From NCBI GenBank assembly GCA_016748015.1, contig JAAOMT010000657.1, forward strand, positions 1-64,000: a stretch of DNA of 64,000 bases, given 5' to 3'. The notes below the pieces were generated by a model. The model was not told the DNA's origin. It searched no databases and saw only the letters and a list, made by a program, of their open reading frames with translations. This DNA is from Geosiphon pyriformis uo1. Its lineage: Eukaryota > Fungi > Glomeromycota. A program made the position numbers and the translations under genes. Below, in pieces: positions 1-64,000 of the stretch; position 1 is the first letter of the stretch, and the number at the start of each line of letters is the position of its first letter.

Positions 1-1057
1 CTGGAGGCAATTTGTTGTCATGCTGTTTTTTTTGTTGAGCTTGGGAGTATTTAATATGGGTGGCTGCTATTCGTTGTTTTTCTTCTAATGTGCTAAGCAG
101 AATGTAGGCTCTTCATTGTAGTGTTTCCTAGAAATTGTTTTTATCGATTGGTTGTGCTGGGTATGTTTCCACTGTGAAACTAATTGGTAATGTTGCTGTC
201 CTTTCATAAGTTAAATCAAATGGTGTGTGTTTTGTGGTATTTTGTTTTAGTGTTCTATATGCTAATAACACTGATGGAATAAAGAGATCCCATTCTTGCT
301 CAAAATTGGTTGAGACTTTGGTTAATGATTCACACAATGTTCTGTTGAACCATTCTACAAGTCTATTTGTTTGTGGATGGTAGGGTGAAGATAATGGTCT
401 CTTGACATTAAATCATCCACAAATTTTCTGGATTAAATTGTTTACAAAATGTGTTCCTTGATCAGATAAAAGTTCTATTGGGCATTCATGTCTACAAATG
501 ATGTTTTTGTAGATGAAGTTTGCTACTGATTTCACATCTGCTCATTGAATGGCTCTGGCTTTAGGCCATTTGGTGAGATAGTCTACAGCTACTGCAATAT
601 AATGGTTTCCTTGGTTTGTGATAAGGAGTGGTCCGACTAAATTGATACCAACTTGGTCAAAAGGCTGTCCAACTTTGATTGAGTTTAAAGATTCTGTAGG
701 GCAAGTTTCTTTTCTTCTTTGACAACTATCACAAGACTTAACATATTCATGAATGTCTTTTCTTATTTGAGGCCAAAAATAATATTCTAGTGTTCTCTGG
801 GTGGTGCTGTCTTTTCCTAAGTGTGCTGATAAAGGGTCTGAGTGCATATTATATAAAATAGTTTCTTTTTCATGTTTTTGTATTAATCTGAGTGAACTGT
901 CTGGGTTTCTGAAGTTTCAATAATAAATAATATTGTTGTGTAAGAAGTATTGTTTGGCTTGTTGTTGTAACTGATGTTTTTCATCTGAGAACCAATCTGT
1001 TGGAATTGTTAATGTCTCCAGATATTGTTTAAGATTGTTGTAGTTTTCGGGGTTCAT
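1..1057 (-). pseudogene. Integrase of A (separate ORF starting MNPENYNNL; zinc-binding motif and catalytic core; truncated by the window edge)
   Basis: ORF pieces 542-847 (HSDPLSAH...CDSCQRR, DYLTKW) and 128-337 (WD...LLAYRT); multiple stops. Confidence 0.88.
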
Positions 1058-1095
1058 TGTTTGTTGTTAATTTAAATGGATGTTGTTTTTATGTT

Positions 1096-4000
1096 CTAAT
1101 CTTGTCTCATTCTTGAGAGACAATCAATATTGGTGCGGAGTTTTCCTGGTTTGTAATGTACAATGTATTGGTAGTTGGCTAAAAATCCTGTCCATCAAGT
1201 TTGTTTGGCATTCAGCTGAGTGTTTTTGTTTTGAAGCCATTTAAGTCTAATATTATCAGTGATAATATCGAATTCTTTAGATCTGAGATAAAAGTTGAAG
1301 TGGTGTAGAGCCCAAATTACAGCTGCTGTTTCTAGTTTTATGGCAGGGTAGTTTTTTTCGGCTGGTTTTAATGTTCTGCTAGCATAAGTAATTACTTGCT
1401 CATTTTTGTTGTCATTTAATTATGATAAGATAACACCAAAGGCAGTATAAGAAGTGTCTGTAGCTAGTTAAAATCAGTTACTGAAGTCTGGGTAGGCTAG
1501 AATTGGAGCTGTTGTCAGCTTTTCCTTGAGAATTTCAAAAGCTTTTTGGTGTTTTTCCATCCATTTGTATTTGACGTTTTTAATAGTGAACTGGTTGAGA
1601 GGTTTTGCGATTTCTGAAAATCCTTTGATGAATTTTCGGTAATAAGAAGCTAATCCAATAAATTCTCTCAATTCTGTGGTATTTTGTAAAGTCTTAAAGT
1701 TCTTGACAGTGCTGATTTTTCCAGGGTCTGGTTTAATTCCATCTTTGTTCACAATGTGGCCAAAAAAGGCCAAACTCATTTTTCTAAAATAGCATTTTTC
1801 AATGTTCAGTTTCAATCCTGCTTTTTGTAATTATTGAAAAACTTCTCGCAGGTGTTTTAAATGTAATTCGAATGATGAAGAATAAACATCAGTATCATCA
1901 AGATAAACAACTACTGACTTCCAAAGGAGTTCTTTGTACATAATATCTATTAATCTCTAAAATGTTGCTGGTGCATTGCATAATCCGAAAGACATTACAT
2001 TGAATTCATAGTTTCCTCCTTGGGTTGTAAAGGCTGTTTTGGGACAATCTTTGGGATTCATGGCAACTTGCCAGTATTCGCTTTCTAGATCTAGTGTTGA
2101 GAAGTATTTAGATTTTCCAAGGGCATTTAACATGTCATCAATTCGGAGAAAAAGGTAAGCATCTCCAATAGTGACGCTGTTAAGTTGTTGATAATCAACA
2201 CAAAATCGTATCTTTCCATTTTTCTTCTTAACTAAGACCACAAGTGAGACCCATAGACTCATTGATAATTGAATAAGCCCATTGTTAAGCATCCGTTGTA
2301 CTTTTTTTCAGATAAATTGGTGATTTTCTGGAGCAACTCAGTAGGCTTGTTGTCGTCTTAGTTTGGCATCTCCTGTATAGATTTGGTGTTGAACTAAATC
2401 AGTTCTTTCTAAGTCATTGTTGTTTTCGGCAAAGATATTGGCAAATTCTGCAATTAGCTTTTTAAGCTGGTTCTGTTGTTGTGGTTGAAGTTGTTCCATG
2501 TTGATTCGAGATAGTTTTTCTATGACAACATGGTAGTTTTCAGAGCTGGGGTTTGGGTTGATTTTTGGTAGTAAATGTTCAATAATTTCAGAGAAATTGG
2601 GGACTGTTTGGGGTAATTCTTGTTGAAAGATATTACTGTGAATAACTCCAATTTCTAAGTTATTTAATAAAACTATGGGGAAATTGTTGGGATTGTAAAA
2701 AGTAACTTGGATTTTTTTTGTTCCTTTTGGAATATAAATGTTTGGGATCGAGATATTATATTCCAAGCAAATTTGTTTGTTGGACTCAAAAATTTGTTGT
2801 GTAATTGTTGGCTTTTCACAAGTGTAAATTTCAGGATGTTCTCCAAAGAGTGAAATGGTAATTGGTTGTAGAAGTCATAAAATCTGGTGAGATTCTTTTT
2901 GTTTGTTGAGGACTATGTTTACTGGAACTGTCAATTGTTCAGTTGAACCAAAACCTTGGGTTCTTTTTTCACTTTTTCCCAATAGTTCTCTTTGATTGAC
3001 TAATTGTAAACCTGAAATGTTGATTAAGGGTAAATAAATGGCTTGGGCAATTTTTTCGGCATGTTCAATCTTAAACAGCTTGTTAGTTTTGTTTTGGAGT
3101 ATTATTGTTATGTCACTAGTATATTCAGCATCGATTATTTCTCCTCTAACATTGATTCTTTTGCTTGCCAGAGAGGACCAGGAGGCGATTTGAATCATTG
3201 CTCCTGGCGGGATTTCGAGAGCAGTTTTGAGGTTAATTTTTGTGAAAGATTTGGGTTTAAGAATAAGAGTATCCTTGTCTGGATATTTTAGGTCATATCC
3301 AGCATCAATTTCATGTGCTTTTTCGGATTTTATTTCTTGTCTATTGTTGTTGAAGTATTTGAGTTGTAAGGCAGACTGGTTTTCGATGAGATAGATAGGT
3401 GTTGCTTCAACTTCTTCTGTTGCTTCAGGTTCTCCAAATTTAATTTCGTTCTCATCATTTTTACCAGGCAGAGGAATGCTAAGAGCATAGCATTCAGGAC
3501 ACCACTGTTCATTACAAGGCATAATGTATTTTTTACATAGCCTAATGTTCATTTGCTTTAATCATTGAATTTAAGCTTCTTGGGTTGGATAGGTGTGACT
3601 TGCAATTTGGTGGTAGACTTCTACTTCATCTTCGTAATTGAATCCAGCTAATTTTATGGTGTATTCAATGTATTCTGCTTCCTTCATTTGATGGACATCT
3701 TCTTTGGTAGCTTCATTAATTAATGCCATTGCTAAGTCGAAAATCATCTCAGCATTATGGGGGTAGTAATAAAGTTTGTTAAGAGCACTGTTGTATGCCA
3801 CATTAAAGGGTGTTCCTCTTTTTACTTTTTCTGAAATTGATAAAGCATATTGACAGGTCTGGTCGCAGACTCCTCCTCTTATTGCTACATCAATCTAATT
3901 TTATTCTTCTGGTAGCATATCTCCACAAGTCAAACAAAGGGTGTTGTCCCATTTTCCACTTCTTTTTATTAGATGGCCTCATCATTCTCTGTGGTAAGCC

Positions 4001-6750
4001 TTGCAGTAATAACAAGTATGATTTTCATATTCTTCTTCAGGTAAAATGCAGGCTTCCATTAAGGAGAGTTTCTTGTGGCAGTCCTTGCATTTGAGTGGAA
4101 TGTAGGGGCGTTGTTTTTGTGGTTCTGGTTTTGAATAAGGGACATTCTATCTGGTTGTCACTGGTTCTTTTGTTTCAAGAGAATCATTTGTTAAAAAGTA
4201 CTGTTGTTCAGTTTCATCGGCCTAATTGAAGGTTGATCCAAGTGCCATAAATGTTTCAATAATGGGCTTTTCTTTTTCCAGTTTGAATTCAAAAGCTGGG
4301 GCTTTTTTGGAGCATTTGTTGAATGTACCACTAGTGGCAGGTACTCGGGTGTGTTGTCCTTGGTAGGAAATTGTTAACTCTTGTGTCTCCCAATTCAGAT
4401 TAGTATTGGCTTTTTGAAGCCAATCATTTCTGACAAAAGCTTGATACTGGGGTGCATCTATTACAAGAACTTTGACTGGAATAGTAATTCTATTAAGAGT
4501 GAATGGAAAATTGTCAATTTTTTCTACTAGAGTCTTTTTCATGTCATCAGCAGTAATGATTACTGTTTGAGCTGGTCGGTCAACATTTCTCTTTAACTGT
4601 TGCATTAACTGGTAGGTGATGATGCTTCCAGCAGATCCACTGTCTAGGATCAAGTGAATTGCCTTTCCTTCAACTTCTACTTCAGTGTACATGGCAGTGA
4701 TTGCTTTTTGTTTGTTAGCAGTTGTATTGCTAAGCAGAAATGATGACTCATTTGCTTCAAACTCAAAAGGGAATATGTCTGAAAGGTTGGTGTTTTTAGC
4801 AATTCTGGCTAGTGGAATTATGATAGGAGTATAGGAAGGGTTTTGTTGTTGTGCTGCAGTTCTACCTTCCAAGAGTGCAGTATAGTGAAAATCCTGTTCT
4901 TCAGGTATAGTAAGATAGCTAGGTTGAGTATAATAATGAGTGGATTTTGGCTGAGCTGGATTTTGGAGAACTAATTGGTTGTTCGAATTGATTTTATTGT
5001 TGTTTACTTGGTATTAGTTTTGTGGTATGAATTGATTTTATGGAATTAATCTTTGAGCAGGCACTTGATAATGTTGTGTGGGTGGTTGTTGGTATTGCTG
5101 TTGAATTGGCTGTGAGACAGGCTGATAATAGTTACTTTGATATTGGGGTCTTGGTAGATAGTAAGCTGGTGGTGATAGTTAATAATAAGATTGCTATGGT
5201 GGAGGGTAATGTTGATTACTCCTATTTTGTTGGTCTCATTGTAGCTTTCTGCAATCTCTTTTCCAGTGGCCAGAAATTCCACAGTAATGGCAACTCTGAG
5301 GCTGGCTATTAGAGGATGATGTGAAGTTGTTTTGATTTTGTCTTTGGGGTGGTTGATATCTTTGGGGTTGCTGTTGTTGTTGGTTGGTGAAATAGTTTTC
5401 GACTTTCTTTGTGAGTTGGTCAATTTTCTCTTCAGCTGCTGAGCTAGTCTCTCCAATGGCTAAGTTTACGAGCTTTGTATGATTGGCTTCTTCTATGGCC
5501 ATTTCATATCTCTTTGCATGCTGAATGGCAGAGTTTAAATCTTCTGGGGCATATGGGCAAATCTTTTTAATCAGTTTATTCTTTAAACCAGTGATAAATT
5601 GATCCAAAATTTGAGCATTGGAATAATAATCATTAGTTTCAAGTTGGCAAATTTGTCTGAGAAGTTTGTTGAATTTCCTTATATAAGTCATGACAGATTC
5701 GGAGGGTTCTTGTTTGATATTGCAAAAATGATTTCGAAGTGTGATTGAGGTGTTGTTATTGGTGAATTGTTCTAAGAAGGCAGTTTTGAAAGCTGTCCAG
5801 TCATTAAAAGAGGTGGTCAAGTTTTTGAACCATTTGCCTGCTGTTCCTTTGAGAAAGTAGAGAATTGTTCTTAACATTCTGGCAGTATTCCATCCATTTG
5901 CATCTCCAGCTTTAGTAACTTGGTCGAGCCATTCTTGGGGACTGGTCTCAATATCTTCTCCATTAAATTCAGGAATTTTTGCAATATAAGCTGTTATTTT
6001 GTCTTCTTTCTCGTTATTTGTTAATTCACTTTCTTCTTCGGATTCTACTTCTTCTTCAATGGGTTCAGAAACATTTTCTTTGTTGGCTAATGTTTCAGAG
6101 TGTTTACTTGTGTTTTCTGCTAAATAGTCAAGAAGATTGGTACTAGTCTGAAGGGTTTCTTGTTGTCTGGTGGGACTTCTGGGTAATGTATAATCTTCTA
6201 GTCTTGAAAATTAATTTAAAGGTAAATTAGGAGTTTCTGCTTGTGCAAGTGAAGCTAGAAAAGGTGTAATAGTAAGTGGGAGTTTTGAACTGGTTCCTTG
6301 TTCAGGTGTTTGTAAGTGTTTAGCAGTTGTTTTTGGTAGTATTGGAGTATTTAGTGTGGTTTTTGAGTATTGCTTCAATTTTTGTTTGTCTTTGTTGCTT
6401 GTTTCTGTTTCTGATTCAAAGTCAAAAGAGTATTTAGACTGTACTGGATATTTTTCTTCACAATACTCAATAATGTTAAAATTAAGTTCTTGGAAGTAGG
6501 TAGTAAGTGTTTCACTGTTCAGGTCTTCTGTTTCCAATTGTGAATAGTGCACTAAATTATTGTAGAGATTGCTTCTAACTTCTGAAATGTTGTAGTTTCT
6601 AAAAAAATAATTGTTGATGTGGTTTTCAATGTATTGGTATACTGATTTCTTTACAACTTCAATTCCGTCTGAAATGTTGAATCTTTGCTTGCAGTGGGTG
6701 TAAATTGACTGGTAATACTCTAGAGTTGCTGTGTCTGGTGTGGTTGCTAC
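1096..6750 (-). pseudogene. gag-PR-Cys-rich-dUTPase-RT-RNase H polyprotein of A, disrupted
   Basis: ORF fragments 5236-5877 (retrotrans-gag, CCHC), 4222-4872 (DSG protease), 2875-3552 (dUTPase), 1957-2292 and 1474-1815 (RT); RH ends DCLSRMRQD*. Confidence 0.9.
2935..3330 (-). pseudogene. Trimeric-type dUTPase domain in A
   Basis: Motifs DAGYDL, SWSSLA (RSS mutated), GEIIDAEY, KIAQA, QGFGST. Confidence 0.9.
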
Positions 6751-6777
6751 TTTGAATTTGTTATTACTGTGTTATTT

Positions 6778-6793
6778 CCGTGGGAGAGCACCA
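6778..6793 (-). promoter_or_regulatory. Primer-binding site of A (TGGTGCTCTCCCACGG)
   Basis: TGG-starting tract 2 nt after the LTR end (CA-TT-TGG). Confidence 0.8.
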
Positions 6794-6795
6794 AA

Positions 6796-7774
6796 TGTTA
6801 CCGAAAGTTTTTGGTCTCTTCTTAGCTCTTGTATGTTTGTTGTAATGCTGTTAATTCATGACTATGGGAAGTGTTTGAACTTCCAATAACTGAATTTATC
6901 TCTTTGAATTATCTCCTATAATTCAAACTGCTGGGCTTATAGTGGAATGACCAATTCTGTGCAAGTTGCTTTGTATAGTTATATTGTAGTAAACGTCAAC
7001 TCTTTTTCAGGAAATACTCATCTGGAAGCTCACTAAAAATGTGTAGTTACTTTGCTGTGAAAGTCAACTCTTCTACAGGAATTTTTGTCTGTAGGCTACC
7101 CTAATGATTATAATAATAAAAAAAAAAAAAAGAAAAGAAAAAGAAATGAGGAATTGATTTGTTAAAGTTGTTTTGGATCCAGGCCTAGAAGTATTTTAAC
7201 AGTTTACTGAAATTGGTAGCTAATCAATTTCAAACTGTTTAGTAAGGATTGGTTAATTTCAAAAGGAAAATAATTAAGGATTTGATTTTTCAAATTATTT
7301 GATATTTATTTCGTTTTTGTGTGTAAAAGATGATTTTAATTGTTAAATTTGAAGTAAGATACATTTTCTCAAAGAGAGAAGCTCTTTTTTTATACAACTT
7401 GTCATAATACTATTCTATGAACTTGAACTTTGCTCTTTTCTACAATTTTGCTGAACTAAAGATATATTTCAGTAAACTACAAGTTATTTCTACGAACTAT
7501 TAGATATCTTGGTAAACTATCAATTATTTCGGTGAATTTCTACAAATTTTGGCAAACTTTTGAATGTTACATATTTTGGGGTATTGCATGATTGATCATC
7601 ACACTTAGGTTACATTTGTGTTATGTACAAATTGGATTATTAATTAAATGATAATTTCGGACATTTTGCTAATGTAATAAGTGATAATTTGAAACGATAA
7701 TATATGCTAATTAATGATAAGATTTATAAGGGTAATTTCATGCTAAACAATATCTCTAATTTTGTCTGGTAATA
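6796..7774 (-). repeat. 5' LTR of A (~980 bp)
   Basis: Colinear reverse-complement match to the solo LTR at 45455-46438; termini TGTTAC / GTAATA (mutated GTAACA). Confidence 0.88.
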
Positions 7775-7870
7775 TTGCTCATTAAAGTTGAATTCTCTTT
7801 GATTATTTCCATCACCCTACAATCCTGTTCTCCCTTGCTATCCGTAAGCTTGTTACTCCAATCCATAACA
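7775..7870 (+). repeat. 3' remnant of the 5' LTR of B
   Basis: Matches the last ~95 nt of the solo LTR 55209-55900; ends CCATAACA. Confidence 0.88.
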
Positions 7871-7876
7871 TAAAAG

Positions 7877-7893
7877 TGGTGCTCTCTGTAAGA
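7877..7893 (+). promoter_or_regulatory. PBS of B (TGGTGCTCTCTGTAAGA), 6 nt from the LTR
   Basis: Similar to the PBS of C/E/F/H. Confidence 0.75.
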
Positions 7894-7922
7894 TTGTTAA
7901 AATCCACTTTGTTTCCTATTGT

Positions 7923-10900
7923 ATGGGTGATTATTCATACCTGCCACAACAATTAGAAGAACACTTTAAAGCACACAACAAAAACAATTTAGACTTTATT
8001 GAACTCAATCCTTTGCCCTTCTACTTGATTTGCTTTCTCATTGAAGAACAATCCAGCAGATAATTTCAAGACTTTTGGAACTGGTTCCTGAACGAGCATT
8101 CAACTGAAACCTACACAGCTTATACAACCTATTACTTTGACCAAGCTTATTTTGAAGACGACTTTAAAGAAAGAAACAACAGTATCAATCAGCTCTTATA
8201 TTCTGCAACCTTTGAACAACAGCCTCCTGATTTCGAATATCTGAATCATCAAATTCACATTTGGATTGCTGTTCATCAAGCAACTAAAACTCCCTTTGAA
8301 ACAGAAGAAGAAAGCTACCAAACTGCTCTTGTTTTTGACCTTTTATCAAGTGAATTAGACTCATCTACACAAACAGTTACCCTTGAACCAATGGCTAATG
8401 ACCCCATGCAAGCAAACATTCTGGCCATCCTCCAAGGTATACAAACTGCTCTAAGAAGAAGAAACAATACTCCACTACCACTATTTAGAGGTATTGCACA
8501 AGATTCAATTGAATGGTTAGATAATTTTGAGAGAACTGCCACAGCCAACCAGTATGATGAAGAATACAAGTTCCAAATCATTGGTGGCTATCTCCAAGGC
8601 TCTTCTGCTATCTGGTTCTCACAAAAAACAGATGTCAATGCTCAACACAGAATAATCAAATGGATACCAACCAATGCTGAAGAAGAAAATATCTCTTTCA
8701 CTACTCGGTTTGAGGCCAAGTTCAGAACCCCAATATTAATATCCAAATGGCGCATGGAATTGGAAAAAAGAACCCAAAGTCCTGGAGAAGTAGTGACTGA
8801 ATATGCCAAAGCTATTAGAAAGCTAATCAAACGTGTAAACTCTGGGAAAAACTGGACAGAAGAACAAAATATCCATTCCTTCACAAAAGAATTAAAAACA
8901 GATCTATTATATGCTCTTTGGTCTTTCTTGGCTTTAAAAGACAACCCAACAATAGATATAGCTATTGAACTGGCACAAAAAATTGAAGATAACTAAACAA
9001 TGCATTTGGGATCCACACTTCCAGTTTTTGCTCCTGCTTCTGTTATGGCTTCTGCCTCTTAAATGACTACTGCCTTTTTTGCTGCCCAAACTTAAAATCC
9101 AAATAAACAATTAATTAATAGACTCACAGCCAATCTTGCCTGGTTATTAGAACCTTTGGCACAAGCAGTTAGAGATAACTAACAATCACAAAGACCCAGA
9201 TATGAACCATGTTTTAATCAGTCCCAGCAACCTCCTTATCAAAGACAGCAAAATCGTGGTCCTCCTGTATGTTATAGATGTGAATTAACTAGACATTTCT
9301 TAAGAGATTGCAACAATCCTCCTTTATCTCCTCCAGTCCCCAGAAATAATGACAATCAAAACAATAGACCCATCAACAATAATGCTCCCAATCAAAGACC
9401 CAACCATGCTAACATCAATTTTTTGGAGAGAATCCCTTAGTTGAAGCCACAGTTTACCAGTTTTTAAACTGGTAGGTGCACCTCTAAAGAGTAAGAGTGC
9501 AAGCCAACCAGAAAAAAACCCTTTTTATGCTTTTAACTTAACTGATGATGACCATGACAGGGATGAACTAGCAATCAACACCTTAGAATCAACAAGGAAG
9601 AAGAAGAAAGCCAAAGTAGATCCAAATAAACCATCCACATCAACTGCTGATAATAATAAGCCACCAAAGGCTAAAGTTTTTAAGAATTCTCCAAAGTTGA
9701 AACCCCCAGAAATAGTACAAAAATCTGGTCCTTATTCTGTTGTCAAAGATCTCATGAAAACTTCTGCACATATTACCTTTGGCCAACTAATGACCTACTC
9801 ACAATTTAGAAAAGATCTCCGCAAATCTTTAATTCCCAAGAAGAAAACACCAAAAACCAATAAACGTCTTCACCAAGCTGGACTTGCCAACAACAGCAAT
9901 GTTACCCCATTAATTTGCAAAGCCCAAGTGGCTGGCTATTTTATTGACTTAATTCTGGACAGTAGATTACCTGTTAGCATCATTGCCAAACACTTTTTGG
10001 AAGCAATTAGGAGAAAAATTGATGAATCTTCCACCCGACCAATGACCAATGTACATGGTGACAAAAAGAAAGGTCTGGGCATAACCAAAGCTGTTCCTGT
10101 CCGTATTAATGACATCAGCATTGAAACTGACATGGAAGTTTCTGATGCCAAGAAATACACTATTATTGTTGAAAATGAATGGTTCAAGAAAGCCAAAGCA
10201 TTACTTAACTATGAACTTTGTGAGCTAATTATCAGATGTGATAAGAAGCCCATTGTGGTTAAGTGTTGCTACTGGACAACCTCTCCAATACCAAAACAGA
10301 ATCAGAAAGAAAACCAATCAAAGGAATCAAATGATGAAGAAAGTGATGATGAAGAAAAACAAGAGGAACAAGAAGAAACTGCTGAACCTGCCTATACCAC
10401 CTTCACCAGCAATGACAAGCCACTAGACAATATCAAAGCTGACAGAAAAAGAATTATTGTAAATAGCAAGCTGATCTGCTGGCCCTACTATGATATCCTA
10501 AGAAGAACTTTTGACCAGAAGCCTAGCAAAAAAGCCAAGTATCATTATTGGTGGCATGGTTCTTGTGCCTGGTGCTGGTGCAATCAACTCTTGTATTCTC
10601 CAAGTGACAAATGCAAATTCTGCCTGATTTATTACAAAGATTGGGAACCAATCAGTTTGATACCTAGAGAAGAATTGAAAGAAGTTCAAAAGTCTTTTGA
10701 AAATGAACCACCTGAGATCCAATCACTAGTTGTAGAACAAAGAGAACCCTCTCCAGAAGAAAGAAAAATAGACATTGAAAATCTGCTGGCTAGAAACAGC
10801 CCAGTTATCTCAAAAGAAAGTGATACTTCTGGACAAACTCATGTGATACAACACACCATCACCACCAGAGAAACTCACTTCATCTATTTGAAGTCTTATC

Positions 10901-12144
10901 AATTCAATCGCTAAAATGATGAGTTCATCAAGAAAAAAATAAACCAAATGAAAGAACTTGGATTCATACAAAAAACCAAGAGTGAATGGGCTTTCCCAGT
11001 TGTAGTGGTATCCAAGAAAGGTGGAACCTTATGTTTCTGTGTTGATTACTGCCAATTAAATGCCACCACTAAAAGAGATATGTATCCATTTCCCAAGATT
11101 GATACAATGCTGAACCAATTCAAAGATGCTGCTTTCTTTTCAACCATTGATCTAACTGCTGGATTCTGGCAAGTAGAGATAGATCCAGAAAGCTAGAAGA
11201 AAACTGCCTTCATCACCAAGTATGGCACCTATGAATTCACAGTCATGTCTTTTAGTCTCACCAATGCCCCTCCTATCTTTCAATGCTTAATAGATAAAGT
11301 ATTTGAATCAGTGAAAGAAAACTTTGTTCTGGTCTATCTGAACGATATAATAATATACTCAAAAACCTGGAATAAACATCTTGTACATTTGCAAAAAGTT
11401 TTTGATCTTCTCAGAAATGCAGATCTCAAGATCAACCTGATCAAATCTTTCTTTGGAAAACAATCCACCCAATTCTTTGGTCATCTTATCACAAAAGATA
11501 GAATCTTTCCTGACCCAGCTAAGGTTGAAAAAGTCCAGAACATTAGACAATCAATGAATGTTCATAAACTATGCTCTTTCCTTGGTTTGGCTTCCTATTA
11601 TCGCAAATTTGTTAAGGATTTCTTCAAAATAGCTGCTCCACTTAATCAGCTATTCAAGAAAAACATCAACTATCATTGGGGCATACACTAACAAAAAGCT
11701 TTTGAAACTCTAAAGGAAAAACTAGTCACTGAACCAATTCTGAAGCAACCTGATGTAGATCAACCTTTCATCCTCCACACTGATATATCTGGTTATGGAC
11801 TTGGAGCTGTTCTATCCCAGAAAAATGAAGATGGCAAAGAACATGCTATAGCATATACCAGTAGAACTCTCTTACCAGTAGAGCAGAACTACTCGGTGAC
11901 TGAACAAAAATGCCTGACAGTAGTATGGACTACTAGTTATTGAAACAAATATTTTTTTGGTGCCAAATTCCTGGTAGTAACAAATTACCAAGCTTTGGTT
12001 TGGCTGCACAACAAAAAGAAGCTAGAACACAAAAGATTAACTCACTGAATACTCCACTTGGACAAATTTGACTATAATATTCAATATCACAAAGGAGCTA
12101 ATCATCAAAATGCCAATGCTCTCTCCAGACTTACTACCAAATGA
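7923..12144 (+). pseudogene. gag-PR-Cys motif-RT-RNase H of B, disrupted
   Basis: ATG at 7923; gag 8391-8996; CYRC..H..C knuckle at ~9270; protease ILDS; RT 10948-11691 (YLND, mutated YLDD); RH ends NALSRLTTK*. Confidence 0.88.
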
Positions 12145-12209
12145 CAGTACAATCACCTCAAACCAAACCAAACTAATTATTAATAACTCTCCCACAAACA
12201 AACACAATA

Positions 12210-13500
12210 ATGAACTTGGACAACTATTCTGTCTTAATGGAATTTTTGGGTAAAGGACAATACCCACCAGAATACAATCAACAGCAAAGAGAACATTTGC
12301 GCAAACAATTAAAATTCTATTTGATTTGCCAGAACCAGTTATACAAAAGAAATAAAAAAGATCCTGACTGTTCCCAGAGAGTCATAAGATTTGAAGAAAG
12401 AGAAATTGTGCTCTACAATATGCACACTAATTCATTAGCTAGATACTTTGAAAAAACAAAAACAATTCAGAAAACCTTAGCTTGTTATTATTGGCCTATC
12501 TTGGGAAAAAACATTGCTGAATACATTAAAATCTGTAATACCTGCCAAAGAAGAGGAAAACCCAATCGCAAAGAAAATATCCATCCAATTTCTGTTGGTC
12601 AACTATTTGACAGAATTGGTATAGATGTTGTTAGACCTTTAATAGTAACTCCTGATGGCAACAGATACATCATCACAGCTATTGACTATCTTACAAAGTG
12701 GGTAGAAGCAAAAGCCACCCCAGATCAAACAGCAGTCTCAATAACCAATTTCATTTATAAAGATATCATTTGTTGCTATGACTGTCCCAAAGAACTATTA
12801 TCTGATAAAGAAAGAGCTTTTTTCAATACACTGGTTGAAAAACTTTGTAGAAAAATGGGAATACATTACAAACTTTCTTCTCCTTATCACCTCTAAACAA
12901 ATGGCCTAGTGGAATGTTTCAATAGAACACTGTGTGAAATCCTAGCCAAAACAAGTAAAGAAACAAACTTATGGGACAAAATACTGTCTTCAGCTTTGTT
13001 TGCTTATAGAACTGTGAATCATGACATAACAAGTTATAAACCTTTTTATCTGTTTTATGGACAAATGGCAACACTATCAATAGAAACTGATATTGAGACA
13101 ATATCTTTTGAAGAGATTACAATAGGAAATTATAAAAACATTTTGCAAAGAAGACTTGGTACTATTCTTGACTCACTTGTAGAAGCAAAAATAATTGCCT
13201 TTGAAAAGATAAAACAGTTCCAAAAAAAGCTTAAAAAGAAGAAAACTTATAAAACACTTTCTTTAAGTGTTGGTGACTTAGTTTTGGAATACTGCTTAGA
13301 CAGAGACAATGTCTATGGTGATAAATTCTCTAGCCAGTGGAAAGATCCCTTTATAGTCAACAAAGTTTTGAACAATGGTTCTTATATTCTTCAAGATCAA
13401 TCCGAAACAATCTTTAATAATTGTTCTGTTCATGACATGCGACTCAAGAAATATCACAAATGATCTGATTGATTACCAGTTGTGGTAATACTGACCCAAA
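12210..13500 (+). pseudogene. Integrase of B (separate ORF)
   Basis: MNLDNYSVLMEFLGKGQYP..., CNTCQRR, IGIDVV, LLSD, GPF-like WKDPF; no chromodomain. Confidence 0.9.
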
Positions 13501-13564
13501 TGATCAGCAAAAACCAAGTATAAATAAATGCACCATTCCCAAAACAGAGGTATCTTCAATCAAC

Positions 13565-14221
13565 ATGAACAATTATTTTCTGGATCAAAACATTCAAAAT
13601 GCTTTCTATACTCTCCATGAGTATTGGATCAAAAACTATTCAAATACTACCCTGACTATTGGAAAACAGACCACAATAACTGACAACAGTGGAACTCATA
13701 TTGTTATCAGACCAAAGAAAACAACTACCAGAAGAGAAAAAATTGGTAGCAAAATGGATAAGTATTTGCTGGAAAGTATAACAGCAGCAATACTTGCACC
13801 TTCTATCACAATTGGAAAAACAATTAAAAAAATCTTGTCCATAGACAAAAACTTGTCATATGGAAGACAATTAAAACTTTATGGTTATCTTAGTGAAATC
13901 ATAGAAGACATGAAGCTCATAAAGAAAACAACTTCTGAAATACAAGTAGAAATTTTGGACATTGTATGATTAAATGTTCCAAAAGTTTTGACCATTGCAA
14001 GAAGAGCCAAAACTTTTATACAAAAATTTGGTCCCTTGGACACAAAGCTCATTTTGTCTCAAGTTTTATATATCTTATCCACAAAAGACTTCAACAAACT
14101 AGTTAGTTTTGAGTTAGATAAAACCCTTCAAATAGAGTATTTTCTAAATAATTTGATTTTGCCAGAGCTCAATCTCTTTGCAAAGGATGATATTATGGTT
14201 GAAACTCATAGTTTTTATTAG
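13565..14221 (+). pseudogene. ORF3 of B (unknown function, one in-frame stop), runs 31 nt into the 3' LTR
   Basis: ORFs 13469-13969 and 13988-14221 are in the same frame; near-identical to the G copy at 52948-53603. Confidence 0.75.
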
Positions 14222-14657
14222 TTATCACATGTATTAGCCACTGATGTTATATAATTAGCCACCCTATTTTTAAATAGCAATTATTGACCTGATTATTGAC
14301 CACTTTTGATAGCTATATAAGTGATGAATCTCTTAGCTGTAGAAAAGCATATAATAACAAGCATCTGAATAATCAAAAATAAATAAAATAACAACTTTCA
14401 TCTCAATCCTTCTCTTATCACTAATTTCCCTTTCCCTACCTTCAAGTATTTGAATATCTTAAAAATAAAAGATTACTTGTTGGCCTTTTCCTGACATATA
14501 TAATTGTAGCATTTGAAAATTATTTGAATAAACATGACTGAAAAGCACAAGTTGATACCTGATATTGAATTCTAAAAGTGCTGACATGAGACATAGAATT
14601 ATACCAGTGGTGATCAATTGTTGACAGTACAGACTATCTCTCTACCTTTAGAATTTT
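14191..14657 (+). repeat. 3' LTR of B, 3'-truncated
   Basis: Starts TATTATGG (mutated TGTTATGG) after a purine tract; matches 55209-~55720, then diverges. Confidence 0.85.
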
Positions 14658-15199
14658 CATGCTCTGAATTTTATTACTGGTCATATTTTTTTTCCTAAGG
14701 AAAGATAAATTCAAACTCTGTTTTCAATTGATTTGCTTGAGCAATGTCCTATTAACAAATTTGTTTCTGGAAGATCCTATTGGGCCATTATTCTTGCTTA
14801 TAGGTTTGTTAATTCCTTCTCTTAATACAGAAAAAAAGTAATCTTGTTAGCCAAAATTTGATTCAGAGTAATTTTATCAATACTTGCAGCAACAGCCTCC
14901 AAAGCACTATTAGCTTTTAAAGCATTACTAGTCTCCAAAGCACCAAAAGCAGAAGTACTGTACCATATGTCAACTATTATTAAAACTTTTATAATATTCA
15001 TAAACAACAAGCCAGATATAATAGTTCTGTTATTGTTTTTTAATAACAGTAGTAACTTATAAAGAAGAGTAATTGAATGTTGTAATATTTCAGAAATTTT
15101 GTTTAGTGTTTTACAATTGTTTCCAGAAACTTTTCTAATTTTTTTTACTACCATAAAAAAAATGATTTCCATTGACAAATCAGAAAATCTTCTTGACTG

Positions 15200-15361
15200 T
15201 AATAGTAAATTAAAGTTTTCTGAATTGTTTTTGTTTTTCCAAAATGTTCAGCTAATGGATTAATGTGCATGTTGTAGATCACAATTTCTTTTTCTTTAAA
15301 TCTAATGACTCTTTGAAAGTAATCAAGATCTCTTTTATTTCTTTTATAAAGTTGGTTCTGG
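15200..15361 (-). mobile_element. Old B-family integrase fragment (left part; target of C)
   Basis: Matches G ~54690-54839; continues at 30151. Confidence 0.8.
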
Positions 15362-16218
15362 TGTTACAGGTGATTATTTGGAGTCTCAAATCAAATAACA
15401 AACCCATAACTTGGTGCTCAAAAGCTATTCGTGTTAATGATGATCTGAAAGTTTTGGTGTTTGAAGGTTTTGAAGGAGTTCTTTGTATAATAGACAGAGA
15501 TTCAATATTGATGTTGTTGTTGTTGGTAAGTTGTCTTCCCAATTTTTTTTTTAGCTTAGTGGCCGGATTTATTCTGGCAGTCATGCCCTTTTGGTAAGCT
15601 ATCCAATAATATATATAATCTACTCTTATTTCTGGATCTTTTACCAGACTATCCTTGACATCAATAATTTAGTGTTTAATCCTCAATTAATTAGTAAACA
15701 ACAATAAAACCAAAGAAAAAAAAATAAAAAAAAATAAAAAAAAATAAAAGAAATAAAGAAATAAGCCAAGGCAATTTGCAAGTTAGTATCCCATTAATAG
15801 TCATGATCAAGAGTTATTGTTCTAGTGTAGTTAAGTGTCAATTTTTATCAACATGAAGTATTGATAATGGAAAATAGATTGTGATAACAAATATTTATTT
15901 ATTAGATGATTGTGAATTAGAAGGTTGCTTAGATTAAATCTAAACTGGGAGGTCTCTTTTTTCTGTCTCTAATACTATTACTATATATACATAATTTGGG
16001 TTCTACAAAATTGCTTACATTCTCGAGCAATGTGCTATAATTTCTCAAGCAATATTCACATTGCTGAGCAATATGCTATATTTTCTTGACATTGCTTCAC
16101 ATTGCTGAACAATATGTCATGATTTCTGATATTGCTTCACATTGATGAGTAATGTGCTCACATGGATTACTACTATTCTCCTATTGGTTTATCTGTTTTC
16201 TTATTACTTCTTGTATGC
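15362..16218 (-). repeat. 3' LTR of C (the remaining 19 nt lie at 25835-25853, beyond the D insertion)
   Basis: Matches 29338-30146; interrupted at TGTATGC|CTTTCTC. Confidence 0.9.
16010..16160. repeat. U3 array of ~40-bp units, each with the palindrome CACATTGC-TSA-GCAATGTG (4 units)
   Basis: Read directly; also at 29960-30070 (3 units), 41465-41612 and 51703-51850. Confidence 0.85.
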
Positions 16219-17595
16219 TGTTACGGGATGGTTTTCTTGTTATATTTAATTGCTGATATCCCGTTTTAATTGCAATCAGTCTTTCGTGAGTTCCTCAATT
16301 CTATTTGTGTGATAATGTCACTGTTACACTGAAGGCTTTCTTTTTACTGTTGTGATATAAGTTATTCTTCAATTCTTGATTGTTGTGTGTGTTTATGTAC
16401 TCCTTCTTAGAGGCTGAACTGAAATCTACCCACTGTTTGGGGTCTTCTCTGAGGCTATCCTTGCAATTGCCTAATGTGTTTCTCTAATTTAGAAACACAG
16501 AATGTTAATGGTCTTTAGCGCTTTTCTAATTCTTACAATAAAGCTTTTGTTAATTAGTAACAATGTGAATAATCTTGATCAAGGATTATTCTTCCAAGAG
16601 ATTCAGTTGATGAATGATAGTTTCATTCAATAAATAATACAAGTAAGTTTCTTAATACTTTGGGTTGTGATAGTTCAGTTTTAAATATTCTTTTTTATTT
16701 CTTTTTGATTTTAAAGGTTTCTTGGGATATTTAATTTGAAANNNNNNNNNNNNNNNNNNNNTCAATACTGTGTTATTAATTTGTTGTTGTAATTCTTGAA
16801 ATTGCAAGTTGGTAAGTCGTCCAATACTGTTGGTTGTTATTATGTTCATGGTTGGGTCCAACAATAATTTGTGACAGTTTTCAAATGCTTTGAAAATTCT
16901 GTAAACTGTTTTTGAATAAAATGTAGTGTTGGTTTTTCCAATGAAAGGTTCTAATAGTTGGATAGTTGTTTTGTCAAACACTCTAGTTGAGTCTTTTGAG
17001 TATAATATTTGTATGTTTAAGTGCTTTCCTAGTTGATAATAACAGTAATTAATTGGAAATTTCATTTTCAAGTTGCTAAATGTGTCTGATGTTAATTTAC
17101 TTATTTTTATTTCTTCCATTATTAATGTATTGCCCAATGCTATCTTTAATTTTTCAATAACTTTGCTAATAAATTTGTTGTTATATTTGGCAATATTATA
17201 TGGTTCGAAATTATGTTCCTGTCTCTTATACACATCTTGAAAGTATGATTTAAAGTGGAGTTTGTTGGATAAAATTGGATCTATTGTTTGATAAGTTATG
17301 ATTTTTATTACTTGATTGATTATTTCCCAATATTAAAACTACTGTATATATACATGTTTGTAGTTCTATGAGAAAACACATTGTAATACTTTTTTTTTGA
17401 TATTTCAACCTGGTGTTTGCTGCTATCACCAGTTGGTGTTGGCTGCTATTGTGAACTGGTGCTTGCCACTATCGCGAGATGGTATTTGCTACTATGTTAA
17501 TCATTACCTTTCTAAGATTATTACTGTGTTATATTATGATTGAATAGTTTGTATTATTTTTATGATTCTTTTTGCTAAATTCTTAAACCATAATA
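16219..17595 (-). repeat. 3' LTR of D (inflated by an assembly artefact at 16742-17237)
   Basis: 16219-16741 plus 17238-17595 match 24955-25830. Confidence 0.9.
16742..17237. other. Assembly artefact: N gap + 457-bp duplicate of 17674-18130 + Nextera/Tn5 mosaic-end adapter
   Basis: CTGTCTCTTATACACATCT at 17219-17237, which produces the spurious MYKRQ ORF start. Confidence 0.95.
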
Positions 17596-17608
17596 TTATT
17601 CCCTCCTT

Positions 17609-18277
17609 TCAAGATTGAGCTTTGTCAAAATCAAAGTTAATTTCTTCATTAAATTCTAAGTTACTATAGTGGTTCAATACTGTGTTATTAATTTGTTGTT
17701 GTAATTCTTGAAATTGCAAGTTGGTAAGTCGTCCAATACTGTTGGTTGTTATTATGTTCATGGTTGGGTCCAACAATAATTTGTGACAGTTTTCAAATGC
17801 TTTGAAAATTCTGTAAACTGTTTTTGAATAAAATGTAGTGTTGGTTTTTCCAATGAAAGGTTCTAATAGTTGGATAGTTGTTTTGTCAAACACTCTAGTT
17901 GAGTCTTTTGAGTATAATATTTGTATGTTTAAGTGCTTTCCTAGTTGATAATAACAGTAATTAATTGGAAATTTCATTTTCAAGTTGCTAAATGTGTCTG
18001 ATGTTAATTTACTTATTTTTATTTCTTCCATTATTAATGTATTGCCCAATGCTATCTTTAATTTTTCAATAACTTTGCTAATAAATTTGTTGTTATATTT
18101 GGCAATATTATATGGTTTGAAATTATGTTCTTTTCTTGTTTTTGGATTTTCTATTGTTCTTTTTATGTATGTTATTTTGGAGCTATTAACTGTGATTTCT
18201 AGATCGGATTTTAATTATTGTAAGCTTTCAACTAATTGTTGAGTTATATTGTTGATGTTTTCTGGAATAAATATCAT
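17609..18277 (-). pseudogene. ORF3 of D (~222 aa, one stop), unknown function
   Basis: ATG at 18277 in frame with 17609-18049; NYCYYQLGKHLNIQ motif shared with C/E/F ORF3; its stop overlaps the PPT. Confidence 0.78.
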
Positions 18278-18389
18278 TGTTTTAATTTTGACTGCTATTT
18301 TGGAATCTTTTGCATGTGTTTTTATGGTTGTTAAATCATTTTTGCTGTGATCTAAGATTAATTATCTTTTCAATTAAAACTATTGGTTC

Positions 18390-19164
18390 TAAATCTCATG
18401 GAATTTGTTCTGATAGAATTAAAGGTAATTGTGTTCCAATTCTGGGTGTTTTTGTTGTTATTACTGGTTTACTGTAATAGAATTTCAGCCGGTTACCATG
18501 TGCTGCTTTTCTTTATATTTTATCATCTAGTCTTAGCTTGTATGCTCCATTTCCAAGTATTTCATGAATATAAAATGGTCTATCTCACTTGTGATCAAAT
18601 TTTCCACTCCACTATTTTTCCATTTTTGTACAATGCAACAATACTTTATCTCCAATTTTGTAGCTAATTATATTATCTGGTAACTGGTTATCATGTCTCA
18701 CTTTTTGTTGTTCTTGTGATTGTTCAATATTTTGTGCTGCTTTTCTTTTTTTGTTTTTTAAAGTTCTCATTAATTTGTATGTTCTTCTAAGTAGTGTTTC
18801 CTGGAATGTTGCTTCTGTGATAGTGTCACTTGGATAAGTTGGGATAGTAAGTTCAACTGGTAATGTGGCTTTTCTTCCATAAACTAGTTCAAATAGTGTG
18901 AATTGTGTAGTATCTTGTTTTACTGTTCTATATGCTAGTAGTATTGCTGGTATGAACAAATCCCATTCTTTTTCATGTTCATTACTAATTTTCGCCAGTG
19001 ATTTGTATAATGTGCGATTAAATCTTTCAACTAATCCATTTGTTTGAGGGTGGTATGGTGATGACAGTGGTCGCTTGATTCCAAATTTTTGGCTAAGTTC
19101 TTTTAAGGTGCTGTTTACAAAGTGTGTGCCTTGATCTGATAGCAATTCTTGTGGACATCCATGT
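18390..19164 (-). pseudogene. Integrase of D (N-terminal half hidden in the N gap 19165-19184)
   Basis: LSDQGTHF, SSPYHPQTNGLVERFNR. Confidence 0.9.
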
Positions 19165-19200
19165 NNNNNNNNNNNNNNNNNNNNGGTGGGTTGGTGATTT

Positions 19201-20520
19201 TTATGTGTGTCTCATTCTTGACAAACAGTCGGCATTAGCATTTTTGGTACCTTCTTTGTATTTGATAATATAATCATATAGTGCTAATGTTTGTGACCAT
19301 CTGGCATATTTTCTTTTTAGCGCTTTCTTGTTATTTAACCAGACCAGACCTCTATGATCTGTCATAATCTCAAAGAGTTGGTACCGTAAATATGTGTCAA
19401 AGTGAACACAACTCCAGACTACTGCTAAGCATTCAAGTTCATGTGCTGCATAGTTTTGTTCTGCCGTACTGAGACTTCTGCTGGCATAAACAATTACACG
19501 TTCTCTTCCATTATCATTTTTTTGTAACAGAATGGCTCCAAGTCCAGTTCCAGAGGCATCTGTGGCCAAAATGAATTTCTTGTTGAAATTTGGATAGATC
19601 ATTATTGGTAATTTAATGAGCTTTTGTCTAAGGTACTCAAAAGCTTTTTGTTGTGCTTTAGTCCATTTAAACTTCACATTTTTAGATAGTAGGTAATTAA
19701 GGAGTTTGGCGATGTTTGAAAAGTTTTCTACAAAGTGGCGGTAGTAAGATGTGAGTCTTAAAAAGCTTCTAACTTCTGAAACATTTTGAGGTACTGGAAA
19801 ATTTTTTACTTTGTCTATTTTTGATAGATCTGGTTTTATTCTATCTTTTTCAACTATGTGTTCTAAAAATGCTAGCTCATTTTTCACAAAGAAACATTTT
19901 TCTAGATTTAGTTTAAGTCCAGCATGTCTCAATCTCTCAAAAACTTGTTGTAAATGTTGGAGATGATCTGTGAATTTTGACGAGAAAACATTTGTATCAT
20001 CCAAGTAGACAACAACGGATTGCCACAGGATTCCGGAGTAAATTACATCCATTAGTCTTTGGAATGTCGCGGGAGTGTTTGTTAATCCAAATGGCATTAC
20101 ATTGAACTTATAATTGCTATTTTGTGTTGTGAATGCTGTTTTATGTCTGTCCTTTGGGTCCATTTCCACTTGCCAGTACCCACTGGTCAAGTCCAGTATA
20201 GAAAACCATTTTGCTCCTCCAAAAACGTCAAAGATTTCGTCAATTAACAGTATTGGGTATAAGTCTTTGGTTGTTTTGCTGTTTAGTTTGCGATAGTTGA
20301 CGCAAAATCTAATTTTTCCATTCTTTTTCCTTAATAAAACAACTGGTGAGGACCATGGGCTCATTGATGGTTGTATTATTCCTTTTTCCAACATGCTTTG
20401 GACTTCTTCTCTGATAAAATTATGTTCCATTGGTGGGACATGATAAGTGCGTTGTTTTTCAGGTCTGGCCTCCAGTGGGGATTTGGTGTTGAACCAAGTT
20501 GGTTCTTCCAAATTTGCCAT
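19201..20520 (-). CDS. Reverse transcriptase-RNase H of D (open 439-aa stretch)
   Basis: SPWSSP, MPFGL, YLDD, TDASG, ECLAVVW, TDH, NADCLSR followed by a stop. Confidence 0.93.
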   Translation of the reverse strand: MANLEEPTWFNTKSPLEARPEKQRTYHVPPMEHNFIREEVQSMLEKGIIQPSMSPWSSPVVLLRKKNGKIRFCVNYRKLNSKTTKDLYPILLIDEIFDVFGGAKWFSILDLTSGYWQVEMDPKDRHKTAFTTQNSNYKFNVMPFGLTNTPATFQRLMDVIYSGILWQSVVVYLDDTNVFSSKFTDHLQHLQQVFERLRHAGLKLNLEKCFFVKNELAFLEHIVEKDRIKPDLSKIDKVKNFPVPQNVSEVRSFLRLTSYYRHFVENFSNIAKLLNYLLSKNVKFKWTKAQQKAFEYLRQKLIKLPIMIYPNFNKKFILATDASGTGLGAILLQKNDNGRERVIVYASRSLSTAEQNYAAHELECLAVVWSCVHFDTYLRYQLFEIMTDHRGLVWLNNKKALKRKYARWSQTLALYDYIIKYKEGTKNANADCLSRMRHT

Positions 20521-23500
20521 TTCTTGAAAATATATCAGAGTATTTTAAAATTAATGCTTTTAATTGTCGCTGTTGGTCAGGATCCATTGTTCCAATGTTT
20601 AATTTGGCCAATTCTTCTGGTGTAAATTGATAGCATTCTAATGGTTGTTGCCAATTTATTGAAGTGAGTTCATAGTAGAGGGTGATTTCTGGGAAATTTA
20701 GAATTTCTTATAGTGTTGACGCGTTTTCTAGCTCCATTCCAAGGTATCCAATAATGGTATCTTCCAGAATGTAGATGGGTTTTTCTATGGTGTTTGCGAT
20801 AGAAATTTTTATCCATTGAGCTTTATCAGCTGAAATAAAAAGGTTAGTAAGTCCTATGAGAAACTGTTGGCAAGTTTCTGGGTAGGGCTCAAATATTAGG
20901 TCTTTTTCTTTAATTGTCCTTTTTATTCTTATTTCTGATTTTCCATATGGTAGGAGCATGATGAACTGCTTATTTTTAATTATTTTGCCTTTTTCTTCTA
21001 TTGTTTCAGTGAAATTCACTTCAATTCCTTTTTCTGTCGATCTGAAATTAAAAGTTCCTTTCGTTGTTTATAACAATTCCTTACAATTTTCCACTGGCAC
21101 AAATTTCCCAATTTTTACCAATGGTAGGAAAATTGCTTGTGCAATCTTTTCCTTAGATTCAATGATATAAGGCTTTTCTGAATTGTTCTGTAGCAAAACC
21201 ATCAAATTTTCAGTGTATTCAGAGTCAATTACTCCTCCTTGAATGCTTATTCCTTTTTTCGCGAGGCTTAATTGCGACGTTATTTGAACCATTATTCCTG
21301 GTGGAATTTCAACTGCTATTTTTAGGTCGATTTTGGTGATGCTCCTGGGTGATAACATTATGGATTGGTCTTCTGGATAACGTAGATCGAATCTAGTGTC
21401 GGTTGGATGGGCTCTTTCAGGTATTATTTCTAAGTGCCCATTGTCGAAGTATTGGATGTCGGTCACCTGTTCTAGGTCAGTATAGGCTACAAATTTTTTT
21501 GACTCAGGACCATTAGGTGAGTCTTGTTGATTTATTGATTGATTTTGAGACTGCTGATTCTCAATTTCCATTTTTCTTTCTAAGTCCTTTTTGTCTTGAC
21601 ACTCTTCACAACACTGATTTTGGCATGGAATGAGACAGTTTTCGCAGAGATAAGTGTTAATTTGGGCGAGGTATTGTTCTTGTTTTTGTCGAGTGGGGCA
21701 TAGTTGTTGGTAGTAGTCCTGGAATTTGTCCACTGGGTCGAACATGTTGTAGCTGGTGACTTCGTCAGCTACTTCGGCTGACTCTTTCTAATGTCATATT
21801 TTTTCGGCGGTTCCTCCTCTTACTTTGGCTTGTGTGGTGTTGTACAGCTCGTCTTCATCATGTGGGTAGTGCTGTAGTCTTTTTAACACTCTGTTGAATG
21901 CTGCTTTGAATGGCATTTCTCTTCTTACCTAGTCACAGATGAGGATCGTGTATTGACAAGTTGCGTCACACATTCCTCCTCTGCCTGGTATGTCGTTCTA
22001 GTTGCACCCTCTTGGTAACGGTTCTCCACAAGTGAGGCACGGTTCCTTGTCCCATTTTCCATGTCTTTCTGGGTAACCGTATTTTTCTTTGTTACAACAG
22101 TTACAATAGTAGTGGGTAAGATTTCTTGGGTCTTCATCTGGTGTGCTGCACACAGTCATAGACAAGAGTTTCTTCTTGTAAACTGAGCATTCTAGCTTTG
22201 GTCTGCATTGCTGGTGGTTTCTTTGTGAACTTACCTGGTTCCATTCAGATTTTTCTTCACTGGTCTACGTTGGTACGGCTGGTAGTCCTGTTCTTTGGTC
22301 ATCAGCCCAAGAGAGCTAATAGGTTTCGATGGCTGGTAGTGCTAAATTTTCCTCAAATTCGAAGGTAGGTCTTTGGTTGGTGCTGGGTTTTTGGAAGTGG
22401 CCACAGGTGGCTGGAATTTTGGCCTGATGGCCATTATAATTGATCAGAAGCTCTTGGGTGGTCCAATCTAGGGTGGTGTTGGCTTTTGTTAGCCAGTCAT
22501 TTCCTACTAACGCTTGATATTGTGTAGCGTCCATTATTAATACTTTTGTAGGTATTACTATGCCGTTAATTTTGAAAGAGAATGAGTCAATTTTGCCATG
22601 AGGCAGCTTTGTACTTCCATCGGCTGTTATAATTTGGGACGTCATGGCACAATCAACTTTGAAACCCAATTGGTTTACTAGTTGAAGCATTACGATGCTT
22701 CCAGCGGATCTGCTGTCTAAGATAAGTTTGATTGGAGTATTGTTTACAGTGGCTTCTGTATACATAGCAGTGATTGCGCATTTTTCGTCCGATGCTGCTC
22801 CACTGAACATAGCCTCGTTTTCCTCTAATTCAAAAGAAAAAATAGCTGCGAGACTGCTATCTTCAGTGGCAACTGCTGGTGGTATTGTCTGGCTCAATTT
22901 GGAGGAATTCTTGATTCTGTTTATGTTTCTACCATCATTGTTTCCGATAATCAGGTTTTCCGGTATATTAAGATAAGTTTGTTGATAATTTTGGTAGTTT
23001 GGATTGGTTTGCTGATTGGTTCCGGCGCGGTTTGGATTTCTCTGGACCAACGCGTTCTGGTTCCACATGGGCTGATTTTGGGCCTCGGGACACCAATTCG
23101 GGTTGGCTATCATGGACTGTTGCTGGTAAGCTCCTTGATTTTGATATGTGGTGGGATATTGGCGTGGTATTGGCATGTACTGGTTTCTGGGCATTTGGGG
23201 TGGCACGTAATAATTATTTTCGCATGCTTCCTGCATCATTCGCATTTGACATTGACTAATCAAATGTTCTACGTGTTTGCAAAAATGGCAGGCGCGTGTT
23301 TCTGTTCTGAATTCTTGGCGCGATGAGCAATTATTTCAACTGTCACTGACTTCCTGGCTGCATCTTTGGGGTGGTTGGTATGTATTTTTTCTTGGATCCG
23401 GGATGAAGTAACTTTCTATTTTCTTAGAGAGTTCCTCTCCTAATCACATTACTCTTTTCTCTAATGTTTCTGTCTTATTTTCCTCCATTACCATGTTAAC

Positions 23501-24870
23501 CATTTGACTATGGTTAGCTTCTTTCTTAGCCGATTCAAGGGCTCTGGCGAGCGTAACGGTTTCTGGTAAGGAATTAGAGTGGGCAGGGCATACTTTTCCT
23601 AAAATGCTGCTTTTTAATCCTCTAATAAACTGATTTAAAACCTGAGGATCAGTGTAGTATCCTTGTTCAATTGCTTCAATCTGATGGCGAATTCGATTGA
23701 ATCGAGCAAGGTATTGGGTGACAGTTTTACTGGTATTTTGCTTAATAATATTGAATTCGTTCTGCAGTTGGATTATGGCATTTGGGTCACTAAAATACTC
23801 CAGGAGTGCATTTTTAAATTTGGCAAAGCTCGTGGGTTTTGTTTCCAGGCTTTGATATCATGAGTCGGCTGTGCCTTTCAGGAAGAAAGGTAATGTTTGA
23901 ATTGCTCTTTGGTTATTCCAGTTATTTGCCTGGATGGCTTTTTGTGCTTCTCTGAGCCATGTGTGCATGTCCGTTTCTTCTTCCTCTCCTGAGAAATCTG
24001 TTAGTCTTGCAATGTATGATGTGGTCATTTTGTTGCCGTTTTCTGCTGGTGGGTTTATTGGTCTAAGAGGAGGTGGGATGATATTTCCTTGAGCGTTCCT
24101 AAAGGTGGTTTCCCTTATATCTGGTTCTTCCTCTTAATCACGAGTTTTTTGGTTTTTGAACTGACTGCTTGTTCCAGTGACTGGTCTTGTGATTGTTTTT
24201 TCGCTGGTCTCTTTTTCGGATTCCGATTCAGATTCCTCTTCACGGTTTTCAAACCCCGTTTTAAATTTTGGCTGAAAAAAAGGGTTTTGGAATAGTGATG
24301 AATATCCTCCTATAATTGGTATGTCTCCCCAGTTACGTTGTTTAATTTTATCAGTTTAACTAGGAGTTCTTGGCATTTGTGGAGTTGATGTTGATGATGA
24401 TGCAGCTCCTAATGGAATTTGTATCTTATTTTCTGGTGAATAAATACGTTGTTTCTTTATTGATTGAGTGACAGTTTTCTTTGGTGTTTGAGCTGGTGTT
24501 CCTAGTTTTTGCTGGTTACTTTTCTGATTAGTTTCTAAATTTTCTTTGATTTTGTTGGCGCGTTCCCTGTGGATATTGGAAAATTTTCGTTGGCATATTG
24601 CTCAATTTTTCGATGGATTTTGACAATAGTTGCAGCTATTACTGCTACTTCTTTTGTAGTGTATTGTGATAATTCTCTATACAATTCAAGTTTTGCATCA
24701 TGTGGTTCTTCTTCCTTTTCTATATGATAATTTATTCTGACGTTGATATAATAAGTGAAGGCAGATTCTGCTGGACAACACCCTTCTGGTAATCCAAGAT
24801 CACTTTGATTTTGTGTGTAAATAGCACGGCAGAATTCAAGAACAGTAAGATTAGGGGTTTTTGTCACCAC
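20521..24870 (-). pseudogene. gag-PR-Cys-rich-dUTPase-pseudo-dUTPase portion of D
   Basis: CHFCKHVEHLISQC knuckle; ILDSRSAGS; dUTPase at ~21033-21440 (FDLRY, GGVIDSEY, KIAQAIF). Confidence 0.88.
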
Positions 24871-24935
24871 TTTTGTCTCTTCCTTTTTAGCAATGAATTA
24901 TTGCTAATTATTATTTCCTTTTTTTGATTTTCTTT

Positions 24936-24952
24936 CTTCGTAGGGTTCACCA
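24936..24952 (-). promoter_or_regulatory. PBS of D (TGGTGAACCCTACGAAG)
   Basis: 2 nt from the LTR end; differs from all other PBSs in the window. Confidence 0.78.
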
Positions 24953-24954
24953 AA

Positions 24955-25830
24955 TGTTATGGGATGGTTTTCTTATTATATTTAATTGCTGATATCCCGT
25001 TTTAATTGCAATTAGTCTTTCATGAGTTCCTCAATTCTATTTGTGTGATAATGTCACTGTTACATTGAAGGCTTTCTTTTTACTGTTGCGATATAAGTTA
25101 TTCTTCAATTCTTGATTGTTGTATGTGTTTATGTACTCCTTCTCAGAGGCTGAACTGAAATCTATCCACTGTTTGGGGTCTTCTCTGAAGCTATCCTTGC
25201 AATTGCCTAATGTGTTTTTCTAATCTAGAAACACAGAATGTTAATGGTCTTTAGTGCTTTTCTAATTCTTACAATAAAGCTTTTATCAATTAGTAACAAC
25301 ATGAATAATCTTGATCAAGGATTATTCTTCCAAGAGATTCAGTTGATGAATGATAGTTTCATTCAATAAATAATACAAGTAAGTTTCTTAATACTTTGGG
25401 TTGTGATAGTTCAGTTTTAAATATTCTTTTTCATTTCTTTTTGATTTTAAAGGTTTCTTGGGATATTTAATTTAAAAGTATGATTTAAAGTGGAGTTTGT
25501 TGGATAAAATTGGATCTATTGCTTGATAAGTTATGATTTTTATTACTTGATTGATTATTTCCCAATATTAAAACTACTGTATATATACATGTTTGTAGTT
25601 CTACAAGAAAACACATTGTAATACTTTCTTTTTAATATTTCAATCTGATGTTTGCTGCTATCACCAGTTGGTGTTGGCTGTTATTGTGAACTGGTGCTTG
25701 CCACTATCGCGAGATGGTGTTTGCTACTATGTTAATCATTACCTTTCTAAGATTATTACTATGCTATATTATGATTGAATAGTTTGTATTATTTTTATGA
25801 TTCTTTTTGCTAAATTTTTAAACCATAACA
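24955..25830 (-). repeat. 5' LTR of D (876 bp)
   Basis: TGTTAT...ATAACA termini; matches the 3' LTR with transition differences. Confidence 0.93.
25645..25731. repeat. U3 array of D: ~23-bp unit TGGTGTTTGCTGCTATCRCNAG, ~4 copies
   Basis: Read directly; also at 17410-17495; lies upstream (element sense) of TATATA at ~25580. Confidence 0.75.
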
Positions 25831-25866
25831 ATGCCTTTCTCTTATGAATAATATTATCTCCTTCTT

Positions 25867-26502
25867 TTAATATTGAGCTCCATTAAAATTTTCATTTTAA
25901 ATTAGTTCTAATACTTCTTTTTTAAGTATTATTTGTTTGACTCTATTTCTTATGTCTTCTACTTGTATATTGTTCATTTTTCCCCATTGGTTAATGGTTA
26001 TGGTTTTTATGTTAGAGTATAACAGTATTTTTGGATAATTCTGAAATATGTTGTGTAGTCGATAAATTGTTCTAACGTATAGTGTTGAATTTGTTTTCTT
26101 TCTGATAAATTTTTCAATTTGTTGTATTATTGTTTGGTTGAATATTCTCTTGGATTTGTCAACATATAACTCTTAAATATTTAACTTCCGACTTAACTAG
26201 TAGTAACAGTATGATATTAGAAGTTGTTCTGTCCATTGCTTCCAATTTTTTTTTGTAAGCTCTTTTGTTGGTGCCATAATAGGTATTTTCCCAAAAGTGT
26301 TCTTCACTTTTTCTATTAAGTTATTTGACCAGTTTTTATTGTTCTTTGGTGGCCACTGATATGGTGTATTCTTTGTCTTTCTTTTGGTGTTTTGATAGCA
26401 AATTGTTTGATTGTTAATAATAATTTCTATATCTAACTGTTGTTGGCTCAAGGTCTGAAACAATTGTTGAGCTATGATGTGAATATAATCTGGTATTTCT
26501 AT
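25867..26502 (-). pseudogene. ORF3 of C (F-type)
   Basis: ORF 26197-26463 nearly identical to F 51060-51296; ends GAQY* at the PPT. Confidence 0.78.
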
Positions 26503-26569
26503 TTTTCTTTGTTGCTTTTATTGCGTATACCGTGTCTTTTTATATCCTTTTTGTTGTTTAATTTTACAT

Positions 26570-29276
26570 GTTTGGTTTAATGATTATGATTGGTTCCAGA
26601 TTTCATGGAATCTCATCTGGTTGGACTAGTATTTGTTGTGCTCCCAATTGTGAAATATTATTGGTTAATAATAATGCTATATTGTGATATGGTTTCAGTC
26701 AATTTTCATGTGTTGCTTTGGTTAAGATTTTGTTGTTCAATCTTAATTTATAAGCTCCATTTCTTAGAATTTCTTCTATGTAAAATGGTCTGTCCCATTT
26801 GGGATCAAATTTTCCATTTCATTGTTTTTCCACTTTGGTACAATGTAGAAGTACTTTGTCTCCAATTCTGAATTCAACTGGTTTGTCTAATAATTTGTTA
26901 TCATGTCTTTCTTTTTGTTTCTCTTGTGACTTTTGAAAGTTATCAGCTGTTCTTTACCATTTGTTTTCTAAAATTTGAATGGGAATATTACTGCTAGTGA
27001 TTCATCATTGAAGATAGTTGCTGGTGGAATATTGCTAGTAAGTGGCTATTGTTGACTGAGTTCTAATTTGCTGGATGTGGTGTCTTCTGGGGTAACCTGG
27101 AGACTTAAAAAGTGTTGAGAATTCAGGTTTTGGGTGGCACCAGTACCCGAATTCCACTAATGAGATTCTGTTTGCTGGTTTGATAAACTGGGGATTGGTT
27201 GGTACACTACCATTGCCAATCTCCAGTTTTGTTGTATCATTCTCGGCCTTTGGGTTCTGTTTTGAGGTAAGTTTTGTGGTGGCATTTGAATTTGTGGGGT
27301 TTGATATATTACTTGTGACTGCAGTTAATAAATTACTTGTGACTGCTGTTGATAAATTGGAGTTTGATATATGGGTGGTTGATAGATTGGTGGCTGTATC
27401 ATTGGCAGGTAAGTGGATTGATATTGTGCTGAGTTTGATTGATGATTTGGAGTTGAGAACCAGCAATCAGGGTTTCAATATTGATTCCCTAATTGTTGGT
27501 TATTTAAGCATTGGCAACAGTTGATTTATATGTGTTCTTGTTTACCATAATAATAACAGATTCGCATTTCTTGTTGCCACTATTAATTTGTTAATAAGAA
27601 TAGGTGTGGTTGATTTTGGAAATGATGTGAGTTTCCTTAATTACTACATCATTGTGGAGGCTGATAAATTGTCTGATTGCTGTTAGCTAAGTATTCCTTT
27701 ATCTTCTGATTAATTGTTTCATTGAATTTTTCCAATTTGGAATCCAATTCAGATGATCTATTCATTACTAGATTAATAGCTTGGGCATGGTTGGCCTCAG
27801 ACTCAGCTGATTCAAAATCTCTGACATGTGTGACTGTGTCTTGAAGGGTGCCTGGATGTATGTGTTGTAAGATGCTGCTGCATAGGCCACAGATAAACTG
27901 GTTGAGAATCTGTGGCGCTGTAAAATAGTTGGTGTCAATTGCTTGGATTTGGTGCAGATTTCGATGGAAGTGTCCCAAGTAGGTGGTGACAGCTTTAGTG
28001 TCCTCTTGTTTGATAGTAGTGAAAGTGTTGGCTAATCTGTTGATGCTGTTGTTATTGCTAAAGTATCTCAGGAACTCCAGTTTAAAGGCATTGAAATCTT
28101 GGGGTTTGTTAACCAGGCTTTGGTACCATAAGTCAGCTGTATCCTTAAGAAAATAGGGTATAACTTGCATGGCTCTGGTGTCATTCCATTTATTGGCTGT
28201 AATGGCTTTTTCTACATCATTTAGCCATACTTGGGTATTATCCTCTTTGCCAATAAATTTGTTGAGCTTCACAATTGGTGCATATGCCATTGAATTTAAG
28301 TTGAGTTGTTGTGGTGGTGGTTGAAATTGCTGTTGTTGAAGCAGCTGCTGAGATTGCTGAAGTGGTTGAATCAGGTTAATAAGTGGTTCAATAAGTAGCT
28401 GATCGATAATGATTACTGGAAGTAAGTTCTGTTGATTAATCACTTCGGAGTTTGAATTGTTCTGGTCTGTGGTGTTTGGATATTTGGAGTTTCAATTTCC
28501 AGATTTTCTAAATTTAGATTTTGCTGGGTTTGAAGGTTCAGGGTTTCAAATTCTGGGTTTTTAGTAATCAATTGCTGATAAGTGAATTCTTAATCTTCAG
28601 ATTCTTCTCTTTCCTTCTCTTTTGATTTTGTTACTTCTCATGGATCAGAAATTCCGAAATCTGGTAGAGATGGTGGTGATCAGAGTTTTGATGGCATTGA
28701 TGATTATAAGTTAAATCCCTCAAAATATTTGCCATATGGTCTGAGTAAGTCTGTTTTCTTTTGTTTACTTTGAAATGAAAATCTGCCGAATGTTGATGTC
28801 ACATTTGATGCAGACGTGTCTGTTGATAAAATGTTAATGGCACTTTCAGATATATAGTGATATAATGGATTGGTTGGTGATTCGACCCTTGTTTTCTTCC
28901 AAGTAGGTGGTTATATTCTTTGGGGTGTTACTGCTGGTGTTTGTAGTTTTCTTTTATCTTTACTTGAGTAAGTGATTGGGTATCTTTGCTGTGTGTGATG
29001 TTCAATTTCTTTGTTGATCTCAGTGATGATGAATGCAAAATTGTGATTTGTTGGTAGACTGGTGTTTTGAATTAATTCATTGTAAAAAGTTTTTCTTGTT
29101 AATTCAATATTCATTGATGTTTCTAATAAATAGGCAATCCTTTTGTTGACATAGAAATTGAAGGCTAATTCTGCTGATATGTAATTATGGTTTAATTCCA
29201 AGTGTTGACAGTAATGTTGGAATAAGAATTTCACAAATCCTAGATGGTTGGCTCCTATGTTTTCCAATTCTGCTAC
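26570..29276 (-). pseudogene. C gag fused by deletion (~26972) to the integrase C-terminus
   Basis: gag ORFs 28911-29336 and 27649-28443; NIPPAT..AVIFPF runs directly into LENK..QKSQEKQKERHD. Confidence 0.85.
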
Positions 29277-29337
29277 TTTTGAATGGGTTTGCTGGTGCTG
29301 GTTCTCTGTAGGATTATATCTCACAGGAAGCACCAAA

Positions 29338-30146
29338 TATTACAGATGATTATTTGGGGTTTTAAATCAAATAACAAACCCATAACTTGGTGCTCAAAAG
29401 CTATTTGCATTGATGATAATCTGAAGGTTTTAAAAGAGTTCTTTGTATAATGGACAGAGATTCAATATTAATGTTGTTGTTGTTGGTAAGTTGTCTTCCC
29501 AATTTCTTTTTCAGCTTGGTGGCCAGATTTATTCTGACAGTTGTGCCTTTCTGGTAAGTTATCCAATAATATATATAATCTACTCTTATTTCTGGGTCTT
29601 TTATCAGGCTATTCTTGATGTCAATAATTCAGTGTTTAATCCTCAATTAATTAATAAACAACAATAAAATCAAAGAAAAAAAAATAAAAGAAAATAAAAA
29701 AAATAAAAAAATAAGCCAAGGCAATTTGCAAGTTAGTATCCCATCAATAGCTGTGATCAAGAGCTATTGTTCCAGTATGATTAAGTGTTAATTTCTATCA
29801 ACATAAAGTGTTAATAGTAAAGAATAGATTGTAATAACAAATATTTATTTATTAGATGATTGTGAATTAGAAGGTTGCTTAAATTAAATCTAAACTGAAA
29901 GGTCTCTCTTTTTTGTCTCTAATGTTATTATTATATATATATAATTTGAGTTCTATGAAATTGCTCATATTCTCGAGCAATGTGCCATATTTTCTTGATA
30001 TTGCTCCACATCACTAAGCAATGTGCCATGATTTCTGACATTGCTCCACATTGCTGAGCAATGTGCTCACATGGATTATTACTATTCTCCTATTGGTTTA
30101 TCTGTTTTCTTATTACTTCTTGTATGCCTTTCTCTTATAAGTAACA
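29338..30146 (-). repeat. 5' LTR of C (~809 bp)
   Basis: TATTAC (mutated TGTTAC)...GTAACA; adjacent PBS TGGTGCTTCCTGTGAGA. Confidence 0.9.
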
Positions 30147-30150
30147 TTAG

Positions 30151-30335
30151 TAAATCAAATAAAAATTTGATTGTTTGTGTATATGTTTTCTTTGCTGTTA
30201 AGTATAATTTGATGAGTATTGTCTTTTATCCAAAAATTCTATTAAAACAGAATAGTTATCCAAGTTTATTATTGTGTTTGTTAAAAAGAAAGTTACTAAT
30301 AATTAATTTGGTTTGGTTTAAGAAGATTGTACTAA
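30151..30335 (-). mobile_element. Old B-family integrase fragment (right part)
   Basis: Matches G ~54840-55022. Confidence 0.8.
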
Positions 30336-30454
30336 CTTTTTTTTTTCTCTTTGTCTGCTACTACATAATTTACTACATCTCAAAATTGGAAAATTAGTTT
30401 TTTGCAAAAATATCTTTAATTATAGTATACTTTATTATTATAACAGACTTAAAA

Positions 30455-31053
30455 GTGTCTGACAACAATACTAATAGTAAAGTAACAACAGTCATGAACA
30501 GAAGTACAAGCAAAGATACAACCAATTATAAAGACCAAGTGAAAGAAAATTTTATTATCAATATAAAAAAAGATAAAAATAACACAATTGTACCAAATCC
30601 AACAGTGATTGAAAATACAAGACCTACAACATCCTTATTCAAATTTGAACATAGCAGTGAGATTATTAAAAGTGTGAACACAAGCAGTGAAAACAACACA
30701 TCCTTTAGAATTACCAATACATCAAAAAAAACAGTTTTACATCAGAGAGTAGCTGACTTTTCTCCACTAATAGGCAACAGACTAGAAAAAAAACCCAACA
30801 AAAAATACAGATATTTAAGAAAAATAAATATAAAAGGCCTAACAGAGAGATTTAACCAAGTTATTAAAAAAAAATTTGCTGATAAAACTACAGACCAAAC
30901 CAACAATTTTGTCTTATAATCAATATTCAACAAATAAGAAAACAGTAATAAGTTTCAAATAAAAGCTTGGACTGGTAAAAAGGAGGTCTCAAAGTTCCTG
31001 AAAAAATTAGATAGATCATTCAAATTGCCCAAGAAAGATGTTAAAAGAGCTGT
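30455..31053 (+). pseudogene. Degenerate ORF of unknown origin (possibly an older gag-like relic); continues at 41166-41399
   Basis: K/N/T-rich ORF 30455-30919, then FQIKAWTGKKEVSKFLKKLDRSF; E with TSD CTGT splits it. Confidence 0.35.
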
Positions 31054-31931
31054 TGTTACTCATAGAAATATAGGAAATATATTAGCATAATTATTAGCCA
31101 ATCAAAAGTAGACGTAGTAAATAGAGAATTTCAGAATTCTTCTCAGGAATTGCAAGATTCCAGGAATTACAGAATTCTCACACAAGAAATTGCAGGATTC
31201 CAAAATTCCAGAATTCCTCTCAAAGAAATTACAGGATTCCAAGAATTCCAGGATTCCTGTCATGAAGAATTAAGAAATTGAGGAATCTCAATAATGTATA
31301 TATAGCAGTAATATTAGAAGCTGAAAAAGGGACATCTGAGTTTAAATTTAATCTAAGCAACTTTTCACATCACAAATATCAATAAATAACTATTTCCATA
31401 CCTCAATTTATCCTCCACTATTAACTTTATATTAATAGTAACAAATACTTAAACATGCTGGAACAATAGCTTTTGATTATGACTATTGATAAGATACTAG
31501 TCAAAATTGCCTTGGCTTATTTCTTTATTTTATTTCTGTTTTCTTTATTTCTTTTTTTTATTTCTTTTTTTTTGTTGTTGTATACTAATTGATTAAAAGA
31601 TTAAGTGCTGAGTTATTGATGTCAAGGATAGCCTGGTAAAAGACCCAGAAATAAGGGTAGAATTTTATATATTATTGGATAGCTTACCAAAAGGGCACAA
31701 CTGCCAGACTAAATCCAGCCACCACGTTAAAAAAGAAATTGGGAAAACTCTTGGAAGAATACAGCTACTATTGACGCTATTGAATTTTTGTTCATTATAC
31801 AAAGAACTCAACCAAAACCTTCAAATCATGTAAAACCTTTGGAATTACCAATATCCACATCAAAATAGCTTTTGAGTACCAAGTTACAGGTTTGTTATTT
31901 AGTTCAACAGCAGAAATAATTACCTGTAACA
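31054..31931 (+). repeat. 5' LTR of E
   Basis: TGTTAC...GTAACA; direct repeat of 40287-41161. Confidence 0.95.
31125..31292. repeat. U3 array of E/H: degenerate ~9-nt CAGGAATTC/CAGGATTC units upstream of TATATA
   Basis: Read directly; also at 40357-40523 and 57880-58048. Confidence 0.8.
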
Positions 31932-31933
31932 TT

Positions 31934-31950
31934 TGGTGCTCCCTGTGAGA
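31934..31950 (+). promoter_or_regulatory. PBS of E (TGGTGCTCCCTGTGAGA)
   Basis: 2 nt after the LTR; identical in H at 58702. Confidence 0.85.
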
Positions 31951-31990
31951 TATAATTTTACAGAGAACCAGCATCAACAACAAACCAAAA

Positions 31991-34900
31991 GTGGCAGAAT
32001 CAGAAAGAATAAGAGCCAACCATTTAGGATTTGCGAAATTCCTATTCCAACACTATTGTCAATACTTGGGATTGACTAACAACCATCTATTAGCAGAATC
32101 AGCTTTCAATTTTTACGTCAATAAAAGAATTTCTTATTATCTGGAAACCTCAGTAGATACAAAGTCAGCAAGAGAAAACTTTTACAATGAATTAATTCAA
32201 CAGACTAGTCTACCAGTAAACCACAATTTCGCATCAATCATCACTAAGATTAACAGAAAAATTGAAAATCACACTCAACAAAAATATCTGATCACCTATG
32301 CAAAAAGCAAAAGAAAACTACAAATGCCAGCAGTAATACCCAAGGGAATACAAGTATCTAATTGGAAGAAACAGAGGATTAAATCTCCAATATATCCATC
32401 ATATTACCACACACCCAGAAGTATTATCAACATCACATCAACAAATGTGTCCACCAGCATGAAAACACCAATAACTAGAATTCTCTTCCAGAGTAAACAA
32501 GCAAAAGTTGATCTATTAGGAACATATGGTGATTATTTCGAAGGATTTAAATCATGATCACCAACCCCATCAGGATTTCAATCACCATCATATCAGCCAG
32601 ATTTCAGAACTACTAGTTCCTGGAAAGTGACCGAATCAGAAGAAGAAGAAAACGAAGATCAAGAATTTAATTATCAAAACCCAATCCTACAAAATCCAGA
32701 GATTAGAATCCTGAATATTCAAACCCAGCAACATATAGAAAATCTGGAAATTGGAACTCTGAATATTCAAACACCGCCACAACAGAAAAATCCAAATGCT
32801 GATCAAATTAATCAGCCAAACTTACCTTCAGAAATCATCATTGAACAGCCACTGAATCCTCTTCAAGGATTACTTCAACAACCTGTTCCACCATCTCAGC
32901 AACTGATTCAACCAGTCCAACAAATAGCCTACACGCCCATCGCCAAAATTGAGAAGTTCACTGGTGAGGAAGATAACGCCCAAATATGACTTAATGACGT
33001 CAAGAAAGCCATCGCAGCCAACAGATGGAATGATGCATGTGTCCTGCAGGCCATTCCATATTTTCTCCAGAATATGGCCAACTTATGGTACCAAAGCTTG
33101 ATTAACAAGCTCCAGGATTTTACTGCATTCAAACAGGAATTTTTCTAGTACTTTAATAATAATAACAGTATCAATTACCTAGCCAATGCCTTCACCAGCA
33201 TTAGACAAGGAAAAACAGAAGCAGTCACCACTTACTTGGGACACTTCCATTGCAATCTGCACCAAATCCAAGCCATAGACATTAACTACTTCACAATGCC
33301 ACAAATCCTAAACCAGTTTATTCGCGGCTTATGCAGCAGCATCTTGCAACGTGTACATCCATTATATCCAGCCAACCTTTAAGCAGCAGTCACACATGCC
33401 CGAGATTTCAAATTAGCTAAACTTGAAGCCAACCATGCCCAAGCTGTAAATCTAACAATGAACAGATCATCTGAATTGAATTCTAAATTGAAACAATTCA
33501 GTAATTCCATCAATCAAAAATTAGAGGGATACTTAGCTAACAATCGAGCAATTTATCAACTTCCACAATGATGCAACAATCAAGAAAACTCTAATCGTTC
33601 CCAAAATCAGACGTGTCCATCGTTATCAACCAATCAACCTTGGCAGTAGAAAATGCATGCTTGCCACTATTGTGATAGGCAAGGACACATACAAATTGAC
33701 TGCTGTCAATGCTTAAATAACCAATGATCGGGAAATCAATATCGAAACCCCAATTGCTGGTTCCAAACTCCGAATCAGTACTCAAATCAAAACCAACCTG
33801 CTTACCTATCAGTGACGCAGTCATCAGTTTATTAGTCTCTGATATATCAAGCTCCAATTTATCAACCACAGCCACAAGTAATTTATTAACAACTGCAGCC
33901 ACAAATAATCTATCAACCCCAACAAATTCAAATACTGCCCCAAAACTTACCACCCAATGGAACACAAAGACCAAGAATGACTCAACAGAGCTGGAGATTG
34001 GCAATAGTAGTCCATCAACTGATCTCCAGTTCTTTACAGCAACCATCTGGATTATGCCAGCAGAATTCAAATACTGGTCAACCCCAGAACCCAAATTCTC
34101 AGAACTATTTAAGTCTCCTGATCAACCCCAAAGACGCCTCAGCCAATAACCCAGAATTCGCCCAAAAACAACCACTTACCAATAATATCCCATCTGCTAC
34201 CATCACCGAGAACAAGTCCTTGGCTGCTATCTTCCTATTTAAATTCGAGGAAACAACTGCAATACCGTTATTTAGTGGAGCCACTCTTGAAGCCAAACTG
34301 ATTACCGTGATGTACATTGATACCAAAGTTAAGGAACAATCCATCAAATTGATTCTTGACAATGGGTTAGCAAGCAGCATTATCACCAGGCAACTCATAG
34401 ACCAATTAGGTCACCAAGTTGACTGAGCTGCCAGTGCTAGAATTATCACCACTGATGGAGCGACCAAAACTCCAATCAGCGAAATTGATGACTTCCCTTT
34501 CGAAGTCAATGACATTGTGACTCCCTTAAAGTTTTAATGATGGAAGCCACTCAATACCAAGCTCTTATTGGTAATAACTGGCTATTCAAAGTCAACGTGA
34601 CACTAGACTGAAATACCCAAAAACTCCAGCTAGCATTCAATGATTAATATGCATGTGTGCCAACCACGTGTGGCCACTTCAAGGCTCCTTCAAAAGAACA
34701 ACCATTGATTGAGCTAGAAGAAGAAGAAAAGAAGCCTATTTGGGAAGCTTATCAAGTCTTTTGGGCTGATGTCGACCACAACAAACTACCACTCATACTC
34801 TCATGAGATGACAAGAGAAAGAAAAAGAAAGAAAAAGAACTTGCCTGAAAGCCAAACCTAGGAACATGGAGTGATGACAGCCAGAGCAAACCAACCGCTG

Positions 34901-37900
34901 AATGGAATTGGGAAGAAAAAGAAAAAGGAAAGAAATGAGAAAAAAAACTGACACTAGCCAACAAGTTGACTTATGTCTTATACACTTACCAACCACCAGC
35001 TCAATACCATCGACCCAAGCTAGTGTGCATCAATTGTGACAAGAAATTATCATCAATGGGCACATGTTGCAACAAAGATGAGGAATAGTCCACTGCAACC
35101 AAATACTACTGTCACCCATGTATCTTTAAACATGATGGATGACCACCAAAAATAGGAAAATGGGATGGCACCTTGTGTTTAGCTTGTGGAGATACTCTCT
35201 TAGATAAAGGGATGTGGAAAAACATTCCTGGAAGAGGAGGAGCATGCGATAAGACATGCCAATACACAATCCTAATTAACAACTGGGTACAAAAGAGAAT
35301 GCCCATCGACAACATCTGAAAATGAGCATTAAGATGCCTAGAAAGATACCCACATGATGAAGATGAGATTTGGAGAATGGCATATGCGATGTCAGAAGGC
35401 ACTACAACAGAAGAGCTAAGAGAAATTAAAAACAACCCTTTATTTCTGCCAGAACCAGAATATGTCCAAATGTTTGATGTATTTGGCAATGTTGAGGATG
35501 ACCTAGAAGAATTTTACAAACACTACCAATGACTAACACCCACAAGAGAAGAACAAGAAGAGTGTTTAGCACAACTAAACACTCAATTATGTGACCACTG
35601 TTTGATCCCATGTGACTTTCAATATTGTAATAAGTGTGACCTTATTTACAATTTACCACCACACATGATCTACACAATCCCAAAAGAAGAAAAACCAATC
35701 AGTAGATGCATATCAGAATCAAATTTCAATCCCAATTCAAACTCCGACAATGATGACAATGAAAACACTGATTCCAGTTCTGTTCAAAATGGCAATAATG
35801 ATAACAATAATATAAGTTCAAATTTAAACTTTGATTCAAACCCTGAACAATATATCACACTTCCTGACCTCACCAAGAACCAAAAACTTAAATGGTTTAG
35901 TGATAATGATGAAGGTATTATGCCAGAATGTGCACATGATACTGATGCAGGGTTTGATTTGAGATATCCAGGGAAAAATGCCATCAAATTGGAACCATAC
36001 TCATGCACCAGCATTGATTTGAAAGTAGCAATGGAGATTCCAGCTACCACCATAGTTCTACTAACATCTAGGAGTAGTTTAGCAAAGAAGAGAGTCAACA
36101 TCAGAGGAGAAATAATTGATGCAGGATATGTAGGAAATATTATTGCTATGTTACAAAATAACTCAGAAAAGGCTTATACCATCAAGCCAAATAAAAAAAT
36201 AGCACAGGCAATATTTCTACCTTTAGTTAAAGTAGCTAGATTAGTGTCAATGGGAACAAGAGAAGAATTAGGGATGACAGCAAGAGGGATACAGAGATTT
36301 GGATCCACGGGTAGAATAGATGTGCCAGTCAATATGGCAGAAGAAGAAATTGTTGGCAAAAGAGAAATTATCTTCATCAGTCAACCAATTTCTATTCTGC
36401 CATATGGCCAGTACATGGTAGTTATAGAGTGGAAAGTGAAAGATCAAGATCAGATTTTTGAAGTGGAACTGATGCTTTGTGAATCAGAAAAAATTGGACT
36501 TATCAATCTCTATGTGCCAGCCAAAAACCATAGCCACATAAAAATTTCCATTTACAACAACACTGAAGACATTATCAAAGTTTCAGAAGGAACCACAATT
36601 AGACATTTAAGCACAGAAGTAGAAGACTAGCCACCACACTACATTCCAGATTTTCTACAACTTTGTGAGTACATCAATATCACATTACAGGCAATTTACA
36701 GACAAAATAAATGTTACTTGCTTCAACCAGAACAATTTGAACAAATGAACATGAGTAACTTAGACCCACTCCAACAGATGCAACTCAAAATGTTGCTCAA
36801 CAAATTCAATAATATCTTTGCCAGTGAAAATGAATTTGGCAAAACTGATATTATTCAGCATCAAATCAAAACTGAAGATGTGATGCCAATCAAACAGCGA
36901 GCATACAGAGTACTACCCGCCAGCCATGAGATCATTTGTTAAGAAATCAACCAGATGCTTAACAACAGGCTAATTCAGTCATCAATAAGCCCATGGTTAT
37001 CACCAGTGATACTTGTCTGTAAGAAGAATAGAAAAATTTGCTTTTGTGTGGATTATAGAAAACTCAATAGTGTAACTTATGGAAAGAGTTATCCAACTCC
37101 ATGGATTCAGGAACTATTCGACACTTTCGGTAGGAAGAAATGGTTCTTAACATTAGACTTGGACAGTGGTTATTGGCAAGTAGCCATGAACCCAGATGAC
37201 AAAGAAAAGACCGCTTTTACCACCAGAGAAGAGAATTTTGAGTTTGAAGTCATGCCATTTGGCTTAATAAATACACCAGCCACATTTCAATGGCTAATAG
37301 AGATTGTATATCGAGGCTTGCTATGGAAGTCAGTTGTAATATACTTGGATGACACCAACGTGTTCTTAGAAACATTTGATGATCATCTTCACTATGTACA
37401 ACAGGTGTTTGAGAGACTGAAAAAAGCTGAATTAAAGCTAAATGCTAATAAGTGTTTCTTTGGAAAAACAGAACTTCAGTTTTTGGGACACATGATGAGC
37501 AAAAACGGCATCAAGACAGACCTAGAAAAAATTGAGATGGTCAGAAACTTTCTGGAACCAAAGAATCTCACAGAATTAAGAGCATTCTTGGGGTTTGCTA
37601 GATATTACTAATGCTTTATCCAAAACTTCTCCAAAATAGCCCAACCATTGAATCAATTATTAGCAAAAAACATTAAATATGAATGGACTAAAGCACAACA
37701 AGAAGCTTTCGATATATTAAAAAAGCAGCTAATCCAAGCTCCAGTACTGATATACCCTGATCACAACAAGCCATTCATGATCACTACGGATGCATTAGGT
37801 TAGGCATTAGAAGCAGTATTATCATAAAGAGGTCCAGATGGAAGAAAACATTCAGTAGCATATGCAAGCAGAGGTTTGACTCCAGCAGAAAGAAACTATA

Positions 37901-38145
37901 GAATGCCAGCACTAAAACATTTGGCTATCTATTGGGCAGTAACAAAATGGAAAAAATATTTGAGCCAAAAATTTGATATCTACACTAATTACAAAGGATT
38001 GACATCAATCCAGAAACAAGAAATTGAAGATGGACGTCATGCCAGATGAAAAATAGAATTATTACCATTTAATTATACAGTACATTACAAAAAGAGAAAA
38101 GACAATAGAAATGCAGATGGAGTGTTGCAAATGAGGCAGATCTAG
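31991..38145 (+). pseudogene. ORF1 of E: gag-PR-Cys-rich-dUTPase-pseudo-dUTPase-RT-RNase H
   Basis: GTG at 31991; CHYC..H..C; ILDNG; DAGFDLRY/SRSSLA/IIDAGYVG/KIAQA/FGSTG; YLDD; ends NADGVLQMRQI*. Confidence 0.92.
35911..36312 (+). pseudogene. dUTPase domain of E
   Basis: All five trimeric dUTPase motifs within the open ORF 35602-36630. Confidence 0.92.
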
Positions 38146-38207
38146 AAACATCTCAACCCAAAAATATAGCAAAACCAACACAACTCAAACAAAAATATAA
38201 CAAAAAG

Positions 38208-39600
38208 ATGAATACACAAAAATATCAACAACTCCAACACTATATTAATACTCAATTGTTCAAGGAGAAATTATCTCAAAAGGAACAAAACCAGATAAAA
38301 CAACAATTAAAATATTTCATCACATACCAGAATATACTTTATTGGAAAAACAGAAAAGAGCCTAATCAACTACTCAGAGTTATTACCAAGCCAGAAAAAG
38401 AGACAATATTATACAACATACACTCAGATCCCACAGCAGGACATTTTCATAAAGAAGCCACAATGGAAAGAGTCAGAAAAAGATACTATTGGCCATCAAT
38501 ATATTCAGACATCATTCAATACATTCAAAATTTTAATGCTTGCCAAAGAAGAAGAGGAACAAGGCCCAGTGAACCATTAAGACCAATCAAAGTGAGACAA
38601 CTATTTGATTGAATTGGAATTGACTTAGTTGGACCATTGACAATCACCAGCAGAGGAAACAGATACATAGCAGTAGCCATAGACTATCTTACCAAATGGC
38701 CAGAAGCAAAAGCAATTCAAAGAGCAGATGCAGAATCTGTTGCCAAATTTGTTTATCAAGATTTAATCTGTCAACATGAATGTCCAAAAAAATTACTTTC
38801 AGACCAAGGAACTTATTTTGTGAACAGAACATTAGCAGAATTAAGCCAAAAATTCGGAATTAAGAGGCCACTATCATCACCATACCATCCACAAACCAAC
38901 AGATTAGTTGAAAGGTTTAACAGAATATTGTGTGAAGTGATAGCCAAACTGAACCAAGAAAATCAAAATGATTGGGATTTGTTAATACCATCAGTATTAT
39001 TTGCTTATTAGACAATGAAACAAGATACTACACAAGCAACACCATTTGAGTTGGTATACGGTAGAACAGCAACACTACCAGTTGAGATAGAAGTCAACAT
39101 GTATTCAACAGAACCAATAACAGAAGACAATTTCCAAGAAACATTATTGAGAAGAACATATGATTTAATGGGAACTCTAGAAGACAAACAACAAAGAGCA
39201 GTTAATAACATACAAAAGTCACAAGAGAAACAAAAAGAAAGACATGATAACCAACTACCAGATAAACCAGTTGAATTCAGGATTGAAAACAAAGTACTAC
39301 TACATTGTACTAAAGCGGAAAAACAATGGAGTGAAAATTTTGATTCCAAATAGGACAGACCATTTCACATAGAAGAAATTCTAAGAAATAAAGCTTATAA
39401 ATTAAGATTAAACAACAAAATCTTGACCAAAGCAGCATATGGAGATCGACTGAAACCATACCACCATATAGCATCATCATCTACCAGTAATATTCTACAA
39501 TTAGGAGTACAGAAAATACTAGTCCAACCAGATGAGATTTCATGAGATCTGGAACCAATTATTATTATTAACAACAACACGTCCAATTGATCGACAAAAG
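38208..39600 (+). pseudogene. Integrase of E (separate ORF)
   Basis: MNTQKYQQLQHYI..., HSDPTAGH, DLVGP, LSDQG, ERFNR, GPF-like motif. Confidence 0.92.
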
Positions 39601-39643
39601 AATATATAAGAACATGATCAATGTGACAAAAGAGATCAGAAAA

Positions 39644-40273
39644 ATGGAAATTACAGACAAGATCCATTCACTAGCCCAACAAATTTTTTAATTAATCCAA
39701 TACCAGGAGATGGAAATTACAATCAATTAACAAACCATTTGTTACAAAAATACGGCAAAGATATCACAAAACAAAGCATAGAAAAGACTTGAAAATATTG
39801 TTGACAAAATCATTACAAAAGTAAAATTGGCAATAAAAGAATTGACAAAAGAGTCAATATACCAAGAGTTGATGAAAGAAACTTGGAATTGGTGGATACA
39901 ACAATTTCCAAAAAACTATTGTTATTTTTACTTAGGACAACATATAAATATCCAGAACTTATATACAGATAAAACAAAGCGGTTATTCAACACAACAATA
40001 CTACAACAACTAGAACATTTTGTGGGGAAAAACAACTTATTCACACAAGCTCGAGCTATATATCGAATACACACAGCATTTTAGAATCGACCAGAAATTC
40101 TATTCAACAAAGCAATGGATATGGTTACCAGTAATCAATTGGGAAAAATTACCAATGCTCAATTTAAAGAATTACAGACTCAAATAACACAAGTAATTTT
40201 CGAAAATGAAATTCAGAAAATACTTCAAGAGGGAGAATTAAAAGAATTGGATTTTGACGGAGCTCAATATTAA
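39644..40273 (+). pseudogene. ORF3 of E, unknown function
   Basis: AAAATGG start; NYCYFYLGQHINIQ; ends FDGAQY* overlapping the PPT. Confidence 0.78.
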
Positions 40274-40286
40274 AAGGAGTGAATAA

Positions 40287-41161
40287 TGTTACTCATAGAA
40301 ATATAGAAAATATATTAGCATGATTATTAGCCAATCAGAAGTAGACATAGTAAATAGAAAATTCCAAGATTCTTCTCAGGAATTGCAGGATTCCAAGAAT
40401 TCCAGAATTCTCACACAAGGAATTACAGGATTCCAGAATTCCAGGATTTCTCTTAAAGGAATCACAGAATTCCAGAAATTCCAGAATTCCTGTCATGAAG
40501 AATTGAGAAATTGAGAAATCTCAATTATATATATATAACAGTAGTATTAGAAGCTGAAAAGACATCTGAGTTTAGATTTAATCTAAGCAACCCTCCACAT
40601 CACAAATATCAATAAATAACTATTTTCATATCTCAATTTATCTTCTACTATCAATTTTATGTTGATAGTAATGAATACTTAACCACGCTAGAACAATAGC
40701 TCTTGATCACGACTATTGACGAGATACTAATCAAAATTGTTATGGCTCATTTCTTTATTTTATTTCTGTTTTCTTTATTTTTATTCTTTATTTCATTTTC
40801 TTTGTTGTTGTATACTAATTGATTAAAAGATTAAGCACTGAATTATTGATATTAAGGATAGCCTGGTAAAAGACCCAGAAATAAGAGTAGGATTTTATAT
40901 ATTATCGGATAGCTTACTAAAAAAGCATGACTGCCAGACTAAATCCGGCCACCATGCTGAAAAAAAAATTGGGAAAACTCTCGGAAGAATACAGCTACTA
41001 TTAATGCTATTGAATCTCTGTCCATTATACAAAGAACTCAACCAAAACCTTCAGATCACATAAAACCTTCAGAATTACCAACATCTACATTAAGATAACT
41101 TTTGAGCACCAAGTTATGGGTTTGTTATTTAGTTCAACAGCAGAAATAATCACCTGTAACA
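40287..41161 (+). repeat. 3' LTR of E
   Basis: Preceded by PPT AAAAGGAGTGAATAA; followed by the TSD. Confidence 0.95.
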
Positions 41162-41399
41162 CTGTGTAGATCAAAACAGTGCTGAAAAAATGCAATCCTA
41201 AAATTTTGGACAAGATTAACAAAAAAAAATCTGTAGAGAAATTTGATAAGCAAATGGACAATTCATTTAAAATAAACAAAAATATGGCCAATCTAGAAAA
41301 GACTGTAGAAAACATAGAAGACTCTAAACTAGGTCTATTAAGCAGAATACCAAGTCCAAGTTCAGGCCAACAGAGTAGCAAATTATTTGAGGAAAATGC

Positions 41400-42260
41400 T
41401 GTTACTTATAAAAAAAAACAGATATAGAACAATAGTAGGCCAATAAAAAAGCAGTAGTTAGCACATGAGCATATTGCTTAACAATATGAAACAATATCAG
41501 AAATCACAGCACATCACTCAGCAATATGGAGCAATGTTAAGAAAATATGGCACATTGCTCAGCAATGTGAACATTGCTTGAGAAATTATAGCACATTACT
41601 TGAAAATATGAGTGATTTTATAAAACCCAAATTATGTATATATAGTGGTAGTATTAAAAGTAAAAAAGACAGACCTCCTAGTTTAGATTTAATTTAAGCA
41701 ACCTTTTCATTTACAAATATCAATAAATAATTATTCACTATCTTAATTCACTCTCCACTATCAACACTTTATGTTGATAACAATTGATACTTAACCATAC
41801 TAGAACAATAGCTCTTAATTATGGCTATTGATAGGATACTAACTTGCAATTGCATTGACTTATTTCTTTATTTTTTTTATTTTTTTTATTTTCTTTTCTT
41901 TGATTTTATTGTTGTGTACTAAATTGATTAAGAGGATTAAAGCACTGAATTATTGACATTACGGATAGCCTGATAAAAGACCCAGAAATAAGGGTAGAAT
42001 TATATATATTAACAGACAGCTTACCAGAAGGGCACAACTGCCAGATTAAACTGGCCGCCATGCTAAAGACAGAAATTGGAAAAACAACTTGAGAAAAACA
42101 ACTTAAACTAACCATAGTGAATCTTTGTCTATTCTATAAAGAACTCTGCAACAAACTTTCAGATCCACCAAATCTTCAGATATCAACACCAGAATACCAA
42201 ACCAGCACCAAGTTATGGATTTGTTATTTGACTTAAGACCCCAAATAATCATCTGTAACA
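41400..42260 (+). repeat. 5' LTR of F
   Basis: TGTTAC...GTAACA; palindromic U3 array; homologous to the C LTRs. Confidence 0.92.
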
Positions 42261-42322
42261 TTTGGTGCTTTCTGTAAAATATAATCCTACAGAGAACCAG
42301 CACCAACAGCAATCATCCAAAA

Positions 42323-45300
42323 GTGGCAGAATCAGAAATCATAGGGACAAACCATTTAGGATTCACCAAATTTTTGTTTTAACAGTATAGTCAACAATTA
42401 GGATTAAACAATAATCATTTCCCAGCAGAATCAGCCTTTAACTTCTATGTCAATAATAAAATCATAGACTGCTTAGGAGGAACAGTTGACATTGAATCTG
42501 CAAAAGAAAACTTCTATACAGAATTATTTCAACCTACCAGTTTACCAAGAAACTACAGTTTTGCACCAATTATCAGGAAAATCAATCAAACCATTGAAAG
42601 ATACATGCAACAACAATTTCCCATTACCTATATAAATAAAGACAAAGGAAAGTTGCAAACACTAGCAGTGATACCAAAACAAATACAACCTTCTACTTGG
42701 AAGAAAACCAGAGTTGAATTACCAGTAAACCTATTATACCATTATACACCTGGAAGCACCATTAACATTACATCAACAAGCACATCTACATCAACTATGA
42801 CATCAACATTTGAACAATTCCCATTCCAGAATAAACAAAGAAAAGAAGATCTTCTAAGACCATATAGTGTGTATTTTGAAAGATTCAAGTCATGATTACC
42901 AACACCATTAGGACTTTGATCTCTACCACCCCAACCCGATTTCAGAACTGTGAATTCTTAAGAAATAACAGAATTAGAAGGAGAACAAGAAAAAGAGGAA
43001 GAAGAATCTGAAGATCAAGAATTTACTTACCAGAACTCGATCCCAGAAAACCCAGAAATTGAAACCCCGAACTTACAAATTCAGCAAAATCTAAACTTGA
43101 AAAATCTGGAAATCGGAACTCTGAATATTCAAACACCACCAAATCAAGACAATCCAAACTCTGAGTTAATTAATCAGCAAAACTTACCTCCAATAATTGT
43201 CATGGATCAGCCACCAGCTGAACCAATCCAACTGCAACAAATACCATTACAACAACTACAACAGTCACTTTAACAGTCATAACAACAACTTCAACAACCA
43301 AACTTGGATTCAATGGCCAATGTTCCAATAGCAAAACTTGAGAAATTTACCGGTGAAGAAGATGACACCCAAATATGGCTTAACAATATTGAAAAAGCCA
43401 TTGCAGTCAATGGATGGAACAACTAGAGAACACTCCAAGCTATCTTCTATTTTTTATAGAATACTGCCAACTCATGGTATCAAAGCTTAGTCACCAAATT
43501 CCAAACATTCCAGAAATTTAAAATCACATTCTTCGAATACTTCAGTAATAATAATAGCATTAACTGATTGGCAAACACTTTCACTACCATTAAGCAAGAA
43601 GAAAATGAAGCAGTCACTATTTATTTAGGATGCTTCCACAGAAATCTATACAGACTGATTATTTCACAGCACCACAAATTTTGAATCAATTTATTAGAGG
43701 CCTGCACAGCAGCATTCTTTAATGTGTATGCCCAATGCATCCAGCAGACTTTCAAGCTGCAGTTACAAATGTCAGAGATTTTAAAGCAGCTAAACTCAAA
43801 ACCAATCATGCCAAGTCATAAACCTAGTAATGAATAGATTATCTGACTTGAATTCCAAACTGAAGCAATTAAGTGACTCACTCAATCAGAAATTAGAAGA
43901 GTACTTAGTTAATAACAATCAAGCCATTTATCAACCTCCCCAATAACACAACAATCCAGGAAACGGAAATTGATTCCAAAATTAGTTGCGTCTAGCATCT
44001 TCCACAACTAATCAACAGTGGCAGCAGGAAACATGCACTTGCCACTATTGTGGTAAACAAGGCCACTTGCAAATCAATTGCTGTCAACATTTAAATAACC
44101 AACAATTGGGAAATTAATATCAAAATCCCAATTGCCAGATTCAAATTCCAAATCATCAATCAAACCCAGCTCTATATCAACCAAATTACCTACCAATGAT
44201 GCAGTTGTTGTATCAAACCCCAATGATGCAGCAATTATACTCACCTCCAGTCTATCAGTTTCTAGCATTAATTTATCAACCACAGTCCCAACCCATTTAT
44301 CAGCCGCAGTCTCAGGTAATTTATTAGTCCCAACAAAATCAAACACCACTCTAGTGCTTACCTTAAAATGGAACTCAAAGGCCAAAACTGACACAACAAA
44401 GCTGAAGATCATTGATAGTAGTCCATCAACCAATCTCCAGTTTCTCGAACCAGCCATTAGGATCTTGACAATGGAATTCGGGCACTGAATACACCCAAAA
44501 TCCGAATTCCCAACCCTATTTAAGTCTACTAGTTACCCCAAAAGATGCCCAATCTAATAATCTGGAAACCAACCAACAACCAACACTTACCAGCAATATT
44601 CTACCAGCTACCATCACCAAAAACAAATCACTGGATGCAATCTTCCCATTTGAACTTAAGGAACTGTTGGCCATACTGTTGTTTAGTAGAGCTATCCTTG
44701 AGGAAAAACCTATTACAGTCATGTACACTGATGCCAAAGTCGATGGCCACCTCATCAAACTGATCCTAGACAGTGAATTAGCTGGCAGTATCATCACAAG
44801 ACAACTCATGGACTAATTAGGTCACCAAGTTAATCGAGCTGCCAGCACCAGAATTATAACAGCCAATAGGATGACTAAAACTCCAATTGGCAAGGTTGAC
44901 AATCTACTCATTAAAATCAATGACATCATAGTACTCATTAAATCCCTAGTAATAGAAGCAACACAGTACTAAGCACTAGTTGGTAATAACTGGCTAGTCA
45001 AAACAAATGCCATGCTAAACTGGAACATGCAGGAGCTTCAACTTAGCCAGAACGGTTGACACACCTACGTACCAGCCACGTGTGGTCATTTTAAAACTAC
45101 CAACACACCAGCACCTCTTATTGAATTCAAAGAAGAAGAGAAGAAATCTACCTGGGAGGCATACCAAGTCTTGTGGGCCAATAAAAATCACAACAAGTTA
45201 CTACTGATACTTTCATGGGGCAACAATGGGAAAGGAAAGAAAAAAGAAGAATCTATCTGGAATTCCAACCAAGTCTGGAGAACTAACGACAACCAGAAAG

Positions 45301-48300
45301 AGGTAATAAATTGGAAATAGGAAGAAAAAACAAAAGAAAAAGAAAAGAGAAAGGAAAAAGGATCAATATTTACCAGCATCACCACTTATAATTCCTACAT
45401 TATACCACACCAATCTGCTTATTACCACCCAAAACTAATATGCATTAATTGTGGTGTTACCAGTGGAATTTTAGCTACTAATTAGCATGAAATTATCTTC
45501 ATAATTTTTATTATTAAGTAGCATATTATTATTATTTCAATTATCACTTATTAATTAACCAAATTATCAAATATTATTACTCAATCAATAACCCAATTTG
45601 TACTATAGAAATTAAGATGATCAAATTACACAATACTTTGAACCATTTAATATAGTCAAAATTTGCTGAAATTAATAGAAAAATTGCCGAAATAATTAAT
45701 AATTTGTAGAAATAACTTGTAGTTTGCCGAAATGTATCTTGAGTTCACCCAAATTGTAGAAAAGAGAAAAGTGCAAGTTCAAAAACTAGTACTATAACAA
45801 GTTGTATAAAAAAAGAGCTTCTCTTTTCAAGAAAATATATTCTTTTTCTATATCTTCTCATAGTATTTTACCATAACATCCTACTTTAGATATTTTAATT
45901 GAAACAAATTACCTTTTATATATTCAAATAAAAATTAAATATTTAAAAAACAAATCCTTAAAATTATTATACTTGAAACTCCCTTAACACAACTAACGTT
46001 TTGAAATTGATTAGCTACCAATTTCAATAAATTGTTAGGAACTCCAGGCCTAAATAGAAAACGTTTCTCTTAATAAAATTCTATTTCTTTTACATTTCTT
46101 TTATTTTTCTTTTATTTTCTTATTATAATTATTAGAATAGCCTACAGACAAGATTTCTGTAGAAGAGTTGACTTTCACAGCAAAGTAACTACACATTTTT
46201 AGTGAGCTTTCAGATGAGCAATTCCTGAGAAAGAGTTGACATTTACTACAACATAACTACATAAAGTAACTGGTAAGGGATTGGTCATTTCACTTATAAG
46301 TCCAGCAGTTCAAATTATAAGAGATAATTTAAAGATAAATTCAGTTATTGGAGGTCCAACTACTTTCTAGAAACATGAATTTACAATAAACAGACATTAA
46401 CAACATTTAAAAAAAGAGACCAAAAACCTCCGGTAACAGCAGTAAGAAATTGTCGTCAATGGGCACCTGCTGTGGTAACAATGAGGAATACCAAATGGCA
46501 ACCAAGTTCTATTATCACTTATGTGTTATAGAACGTTTCAGAAGACCAAAACAAGTGGGAAAATGGGATAATAAGCTGTGCTTGGCTTGTGGGGAAACTT
46601 TTCTTGACAAAGGAATGTGGAATGACATTTCTGGAAGAGAAGAAACATGTGACAAATCATTTTAATACACAATTTTCATAAGTGACTGGATGAGAAAAAA
46701 AACACTTATAAAAGTCACTTGGAGATGTACAGTCAAGCGATTGAACAGATGTCCACATAATGATGATGAAATCTGGTGAATAGCACTTACCAAAATCGAA
46801 AGAGTGTCACCAGAAAAAATAAAAACAATTAAAAATAACCCACCTGAACCTATAGAACTCGACTGGGACCCAGAACCAGTCATAAATCTACTAGATCCGA
46901 AACAATTCCATGAACACTATCAGGAATTAGCACTCACTAGAGAGAAACAAGAGCAACAGTTGGAAGAAATCAACACTTGACTATGTGACTATTGTTTAAT
47001 TTTCTGTGACTTTCAATATTGTAATGAATGTGACCTCATTTACAATCCACCAATCTGCATGATCTACACAATCCCAGAGGAAGAAGAACCAATTAGCAGC
47101 TGTGCATCAAAATTGGAATCAAATTTCAATCTCAATTCAAACTTCGACAACAATGATAACAAAAACAATGGTTCCAGCTCTGCTCCAAATAACAACAAAA
47201 ATTATGATGATTCAAACTCCAATTCAAACTCTAAAACATTTATTGCACTTCCTGACCTCACCAAGGAACAGAAATTTAAATGATTTAGCAATAGTGGTGA
47301 AGGTATCATGCCAGAATGCGCACATGATATGAATGCAGAGTTTGATCTAAGATATCTAGGAAAAGATCTCATCAAATTGGAACCATATTTGCACACTTGT
47401 ATTGATCTTAAAATAGCACTGGAAATTCCAGTAACTACCATGGTTCAATTAACATCTAGAAGTAGTTTAGCAAAAAAGGGAATTAACATCAAAGGAGGAA
47501 TAATTGATGCAAGATATGTAGGAAATATCATTGTTATGCTACAAAATAACTCAGAAAAGACCTATACTATAGAGCCAAATGAAAAGATAGCACAGACAAT
47601 ATTCCTACCTCTGGTGAAAATAGCTCAGTTAGTGTTAGTAAAAAGCAAGAAAGAATTAGGAATAACAGCAAAAGGAATACAGGAATTTGGATCAACAAGT
47701 AGAATAGATGTATTAATTAATATAGCAGAGGAAGAGATTATTGACAAAGGAGAAATTATCTCAACCCATTAATCAATTTCTATTCCACCATATGACCAGT
47801 ATATATTAGCCATAAAAAGAGAAATAAAAAATCAAGCTCAGTTGCTTAAAGCAGAAGCCACTATTTGTGAATCAGGAGAGATTGGACTCACTAATTTTTA
47901 CATATCAGCCAAAAGCCCCAAAAACATTAAAATTTCTATCTACAACACAATGGAAAATGTCATTGAGATACCAAAGAAAATCATCATTGGATATTTAAAC
48001 ACTGAAGTTGAGGATCAACCACTAGACTATATTCCAAATTTTCCACAGCTTTGCAGATATGTGGACATCACATCACAAATCATCTATGGGTAAAGTGAAT
48101 GTTATCTGCTCCAATTAGAACAATTGGAACAGATAAACATAAAAAATCTAAACCCACTCCAACAGATACAACTAAGGATGTTATTCAGCAATTTCAATGA
48201 CATTTTTGCTAGCAAAAATAAATTTGGCCATATCAACATCATCCAATATCAGATTAAGACTGGAGATGCAATGCCAATTAAGCAAAGAGTACTACCAGCT

Positions 48301-49519
48301 AGTCATAAAATCATTCATCAAGAAATCAATCAGATGTTTGACAATGGGTTAATTCAGCCATTAATGAGTCCATGGTCATCACCAGTAGTATTAGTCTGAA
48401 AGAAAAATGGAAAAATCTGCTTTTGTGTGGATTACTAGAAACTGAATAAAGTCATCAAAGGAAACAGCTATTGAACTCCAAAGATCCAAGAACTATTTGA
48501 CGCTTTTGAAAGAAATAAATGGTTCTCAACACTAGATTTAGATAGTGGTTACTGGCAAGTAGCCATGGATCCAGCTGACAAAAAGAAAACAGCATTTACC
48601 ACAAGAGAGGGAAATTTTGAGTTTGAAGTCATGCCATTTGGCTTGATGAATGTCCCAACAACATTCCAATGACTCATAAAAATTGTTTATACTGGATTAC
48701 TGTGAAAATCAGTAGTTGTTTACTTAGATAACACAAATGTGTTCTCAAAAACAATTGACAATCATCTGCACCATTTCCAACAAGTATTTGAAAGACTCAG
48801 ATGAGCAGGATTGAAACTAAATGCCAACAAATGCTTCTTTGGAAAAACAGAACTAAAATTCTTGGGACATGTTGTAAGTAAAGATGGCATCAAAACAGAT
48901 TCAGACAAGATTAAAGCTGTCAAGAACTTTCCAGTATCAAACAATCTCACAGAGCTAAGAGCATTCTTGGAATTTGCAGGGTACTATTACCACTTTATCA
49001 AAGACTTTTCTAAACTGGCCCAGCCACTCCATCATTTACAAACTAAGAATGTGAAATATGAATAGACAGAAGCTCAACAAAAAGCATTTAACACACTAAG
49101 AAAAAAGCTTATTCAAGCTCCAGTGTTGATGTATCCAGATCACAATAAACCATTCATTATCACCACTGATGCATTAGGCCAGGCATTGTGAGCAGTACTA
49201 TCACAGAAAGAACCAGATGGAAGAGAACATCCAGTAGCTTATGCCAGTAGAAGCTTAAGTCCAGCTGAAAAGAACTATGGAACACTAGTATTAGAACACT
49301 TAGCAATCTATTGGGCAGTCATGAAATAGAAAGAATACTTGAGCCAAAAGTTTGAAATATACACAGATCACAAAGGATTCACTTCAATTCAGAAGCAAAA
49401 ATTTGGAAACAATCACTATGTCAGATGGAAAATAGAACTTTTACCATTCAATTATACAGTACATTATAAAAAAAGACAATAGAAATGCTGACAGTTTGTC
49501 GTGAATGAGACAAATCTAA
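42323..49519 (+). pseudogene. ORF1 of F (gag-PR-Cys-dUTPase-RT-RH), interrupted at 45455-46438
   Basis: dUTPase ORF 47308-47772 (GGIIDARYVG, EFGSTS); RT fragments 48124-49065; ends MRQI*. Confidence 0.9.
45455..46438 (+). mobile_element. Solo LTR of family A (984 bp)
   Basis: TGTTAC...GTAACA; reverse-complement match to 6796-7774; flanks GTGG/GCAG rejoin the C-G-K-K codons. Confidence 0.92.
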
Positions 49520-49550
49520 AAACACTTTAAACCCAAAAATATAACAAAAA

Positions 49551-50930
49551 ATGAATATACAAAAATACCAACAACTTCAACATTATATAAATACCCAACT
49601 GTTTAAGGAGAAATTATCTCAAAAAGAACAAAACAACATAAAACAACAATCAAAATATTTTATTAATTATCAAAATATACTTTACTGAAAAAACAGAAGA
49701 ACTCCAGACCAGCCAACAAGAGTAATTACAGAACCAGAAAAAGAGACAATATTGTTTAACATGCACTCAGATCCAACAGCAGGACATTTTTATAAAGAAG
49801 CAACCATAGAAAGAATTAGAAAAAGATACTATTGGCCATCAATGTATCCAGACATCATCTAATATGTTCAAAATTATGATGCTTGTCAGAGAAAAGAAGG
49901 AACAAAAACCCAGTAAACTATTGAGACCAATCAAAGTAGAACAACTATTTGATCACATTAGAATTGACTTAGTCAGACTATTAACAATCACCAGCAAAGG
50001 CAACAGATATATTGCAATAGCCATGAACTATCTTACTAAATGGCCAGAAGCAAAAGCCATTTAAAAAGCAGATGCAGAATCTGTTGCTGAATTTGTTCAT
50101 CAAGATCTGATCTGTTAACACAGATGTCTAAAAGAATTATTATTGGATCAAGAAACTTACTTTGTAAATAGAACATTAGCAGAATTAAGCCAAAAATTTG
50201 AAATAAAAAGACCACTATTATTACCATACCATCCACAAACAAATAAGTTAGTTGAAAAGTTCAACAGAATACTGTGTGAAGCAATAGCCAAAATTAGCCA
50301 AGAAAACCAGGACAAATAGAATTTGTTTATAACATCAGTATTATTTGCTTATCAAACAATAAAACAAGATACCACACAAGCAACACCATTTGAATTGGTA
50401 TATAATAGAACAGCAATATTACCAGTTGAGATAGAGGTTAATACATATCCAACTGAATCAATAACAGAAGATAATTTCCAAGAAACACTGTTGAGAAGAA
50501 CATATGACTTAATAGAAACACTAGAAAACAGACAATGAAAAGCAGCTAATAACATCTAAAAGTCACAAAAAAAACAAAAAAAACAACATGATAACTAACT
50601 ACCAGATAAACCAGTTAAATTCAAGATTAAAGACAAAGTACTATTACATTGTACCAAAGCGGAAAAACCATGGAGTAGAAAATTTGACCCCAAATAGGAC
50701 AGATCATTTTACATAGAAAAAATTCTAGGAAATGAAGCTTATAAGTTAAGATGAAACAACAAAATCTTAGCCAAAGCAGCACATGGTAATTGACTGAAAC
50801 CATATCACCAAATAGCATCATCATCTACCAATAGCATTCCACAACTGGGAATACAAAGAATACTAGTTCAACCAGATGAGATTCCATGAGATCTGGAACC
50901 AATCATAGTTATTGAACCAAACACATTAAA
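49551..50930 (+). pseudogene. Integrase of F (separate ORF)
   Basis: MNIQKYQQLQHYI...; colinear with the E integrase. Confidence 0.88.
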
Positions 50931-50988
50931 TTAAACAACCAAAAAGTATATAAAGACACAGTACATGCAACAAAAGCAACCAAGAAAA

Positions 50989-51622
50989 ATGGAAATACCA
51001 GATCATATTCACACTATAGTTCAACAATTGTTCCAGATCTTAGTCAACAACAGTTAGACATGAAAATTGTTATTAACAACCAAATAATTTGCTATCAAAA
51101 CACCCAAAGAAAGACAAAGAATACACCATATCAGTGGCCACCAAGAAATAATAAAAACTGGACAGATAACTTAATAGAAAAAGTGGAGAACACTTTTGAG
51201 AAAATACCTATTATGGCACTAACAGAAGAGTTTACAAAAAAAATTGGAAGCAATGGACAGAATGACTTCCAATATTATATTGCTACTACCAGTTAGATCA
51301 AAAGTTGAATATTCAGAAGTTGTATATTGACAAATCTAAGAGATTATTCAACCATGACATATTACAGCAAATTGAAGAATTTATCAGAAAGAAAACAAAT
51401 TTAACACTATATGTTAAAACAATATACTGACTACACAACATATTTCAAAACTATCCAGAAATACTGTTACACTCTAACATGGAAACCATAACCATTAACC
51501 AATAGGGAAGAATGAACAATACACAAGTAGAAAATGTGAAAAACAGAGTTAAACAAACAATACTTGAAAAAAAAGTACTAGAATTAATTCAAAATGAAGA
51601 TTTTGATGGAGCTCAATATTAA
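50989..51622 (+). pseudogene. ORF3 of F
   Basis: AAAATGG start; ends FDGAQY*; near-identical to C ORF3. Confidence 0.78.
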
Positions 51623-51635
51623 AAAGAGGAGATAA

Positions 51636-52243
51636 TGTTACTCATAAAAAGAAAACAGATATAGAACAAGAGTAGGCCAATAAGAAAGCAGTAATTAACA
51701 TGTGAGCACATTGCTTAGCAATGTGAAGCAATGTTAAAAATCATGGCATATTGCTCAACAATGTGGAGCAATGTCAAAAAAATATGGCACATTGCTCAGC
51801 AATGTGAGCATTGTTTAGAAAATTATAGCACATTGCTCGAGAATGTGAGCAATCTCATAGAACCTAAATTATATATATATAGTAGTAGCATTAGAAGTAG
51901 AAAAGACAGACCTCCCAGTTTAGATTTAATTTAAGCAATCTTTCTATTCACAAATATCAATAAATAATTATTTACTATCTTAATCCACTCTCTATTATCA
52001 ACACTTCATGTTGATAGCAATTAATACTTAACCACACTGAAACAATAGCTTTTGATCACGGCTATTGATGGAATACTAACTTGCAATTGCATTGGCTTAT
52101 TTCTTCATTTTTCTTTATTTTTTTTATTTTCTTTTCTTTGATTTTATTGTTGTGTACTAAATTGATTAAGAGAATTAAAGTGCTGAGTTATTAATGTCAT
52201 GGATAGCCTGGTAAAAGACCCAGAAATAAGGGTAGAATTATAT
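51636..52243 (+). repeat. 3' LTR of F (5' part; interrupted by G)
   Basis: Matches 41400-~42003. Confidence 0.9.
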
Positions 52244-52978
52244 TGTTATGGGTTGGAGTAACAAGCTAATAGATAGCAAGGGAGAACAGGATTGTATGGT
52301 AATGGAAATAATCAAAAGAAATTCAATTTCAATAAGTAAATTGAATAAGTATGAATTCAATGTACAAGATCAGTCTTATAAAATATCTCAGTGGCTATTC
52401 TTTTCAAAAAGTAACAAGAGAATCTGAAAGTAGAGAGATAGTTTATACTGTCAACAATTGATAACTGCTGGTATAATTCTATGTCTTATATCAGTGCTCT
52501 TAGAATTTAATATCAGGTATCAACTTGTGCTCTTCAGTCACGTTTATTCAAATAATCTTTAAATACTGCAATTACACATTTTAGGAAAGTGCCAACAAGT
52601 AATCTTTTATCCAAAAGATGTTCAGATACTTGAAAATAGAGAAAGAGAAATTAGCAATAAAAAAATGTTTAAGATAAAAGTTTGTTATTTTATTTCTTTG
52701 ATTGTCTTGATTTTTTACATTGATTTTTTTCTACAGCTAAGAAACTCATCACTTATATATCTATTGAAAGTGATCAACAACCAGATCAATGATCAGGTTA
52801 ATAATCAGGTCAATGATCAGATTATTGATCAGGTCAATGATTAAGTCAATAATCAGGTTAATAATCAGATTGTTGATCAGGTCAATGATCACTATTTAAA
52901 AATAGGGTGGTTAATTATATGACATTAGTGGCTAATACATGTAATAACTAATAAAAACTATGAGTTTCAACCATAACA
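52244..52978 (-). repeat. 3' LTR of G (735 bp)
   Basis: TGTTAT...ATAACA; homologous to 14191- and 55209-55900. Confidence 0.92.
52770..52890. repeat. U3 array of the B family: ~12-bp GATCAGGTCAAT, ~9-10 copies
   Basis: Read directly; ~6-7 copies at 55298-55380 and ~2 at 14282-14301. Confidence 0.85.
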
Positions 52979-53603
52979 TCATCCTCTCCAAAAAGATTGA
53001 GCTCTGGCAAAATCAAACTATTTAGGGAATACTCAATTTGAAGGGTTTTATCTAACTCAAAACTAACTAGTTTGTTAAAGTCTTTTGTGGATAAGATATA
53101 TAAAACTTGAGGCGAAATGAGCTTTGTGTTCAAGAGACCAAATCTTTGTATAAAAGTTTTGGCTTTTCTTGCAATGGTCAAAACTCTTGGGACATCTAAT
53201 CATACAATGTCCAAAATTTCCATTTGTATCTCAGAAGTTGTTTTCTTTATGAGCTTTATGTCTTCTATGATTTCACCAAGGCAACCATAGAATTCTAGTT
53301 GTCTTTCATATGACAAGTTTTTGTCTATGGGCAAGATATTTTTAATTGTTTTTCCAATTGTGATAGAAGATGCAAGTATTGCTGCTGTTATATTTTCCAG
53401 CAAATACTTATCCATTTTGCTACCAATTCTTTCTTTTCTGATAGTTGTTTTCTTTGGTCTAATAACAGTATGTGTTCCACTGTTGTCAGTTATTGTAGTT
53501 TGTTTTTCAATGGTCAGAGTAGCATTTGGATAGTTTTAATCCAATATTCATAAAAAGTATAGAAAGCATTTTGAATGTTTTGATCCAGAAAATAATTGTT
53601 CAT
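52948..53603 (-). pseudogene. ORF3 of G (B type)
   Basis: ORF pieces 53514-53699, 53200-53415 and 52948-53181 match B ORF3. Confidence 0.75.
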
Positions 53604-53679
53604 GTTGATTGAAGATACCTCTGTTTTGGGAGTAGTGCATTTATTTATATCTGATTTTTGCTGATTATTTGGGTCGGTA

Positions 53680-54959
53680 TTACTACAACAGATAACCAAT
53701 CAGATTGTTTATGATATTTCTTGAGTCGCGTGCCATGAACAGGATGATCATTAAAGATTGTTCTGAATTGATCTTGAAGAATATAAGAACCATTGTTCAG
53801 AACTTTGTTGACTATAAAGGGTTCTTTTCATTGGCTAGAGAATTTATCACCATAAACATTGTCTTTGTCTAAATGGTATTCCAAAACCAAGTCACCAATG
53901 TTTAAGGAAAGTATTTTATAGGTTTTCTTTTTCTTAAGCTTTTCTTAGAACTGTTTTATTTTTTCAAAGGCAATTATTCATGCCTCTACCAATGAGTCAA
54001 GAATGATACCAAGTTTTCTTTGCAAAATGTCTTTGTAATTCCCTATTGTGATTTCTTCAAAGAATATTGTCTCAATATCAGTTTCTATTGGTAGTGTTGC
54101 TATTTGTCCATAGAGCAAATAAAAGGGTTCATAACTTGTTGTGTCATGATTCACAATTCTATAAGCAAACAAAGCTGAAGGCAGTACTTTGTTCCATAAG
54201 TTTGTTTCTTTATTTGTTTTGGCTAAGGTTTCACACAGTGTTCTATTGAAATGTTCCACTAGGCCATTTGTTTGGGGGTGATAAGAAGAAGAAAGTTTGT
54301 AACGTATTCCCATTTTTCTACAAAGTTCTTTAACCAGTGTACTAAAAAAAGCTCTTTCTCTATCAGATAAAAGTTCTTTAGAGCAGCCATGGCAACAAAT
54401 GATATCTTCATAAATGAAATTAGCAATAGAAACTGCTGTTTGATCTGGAATAGCTCTTGCTTCTACCCACTTTGTAAGATAGTCAGTAGTTGTGATAATG
54501 TATCTGTTGTCATCAGGAGTTACTGTTAATAGTCCAACAACATCTATACCAATTCTGTTAAATGGTTGGCCAATAGAGATTGGATGAATGTCTTCTTTGC
54601 AATTGGGTTTTCCTCTTCTTTGGCAGGTATTACAAGTTTTGATGTACTCAGCAATGTCTTTTCTCAAAGTAGGCCAATAATAGCAAACTAGAGTTTTCTG
54701 AATGGTTTTTGTTTTTCCAAAGTGTCCAGCTAATGGATTAGTATGCATGTTGTAGATCACAATTTCTCTTTCTTCAAATCTTATGACTCTCTGGGGGCAG
54801 TTAGGATCTTTTCTATTTCTTTTGTATAATTGGTTCTGGCAGATCAAATAAAAAATTTGATTGTTTGTGCAAATGTTTTCTTTGCTGTTGATTGTATTTC
54901 AGTAGGTATTGTCTTTTACCCAAAAATTCCATTAAAGCAGAGTAGTTGTCCAAGTTTAT
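53680..54959 (-). pseudogene. Integrase of G
   Basis: HTNPLAGH...CNTC, IDVVG, LLSD, YHPQTNGLVEHFNR. Confidence 0.92.
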
Positions 54960-55023
54960 TATTATTTTTGGTTGTAAGAGAATTACTAATAATTAGGTTG
55001 GTTTGGTTTGAGAGATTGTACTG

Positions 55024-57801
55024 TTACTTGGTGGTAAGTCTGAAGAGAGTGTTAGCATTTTGATAATTAGCTCTTTTATGGTGTTGAATATCATAGTTGA
55101 ATTCATCCAAGTAGAGTATTTAGTGAGTTATCTGTTTATGTTCTAATTTTTTCTTGTTGTGCAGCCAAACCAAAGCTTGGTGATCTGTTACCACCAAAAA
55201 CTTTACACTGTTATAGTTGAAACTCATAATTTTTATTAGTTATCACATGTATTAGCCACTGATGTTACATAAGTAGCCACTCTATTTTTAGATAGTAATC
55301 ATTGACCTGATCAATGACCTGATTGTTGACCTGATCATTGATTTGATTATTGACCTAGTCGTTGACCTGGTCATTGACCACTTTCAATAGCTATATAAGT
55401 GATGAATCTCTTAGCTGTAGAAAATCATCTCTCAGACAAGAATCAAATAAATAAAAATAACAACTTTCATCTCAATCACTCTCTTATTGCTAATTTTCCT
55501 TTCCCTACCTTCAAGTATCTGAACATCTTAGGATAAAAGATTACTTGTTGGCCTTTTTCTATTTGAATAATTGTAGTATTTGAAAACTATTTGTATAAAC
55601 ATGACTAAAGAACACAAGTTAATACCTGATATTGAATTCTAAAAGTGTCGATGTGAAGACATAGAATTAATACCAGCGGTGATCAATTGTTAACAGTACA
55701 GACTATCCCTCTACCTTCAGATTCCTTTGTTACCTTTTGAAAAGAATAGCGACTGAGATATTTTATGAGACTGATCTCACACATTGAATCCATACTCATT
55801 CAATTTGCTTATTGAAGTTGAATCTCCTTTGATTATTTTCATCACCCTACAATCCTGTTCTCTCTTGCTATCCGTTAGCTTATTACTCCAATCTGTAACA
55901 ACACTAAGGAGATACTTATCTCAGTAATTGGTAGCTCAAACTACTGCTAAGCATTCCTGTTTAGTAACTGAATAGTTCTTTTCTGCTGATGTAAGGGTTC
56001 TATTAGCATAAACTATTGCATGTTCTCTGCCATCTTCATTTTTTTGTAAGAGAACAGCACCAAGTCCATAGCCAGATGCATCAGTGTGAAAAATGAAAGG
56101 TTGATCCAGATCAGGTTGCTTAAGAATAGGTTCTGTAACCAATTTTTCTTTGAGAGTTTCAAATGCTTTCTGTTGATGTGTGCCCCAATGGTAATTGATA
56201 TTTTTCCTGAGTAGCTGATTGAGTGGAGAGGCAATTTTGGAGAAATCCTTAACAAATTTGCGATAATAGAAGACCAAATCAAGGAAAAAAGTAACTCATG
56301 AACATTCATTGGTTGTCTTATGTTCTGAACTTTTTTCACTTTGGCTGGATCAAAGAAGATTCCATTTTTTGTAATAAAATGGCCAAGGAATTGGGTGAAT
56401 TGTCTTCCAAAGAAAGATTTGATTGGGTTAATCTTGAGATCTGCATTTTTGAGAAAATCAAAAACCTTTTGCAAATATTCAAGGTATTCATCCCAGATTT
56501 TTGAGTACACCATTATATTGTCCAGATAGACCAGAACAAAGTTTTCTTTTACTGATTCAAATACTTTATCCATTAAATGTTGAAAGATGAGAGGAACATT
56601 AGTGAGACCAAAAAGCATGATTGTGAATTCATAGGTGCCATACTTGGTGATAAAGGTGGTTTTCTTCCGGCTTTCTGGATCCATCTCTACTTGCCAAAAT
56701 CCAGCAGTTAGATCAATGGTTGAAAAGAAAGCAGCATTTTTGAATTGGTCCAGCATTGTATCAATCTTGAGAAGTGGATATATGTTTCTTTTAGTAATGG
56801 TATTTAATTGGTGGTAGTCAACACAGAAGCATAGGGTTCTACCTTTCTTGAATACCACTAGAACTGAGAAAGCCTATTCACTCTTGGTTTTTTGTATAAA
56901 TCCAAGTTCTTTCATCTGGTTTATTTCTTTTTTGATAAACTCATTATTTCAGTAATTGGATTGGTAAGGCTTTAAATGAATGAGGCAAGTTTCTCTGGTG
57001 GTGATAGTGTGTTGTATCACATGAGTTTGTCCTAAGGTATTACCTTCTTTTGAGATAACTGGTTGTTTCTTGCCAACAGATTTTTAATGTTTATCTTTCT
57101 TTCTTCTGAGGAAAGTTCTCTTTGTTTTACTACTAATGATTAGATCTCAGATGGTTCATTCTTAAAAGACTTCTGTACTTCTTTTAATTCATCTCTTGGT
57201 ATTAGGCTAATTGGTTCCCAATCTTTGTAATAGATTAGGCATGATTTGCATTCATCACTTGGAGAATACAAAGGTTTATTACACCAGCACCGAGCACAAG
57301 GATCATACCACCAATAACTGTATTTGGCTTTCTTGCCAGGCTTTTGGTCAAAGGTTCTTTTTAGAATATCATAGTAGGGCCAGTAGATCAGCTTGCCATT
57401 TACAATGATTCCCTCTCTATTAGCTTTAACATTGTCTAATGGCTTGCCATCACTCATGAAGGTGGTGTAGGTGAGTTTAGCAGTTTCTTCTTGTTCTTCT
57501 TGTTCATCTTCTTCATTATCTGATTCCTCTGATTGCTCATCTTCTTGATTTTGTTTAGTTGCTGGAGGAGTTGTCCAATGGCGACATTTAACCACAATAG
57601 GTTTTTCACCACATTTGATGGTTAGCTTACAAAGTTCATAGTCGAGTAAGGCTTTTGCTTTCTTGAGCCACTCATTGCCAACAATGATGGTGTATTCTTT
57701 AGCTTCAGAAACTTCCATGTCAGTTTCAATACTGATGCTATTGAAGTAAACAGGAATAGCTTTGGCAATGCCCAGACTTTTTTTCTTGTTATTATATACG
57801 T
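55024..57801 (-). pseudogene. PR (3' part)-Cys motif-RT-RNase H of G, interrupted by a solo LTR
   Basis: YLDN (mutated YLDD), HTDASGYG, ECLAVV. Confidence 0.9.
55209..55900 (+). mobile_element. Solo LTR of family B (692 bp), antisense within the RNase H of G
   Basis: TGTTAT...GTAACA; perfect TSD ACAC (55205-08 / 55901-04). Confidence 0.94.
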
Positions 57802-58699
57802 TGTTACTCATAGAATATAGGAAATATAGTATTATTAGTCAGTAGATATTAGCCAATCAGATGTGGACGTAGTAAAATGTGGAATTCTAAGATTCCTCTC
57901 AGGAATTGCAGAATTCCAGAAATTACAAGATTCTCACACAAGGAATTGCAGGATTCCAAAATTCCAGAATTCCTCTTAAAGGAATCACAGAATTCCAGGA
58001 ATTCCAAGATTCCTGTCGTGAAGAATTGAAAAATTGAAAAATCTCAATTATGTATATATAGCAGTAGTATTAGAAGCTGAAAAAGAAACATCTGAGTTTA
58101 GATTTAATCTAAGCAACCCTTCACATCACAAATATCAATAAATAACTATTTCTATATCTCAATTTATCCTCCACTATCAACTTCATGTTGATAGTAACAA
58201 ATACTTAAACATGCTGGAACAATAGCTTTTGATCATGACTATTGATGGAATACTAATCAAAAATTGCCTTGGCTCATTTCTTTATTTTATTTCTGTTTTC
58301 TTTATTTTTTTTCTTTATTTCATTTTCTTTGTTGTTGTATACTAATTGATTAAAAGATTAAGTACTGAGTTATTGACATCAAGAATAGCCTGGTAAAAGA
58401 CCCAGAAATAAGGGTAGGATTTTTATATATTATTGGATAGCTTACCAGAAGAGCATGACTGCCAGACTAAATCCAGCCACCACACTAAGAAAGAAATTGG
58501 GAAAACTCTCAGAAGAATACATCTACTATTGTTACTATTGAATCTCTGTTCATTATATAAAGAACTCAACTAAAACCTTTAGATCATGTAAAACCTTCAG
58601 AATTACCACCACCCACATCAACAGAAATCAACATAGCTTTTGAGTACCAAGTTATGGGTTTGTTATTTAATTCCACAGCAGAAATAATCATCTGTAACA
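57802..58699 (+). repeat. 5' LTR of H
   Basis: TGTTAC...GTAACA; homologous to the E LTRs. Confidence 0.92.
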
Positions 58700-58761
58700 T
58701 TTGGTGCTCCCTGTGAGATATAATCTTACAGAGAACCCACACCAACAAACACCATTCAAAA

Positions 58762-61700
58762 GTGGCAGAATCAGAAAATATAGGAGCAAACCATTTAGGA
58801 TTCACAAAGTTCTTATTCCAACACTATTGTCAATACTTGGGATTAAACCACAATCATATATCTGCTGAATTAGCCTTCAATTTCTATGTCAATGAAAAGA
58901 TTTCCTCTTTGTTAGGAACACCAGTGAATACTGAATCAGCAAGAGAAACTTTCTATAAGGAATTAATTCAAAACACCAACCTACTAACAAATCATAATTT
59001 TGCATCTATCATCACTGAAATCAACAAAGAAATTAAACATTACACCCAATAAAGATATCCAATTACATATGCTAGTAAAGACAAAGGAAAACTACAAACA
59101 CCAGCAGTAATATCCAGAAAAATACAACCACCTACTTGGAAGAAAAACAGAATTGAATCCCCAAGCAACCCATTCTATCATTATACACCTGGAAGTGCCA
59201 TTAACATATCATCAACAGATGCATCCTCACCAACTATGACATCAGCATTTGGATAATTCCTATTCCAAAGTAGACAAAGGAAAACAGAATTATTAGAACC
59301 ATACGGCAAATACTTTGAGGGATTTAATTCACGATTATCAACCCTATTAGGACTTTGATCACCACCGCCTCCACCAGATTTCGGAATTTTTGATCTGTGA
59401 AAAGTAACAAAATCAGAAAGAGAGGAAGAAAAATCAGAGGATCAAGAATTTACTTACCAAAACCCAATCACTAAAAACCTGGAAGTTGAAACCCCAAATC
59501 TTCAAATTCAGCAAAATCTAAATCTAGAAAATTCGGAAATTAAAACTCCGAATATTCACACCTTGCCAAATCAAAGAAATCAAAACCCCGATTTAATTAA
59601 TCAGCAAAACCTACCTCCAGTTATTATCATCAATCAATCACCAATTAAGCTAATTAGTGAGCCAATTCAACTACCTTAAGTACCACTCCAACAACCATTA
59701 TCTCTTTAACAACTTTAGCAACAGTTGCCTCAACAGTCCCAGCAACCTATAGTACCAATGGCCTATGTATCAATCGCCAAATTAAAAAAATTCATCAGTG
59801 AAGAGAATGATGCTCAAGCTTGGTTGAATGATGTCGCCAAAGCAATCACGGCAAACAATTGGAACGATGACAAAGCTCTTCAGGCAATTCCATATTTCCT
59901 CCAAGATACCATAGATTTGTGATATCAAAGCTTAGCTGCAAAACCTCAAATGTTTGATGCATTTAAGCAGGAGTTCTTAAGATACTTCAGTAATAATAAT
60001 AGTATCAACCATTTGGTAAATACTTTTACTACCATTAAGCAAGGGGACACTGAAGCCGTTATTACATACTTGGGACGATTCCATAGATGTCTATGTCAGA
60101 TCCAAGCTATCAACACTGATTATTTTACAGTGGCCCAAATTTTGAATCAATTTATCAAAGGCTTATGCAGTAGTATTCTCCAATGTGTACATCCACTACA
60201 CCCAGCAGATTTACAAGCAGCCATCATTAATACCAGAGATTTTGAAGCAGCCAAACTTGAAGCTAACCACGCCCAAGCCGTCAATCTAGTAATGAATGGA
60301 TCATCTGAATTGGATTCTAAATTGAAACAATTCAGTGATTCTATCAATCAAAAATTAGAGGGGTACTTAGCTGACAACTAAGCAATCTATCAACCGCCAC
60401 AACAACACAACAATCAGGGAAACTTCAATCATGTCCAAAATCAGCCATGTTCATTATTTCTGGCCAATCAACAGTGGCAACAAGAAACATGTGTTTCCCA
60501 CTATTGTGGTAGACAAGAACACATACAAATTGATTGCCACCAATGTTTAAATAACCAACAATCAGGAAATCAATATCAAAACCCCAATCGCCAGTTCCCA
60601 GCTCCGAGTTCCCAGCAAAATCAAGAACAATACCAACACTTACCTCATTATGCACCAATAATGCAGCAATCAATTTATCAACCACCAGTATATTAAGCTC
60701 CAATTTATCAACCGCAGCCATAAGTAATTTATCAACAACTACAGCTGCAAATAATCTATCAACCCCAACAAATTCAAACACCGCCCCAAAACTTACCACC
60801 CAATGGAACACAAAGACCAAGAATAACTCAACAGAGCTGGAAATCAGCAATAGTGGTCCATCAACCAATCCCCAGTTCTTCACAGCAACCATTTGGATTA
60901 CGCCAGTGGAATTCGGGTACTGGTCAACCCCAGAACCTGAATTCCCAGAACTATTTAAGCCTCCTGATTACCCTAGAAGACACCTCAGCCAATAACCTGA
61001 CATTTACCCAAAAACAACCACTTACCAGTAATATTCCCCCTGCTACCATCACCAAAGACGAGTCCTTGGCTGCTATCTTCCCATTCGAATTTGAGAAAAC
61101 AACTGCAACACCGTTATTTAGTGGAGCCGCTCTTGAAGCCAAACTGATCACCACGATGTACACTGATGCCAAAGTTGAGAGACAATCCATCAAATTGATC
61201 CTTGACAGTGGTTCAGCAGGCAGCATTATCACATGACAACTCATGGATCAATTAGGTCACTGAATTGACTGAGCTGTCAGTGCCAGAATTATCACCACTG
61301 ATGGAGTGACCAAAACTCCAATCAGCGAAATTGATGACTTCCCTTTTGAAATCAATGGCATCGTAACTCCCATTAAAGTTTTAGTGATAAAAGCCACCCA
61401 ATACCAAGCTCTTGTTAGTAATAACTGGCTATCCAAAGTTGACGCGACACTAGACTGAAACACCCAAGAACTCCAGCTAGCATTCAATGGTCAACATGCA
61501 CATGTGCCAGTCATGTGTAGTCACTTTAAAGCTCCTTCAAAAGAACAACCATTGATCGAGTTAGAAGAAGAAGAAAAAAAGCCTATTTGGGAAGCTTATC
61601 AAGTCTCTTGGGCTGACGTCGACCACAATGAACTACTACCCATACTTTCATGGGATGACAAGGGAAAGAAGAAGGAAGAAAAAAAACTTGTCTGGAAGCT

Positions 61701-64000
61701 AAACCTAAGAGCATGGAGTGACGACAGCCAGAGCAAACCAACCGCTGAATGGAGTTGGGAAGAAAAAGGAAAAGGGAAGGAACAAGAAAAAGAGCCGACA
61801 TTAGCCAACGAGTCAACTTATGTCCCATACAGTTGCCAACCACCAGTTCAATACTGTTGACCCAAGCTAGTATGTGTCGATTGTAGCAAAAAATTGTCAT
61901 CAATGGGCGCATATTGCAACAAAAATGAGGAATAGTCCACTGCAACCAAATACTACTGTCACCCATGCATCTTTGAATGCGATGGATGACCACCAAAAAT
62001 AAAAAAATAAGACAGCATCTTGTGTTTAGCTTGTAAAGATACTCTCTTAGATGAAGAGATGTGAAAAGACATTCTTGAAAGAGGAGGAGCATGTGACGAG
62101 ACATGCCAATACACAATCCTGATTAACAACTGGGTACAAAAGGGAACACCCATCGACAATGCCTAGAAATAAGCATTAAGACGCCTGGAAAAATACCCAC
62201 ACAATGAAGATGAAATCTGGAGAATGGCATATGCTATGTTAGAAGACGCCACAACAGAGGAGCTGAGAGAAATTAAAAACAATTCACTATCTCTACCTGA
62301 GCCTGAATATGTCCAAACTTTCAATGCCTTTAGTGACATTGAAGACGATCCAGAGAAATTTCATGAGCACTACCAACAATTAGCATCCACAAAAAAGGAA
62401 CAGAAGCAATGCTTAGAAGAGATAAACACCTGACTATGTGACCACTGTTTGATCTCATGTGACTTCCAGTATTGTGATAAGTGTAACCTCATCTACAATC
62501 CACCACTACGCATGATCTACACGATCCCAGAAGAAAAAGAACCAATCAACAGCTGTGCATCAGAATCAGAATTGCTGATCAATCGTGCTTCAAACTCCGA
62601 TGATGATGACAATAACAACAGTTCGAGCTCTGGTCAAGATGGCAATGACAATGACAACAGTATAAACTCAGATTCAAACTCTGATTCAGGCCCCGAACAA
62701 TATATTACACTCCCTGACCTCACCAAAAACCAAGAACTTAAATGGTTTAGTGATAATAACGAAGGTATCATGTCAGAACGAGTGCATAATACTGATGCAG
62801 AGTTTAATCTAAGGTATTCAGAAAAAGATGCCATCAAATTGGAACCACATTCACACATCTGCCTTGATTTGAAAATAGTGCTGGAAATTCCAGCAACAAC
62901 AATGGTTCAATTAGCATCTAGAAATAGTTTAGTGAAAAGAGGGATTAATATAAGAGAAGGAATAATTGATGTGAGATATATAGGAAATATTATCGCTATG
63001 CTACAAAATGACTCAGAAAAGACCTATATAATAGAGTCCAACAAAAAGATAGCACAGGCAATATTCCTGTCTCTGGTTAGAGTAGCTCAGTTAGTATCAG
63101 TGGGAAAGAAGGAGGAATTAGGAATAACAGCGAAAAGAATACAGGGATTTGAATCAACAGGTAGAATAGATATGCCAGTCAATATGGCAGAAGAAAAAAT
63201 TGTTGGCCAAGGAGAAATTATCTCAACTGGTCAAGCAATTTCCATTCCATCATATGACCAGTACATGATAACAATAGAGAGGAAGGTAAAAGACCAAGCA
63301 CAAATTTTTGAAGCAGAAGCAAGTCTTTGTGAATCAGGAGAAGTTGGACTCATCAATCTCCACATACCAGTCAAGAACTATAACCACATCAAAATTTCCA
63401 TTTACAACAACACTGGAAATATTGTCAATATACTGGAAAGAACTATCATCAGATATTTGACCATAGAAATAGAGAATCAATCACTAAACACCATTCCAGA
63501 CTTTCCACAGCTTTGTGAATATGTCAATATCACATCACAAACAATATATGGACAAAGCAAATGTTATTTGTTCCAACCAGAACAGTTGGAACAAATGAAC
63601 ATAGGAAACTTAGATTCACTCCAACGTATGTAACTTAAGATGTTGCTCAATAATTTCAACGACATCTTTGCCAGTGAAAACAAATTTGGCCGAACTGACA
63701 TCATCCAGCATCAGATCAAGACTGGAGATACAATGCCAATTAAACAAAGAGCATACAGAGTACTACCAGCCAGCCATAAGATTATCCATCAAGAGATAAA
63801 CCGAATGCTTGACAATGGGCTAATTCAGCCATCAATAAGCTTATGGTCATCACCAGTGGTACTCGTCTGAAAAAAGAATGAGAAAATTCACTTTTGTGTA
63901 GATTATAGAAAACTCAATGGAGTAACTTGTAGAGATAGCTACCTCATGCCATGAATCCAAGAATTATTCAATGCTTTTGGTGGAAACAAATGGTTTTCAA
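58762..64000 (+). pseudogene. ORF1 of H (gag-PR-Cys-dUTPase-pseudo-dUTPase-RT start)
   Basis: ORFs 58762-59052, 59950-60381, 60853-61236, 62449-63633 (dUTPase), 63640-63870. Confidence 0.9.

What the first reader, a model, noticed from the sequence alone, without database searches (positions are those of the whole stretch)
39644..40523. Possible lock-and-key cassette: a non-env ORF3 paired with a family-specific U3 tandem array
Seen: every element whose 3' end is visible carries a ~210-220 aa ORF3 between IN and the PPT (B, C, D, E, F, G). It has no obvious signal peptide or TM segment. C/D/E/F share a YCY[YF]xLG...YR...F...I/LG+xxNxQ pattern, and B/G show a weaker Y-x-x-L-G/S...ARR..F...L...DF version. 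Directly downstream, each U3 holds a different tandem array just ahead of the TATATA box: palindromic CACATTGC-TSA-GCAATGTG (C, F), CAGGAATTC-like (E, H), 23-bp TGGTGTTTGCTGCTATC (D) and 12-bp GATCAGGTCAAT (B, G). ORF3 type and array type match one-to-one. E and F have very similar pol and R/U5 but differ in both ORF3 and array; C and F share both. Inference: ORF3 is a sequence-specific transactivator or anti-silencing protein for its own LTR (analogous to foamy-virus Tas or VANDAL VANC), exchanged with U3 as one module.
Basis: partly seen in the sequence, partly recalled or inferred. Interest (0 to 1): 0.85.

Follow-up and report, generated by a model that had tools for sequence, protein, structure and literature searches.

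The report
Fungal retrotransposon third gene plus enhancer
Decayed fungal jumping genes in this window each carry an extra gene for a small protein of no described family next to a family-specific repeat in their promoter; the two are likely swapped between subfamilies as one block, and the protein may be an activator of its own element, but a one-to-one lock-and-key fit is unproven.

Summary
The observation largely holds. Six nested Ty3/Gypsy elements, likely of Geosiphon pyriformis by protein hits, carry a 209-222-codon ORF3 between integrase and the 3' LTR. Four ORF3 types match four U3 array types. ORF3 is a real gene: C/D/E/F types are homologous (dN/dS 0.30-0.45) and open copies exist elsewhere. 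An intact distant relative sits at the same place in a metagenome contig. It has no membrane segment, Pfam family or fold match. B/G homology to the others is unproven. Between E and F, ORF3 plus U3 form one deeply diverged block (transversions 0.21-0.28 per site, against 0.02 in integrase and 0.08 in R/U5), so block exchange is supported. That linkage is expected from retroelement recombination, and n is only four families. Two weak outside records pair an ORF3 subtype with an unexpected array. Binding was not testable. I put a self-activator role at about 0.4, nearly tied with host-factor enhancers plus a hitchhiking gene, and strict lock-and-key at about 0.25. The scan noted a similar U3/ORF3 arrangement before in another genome.

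The parts
31054..41161 (+). Element E, complete decayed Ty3/Gypsy LTR retrotransposon (LTRs 31054-31931 and 40287-41161, 4-bp target duplication)
38109..39590 (+). Integrase region of E (with stops), ending just before the ORF3 leader
39603..39609 (+). TATA-like box about 40 nt upstream of the ORF3 ATG; similar boxes upstream of ORF3 in F, C, B, G, none clear in D (read by eye, not tested against chance)
39644..40273 (+). ORF3 of E, 209 codons, 4 in-frame stops
40250..40297 (+). Short homology island shared by E and F: ORF3 end, polypurine tract and LTR start
40358..40500 (+). E 3' U3 array, GGAATT/GATTCC units, about 40-bp period, between a CCAAT box (40331) and the TATA box (40526)
31127..31262 (+). 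E 5' U3 array
57883..58014 (+). H 5' U3 array (E type; H's 3' end is outside the window)
50989..51622 (+). ORF3 of F (C/F type, frameshifted)
51706..51853 (+). F 3' U3 array, palindromic CACATTGC-TCA-GCAATGTG units, 41-bp period
41508..41600 (+). F 5' U3 array
25867..26502 (-). ORF3 of C (211 codons, 3 stops, start codon lost); C lacks most of pol
16017..16158 (-). C 3' U3 array, separated from its ORF3 by the insertion of element D
29976..30066 (-). C 5' U3 array
17609..18277 (-). ORF3 of D (222 codons, 1 stop)
17411..17495 (-). D 3' U3 array, four 23-bp units
25646..25730 (-). D 5' U3 array
13565..14221 (+). ORF3 of B (218 codons, 1 stop); runs through the PPT into the LTR
14280..14303 (+). 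B 3' U3 array remnant (about 2 units of 12 bp)
52948..53603 (-). ORF3 of G (B/G type, frameshifted)
52782..52891 (-). G 3' U3 array, nine 12-bp TGACCT/GGTCA units
55298..55379 (+). 12-bp array in a B/G-type solo LTR (55209-55901)

Best explanation
These Ty3/Gypsy elements carry a real third gene for a soluble, mostly helical protein of about 210 residues and no described family, which likely is exchanged between subfamilies together with the U3 enhancer array as one block and would most likely act in the nucleus as an activator of the element's own promoter. Shown: the gene, its position, purifying selection, the arrays between CCAAT and TATA boxes, and a block of deep divergence from just after the ORF3 ATG to the LTR TATA box. 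Inferred: (1) ORF3 has its own mRNA from the TATA-like box at the end of IN. (2) The block arises in reverse transcription. First-strand transfer between co-packaged RNAs joins one RNA's U3 to the other's R/U5, and a template switch in the conserved IN end closes the block (established retroelement biology, recalled). (3) The helical core binds the dyad-symmetric U3 units and the acidic, hydrophobic tail activates transcription. One-to-one specificity is a further, untested step.
For: Purifying selection between types: dN/dS E-C 0.39, E-D 0.43, C-D 0.30, C-F 0.45, all bootstrap ranges below 1; B-G 0.58 (0.36-1.11) is not significant. Open near-full-length copies exist elsewhere: 51 of 120 listed B-type hits align over more than 185 residues, and intact E and C types were found. 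Three of E's four stops sit where most public contigs differ from the window by a transition; the fourth was not among the rows shown. Block: E-F transversions per site 0.021 in IN, 0.205 in ORF3, 0.28 in U3, 0.08 in R/U5; synonymous differences 0.31 in IN against 0.66 in ORF3. The same anatomy occurs in independent contig L001: IN, intact 230-aa ORF3 running into the LTR, and a different repeated U3 motif, TTGCCCT (5 matches, shuffles reach at most 3). That motif also lies twice upstream of L001's ORF3 (0 of 1000 shuffles), as foamy-virus Tas sites lie at both promoters (PMC3798896, passages). pI is 9 or more in 8 of 11 proteins and the last 25 residues are net acidic in 10 of 11. The core (about residues 80-190) is predicted with block-mean pLDDT of 80-93. 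Inverted-repeat excess at p<0.05 in 8 of 15 arrays.
Against: No DNA-binding fold was found, and no binding or expression data exist here. Linkage alone predicts the co-variation, n is 4 families, and gag and RT also have their own histories. Gene model P0285 joins an ORF3 end that is 52-58% identical to the E type and 38-46% to the C type with a C/F array. The other informative models (4 of 5) join E-type ORF3 to the E array. Such joins cross predicted introns and can be nested insertions, as P0215 and P0206 show. One contig of run X2 (depth 2, 54 nt at 85%) joins a different ORF3 end to an E-like array piece. The cognate motif is not enriched upstream of ORF3 in any of the 6 window elements. 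L001's two upstream copies belong to one 21-bp tandem duplication, so they count as one event (about 0.02 by chance, before allowing for 4 motifs tried). A-rich DNA inflates lysine content. The acidic tail partly overlaps the purine-rich PPT in B, the M type and L001. Tnt1 subfamilies differ mainly in U3 (PMC1838419, passages), with no ORF3 as far as I recall.
Confidence: 0.42

Rival explanations
1. The U3 arrays are ordinary enhancers for host transcription factors that turn over by slippage. ORF3 has another job for the element (RNA binding or export, suppression of RNA silencing, nuclear import, particle assembly) and co-varies only because it is adjacent to U3 and recombines with it.
For: The block is what strand transfer produces. 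Subfamily-specific U3 regions are known in Tnt1 (PMC1838419). Arrays vary in length by whole units among copies (joints skipping 38-42 and 81 bases). Two weak mismatched pairings exist. The motifs resemble host-factor sites from recall and untested: TTGACC W-box in B/G, bZIP-like ATTGC/GCAAT in C/F. An ESM Atlas look-alike of the B type was the RNA-binding repressor RegA at 0.83, below the 0.9 lead threshold.
Against: A homology island of about 50 nt between ORF3 and the array would allow separation, yet C and F (15% apart) and B and G keep their pairs. All 5 ORF3 lineages seen with their U3 have a different motif. L001 has its U3 motif next to ORF3's own putative promoter.
Confidence: 0.38
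2. ORF3 is a VANC-like anti-silencing protein that binds the array and removes DNA methylation from its own family.
For: The window is strongly CpG-depleted (observed/expected 0.23). TEs are CG-methylated in a related fungus (10.1101/2021.03.30.436303, passages). VANC targets are short motifs accumulated as tandem repeats (PMC5735166, passages).
Against: Arrays are not protected from transitions: 61 of 201 G/C sites against 126 of 503 in R/U5, p=0.16 (a weak proxy on dead copies). The arrays are confined to the enhancer position in U3 rather than spread over several non-coding regions. No sequence match to any Pfam family was found.
Confidence: 0.12
3. ORF3 acts on the host cell or on rival elements (toxin-like, interference or exclusion factor) and diversifies for that reason.
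For: ORF3 diverges much faster in amino acids than IN (36-45% against 63-78% identity) while staying under selection.
Against: No catalytic or membrane signature. The faster divergence is largely explained by the older history of the block.
Confidence: 0.08

Closest known systems
Ty3/Gypsy LTR retrotransposons with additional non-env ORF3s, e.g. bdelloid rotifer elements (PMC5408684, abstract and outline seen)
   Same: Third ORF between pol and the 3' LTR, dUTPase in pol, modular exchange.
   Different: Those ORF3s are env-like, GDSL esterases or DEDDy exonucleases. This one matches no Pfam family or solved fold.
Plant Retand elements with TRP28 ORFs and tandem arrays (PMC11963269, passages seen)
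   Same: An extra ORF of unknown function after pol, proposed to bind DNA and regulate the element; tandem arrays nearby.
   Different: TRP28 ORFs are antisense and the arrays lie in the pol-LTR interval. Here the ORF is sense and the arrays are in U3. No TRP28 (PF04195) hit.
Foamy virus Tas (PMC3798896, passages seen)
   Same: Small (209-308 aa), poorly conserved 3' accessory protein, internal promoter, target sites in U3, acidic activation domain. Here these are resemblances only.
   Different: Tas belongs to env-bearing retroviruses and its binding is shown. No homology was detected here, and binding, promoter use and activation are untested.
VANDAL VANC anti-silencing proteins (PMC5735166, passages seen)
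   Same: Family-specific short motifs amplified as tandem repeats; a family-specific accessory protein.
   Different: VANDALs are DNA transposons (recalled) with motifs in introns and upstream regions. No homology and no sign of local protection from deamination here.
Tnt1 subfamilies defined by U3 (PMC1838419, passages seen)
   Same: Related elements that differ mainly in a fast-evolving, modular U3.
   Different: Tnt1 is a Copia element without ORF3 (recalled). Here a coding gene is part of the variable block.

Membership tests
Ty3/Gypsy LTR retrotransposons (Metaviridae) | Domain order gag, protease, RT, RNase H, integrase | tested here: met
   Pfam hits in this order, with dUTPase, most completely in D and A; E shows dUTPase, protease-like, RT, IN
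Ty3/Gypsy LTR retrotransposons (Metaviridae) | Paired TG...CA LTRs, target-site duplication, PBS and PPT | tested here: met
   E: LTRs 88% identical, 4-bp duplication, PBS-like and PPT sites
Env-class ORF3 (errantivirus-like envelope) | Signal peptide and transmembrane segment, large glycoprotein | tested here: not met
   Best 19-residue hydropathy 0.27-1.29 in 11 of 11 proteins of 192-239 aa; no signal-peptide predictor was run
Foamy virus Tas transactivators | Sequence or fold homology to Tas | tested here: inconclusive
   No such family listed in Pfam scans or fold searches
Foamy virus Tas transactivators | Expressed from an internal promoter | tested here: inconclusive
   TATA-like box upstream of ORF3 in 5 of 6 elements (two lineages by descent), by eye; no RNA data
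Foamy virus Tas transactivators | Target motif at both the internal promoter and U3 | tested here: inconclusive
   0 of 6 window elements; present in L001 as one tandem duplication
Foamy virus Tas transactivators | Binds and activates the cognate LTR | not testable with these tools
   needs EMSA or reporter assays
Foamy virus Tas transactivators | Encoded by an env-bearing retrovirus | tested here: not met
   Gypsy elements with no env between IN and LTR
VANC anti-silencing proteins | Family-specific motif in tandem repeats in non-coding DNA | tested here: met
VANC anti-silencing proteins | Local loss of DNA methylation at the motif | tested here: inconclusive
   Proxy only: transitions per G/C site 0.30 in arrays, 0.25 in R/U5, p=0.16
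VANC anti-silencing proteins | Sequence-specific binding by the protein | not testable with these tools
   needs binding assays
YhcG N-terminal domain (DUF1016_N, PF17761) | Profile homology | tested here: inconclusive
   One of 11 proteins hit at E 0.037; profile-profile score 14.5, equal to the mean of 60 block shuffles (14.3, max 25.5)

The most novel reading that the evidence does not exclude
A Ty3/Gypsy lineage of Glomeromycotina fungi encodes its own sequence-specific transactivator of a new fold. It is made from an internal promoter and co-evolves with a tandem operator array in U3. Protein and array are swapped between subfamilies as one regulatory cassette, giving a set of orthogonal activator-enhancer pairs. 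This would be a complex-retrovirus-like circuit in an env-less retrotransposon.
Probability: 0.25. Interest if true: 0.8.

Novelty: new variant of a known kind. Interest (0 to 1): 0.5.

Why it matters
Extra ORFs in LTR retrotransposons are common and mostly unexplained. Here several natural ORF3/U3 pairs with short, simple motifs and intact public copies make the regulatory idea directly testable in a cognate versus non-cognate matrix. LTR sequences cover 41.2% of the G. pyriformis genome (PMC11952901, passages), so a self-activator could help explain that burst. Hundreds of 'hypothetical proteins' in that genome's annotation would be reclassed as transposon ORF3. If the rival holds, it is still an undescribed protein family with a confidently predicted, unmatched helical core.

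Tried and rejected
No genome is held for the window, so no genome-wide ORF3 versus array test was possible. Pfam, PHROGs and PDB sequence searches gave no credible family; the TTC3_9th hit (E 1.3e-5, below cut-off, 3 of 49 members) was rejected as a coiled-helix match. Fold searches with the E-type model gave nothing: Foldseek PDB and viral 0 at E<=0.001, VIA best Z 5.1 over 63 residues at rmsd 3.6 and 3.5. The core was not folded alone, so a small helix-turn-helix match could be hidden; this is not evidence of a new fold. ESM Atlas: best 0.85 unnamed and 0.83 RegA, both below lead level. The YhcG-N idea was tested and not supported. B/G versus C/D/E homology was not significant in 5 tests; the B model is too poor to search with. 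Locus searches found nothing in metagenomes with the C/D/E profile or in viral contigs. No RNA holder was listed, which says nothing about expression. Only 8 of 352 loose ends were shown for E, so a search for recombinants at the PPT island is inconclusive. The 53-column tree does not resolve where the E2 subtype sits. Integrase comparisons with D were out of frame and were redone. The homodimer question stays open: no complex prediction was obtained. Literature: no paper describing this family appeared in 5 searches aimed at it; the library lacks most subscription journals, and no supplements were read. I recall similar 'hypothetical proteins' in other Glomeromycotina genomes; this is from memory, and the searches here did not reach them.

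Full report
Setting. The window is a nest of decayed Ty3/Gypsy LTR elements with gag, protease, dUTPase, RT, RNase H and integrase hits. All named protein hits of ORF3 are Geosiphon pyriformis 'hypothetical proteins': 6 of 6, 120 of 120 listed of 126 and 120 of 120 listed of 130. The host is therefore likely this Glomeromycotina fungus or a close relative. LTR sequences cover 41.2% of its genome (PMC11952901, passages). Decay is by transitions: CpG observed/expected is 0.23, and the window copy of D differs from most public contigs mainly by private C>T/G>A changes. No genome was available.

Observation. Element E runs 31054-41161 with a 4-bp target duplication. Its ORF3 (39644-40273) has 209 codons and four stops; three of the four sit where most contigs of run X1 differ by a transition, and the fourth was not among the rows shown. 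ORF3s are present in B, C, D, F and G too. C/D/E/F are homologous, 36-45% identical between types and 77% for C-F. B/G is not detectably related by sequence. Its low-confidence model has the same order of elements: helix, beta-hairpin, linker, helical core. Each U3 has an array just ahead of the TATA box, in E, C and F with a CCAAT box upstream: about 40 bp in E/H, 41 bp in C/F, 12 bp in B/G, 23 bp in D. Motifs are family-private. Eight of 15 arrays tested have more short inverted repeats than shuffles at p<0.05; E5, D, A, B's remnant and L001 do not. The match of types is 4 of 4 families.

ORF3 is a real gene. dN/dS is 0.30-0.45 for E-C, E-D, C-D and C-F, with bootstrap ranges below 1; dS is near saturation between types, and B-G is 0.58 (0.36-1.11). 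Among listed hits, 51 B-type, 4 E-type, 2 D-type and 1 C-type database proteins align over more than 185 residues. The exhaustive profile search gave 103 hits. Of 20 whose source I looked up, 17 are Geosiphon (including two further ORF3 types), 2 are metagenomic full-length relatives and 1 is an unrelated bacterial protein. One relative lies on contig L001 in the same position: RT-RNase H, integrase, an intact 230-aa ORF3 running through the PPT into the LTR, and a U3 with its own repeated motif before the TATA box. The proteins lack membrane segments (11 of 11), are basic in 8 of 11 and end in an acidic tail in 10 of 11. AlphaFold2 gives pLDDT 76 overall and block means of 80-93 over residues 81-180. 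No family or fold match was found. A resemblance to the YhcG N-terminal domain failed its test.

The block. E versus F nucleotide identity is 0.82-0.86 in IN, 0.59-0.64 in ORF3, 0.49 in the array and 0.79-0.85 in the first R/U5 windows. Transversions, which ignore C>T decay, are 0.021 per site in IN, 0.065 in RT, 0.205 in ORF3, 0.28 in U3 and 0.08 in R/U5; synonymous differences are 0.31 in IN and 0.66 in ORF3. ORF3 and U3 thus share a deeper history than their flanks. The edges are just after the ORF3 ATG and at the LTR TATA box, with a ~50-nt conserved island around the PPT in between. gag (0.07-0.10) and RT are also more diverged than IN, so these elements are mosaics throughout. From established retroelement biology (recalled), first-strand transfer naturally joins one RNA's U3 to another's R/U5, and one more switch in IN yields exactly this block. 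Co-inheritance therefore needs no functional fit.

Tests of lock-and-key. For: every ORF3 lineage seen with its U3 has another motif. TATA-like boxes lie about 40-47 nt before the ORF3 ATG in E, F, B and G and at the matching place in C, but not clearly in D (by eye). In L001 the U3 motif also occurs twice upstream of ORF3 (0 of 1000 shuffles), though as one tandem duplication. Against: none of the 6 window elements shows its own motif enriched upstream of ORF3. Among 319 database proteins, 6 gene models include U3 sequence. Four join E-type ORF3 to the E array, one (P0285) joins an E-like subtype to the C/F array, and one is an upstream nested LTR. P0285 is 52-58% identical to E-type and 38-46% to C-type ends, but the tree does not resolve it, and such joins cross predicted introns. 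One shallow contig of run X2 joins another ORF3 end to an E-like array piece. Arrays are not protected from transitions (61 of 201 against 126 of 503 G/C sites, p=0.16). No RNA evidence was available.

Mechanism and rivals. I commit to a nuclear self-activator made from an internal promoter (0.42), by analogy with Tas (PMC3798896, passages) and on position, charge pattern, dyad arrays and L001. Nearly as likely (0.38) are host-factor enhancers with a hitchhiking gene of another function, as U3-defined Tnt1 subfamilies suggest (PMC1838419, passages). VANC-like anti-silencing (PMC5735166, passages) gets 0.12 and a host-directed role 0.08. Strict cognate specificity is about 0.25.

Novelty. Extra ORF3s in Gypsy elements are known (PMC5408684, abstract and outline; PMC11963269, passages), and a DNA-binding regulatory role has been proposed for plant TRP28 ORFs. 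This protein family did not appear in five searches aimed at it. An earlier scan note on another genome reached a similar reading of U3 arrays and a neighbouring gene; it is not independent evidence. Verdict: new variant of a known kind, interest 0.5.

Noticed in passing
window 17218-17236 and 16762-17224: A Tn5/Nextera adapter-like sequence (identity recalled; its reverse complement also appears at a joint) sits beside a 99% duplicate of part of D's ORF3 and an N gap. This is an assembly artefact, not a second ORF3.
   Followed up: partly
window 16219-25828: Element D, the youngest by LTR identity (96%), is inserted in the U3 of C's 3' LTR with a 4-bp duplication, separating C's ORF3 from its array.
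   Followed up: yes
window 26958-26970: Element C is a deletion derivative that keeps gag, the 3' end of IN, ORF3 and both LTRs. Retention of ORF3 in a non-autonomous element may matter or may be chance.
   Followed up: no
window 7400-7570 (-) and 45660-45733 (+): Family A LTRs carry a fifth array type (about 20-bp units); the family's 3' end and any ORF3 are not in the window. One gene model (P0319) links the K-type ORF3 to A-type R/U5.
   Followed up: partly
window 40378-40489 and 51706-51853: The E/H and C/F arrays have nearly the same period (40 and 41 bp) and both contain ATTGC, although their motifs differ. They may descend from one array that changed in concert.
   Followed up: no
L001 774-799: A stop after RNase H and a new ATG for integrase, as earlier notes on this genome described for the window's lineage; the integrase of L001 also has one internal stop.
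   Followed up: partly
L002 425-811: A further 128-aa ORF lies between the integrase end and the ORF3 relative in this contig.
   Followed up: no
ORF3 linker, e.g. window 26400-26350 (-); P0274, P0286, P0313: A basic P-Y-x-R/K motif is kept in the C, D, M and metagenomic types but not in E. It resembles a PY-type nuclear localisation signal (recalled, untested).
   Followed up: no
window 55209-55901 and 45482-46438: Solo LTRs inserted in other elements: a B/G-type solo LTR in opposite orientation inside G, and an A-type solo LTR inside F.
   Followed up: partly
window 24535-24897 (-): A weak Pfam PAZ_2 hit (E 2.4e-5, just above its cut-off) in the N-terminal gag region of D.
   Followed up: no
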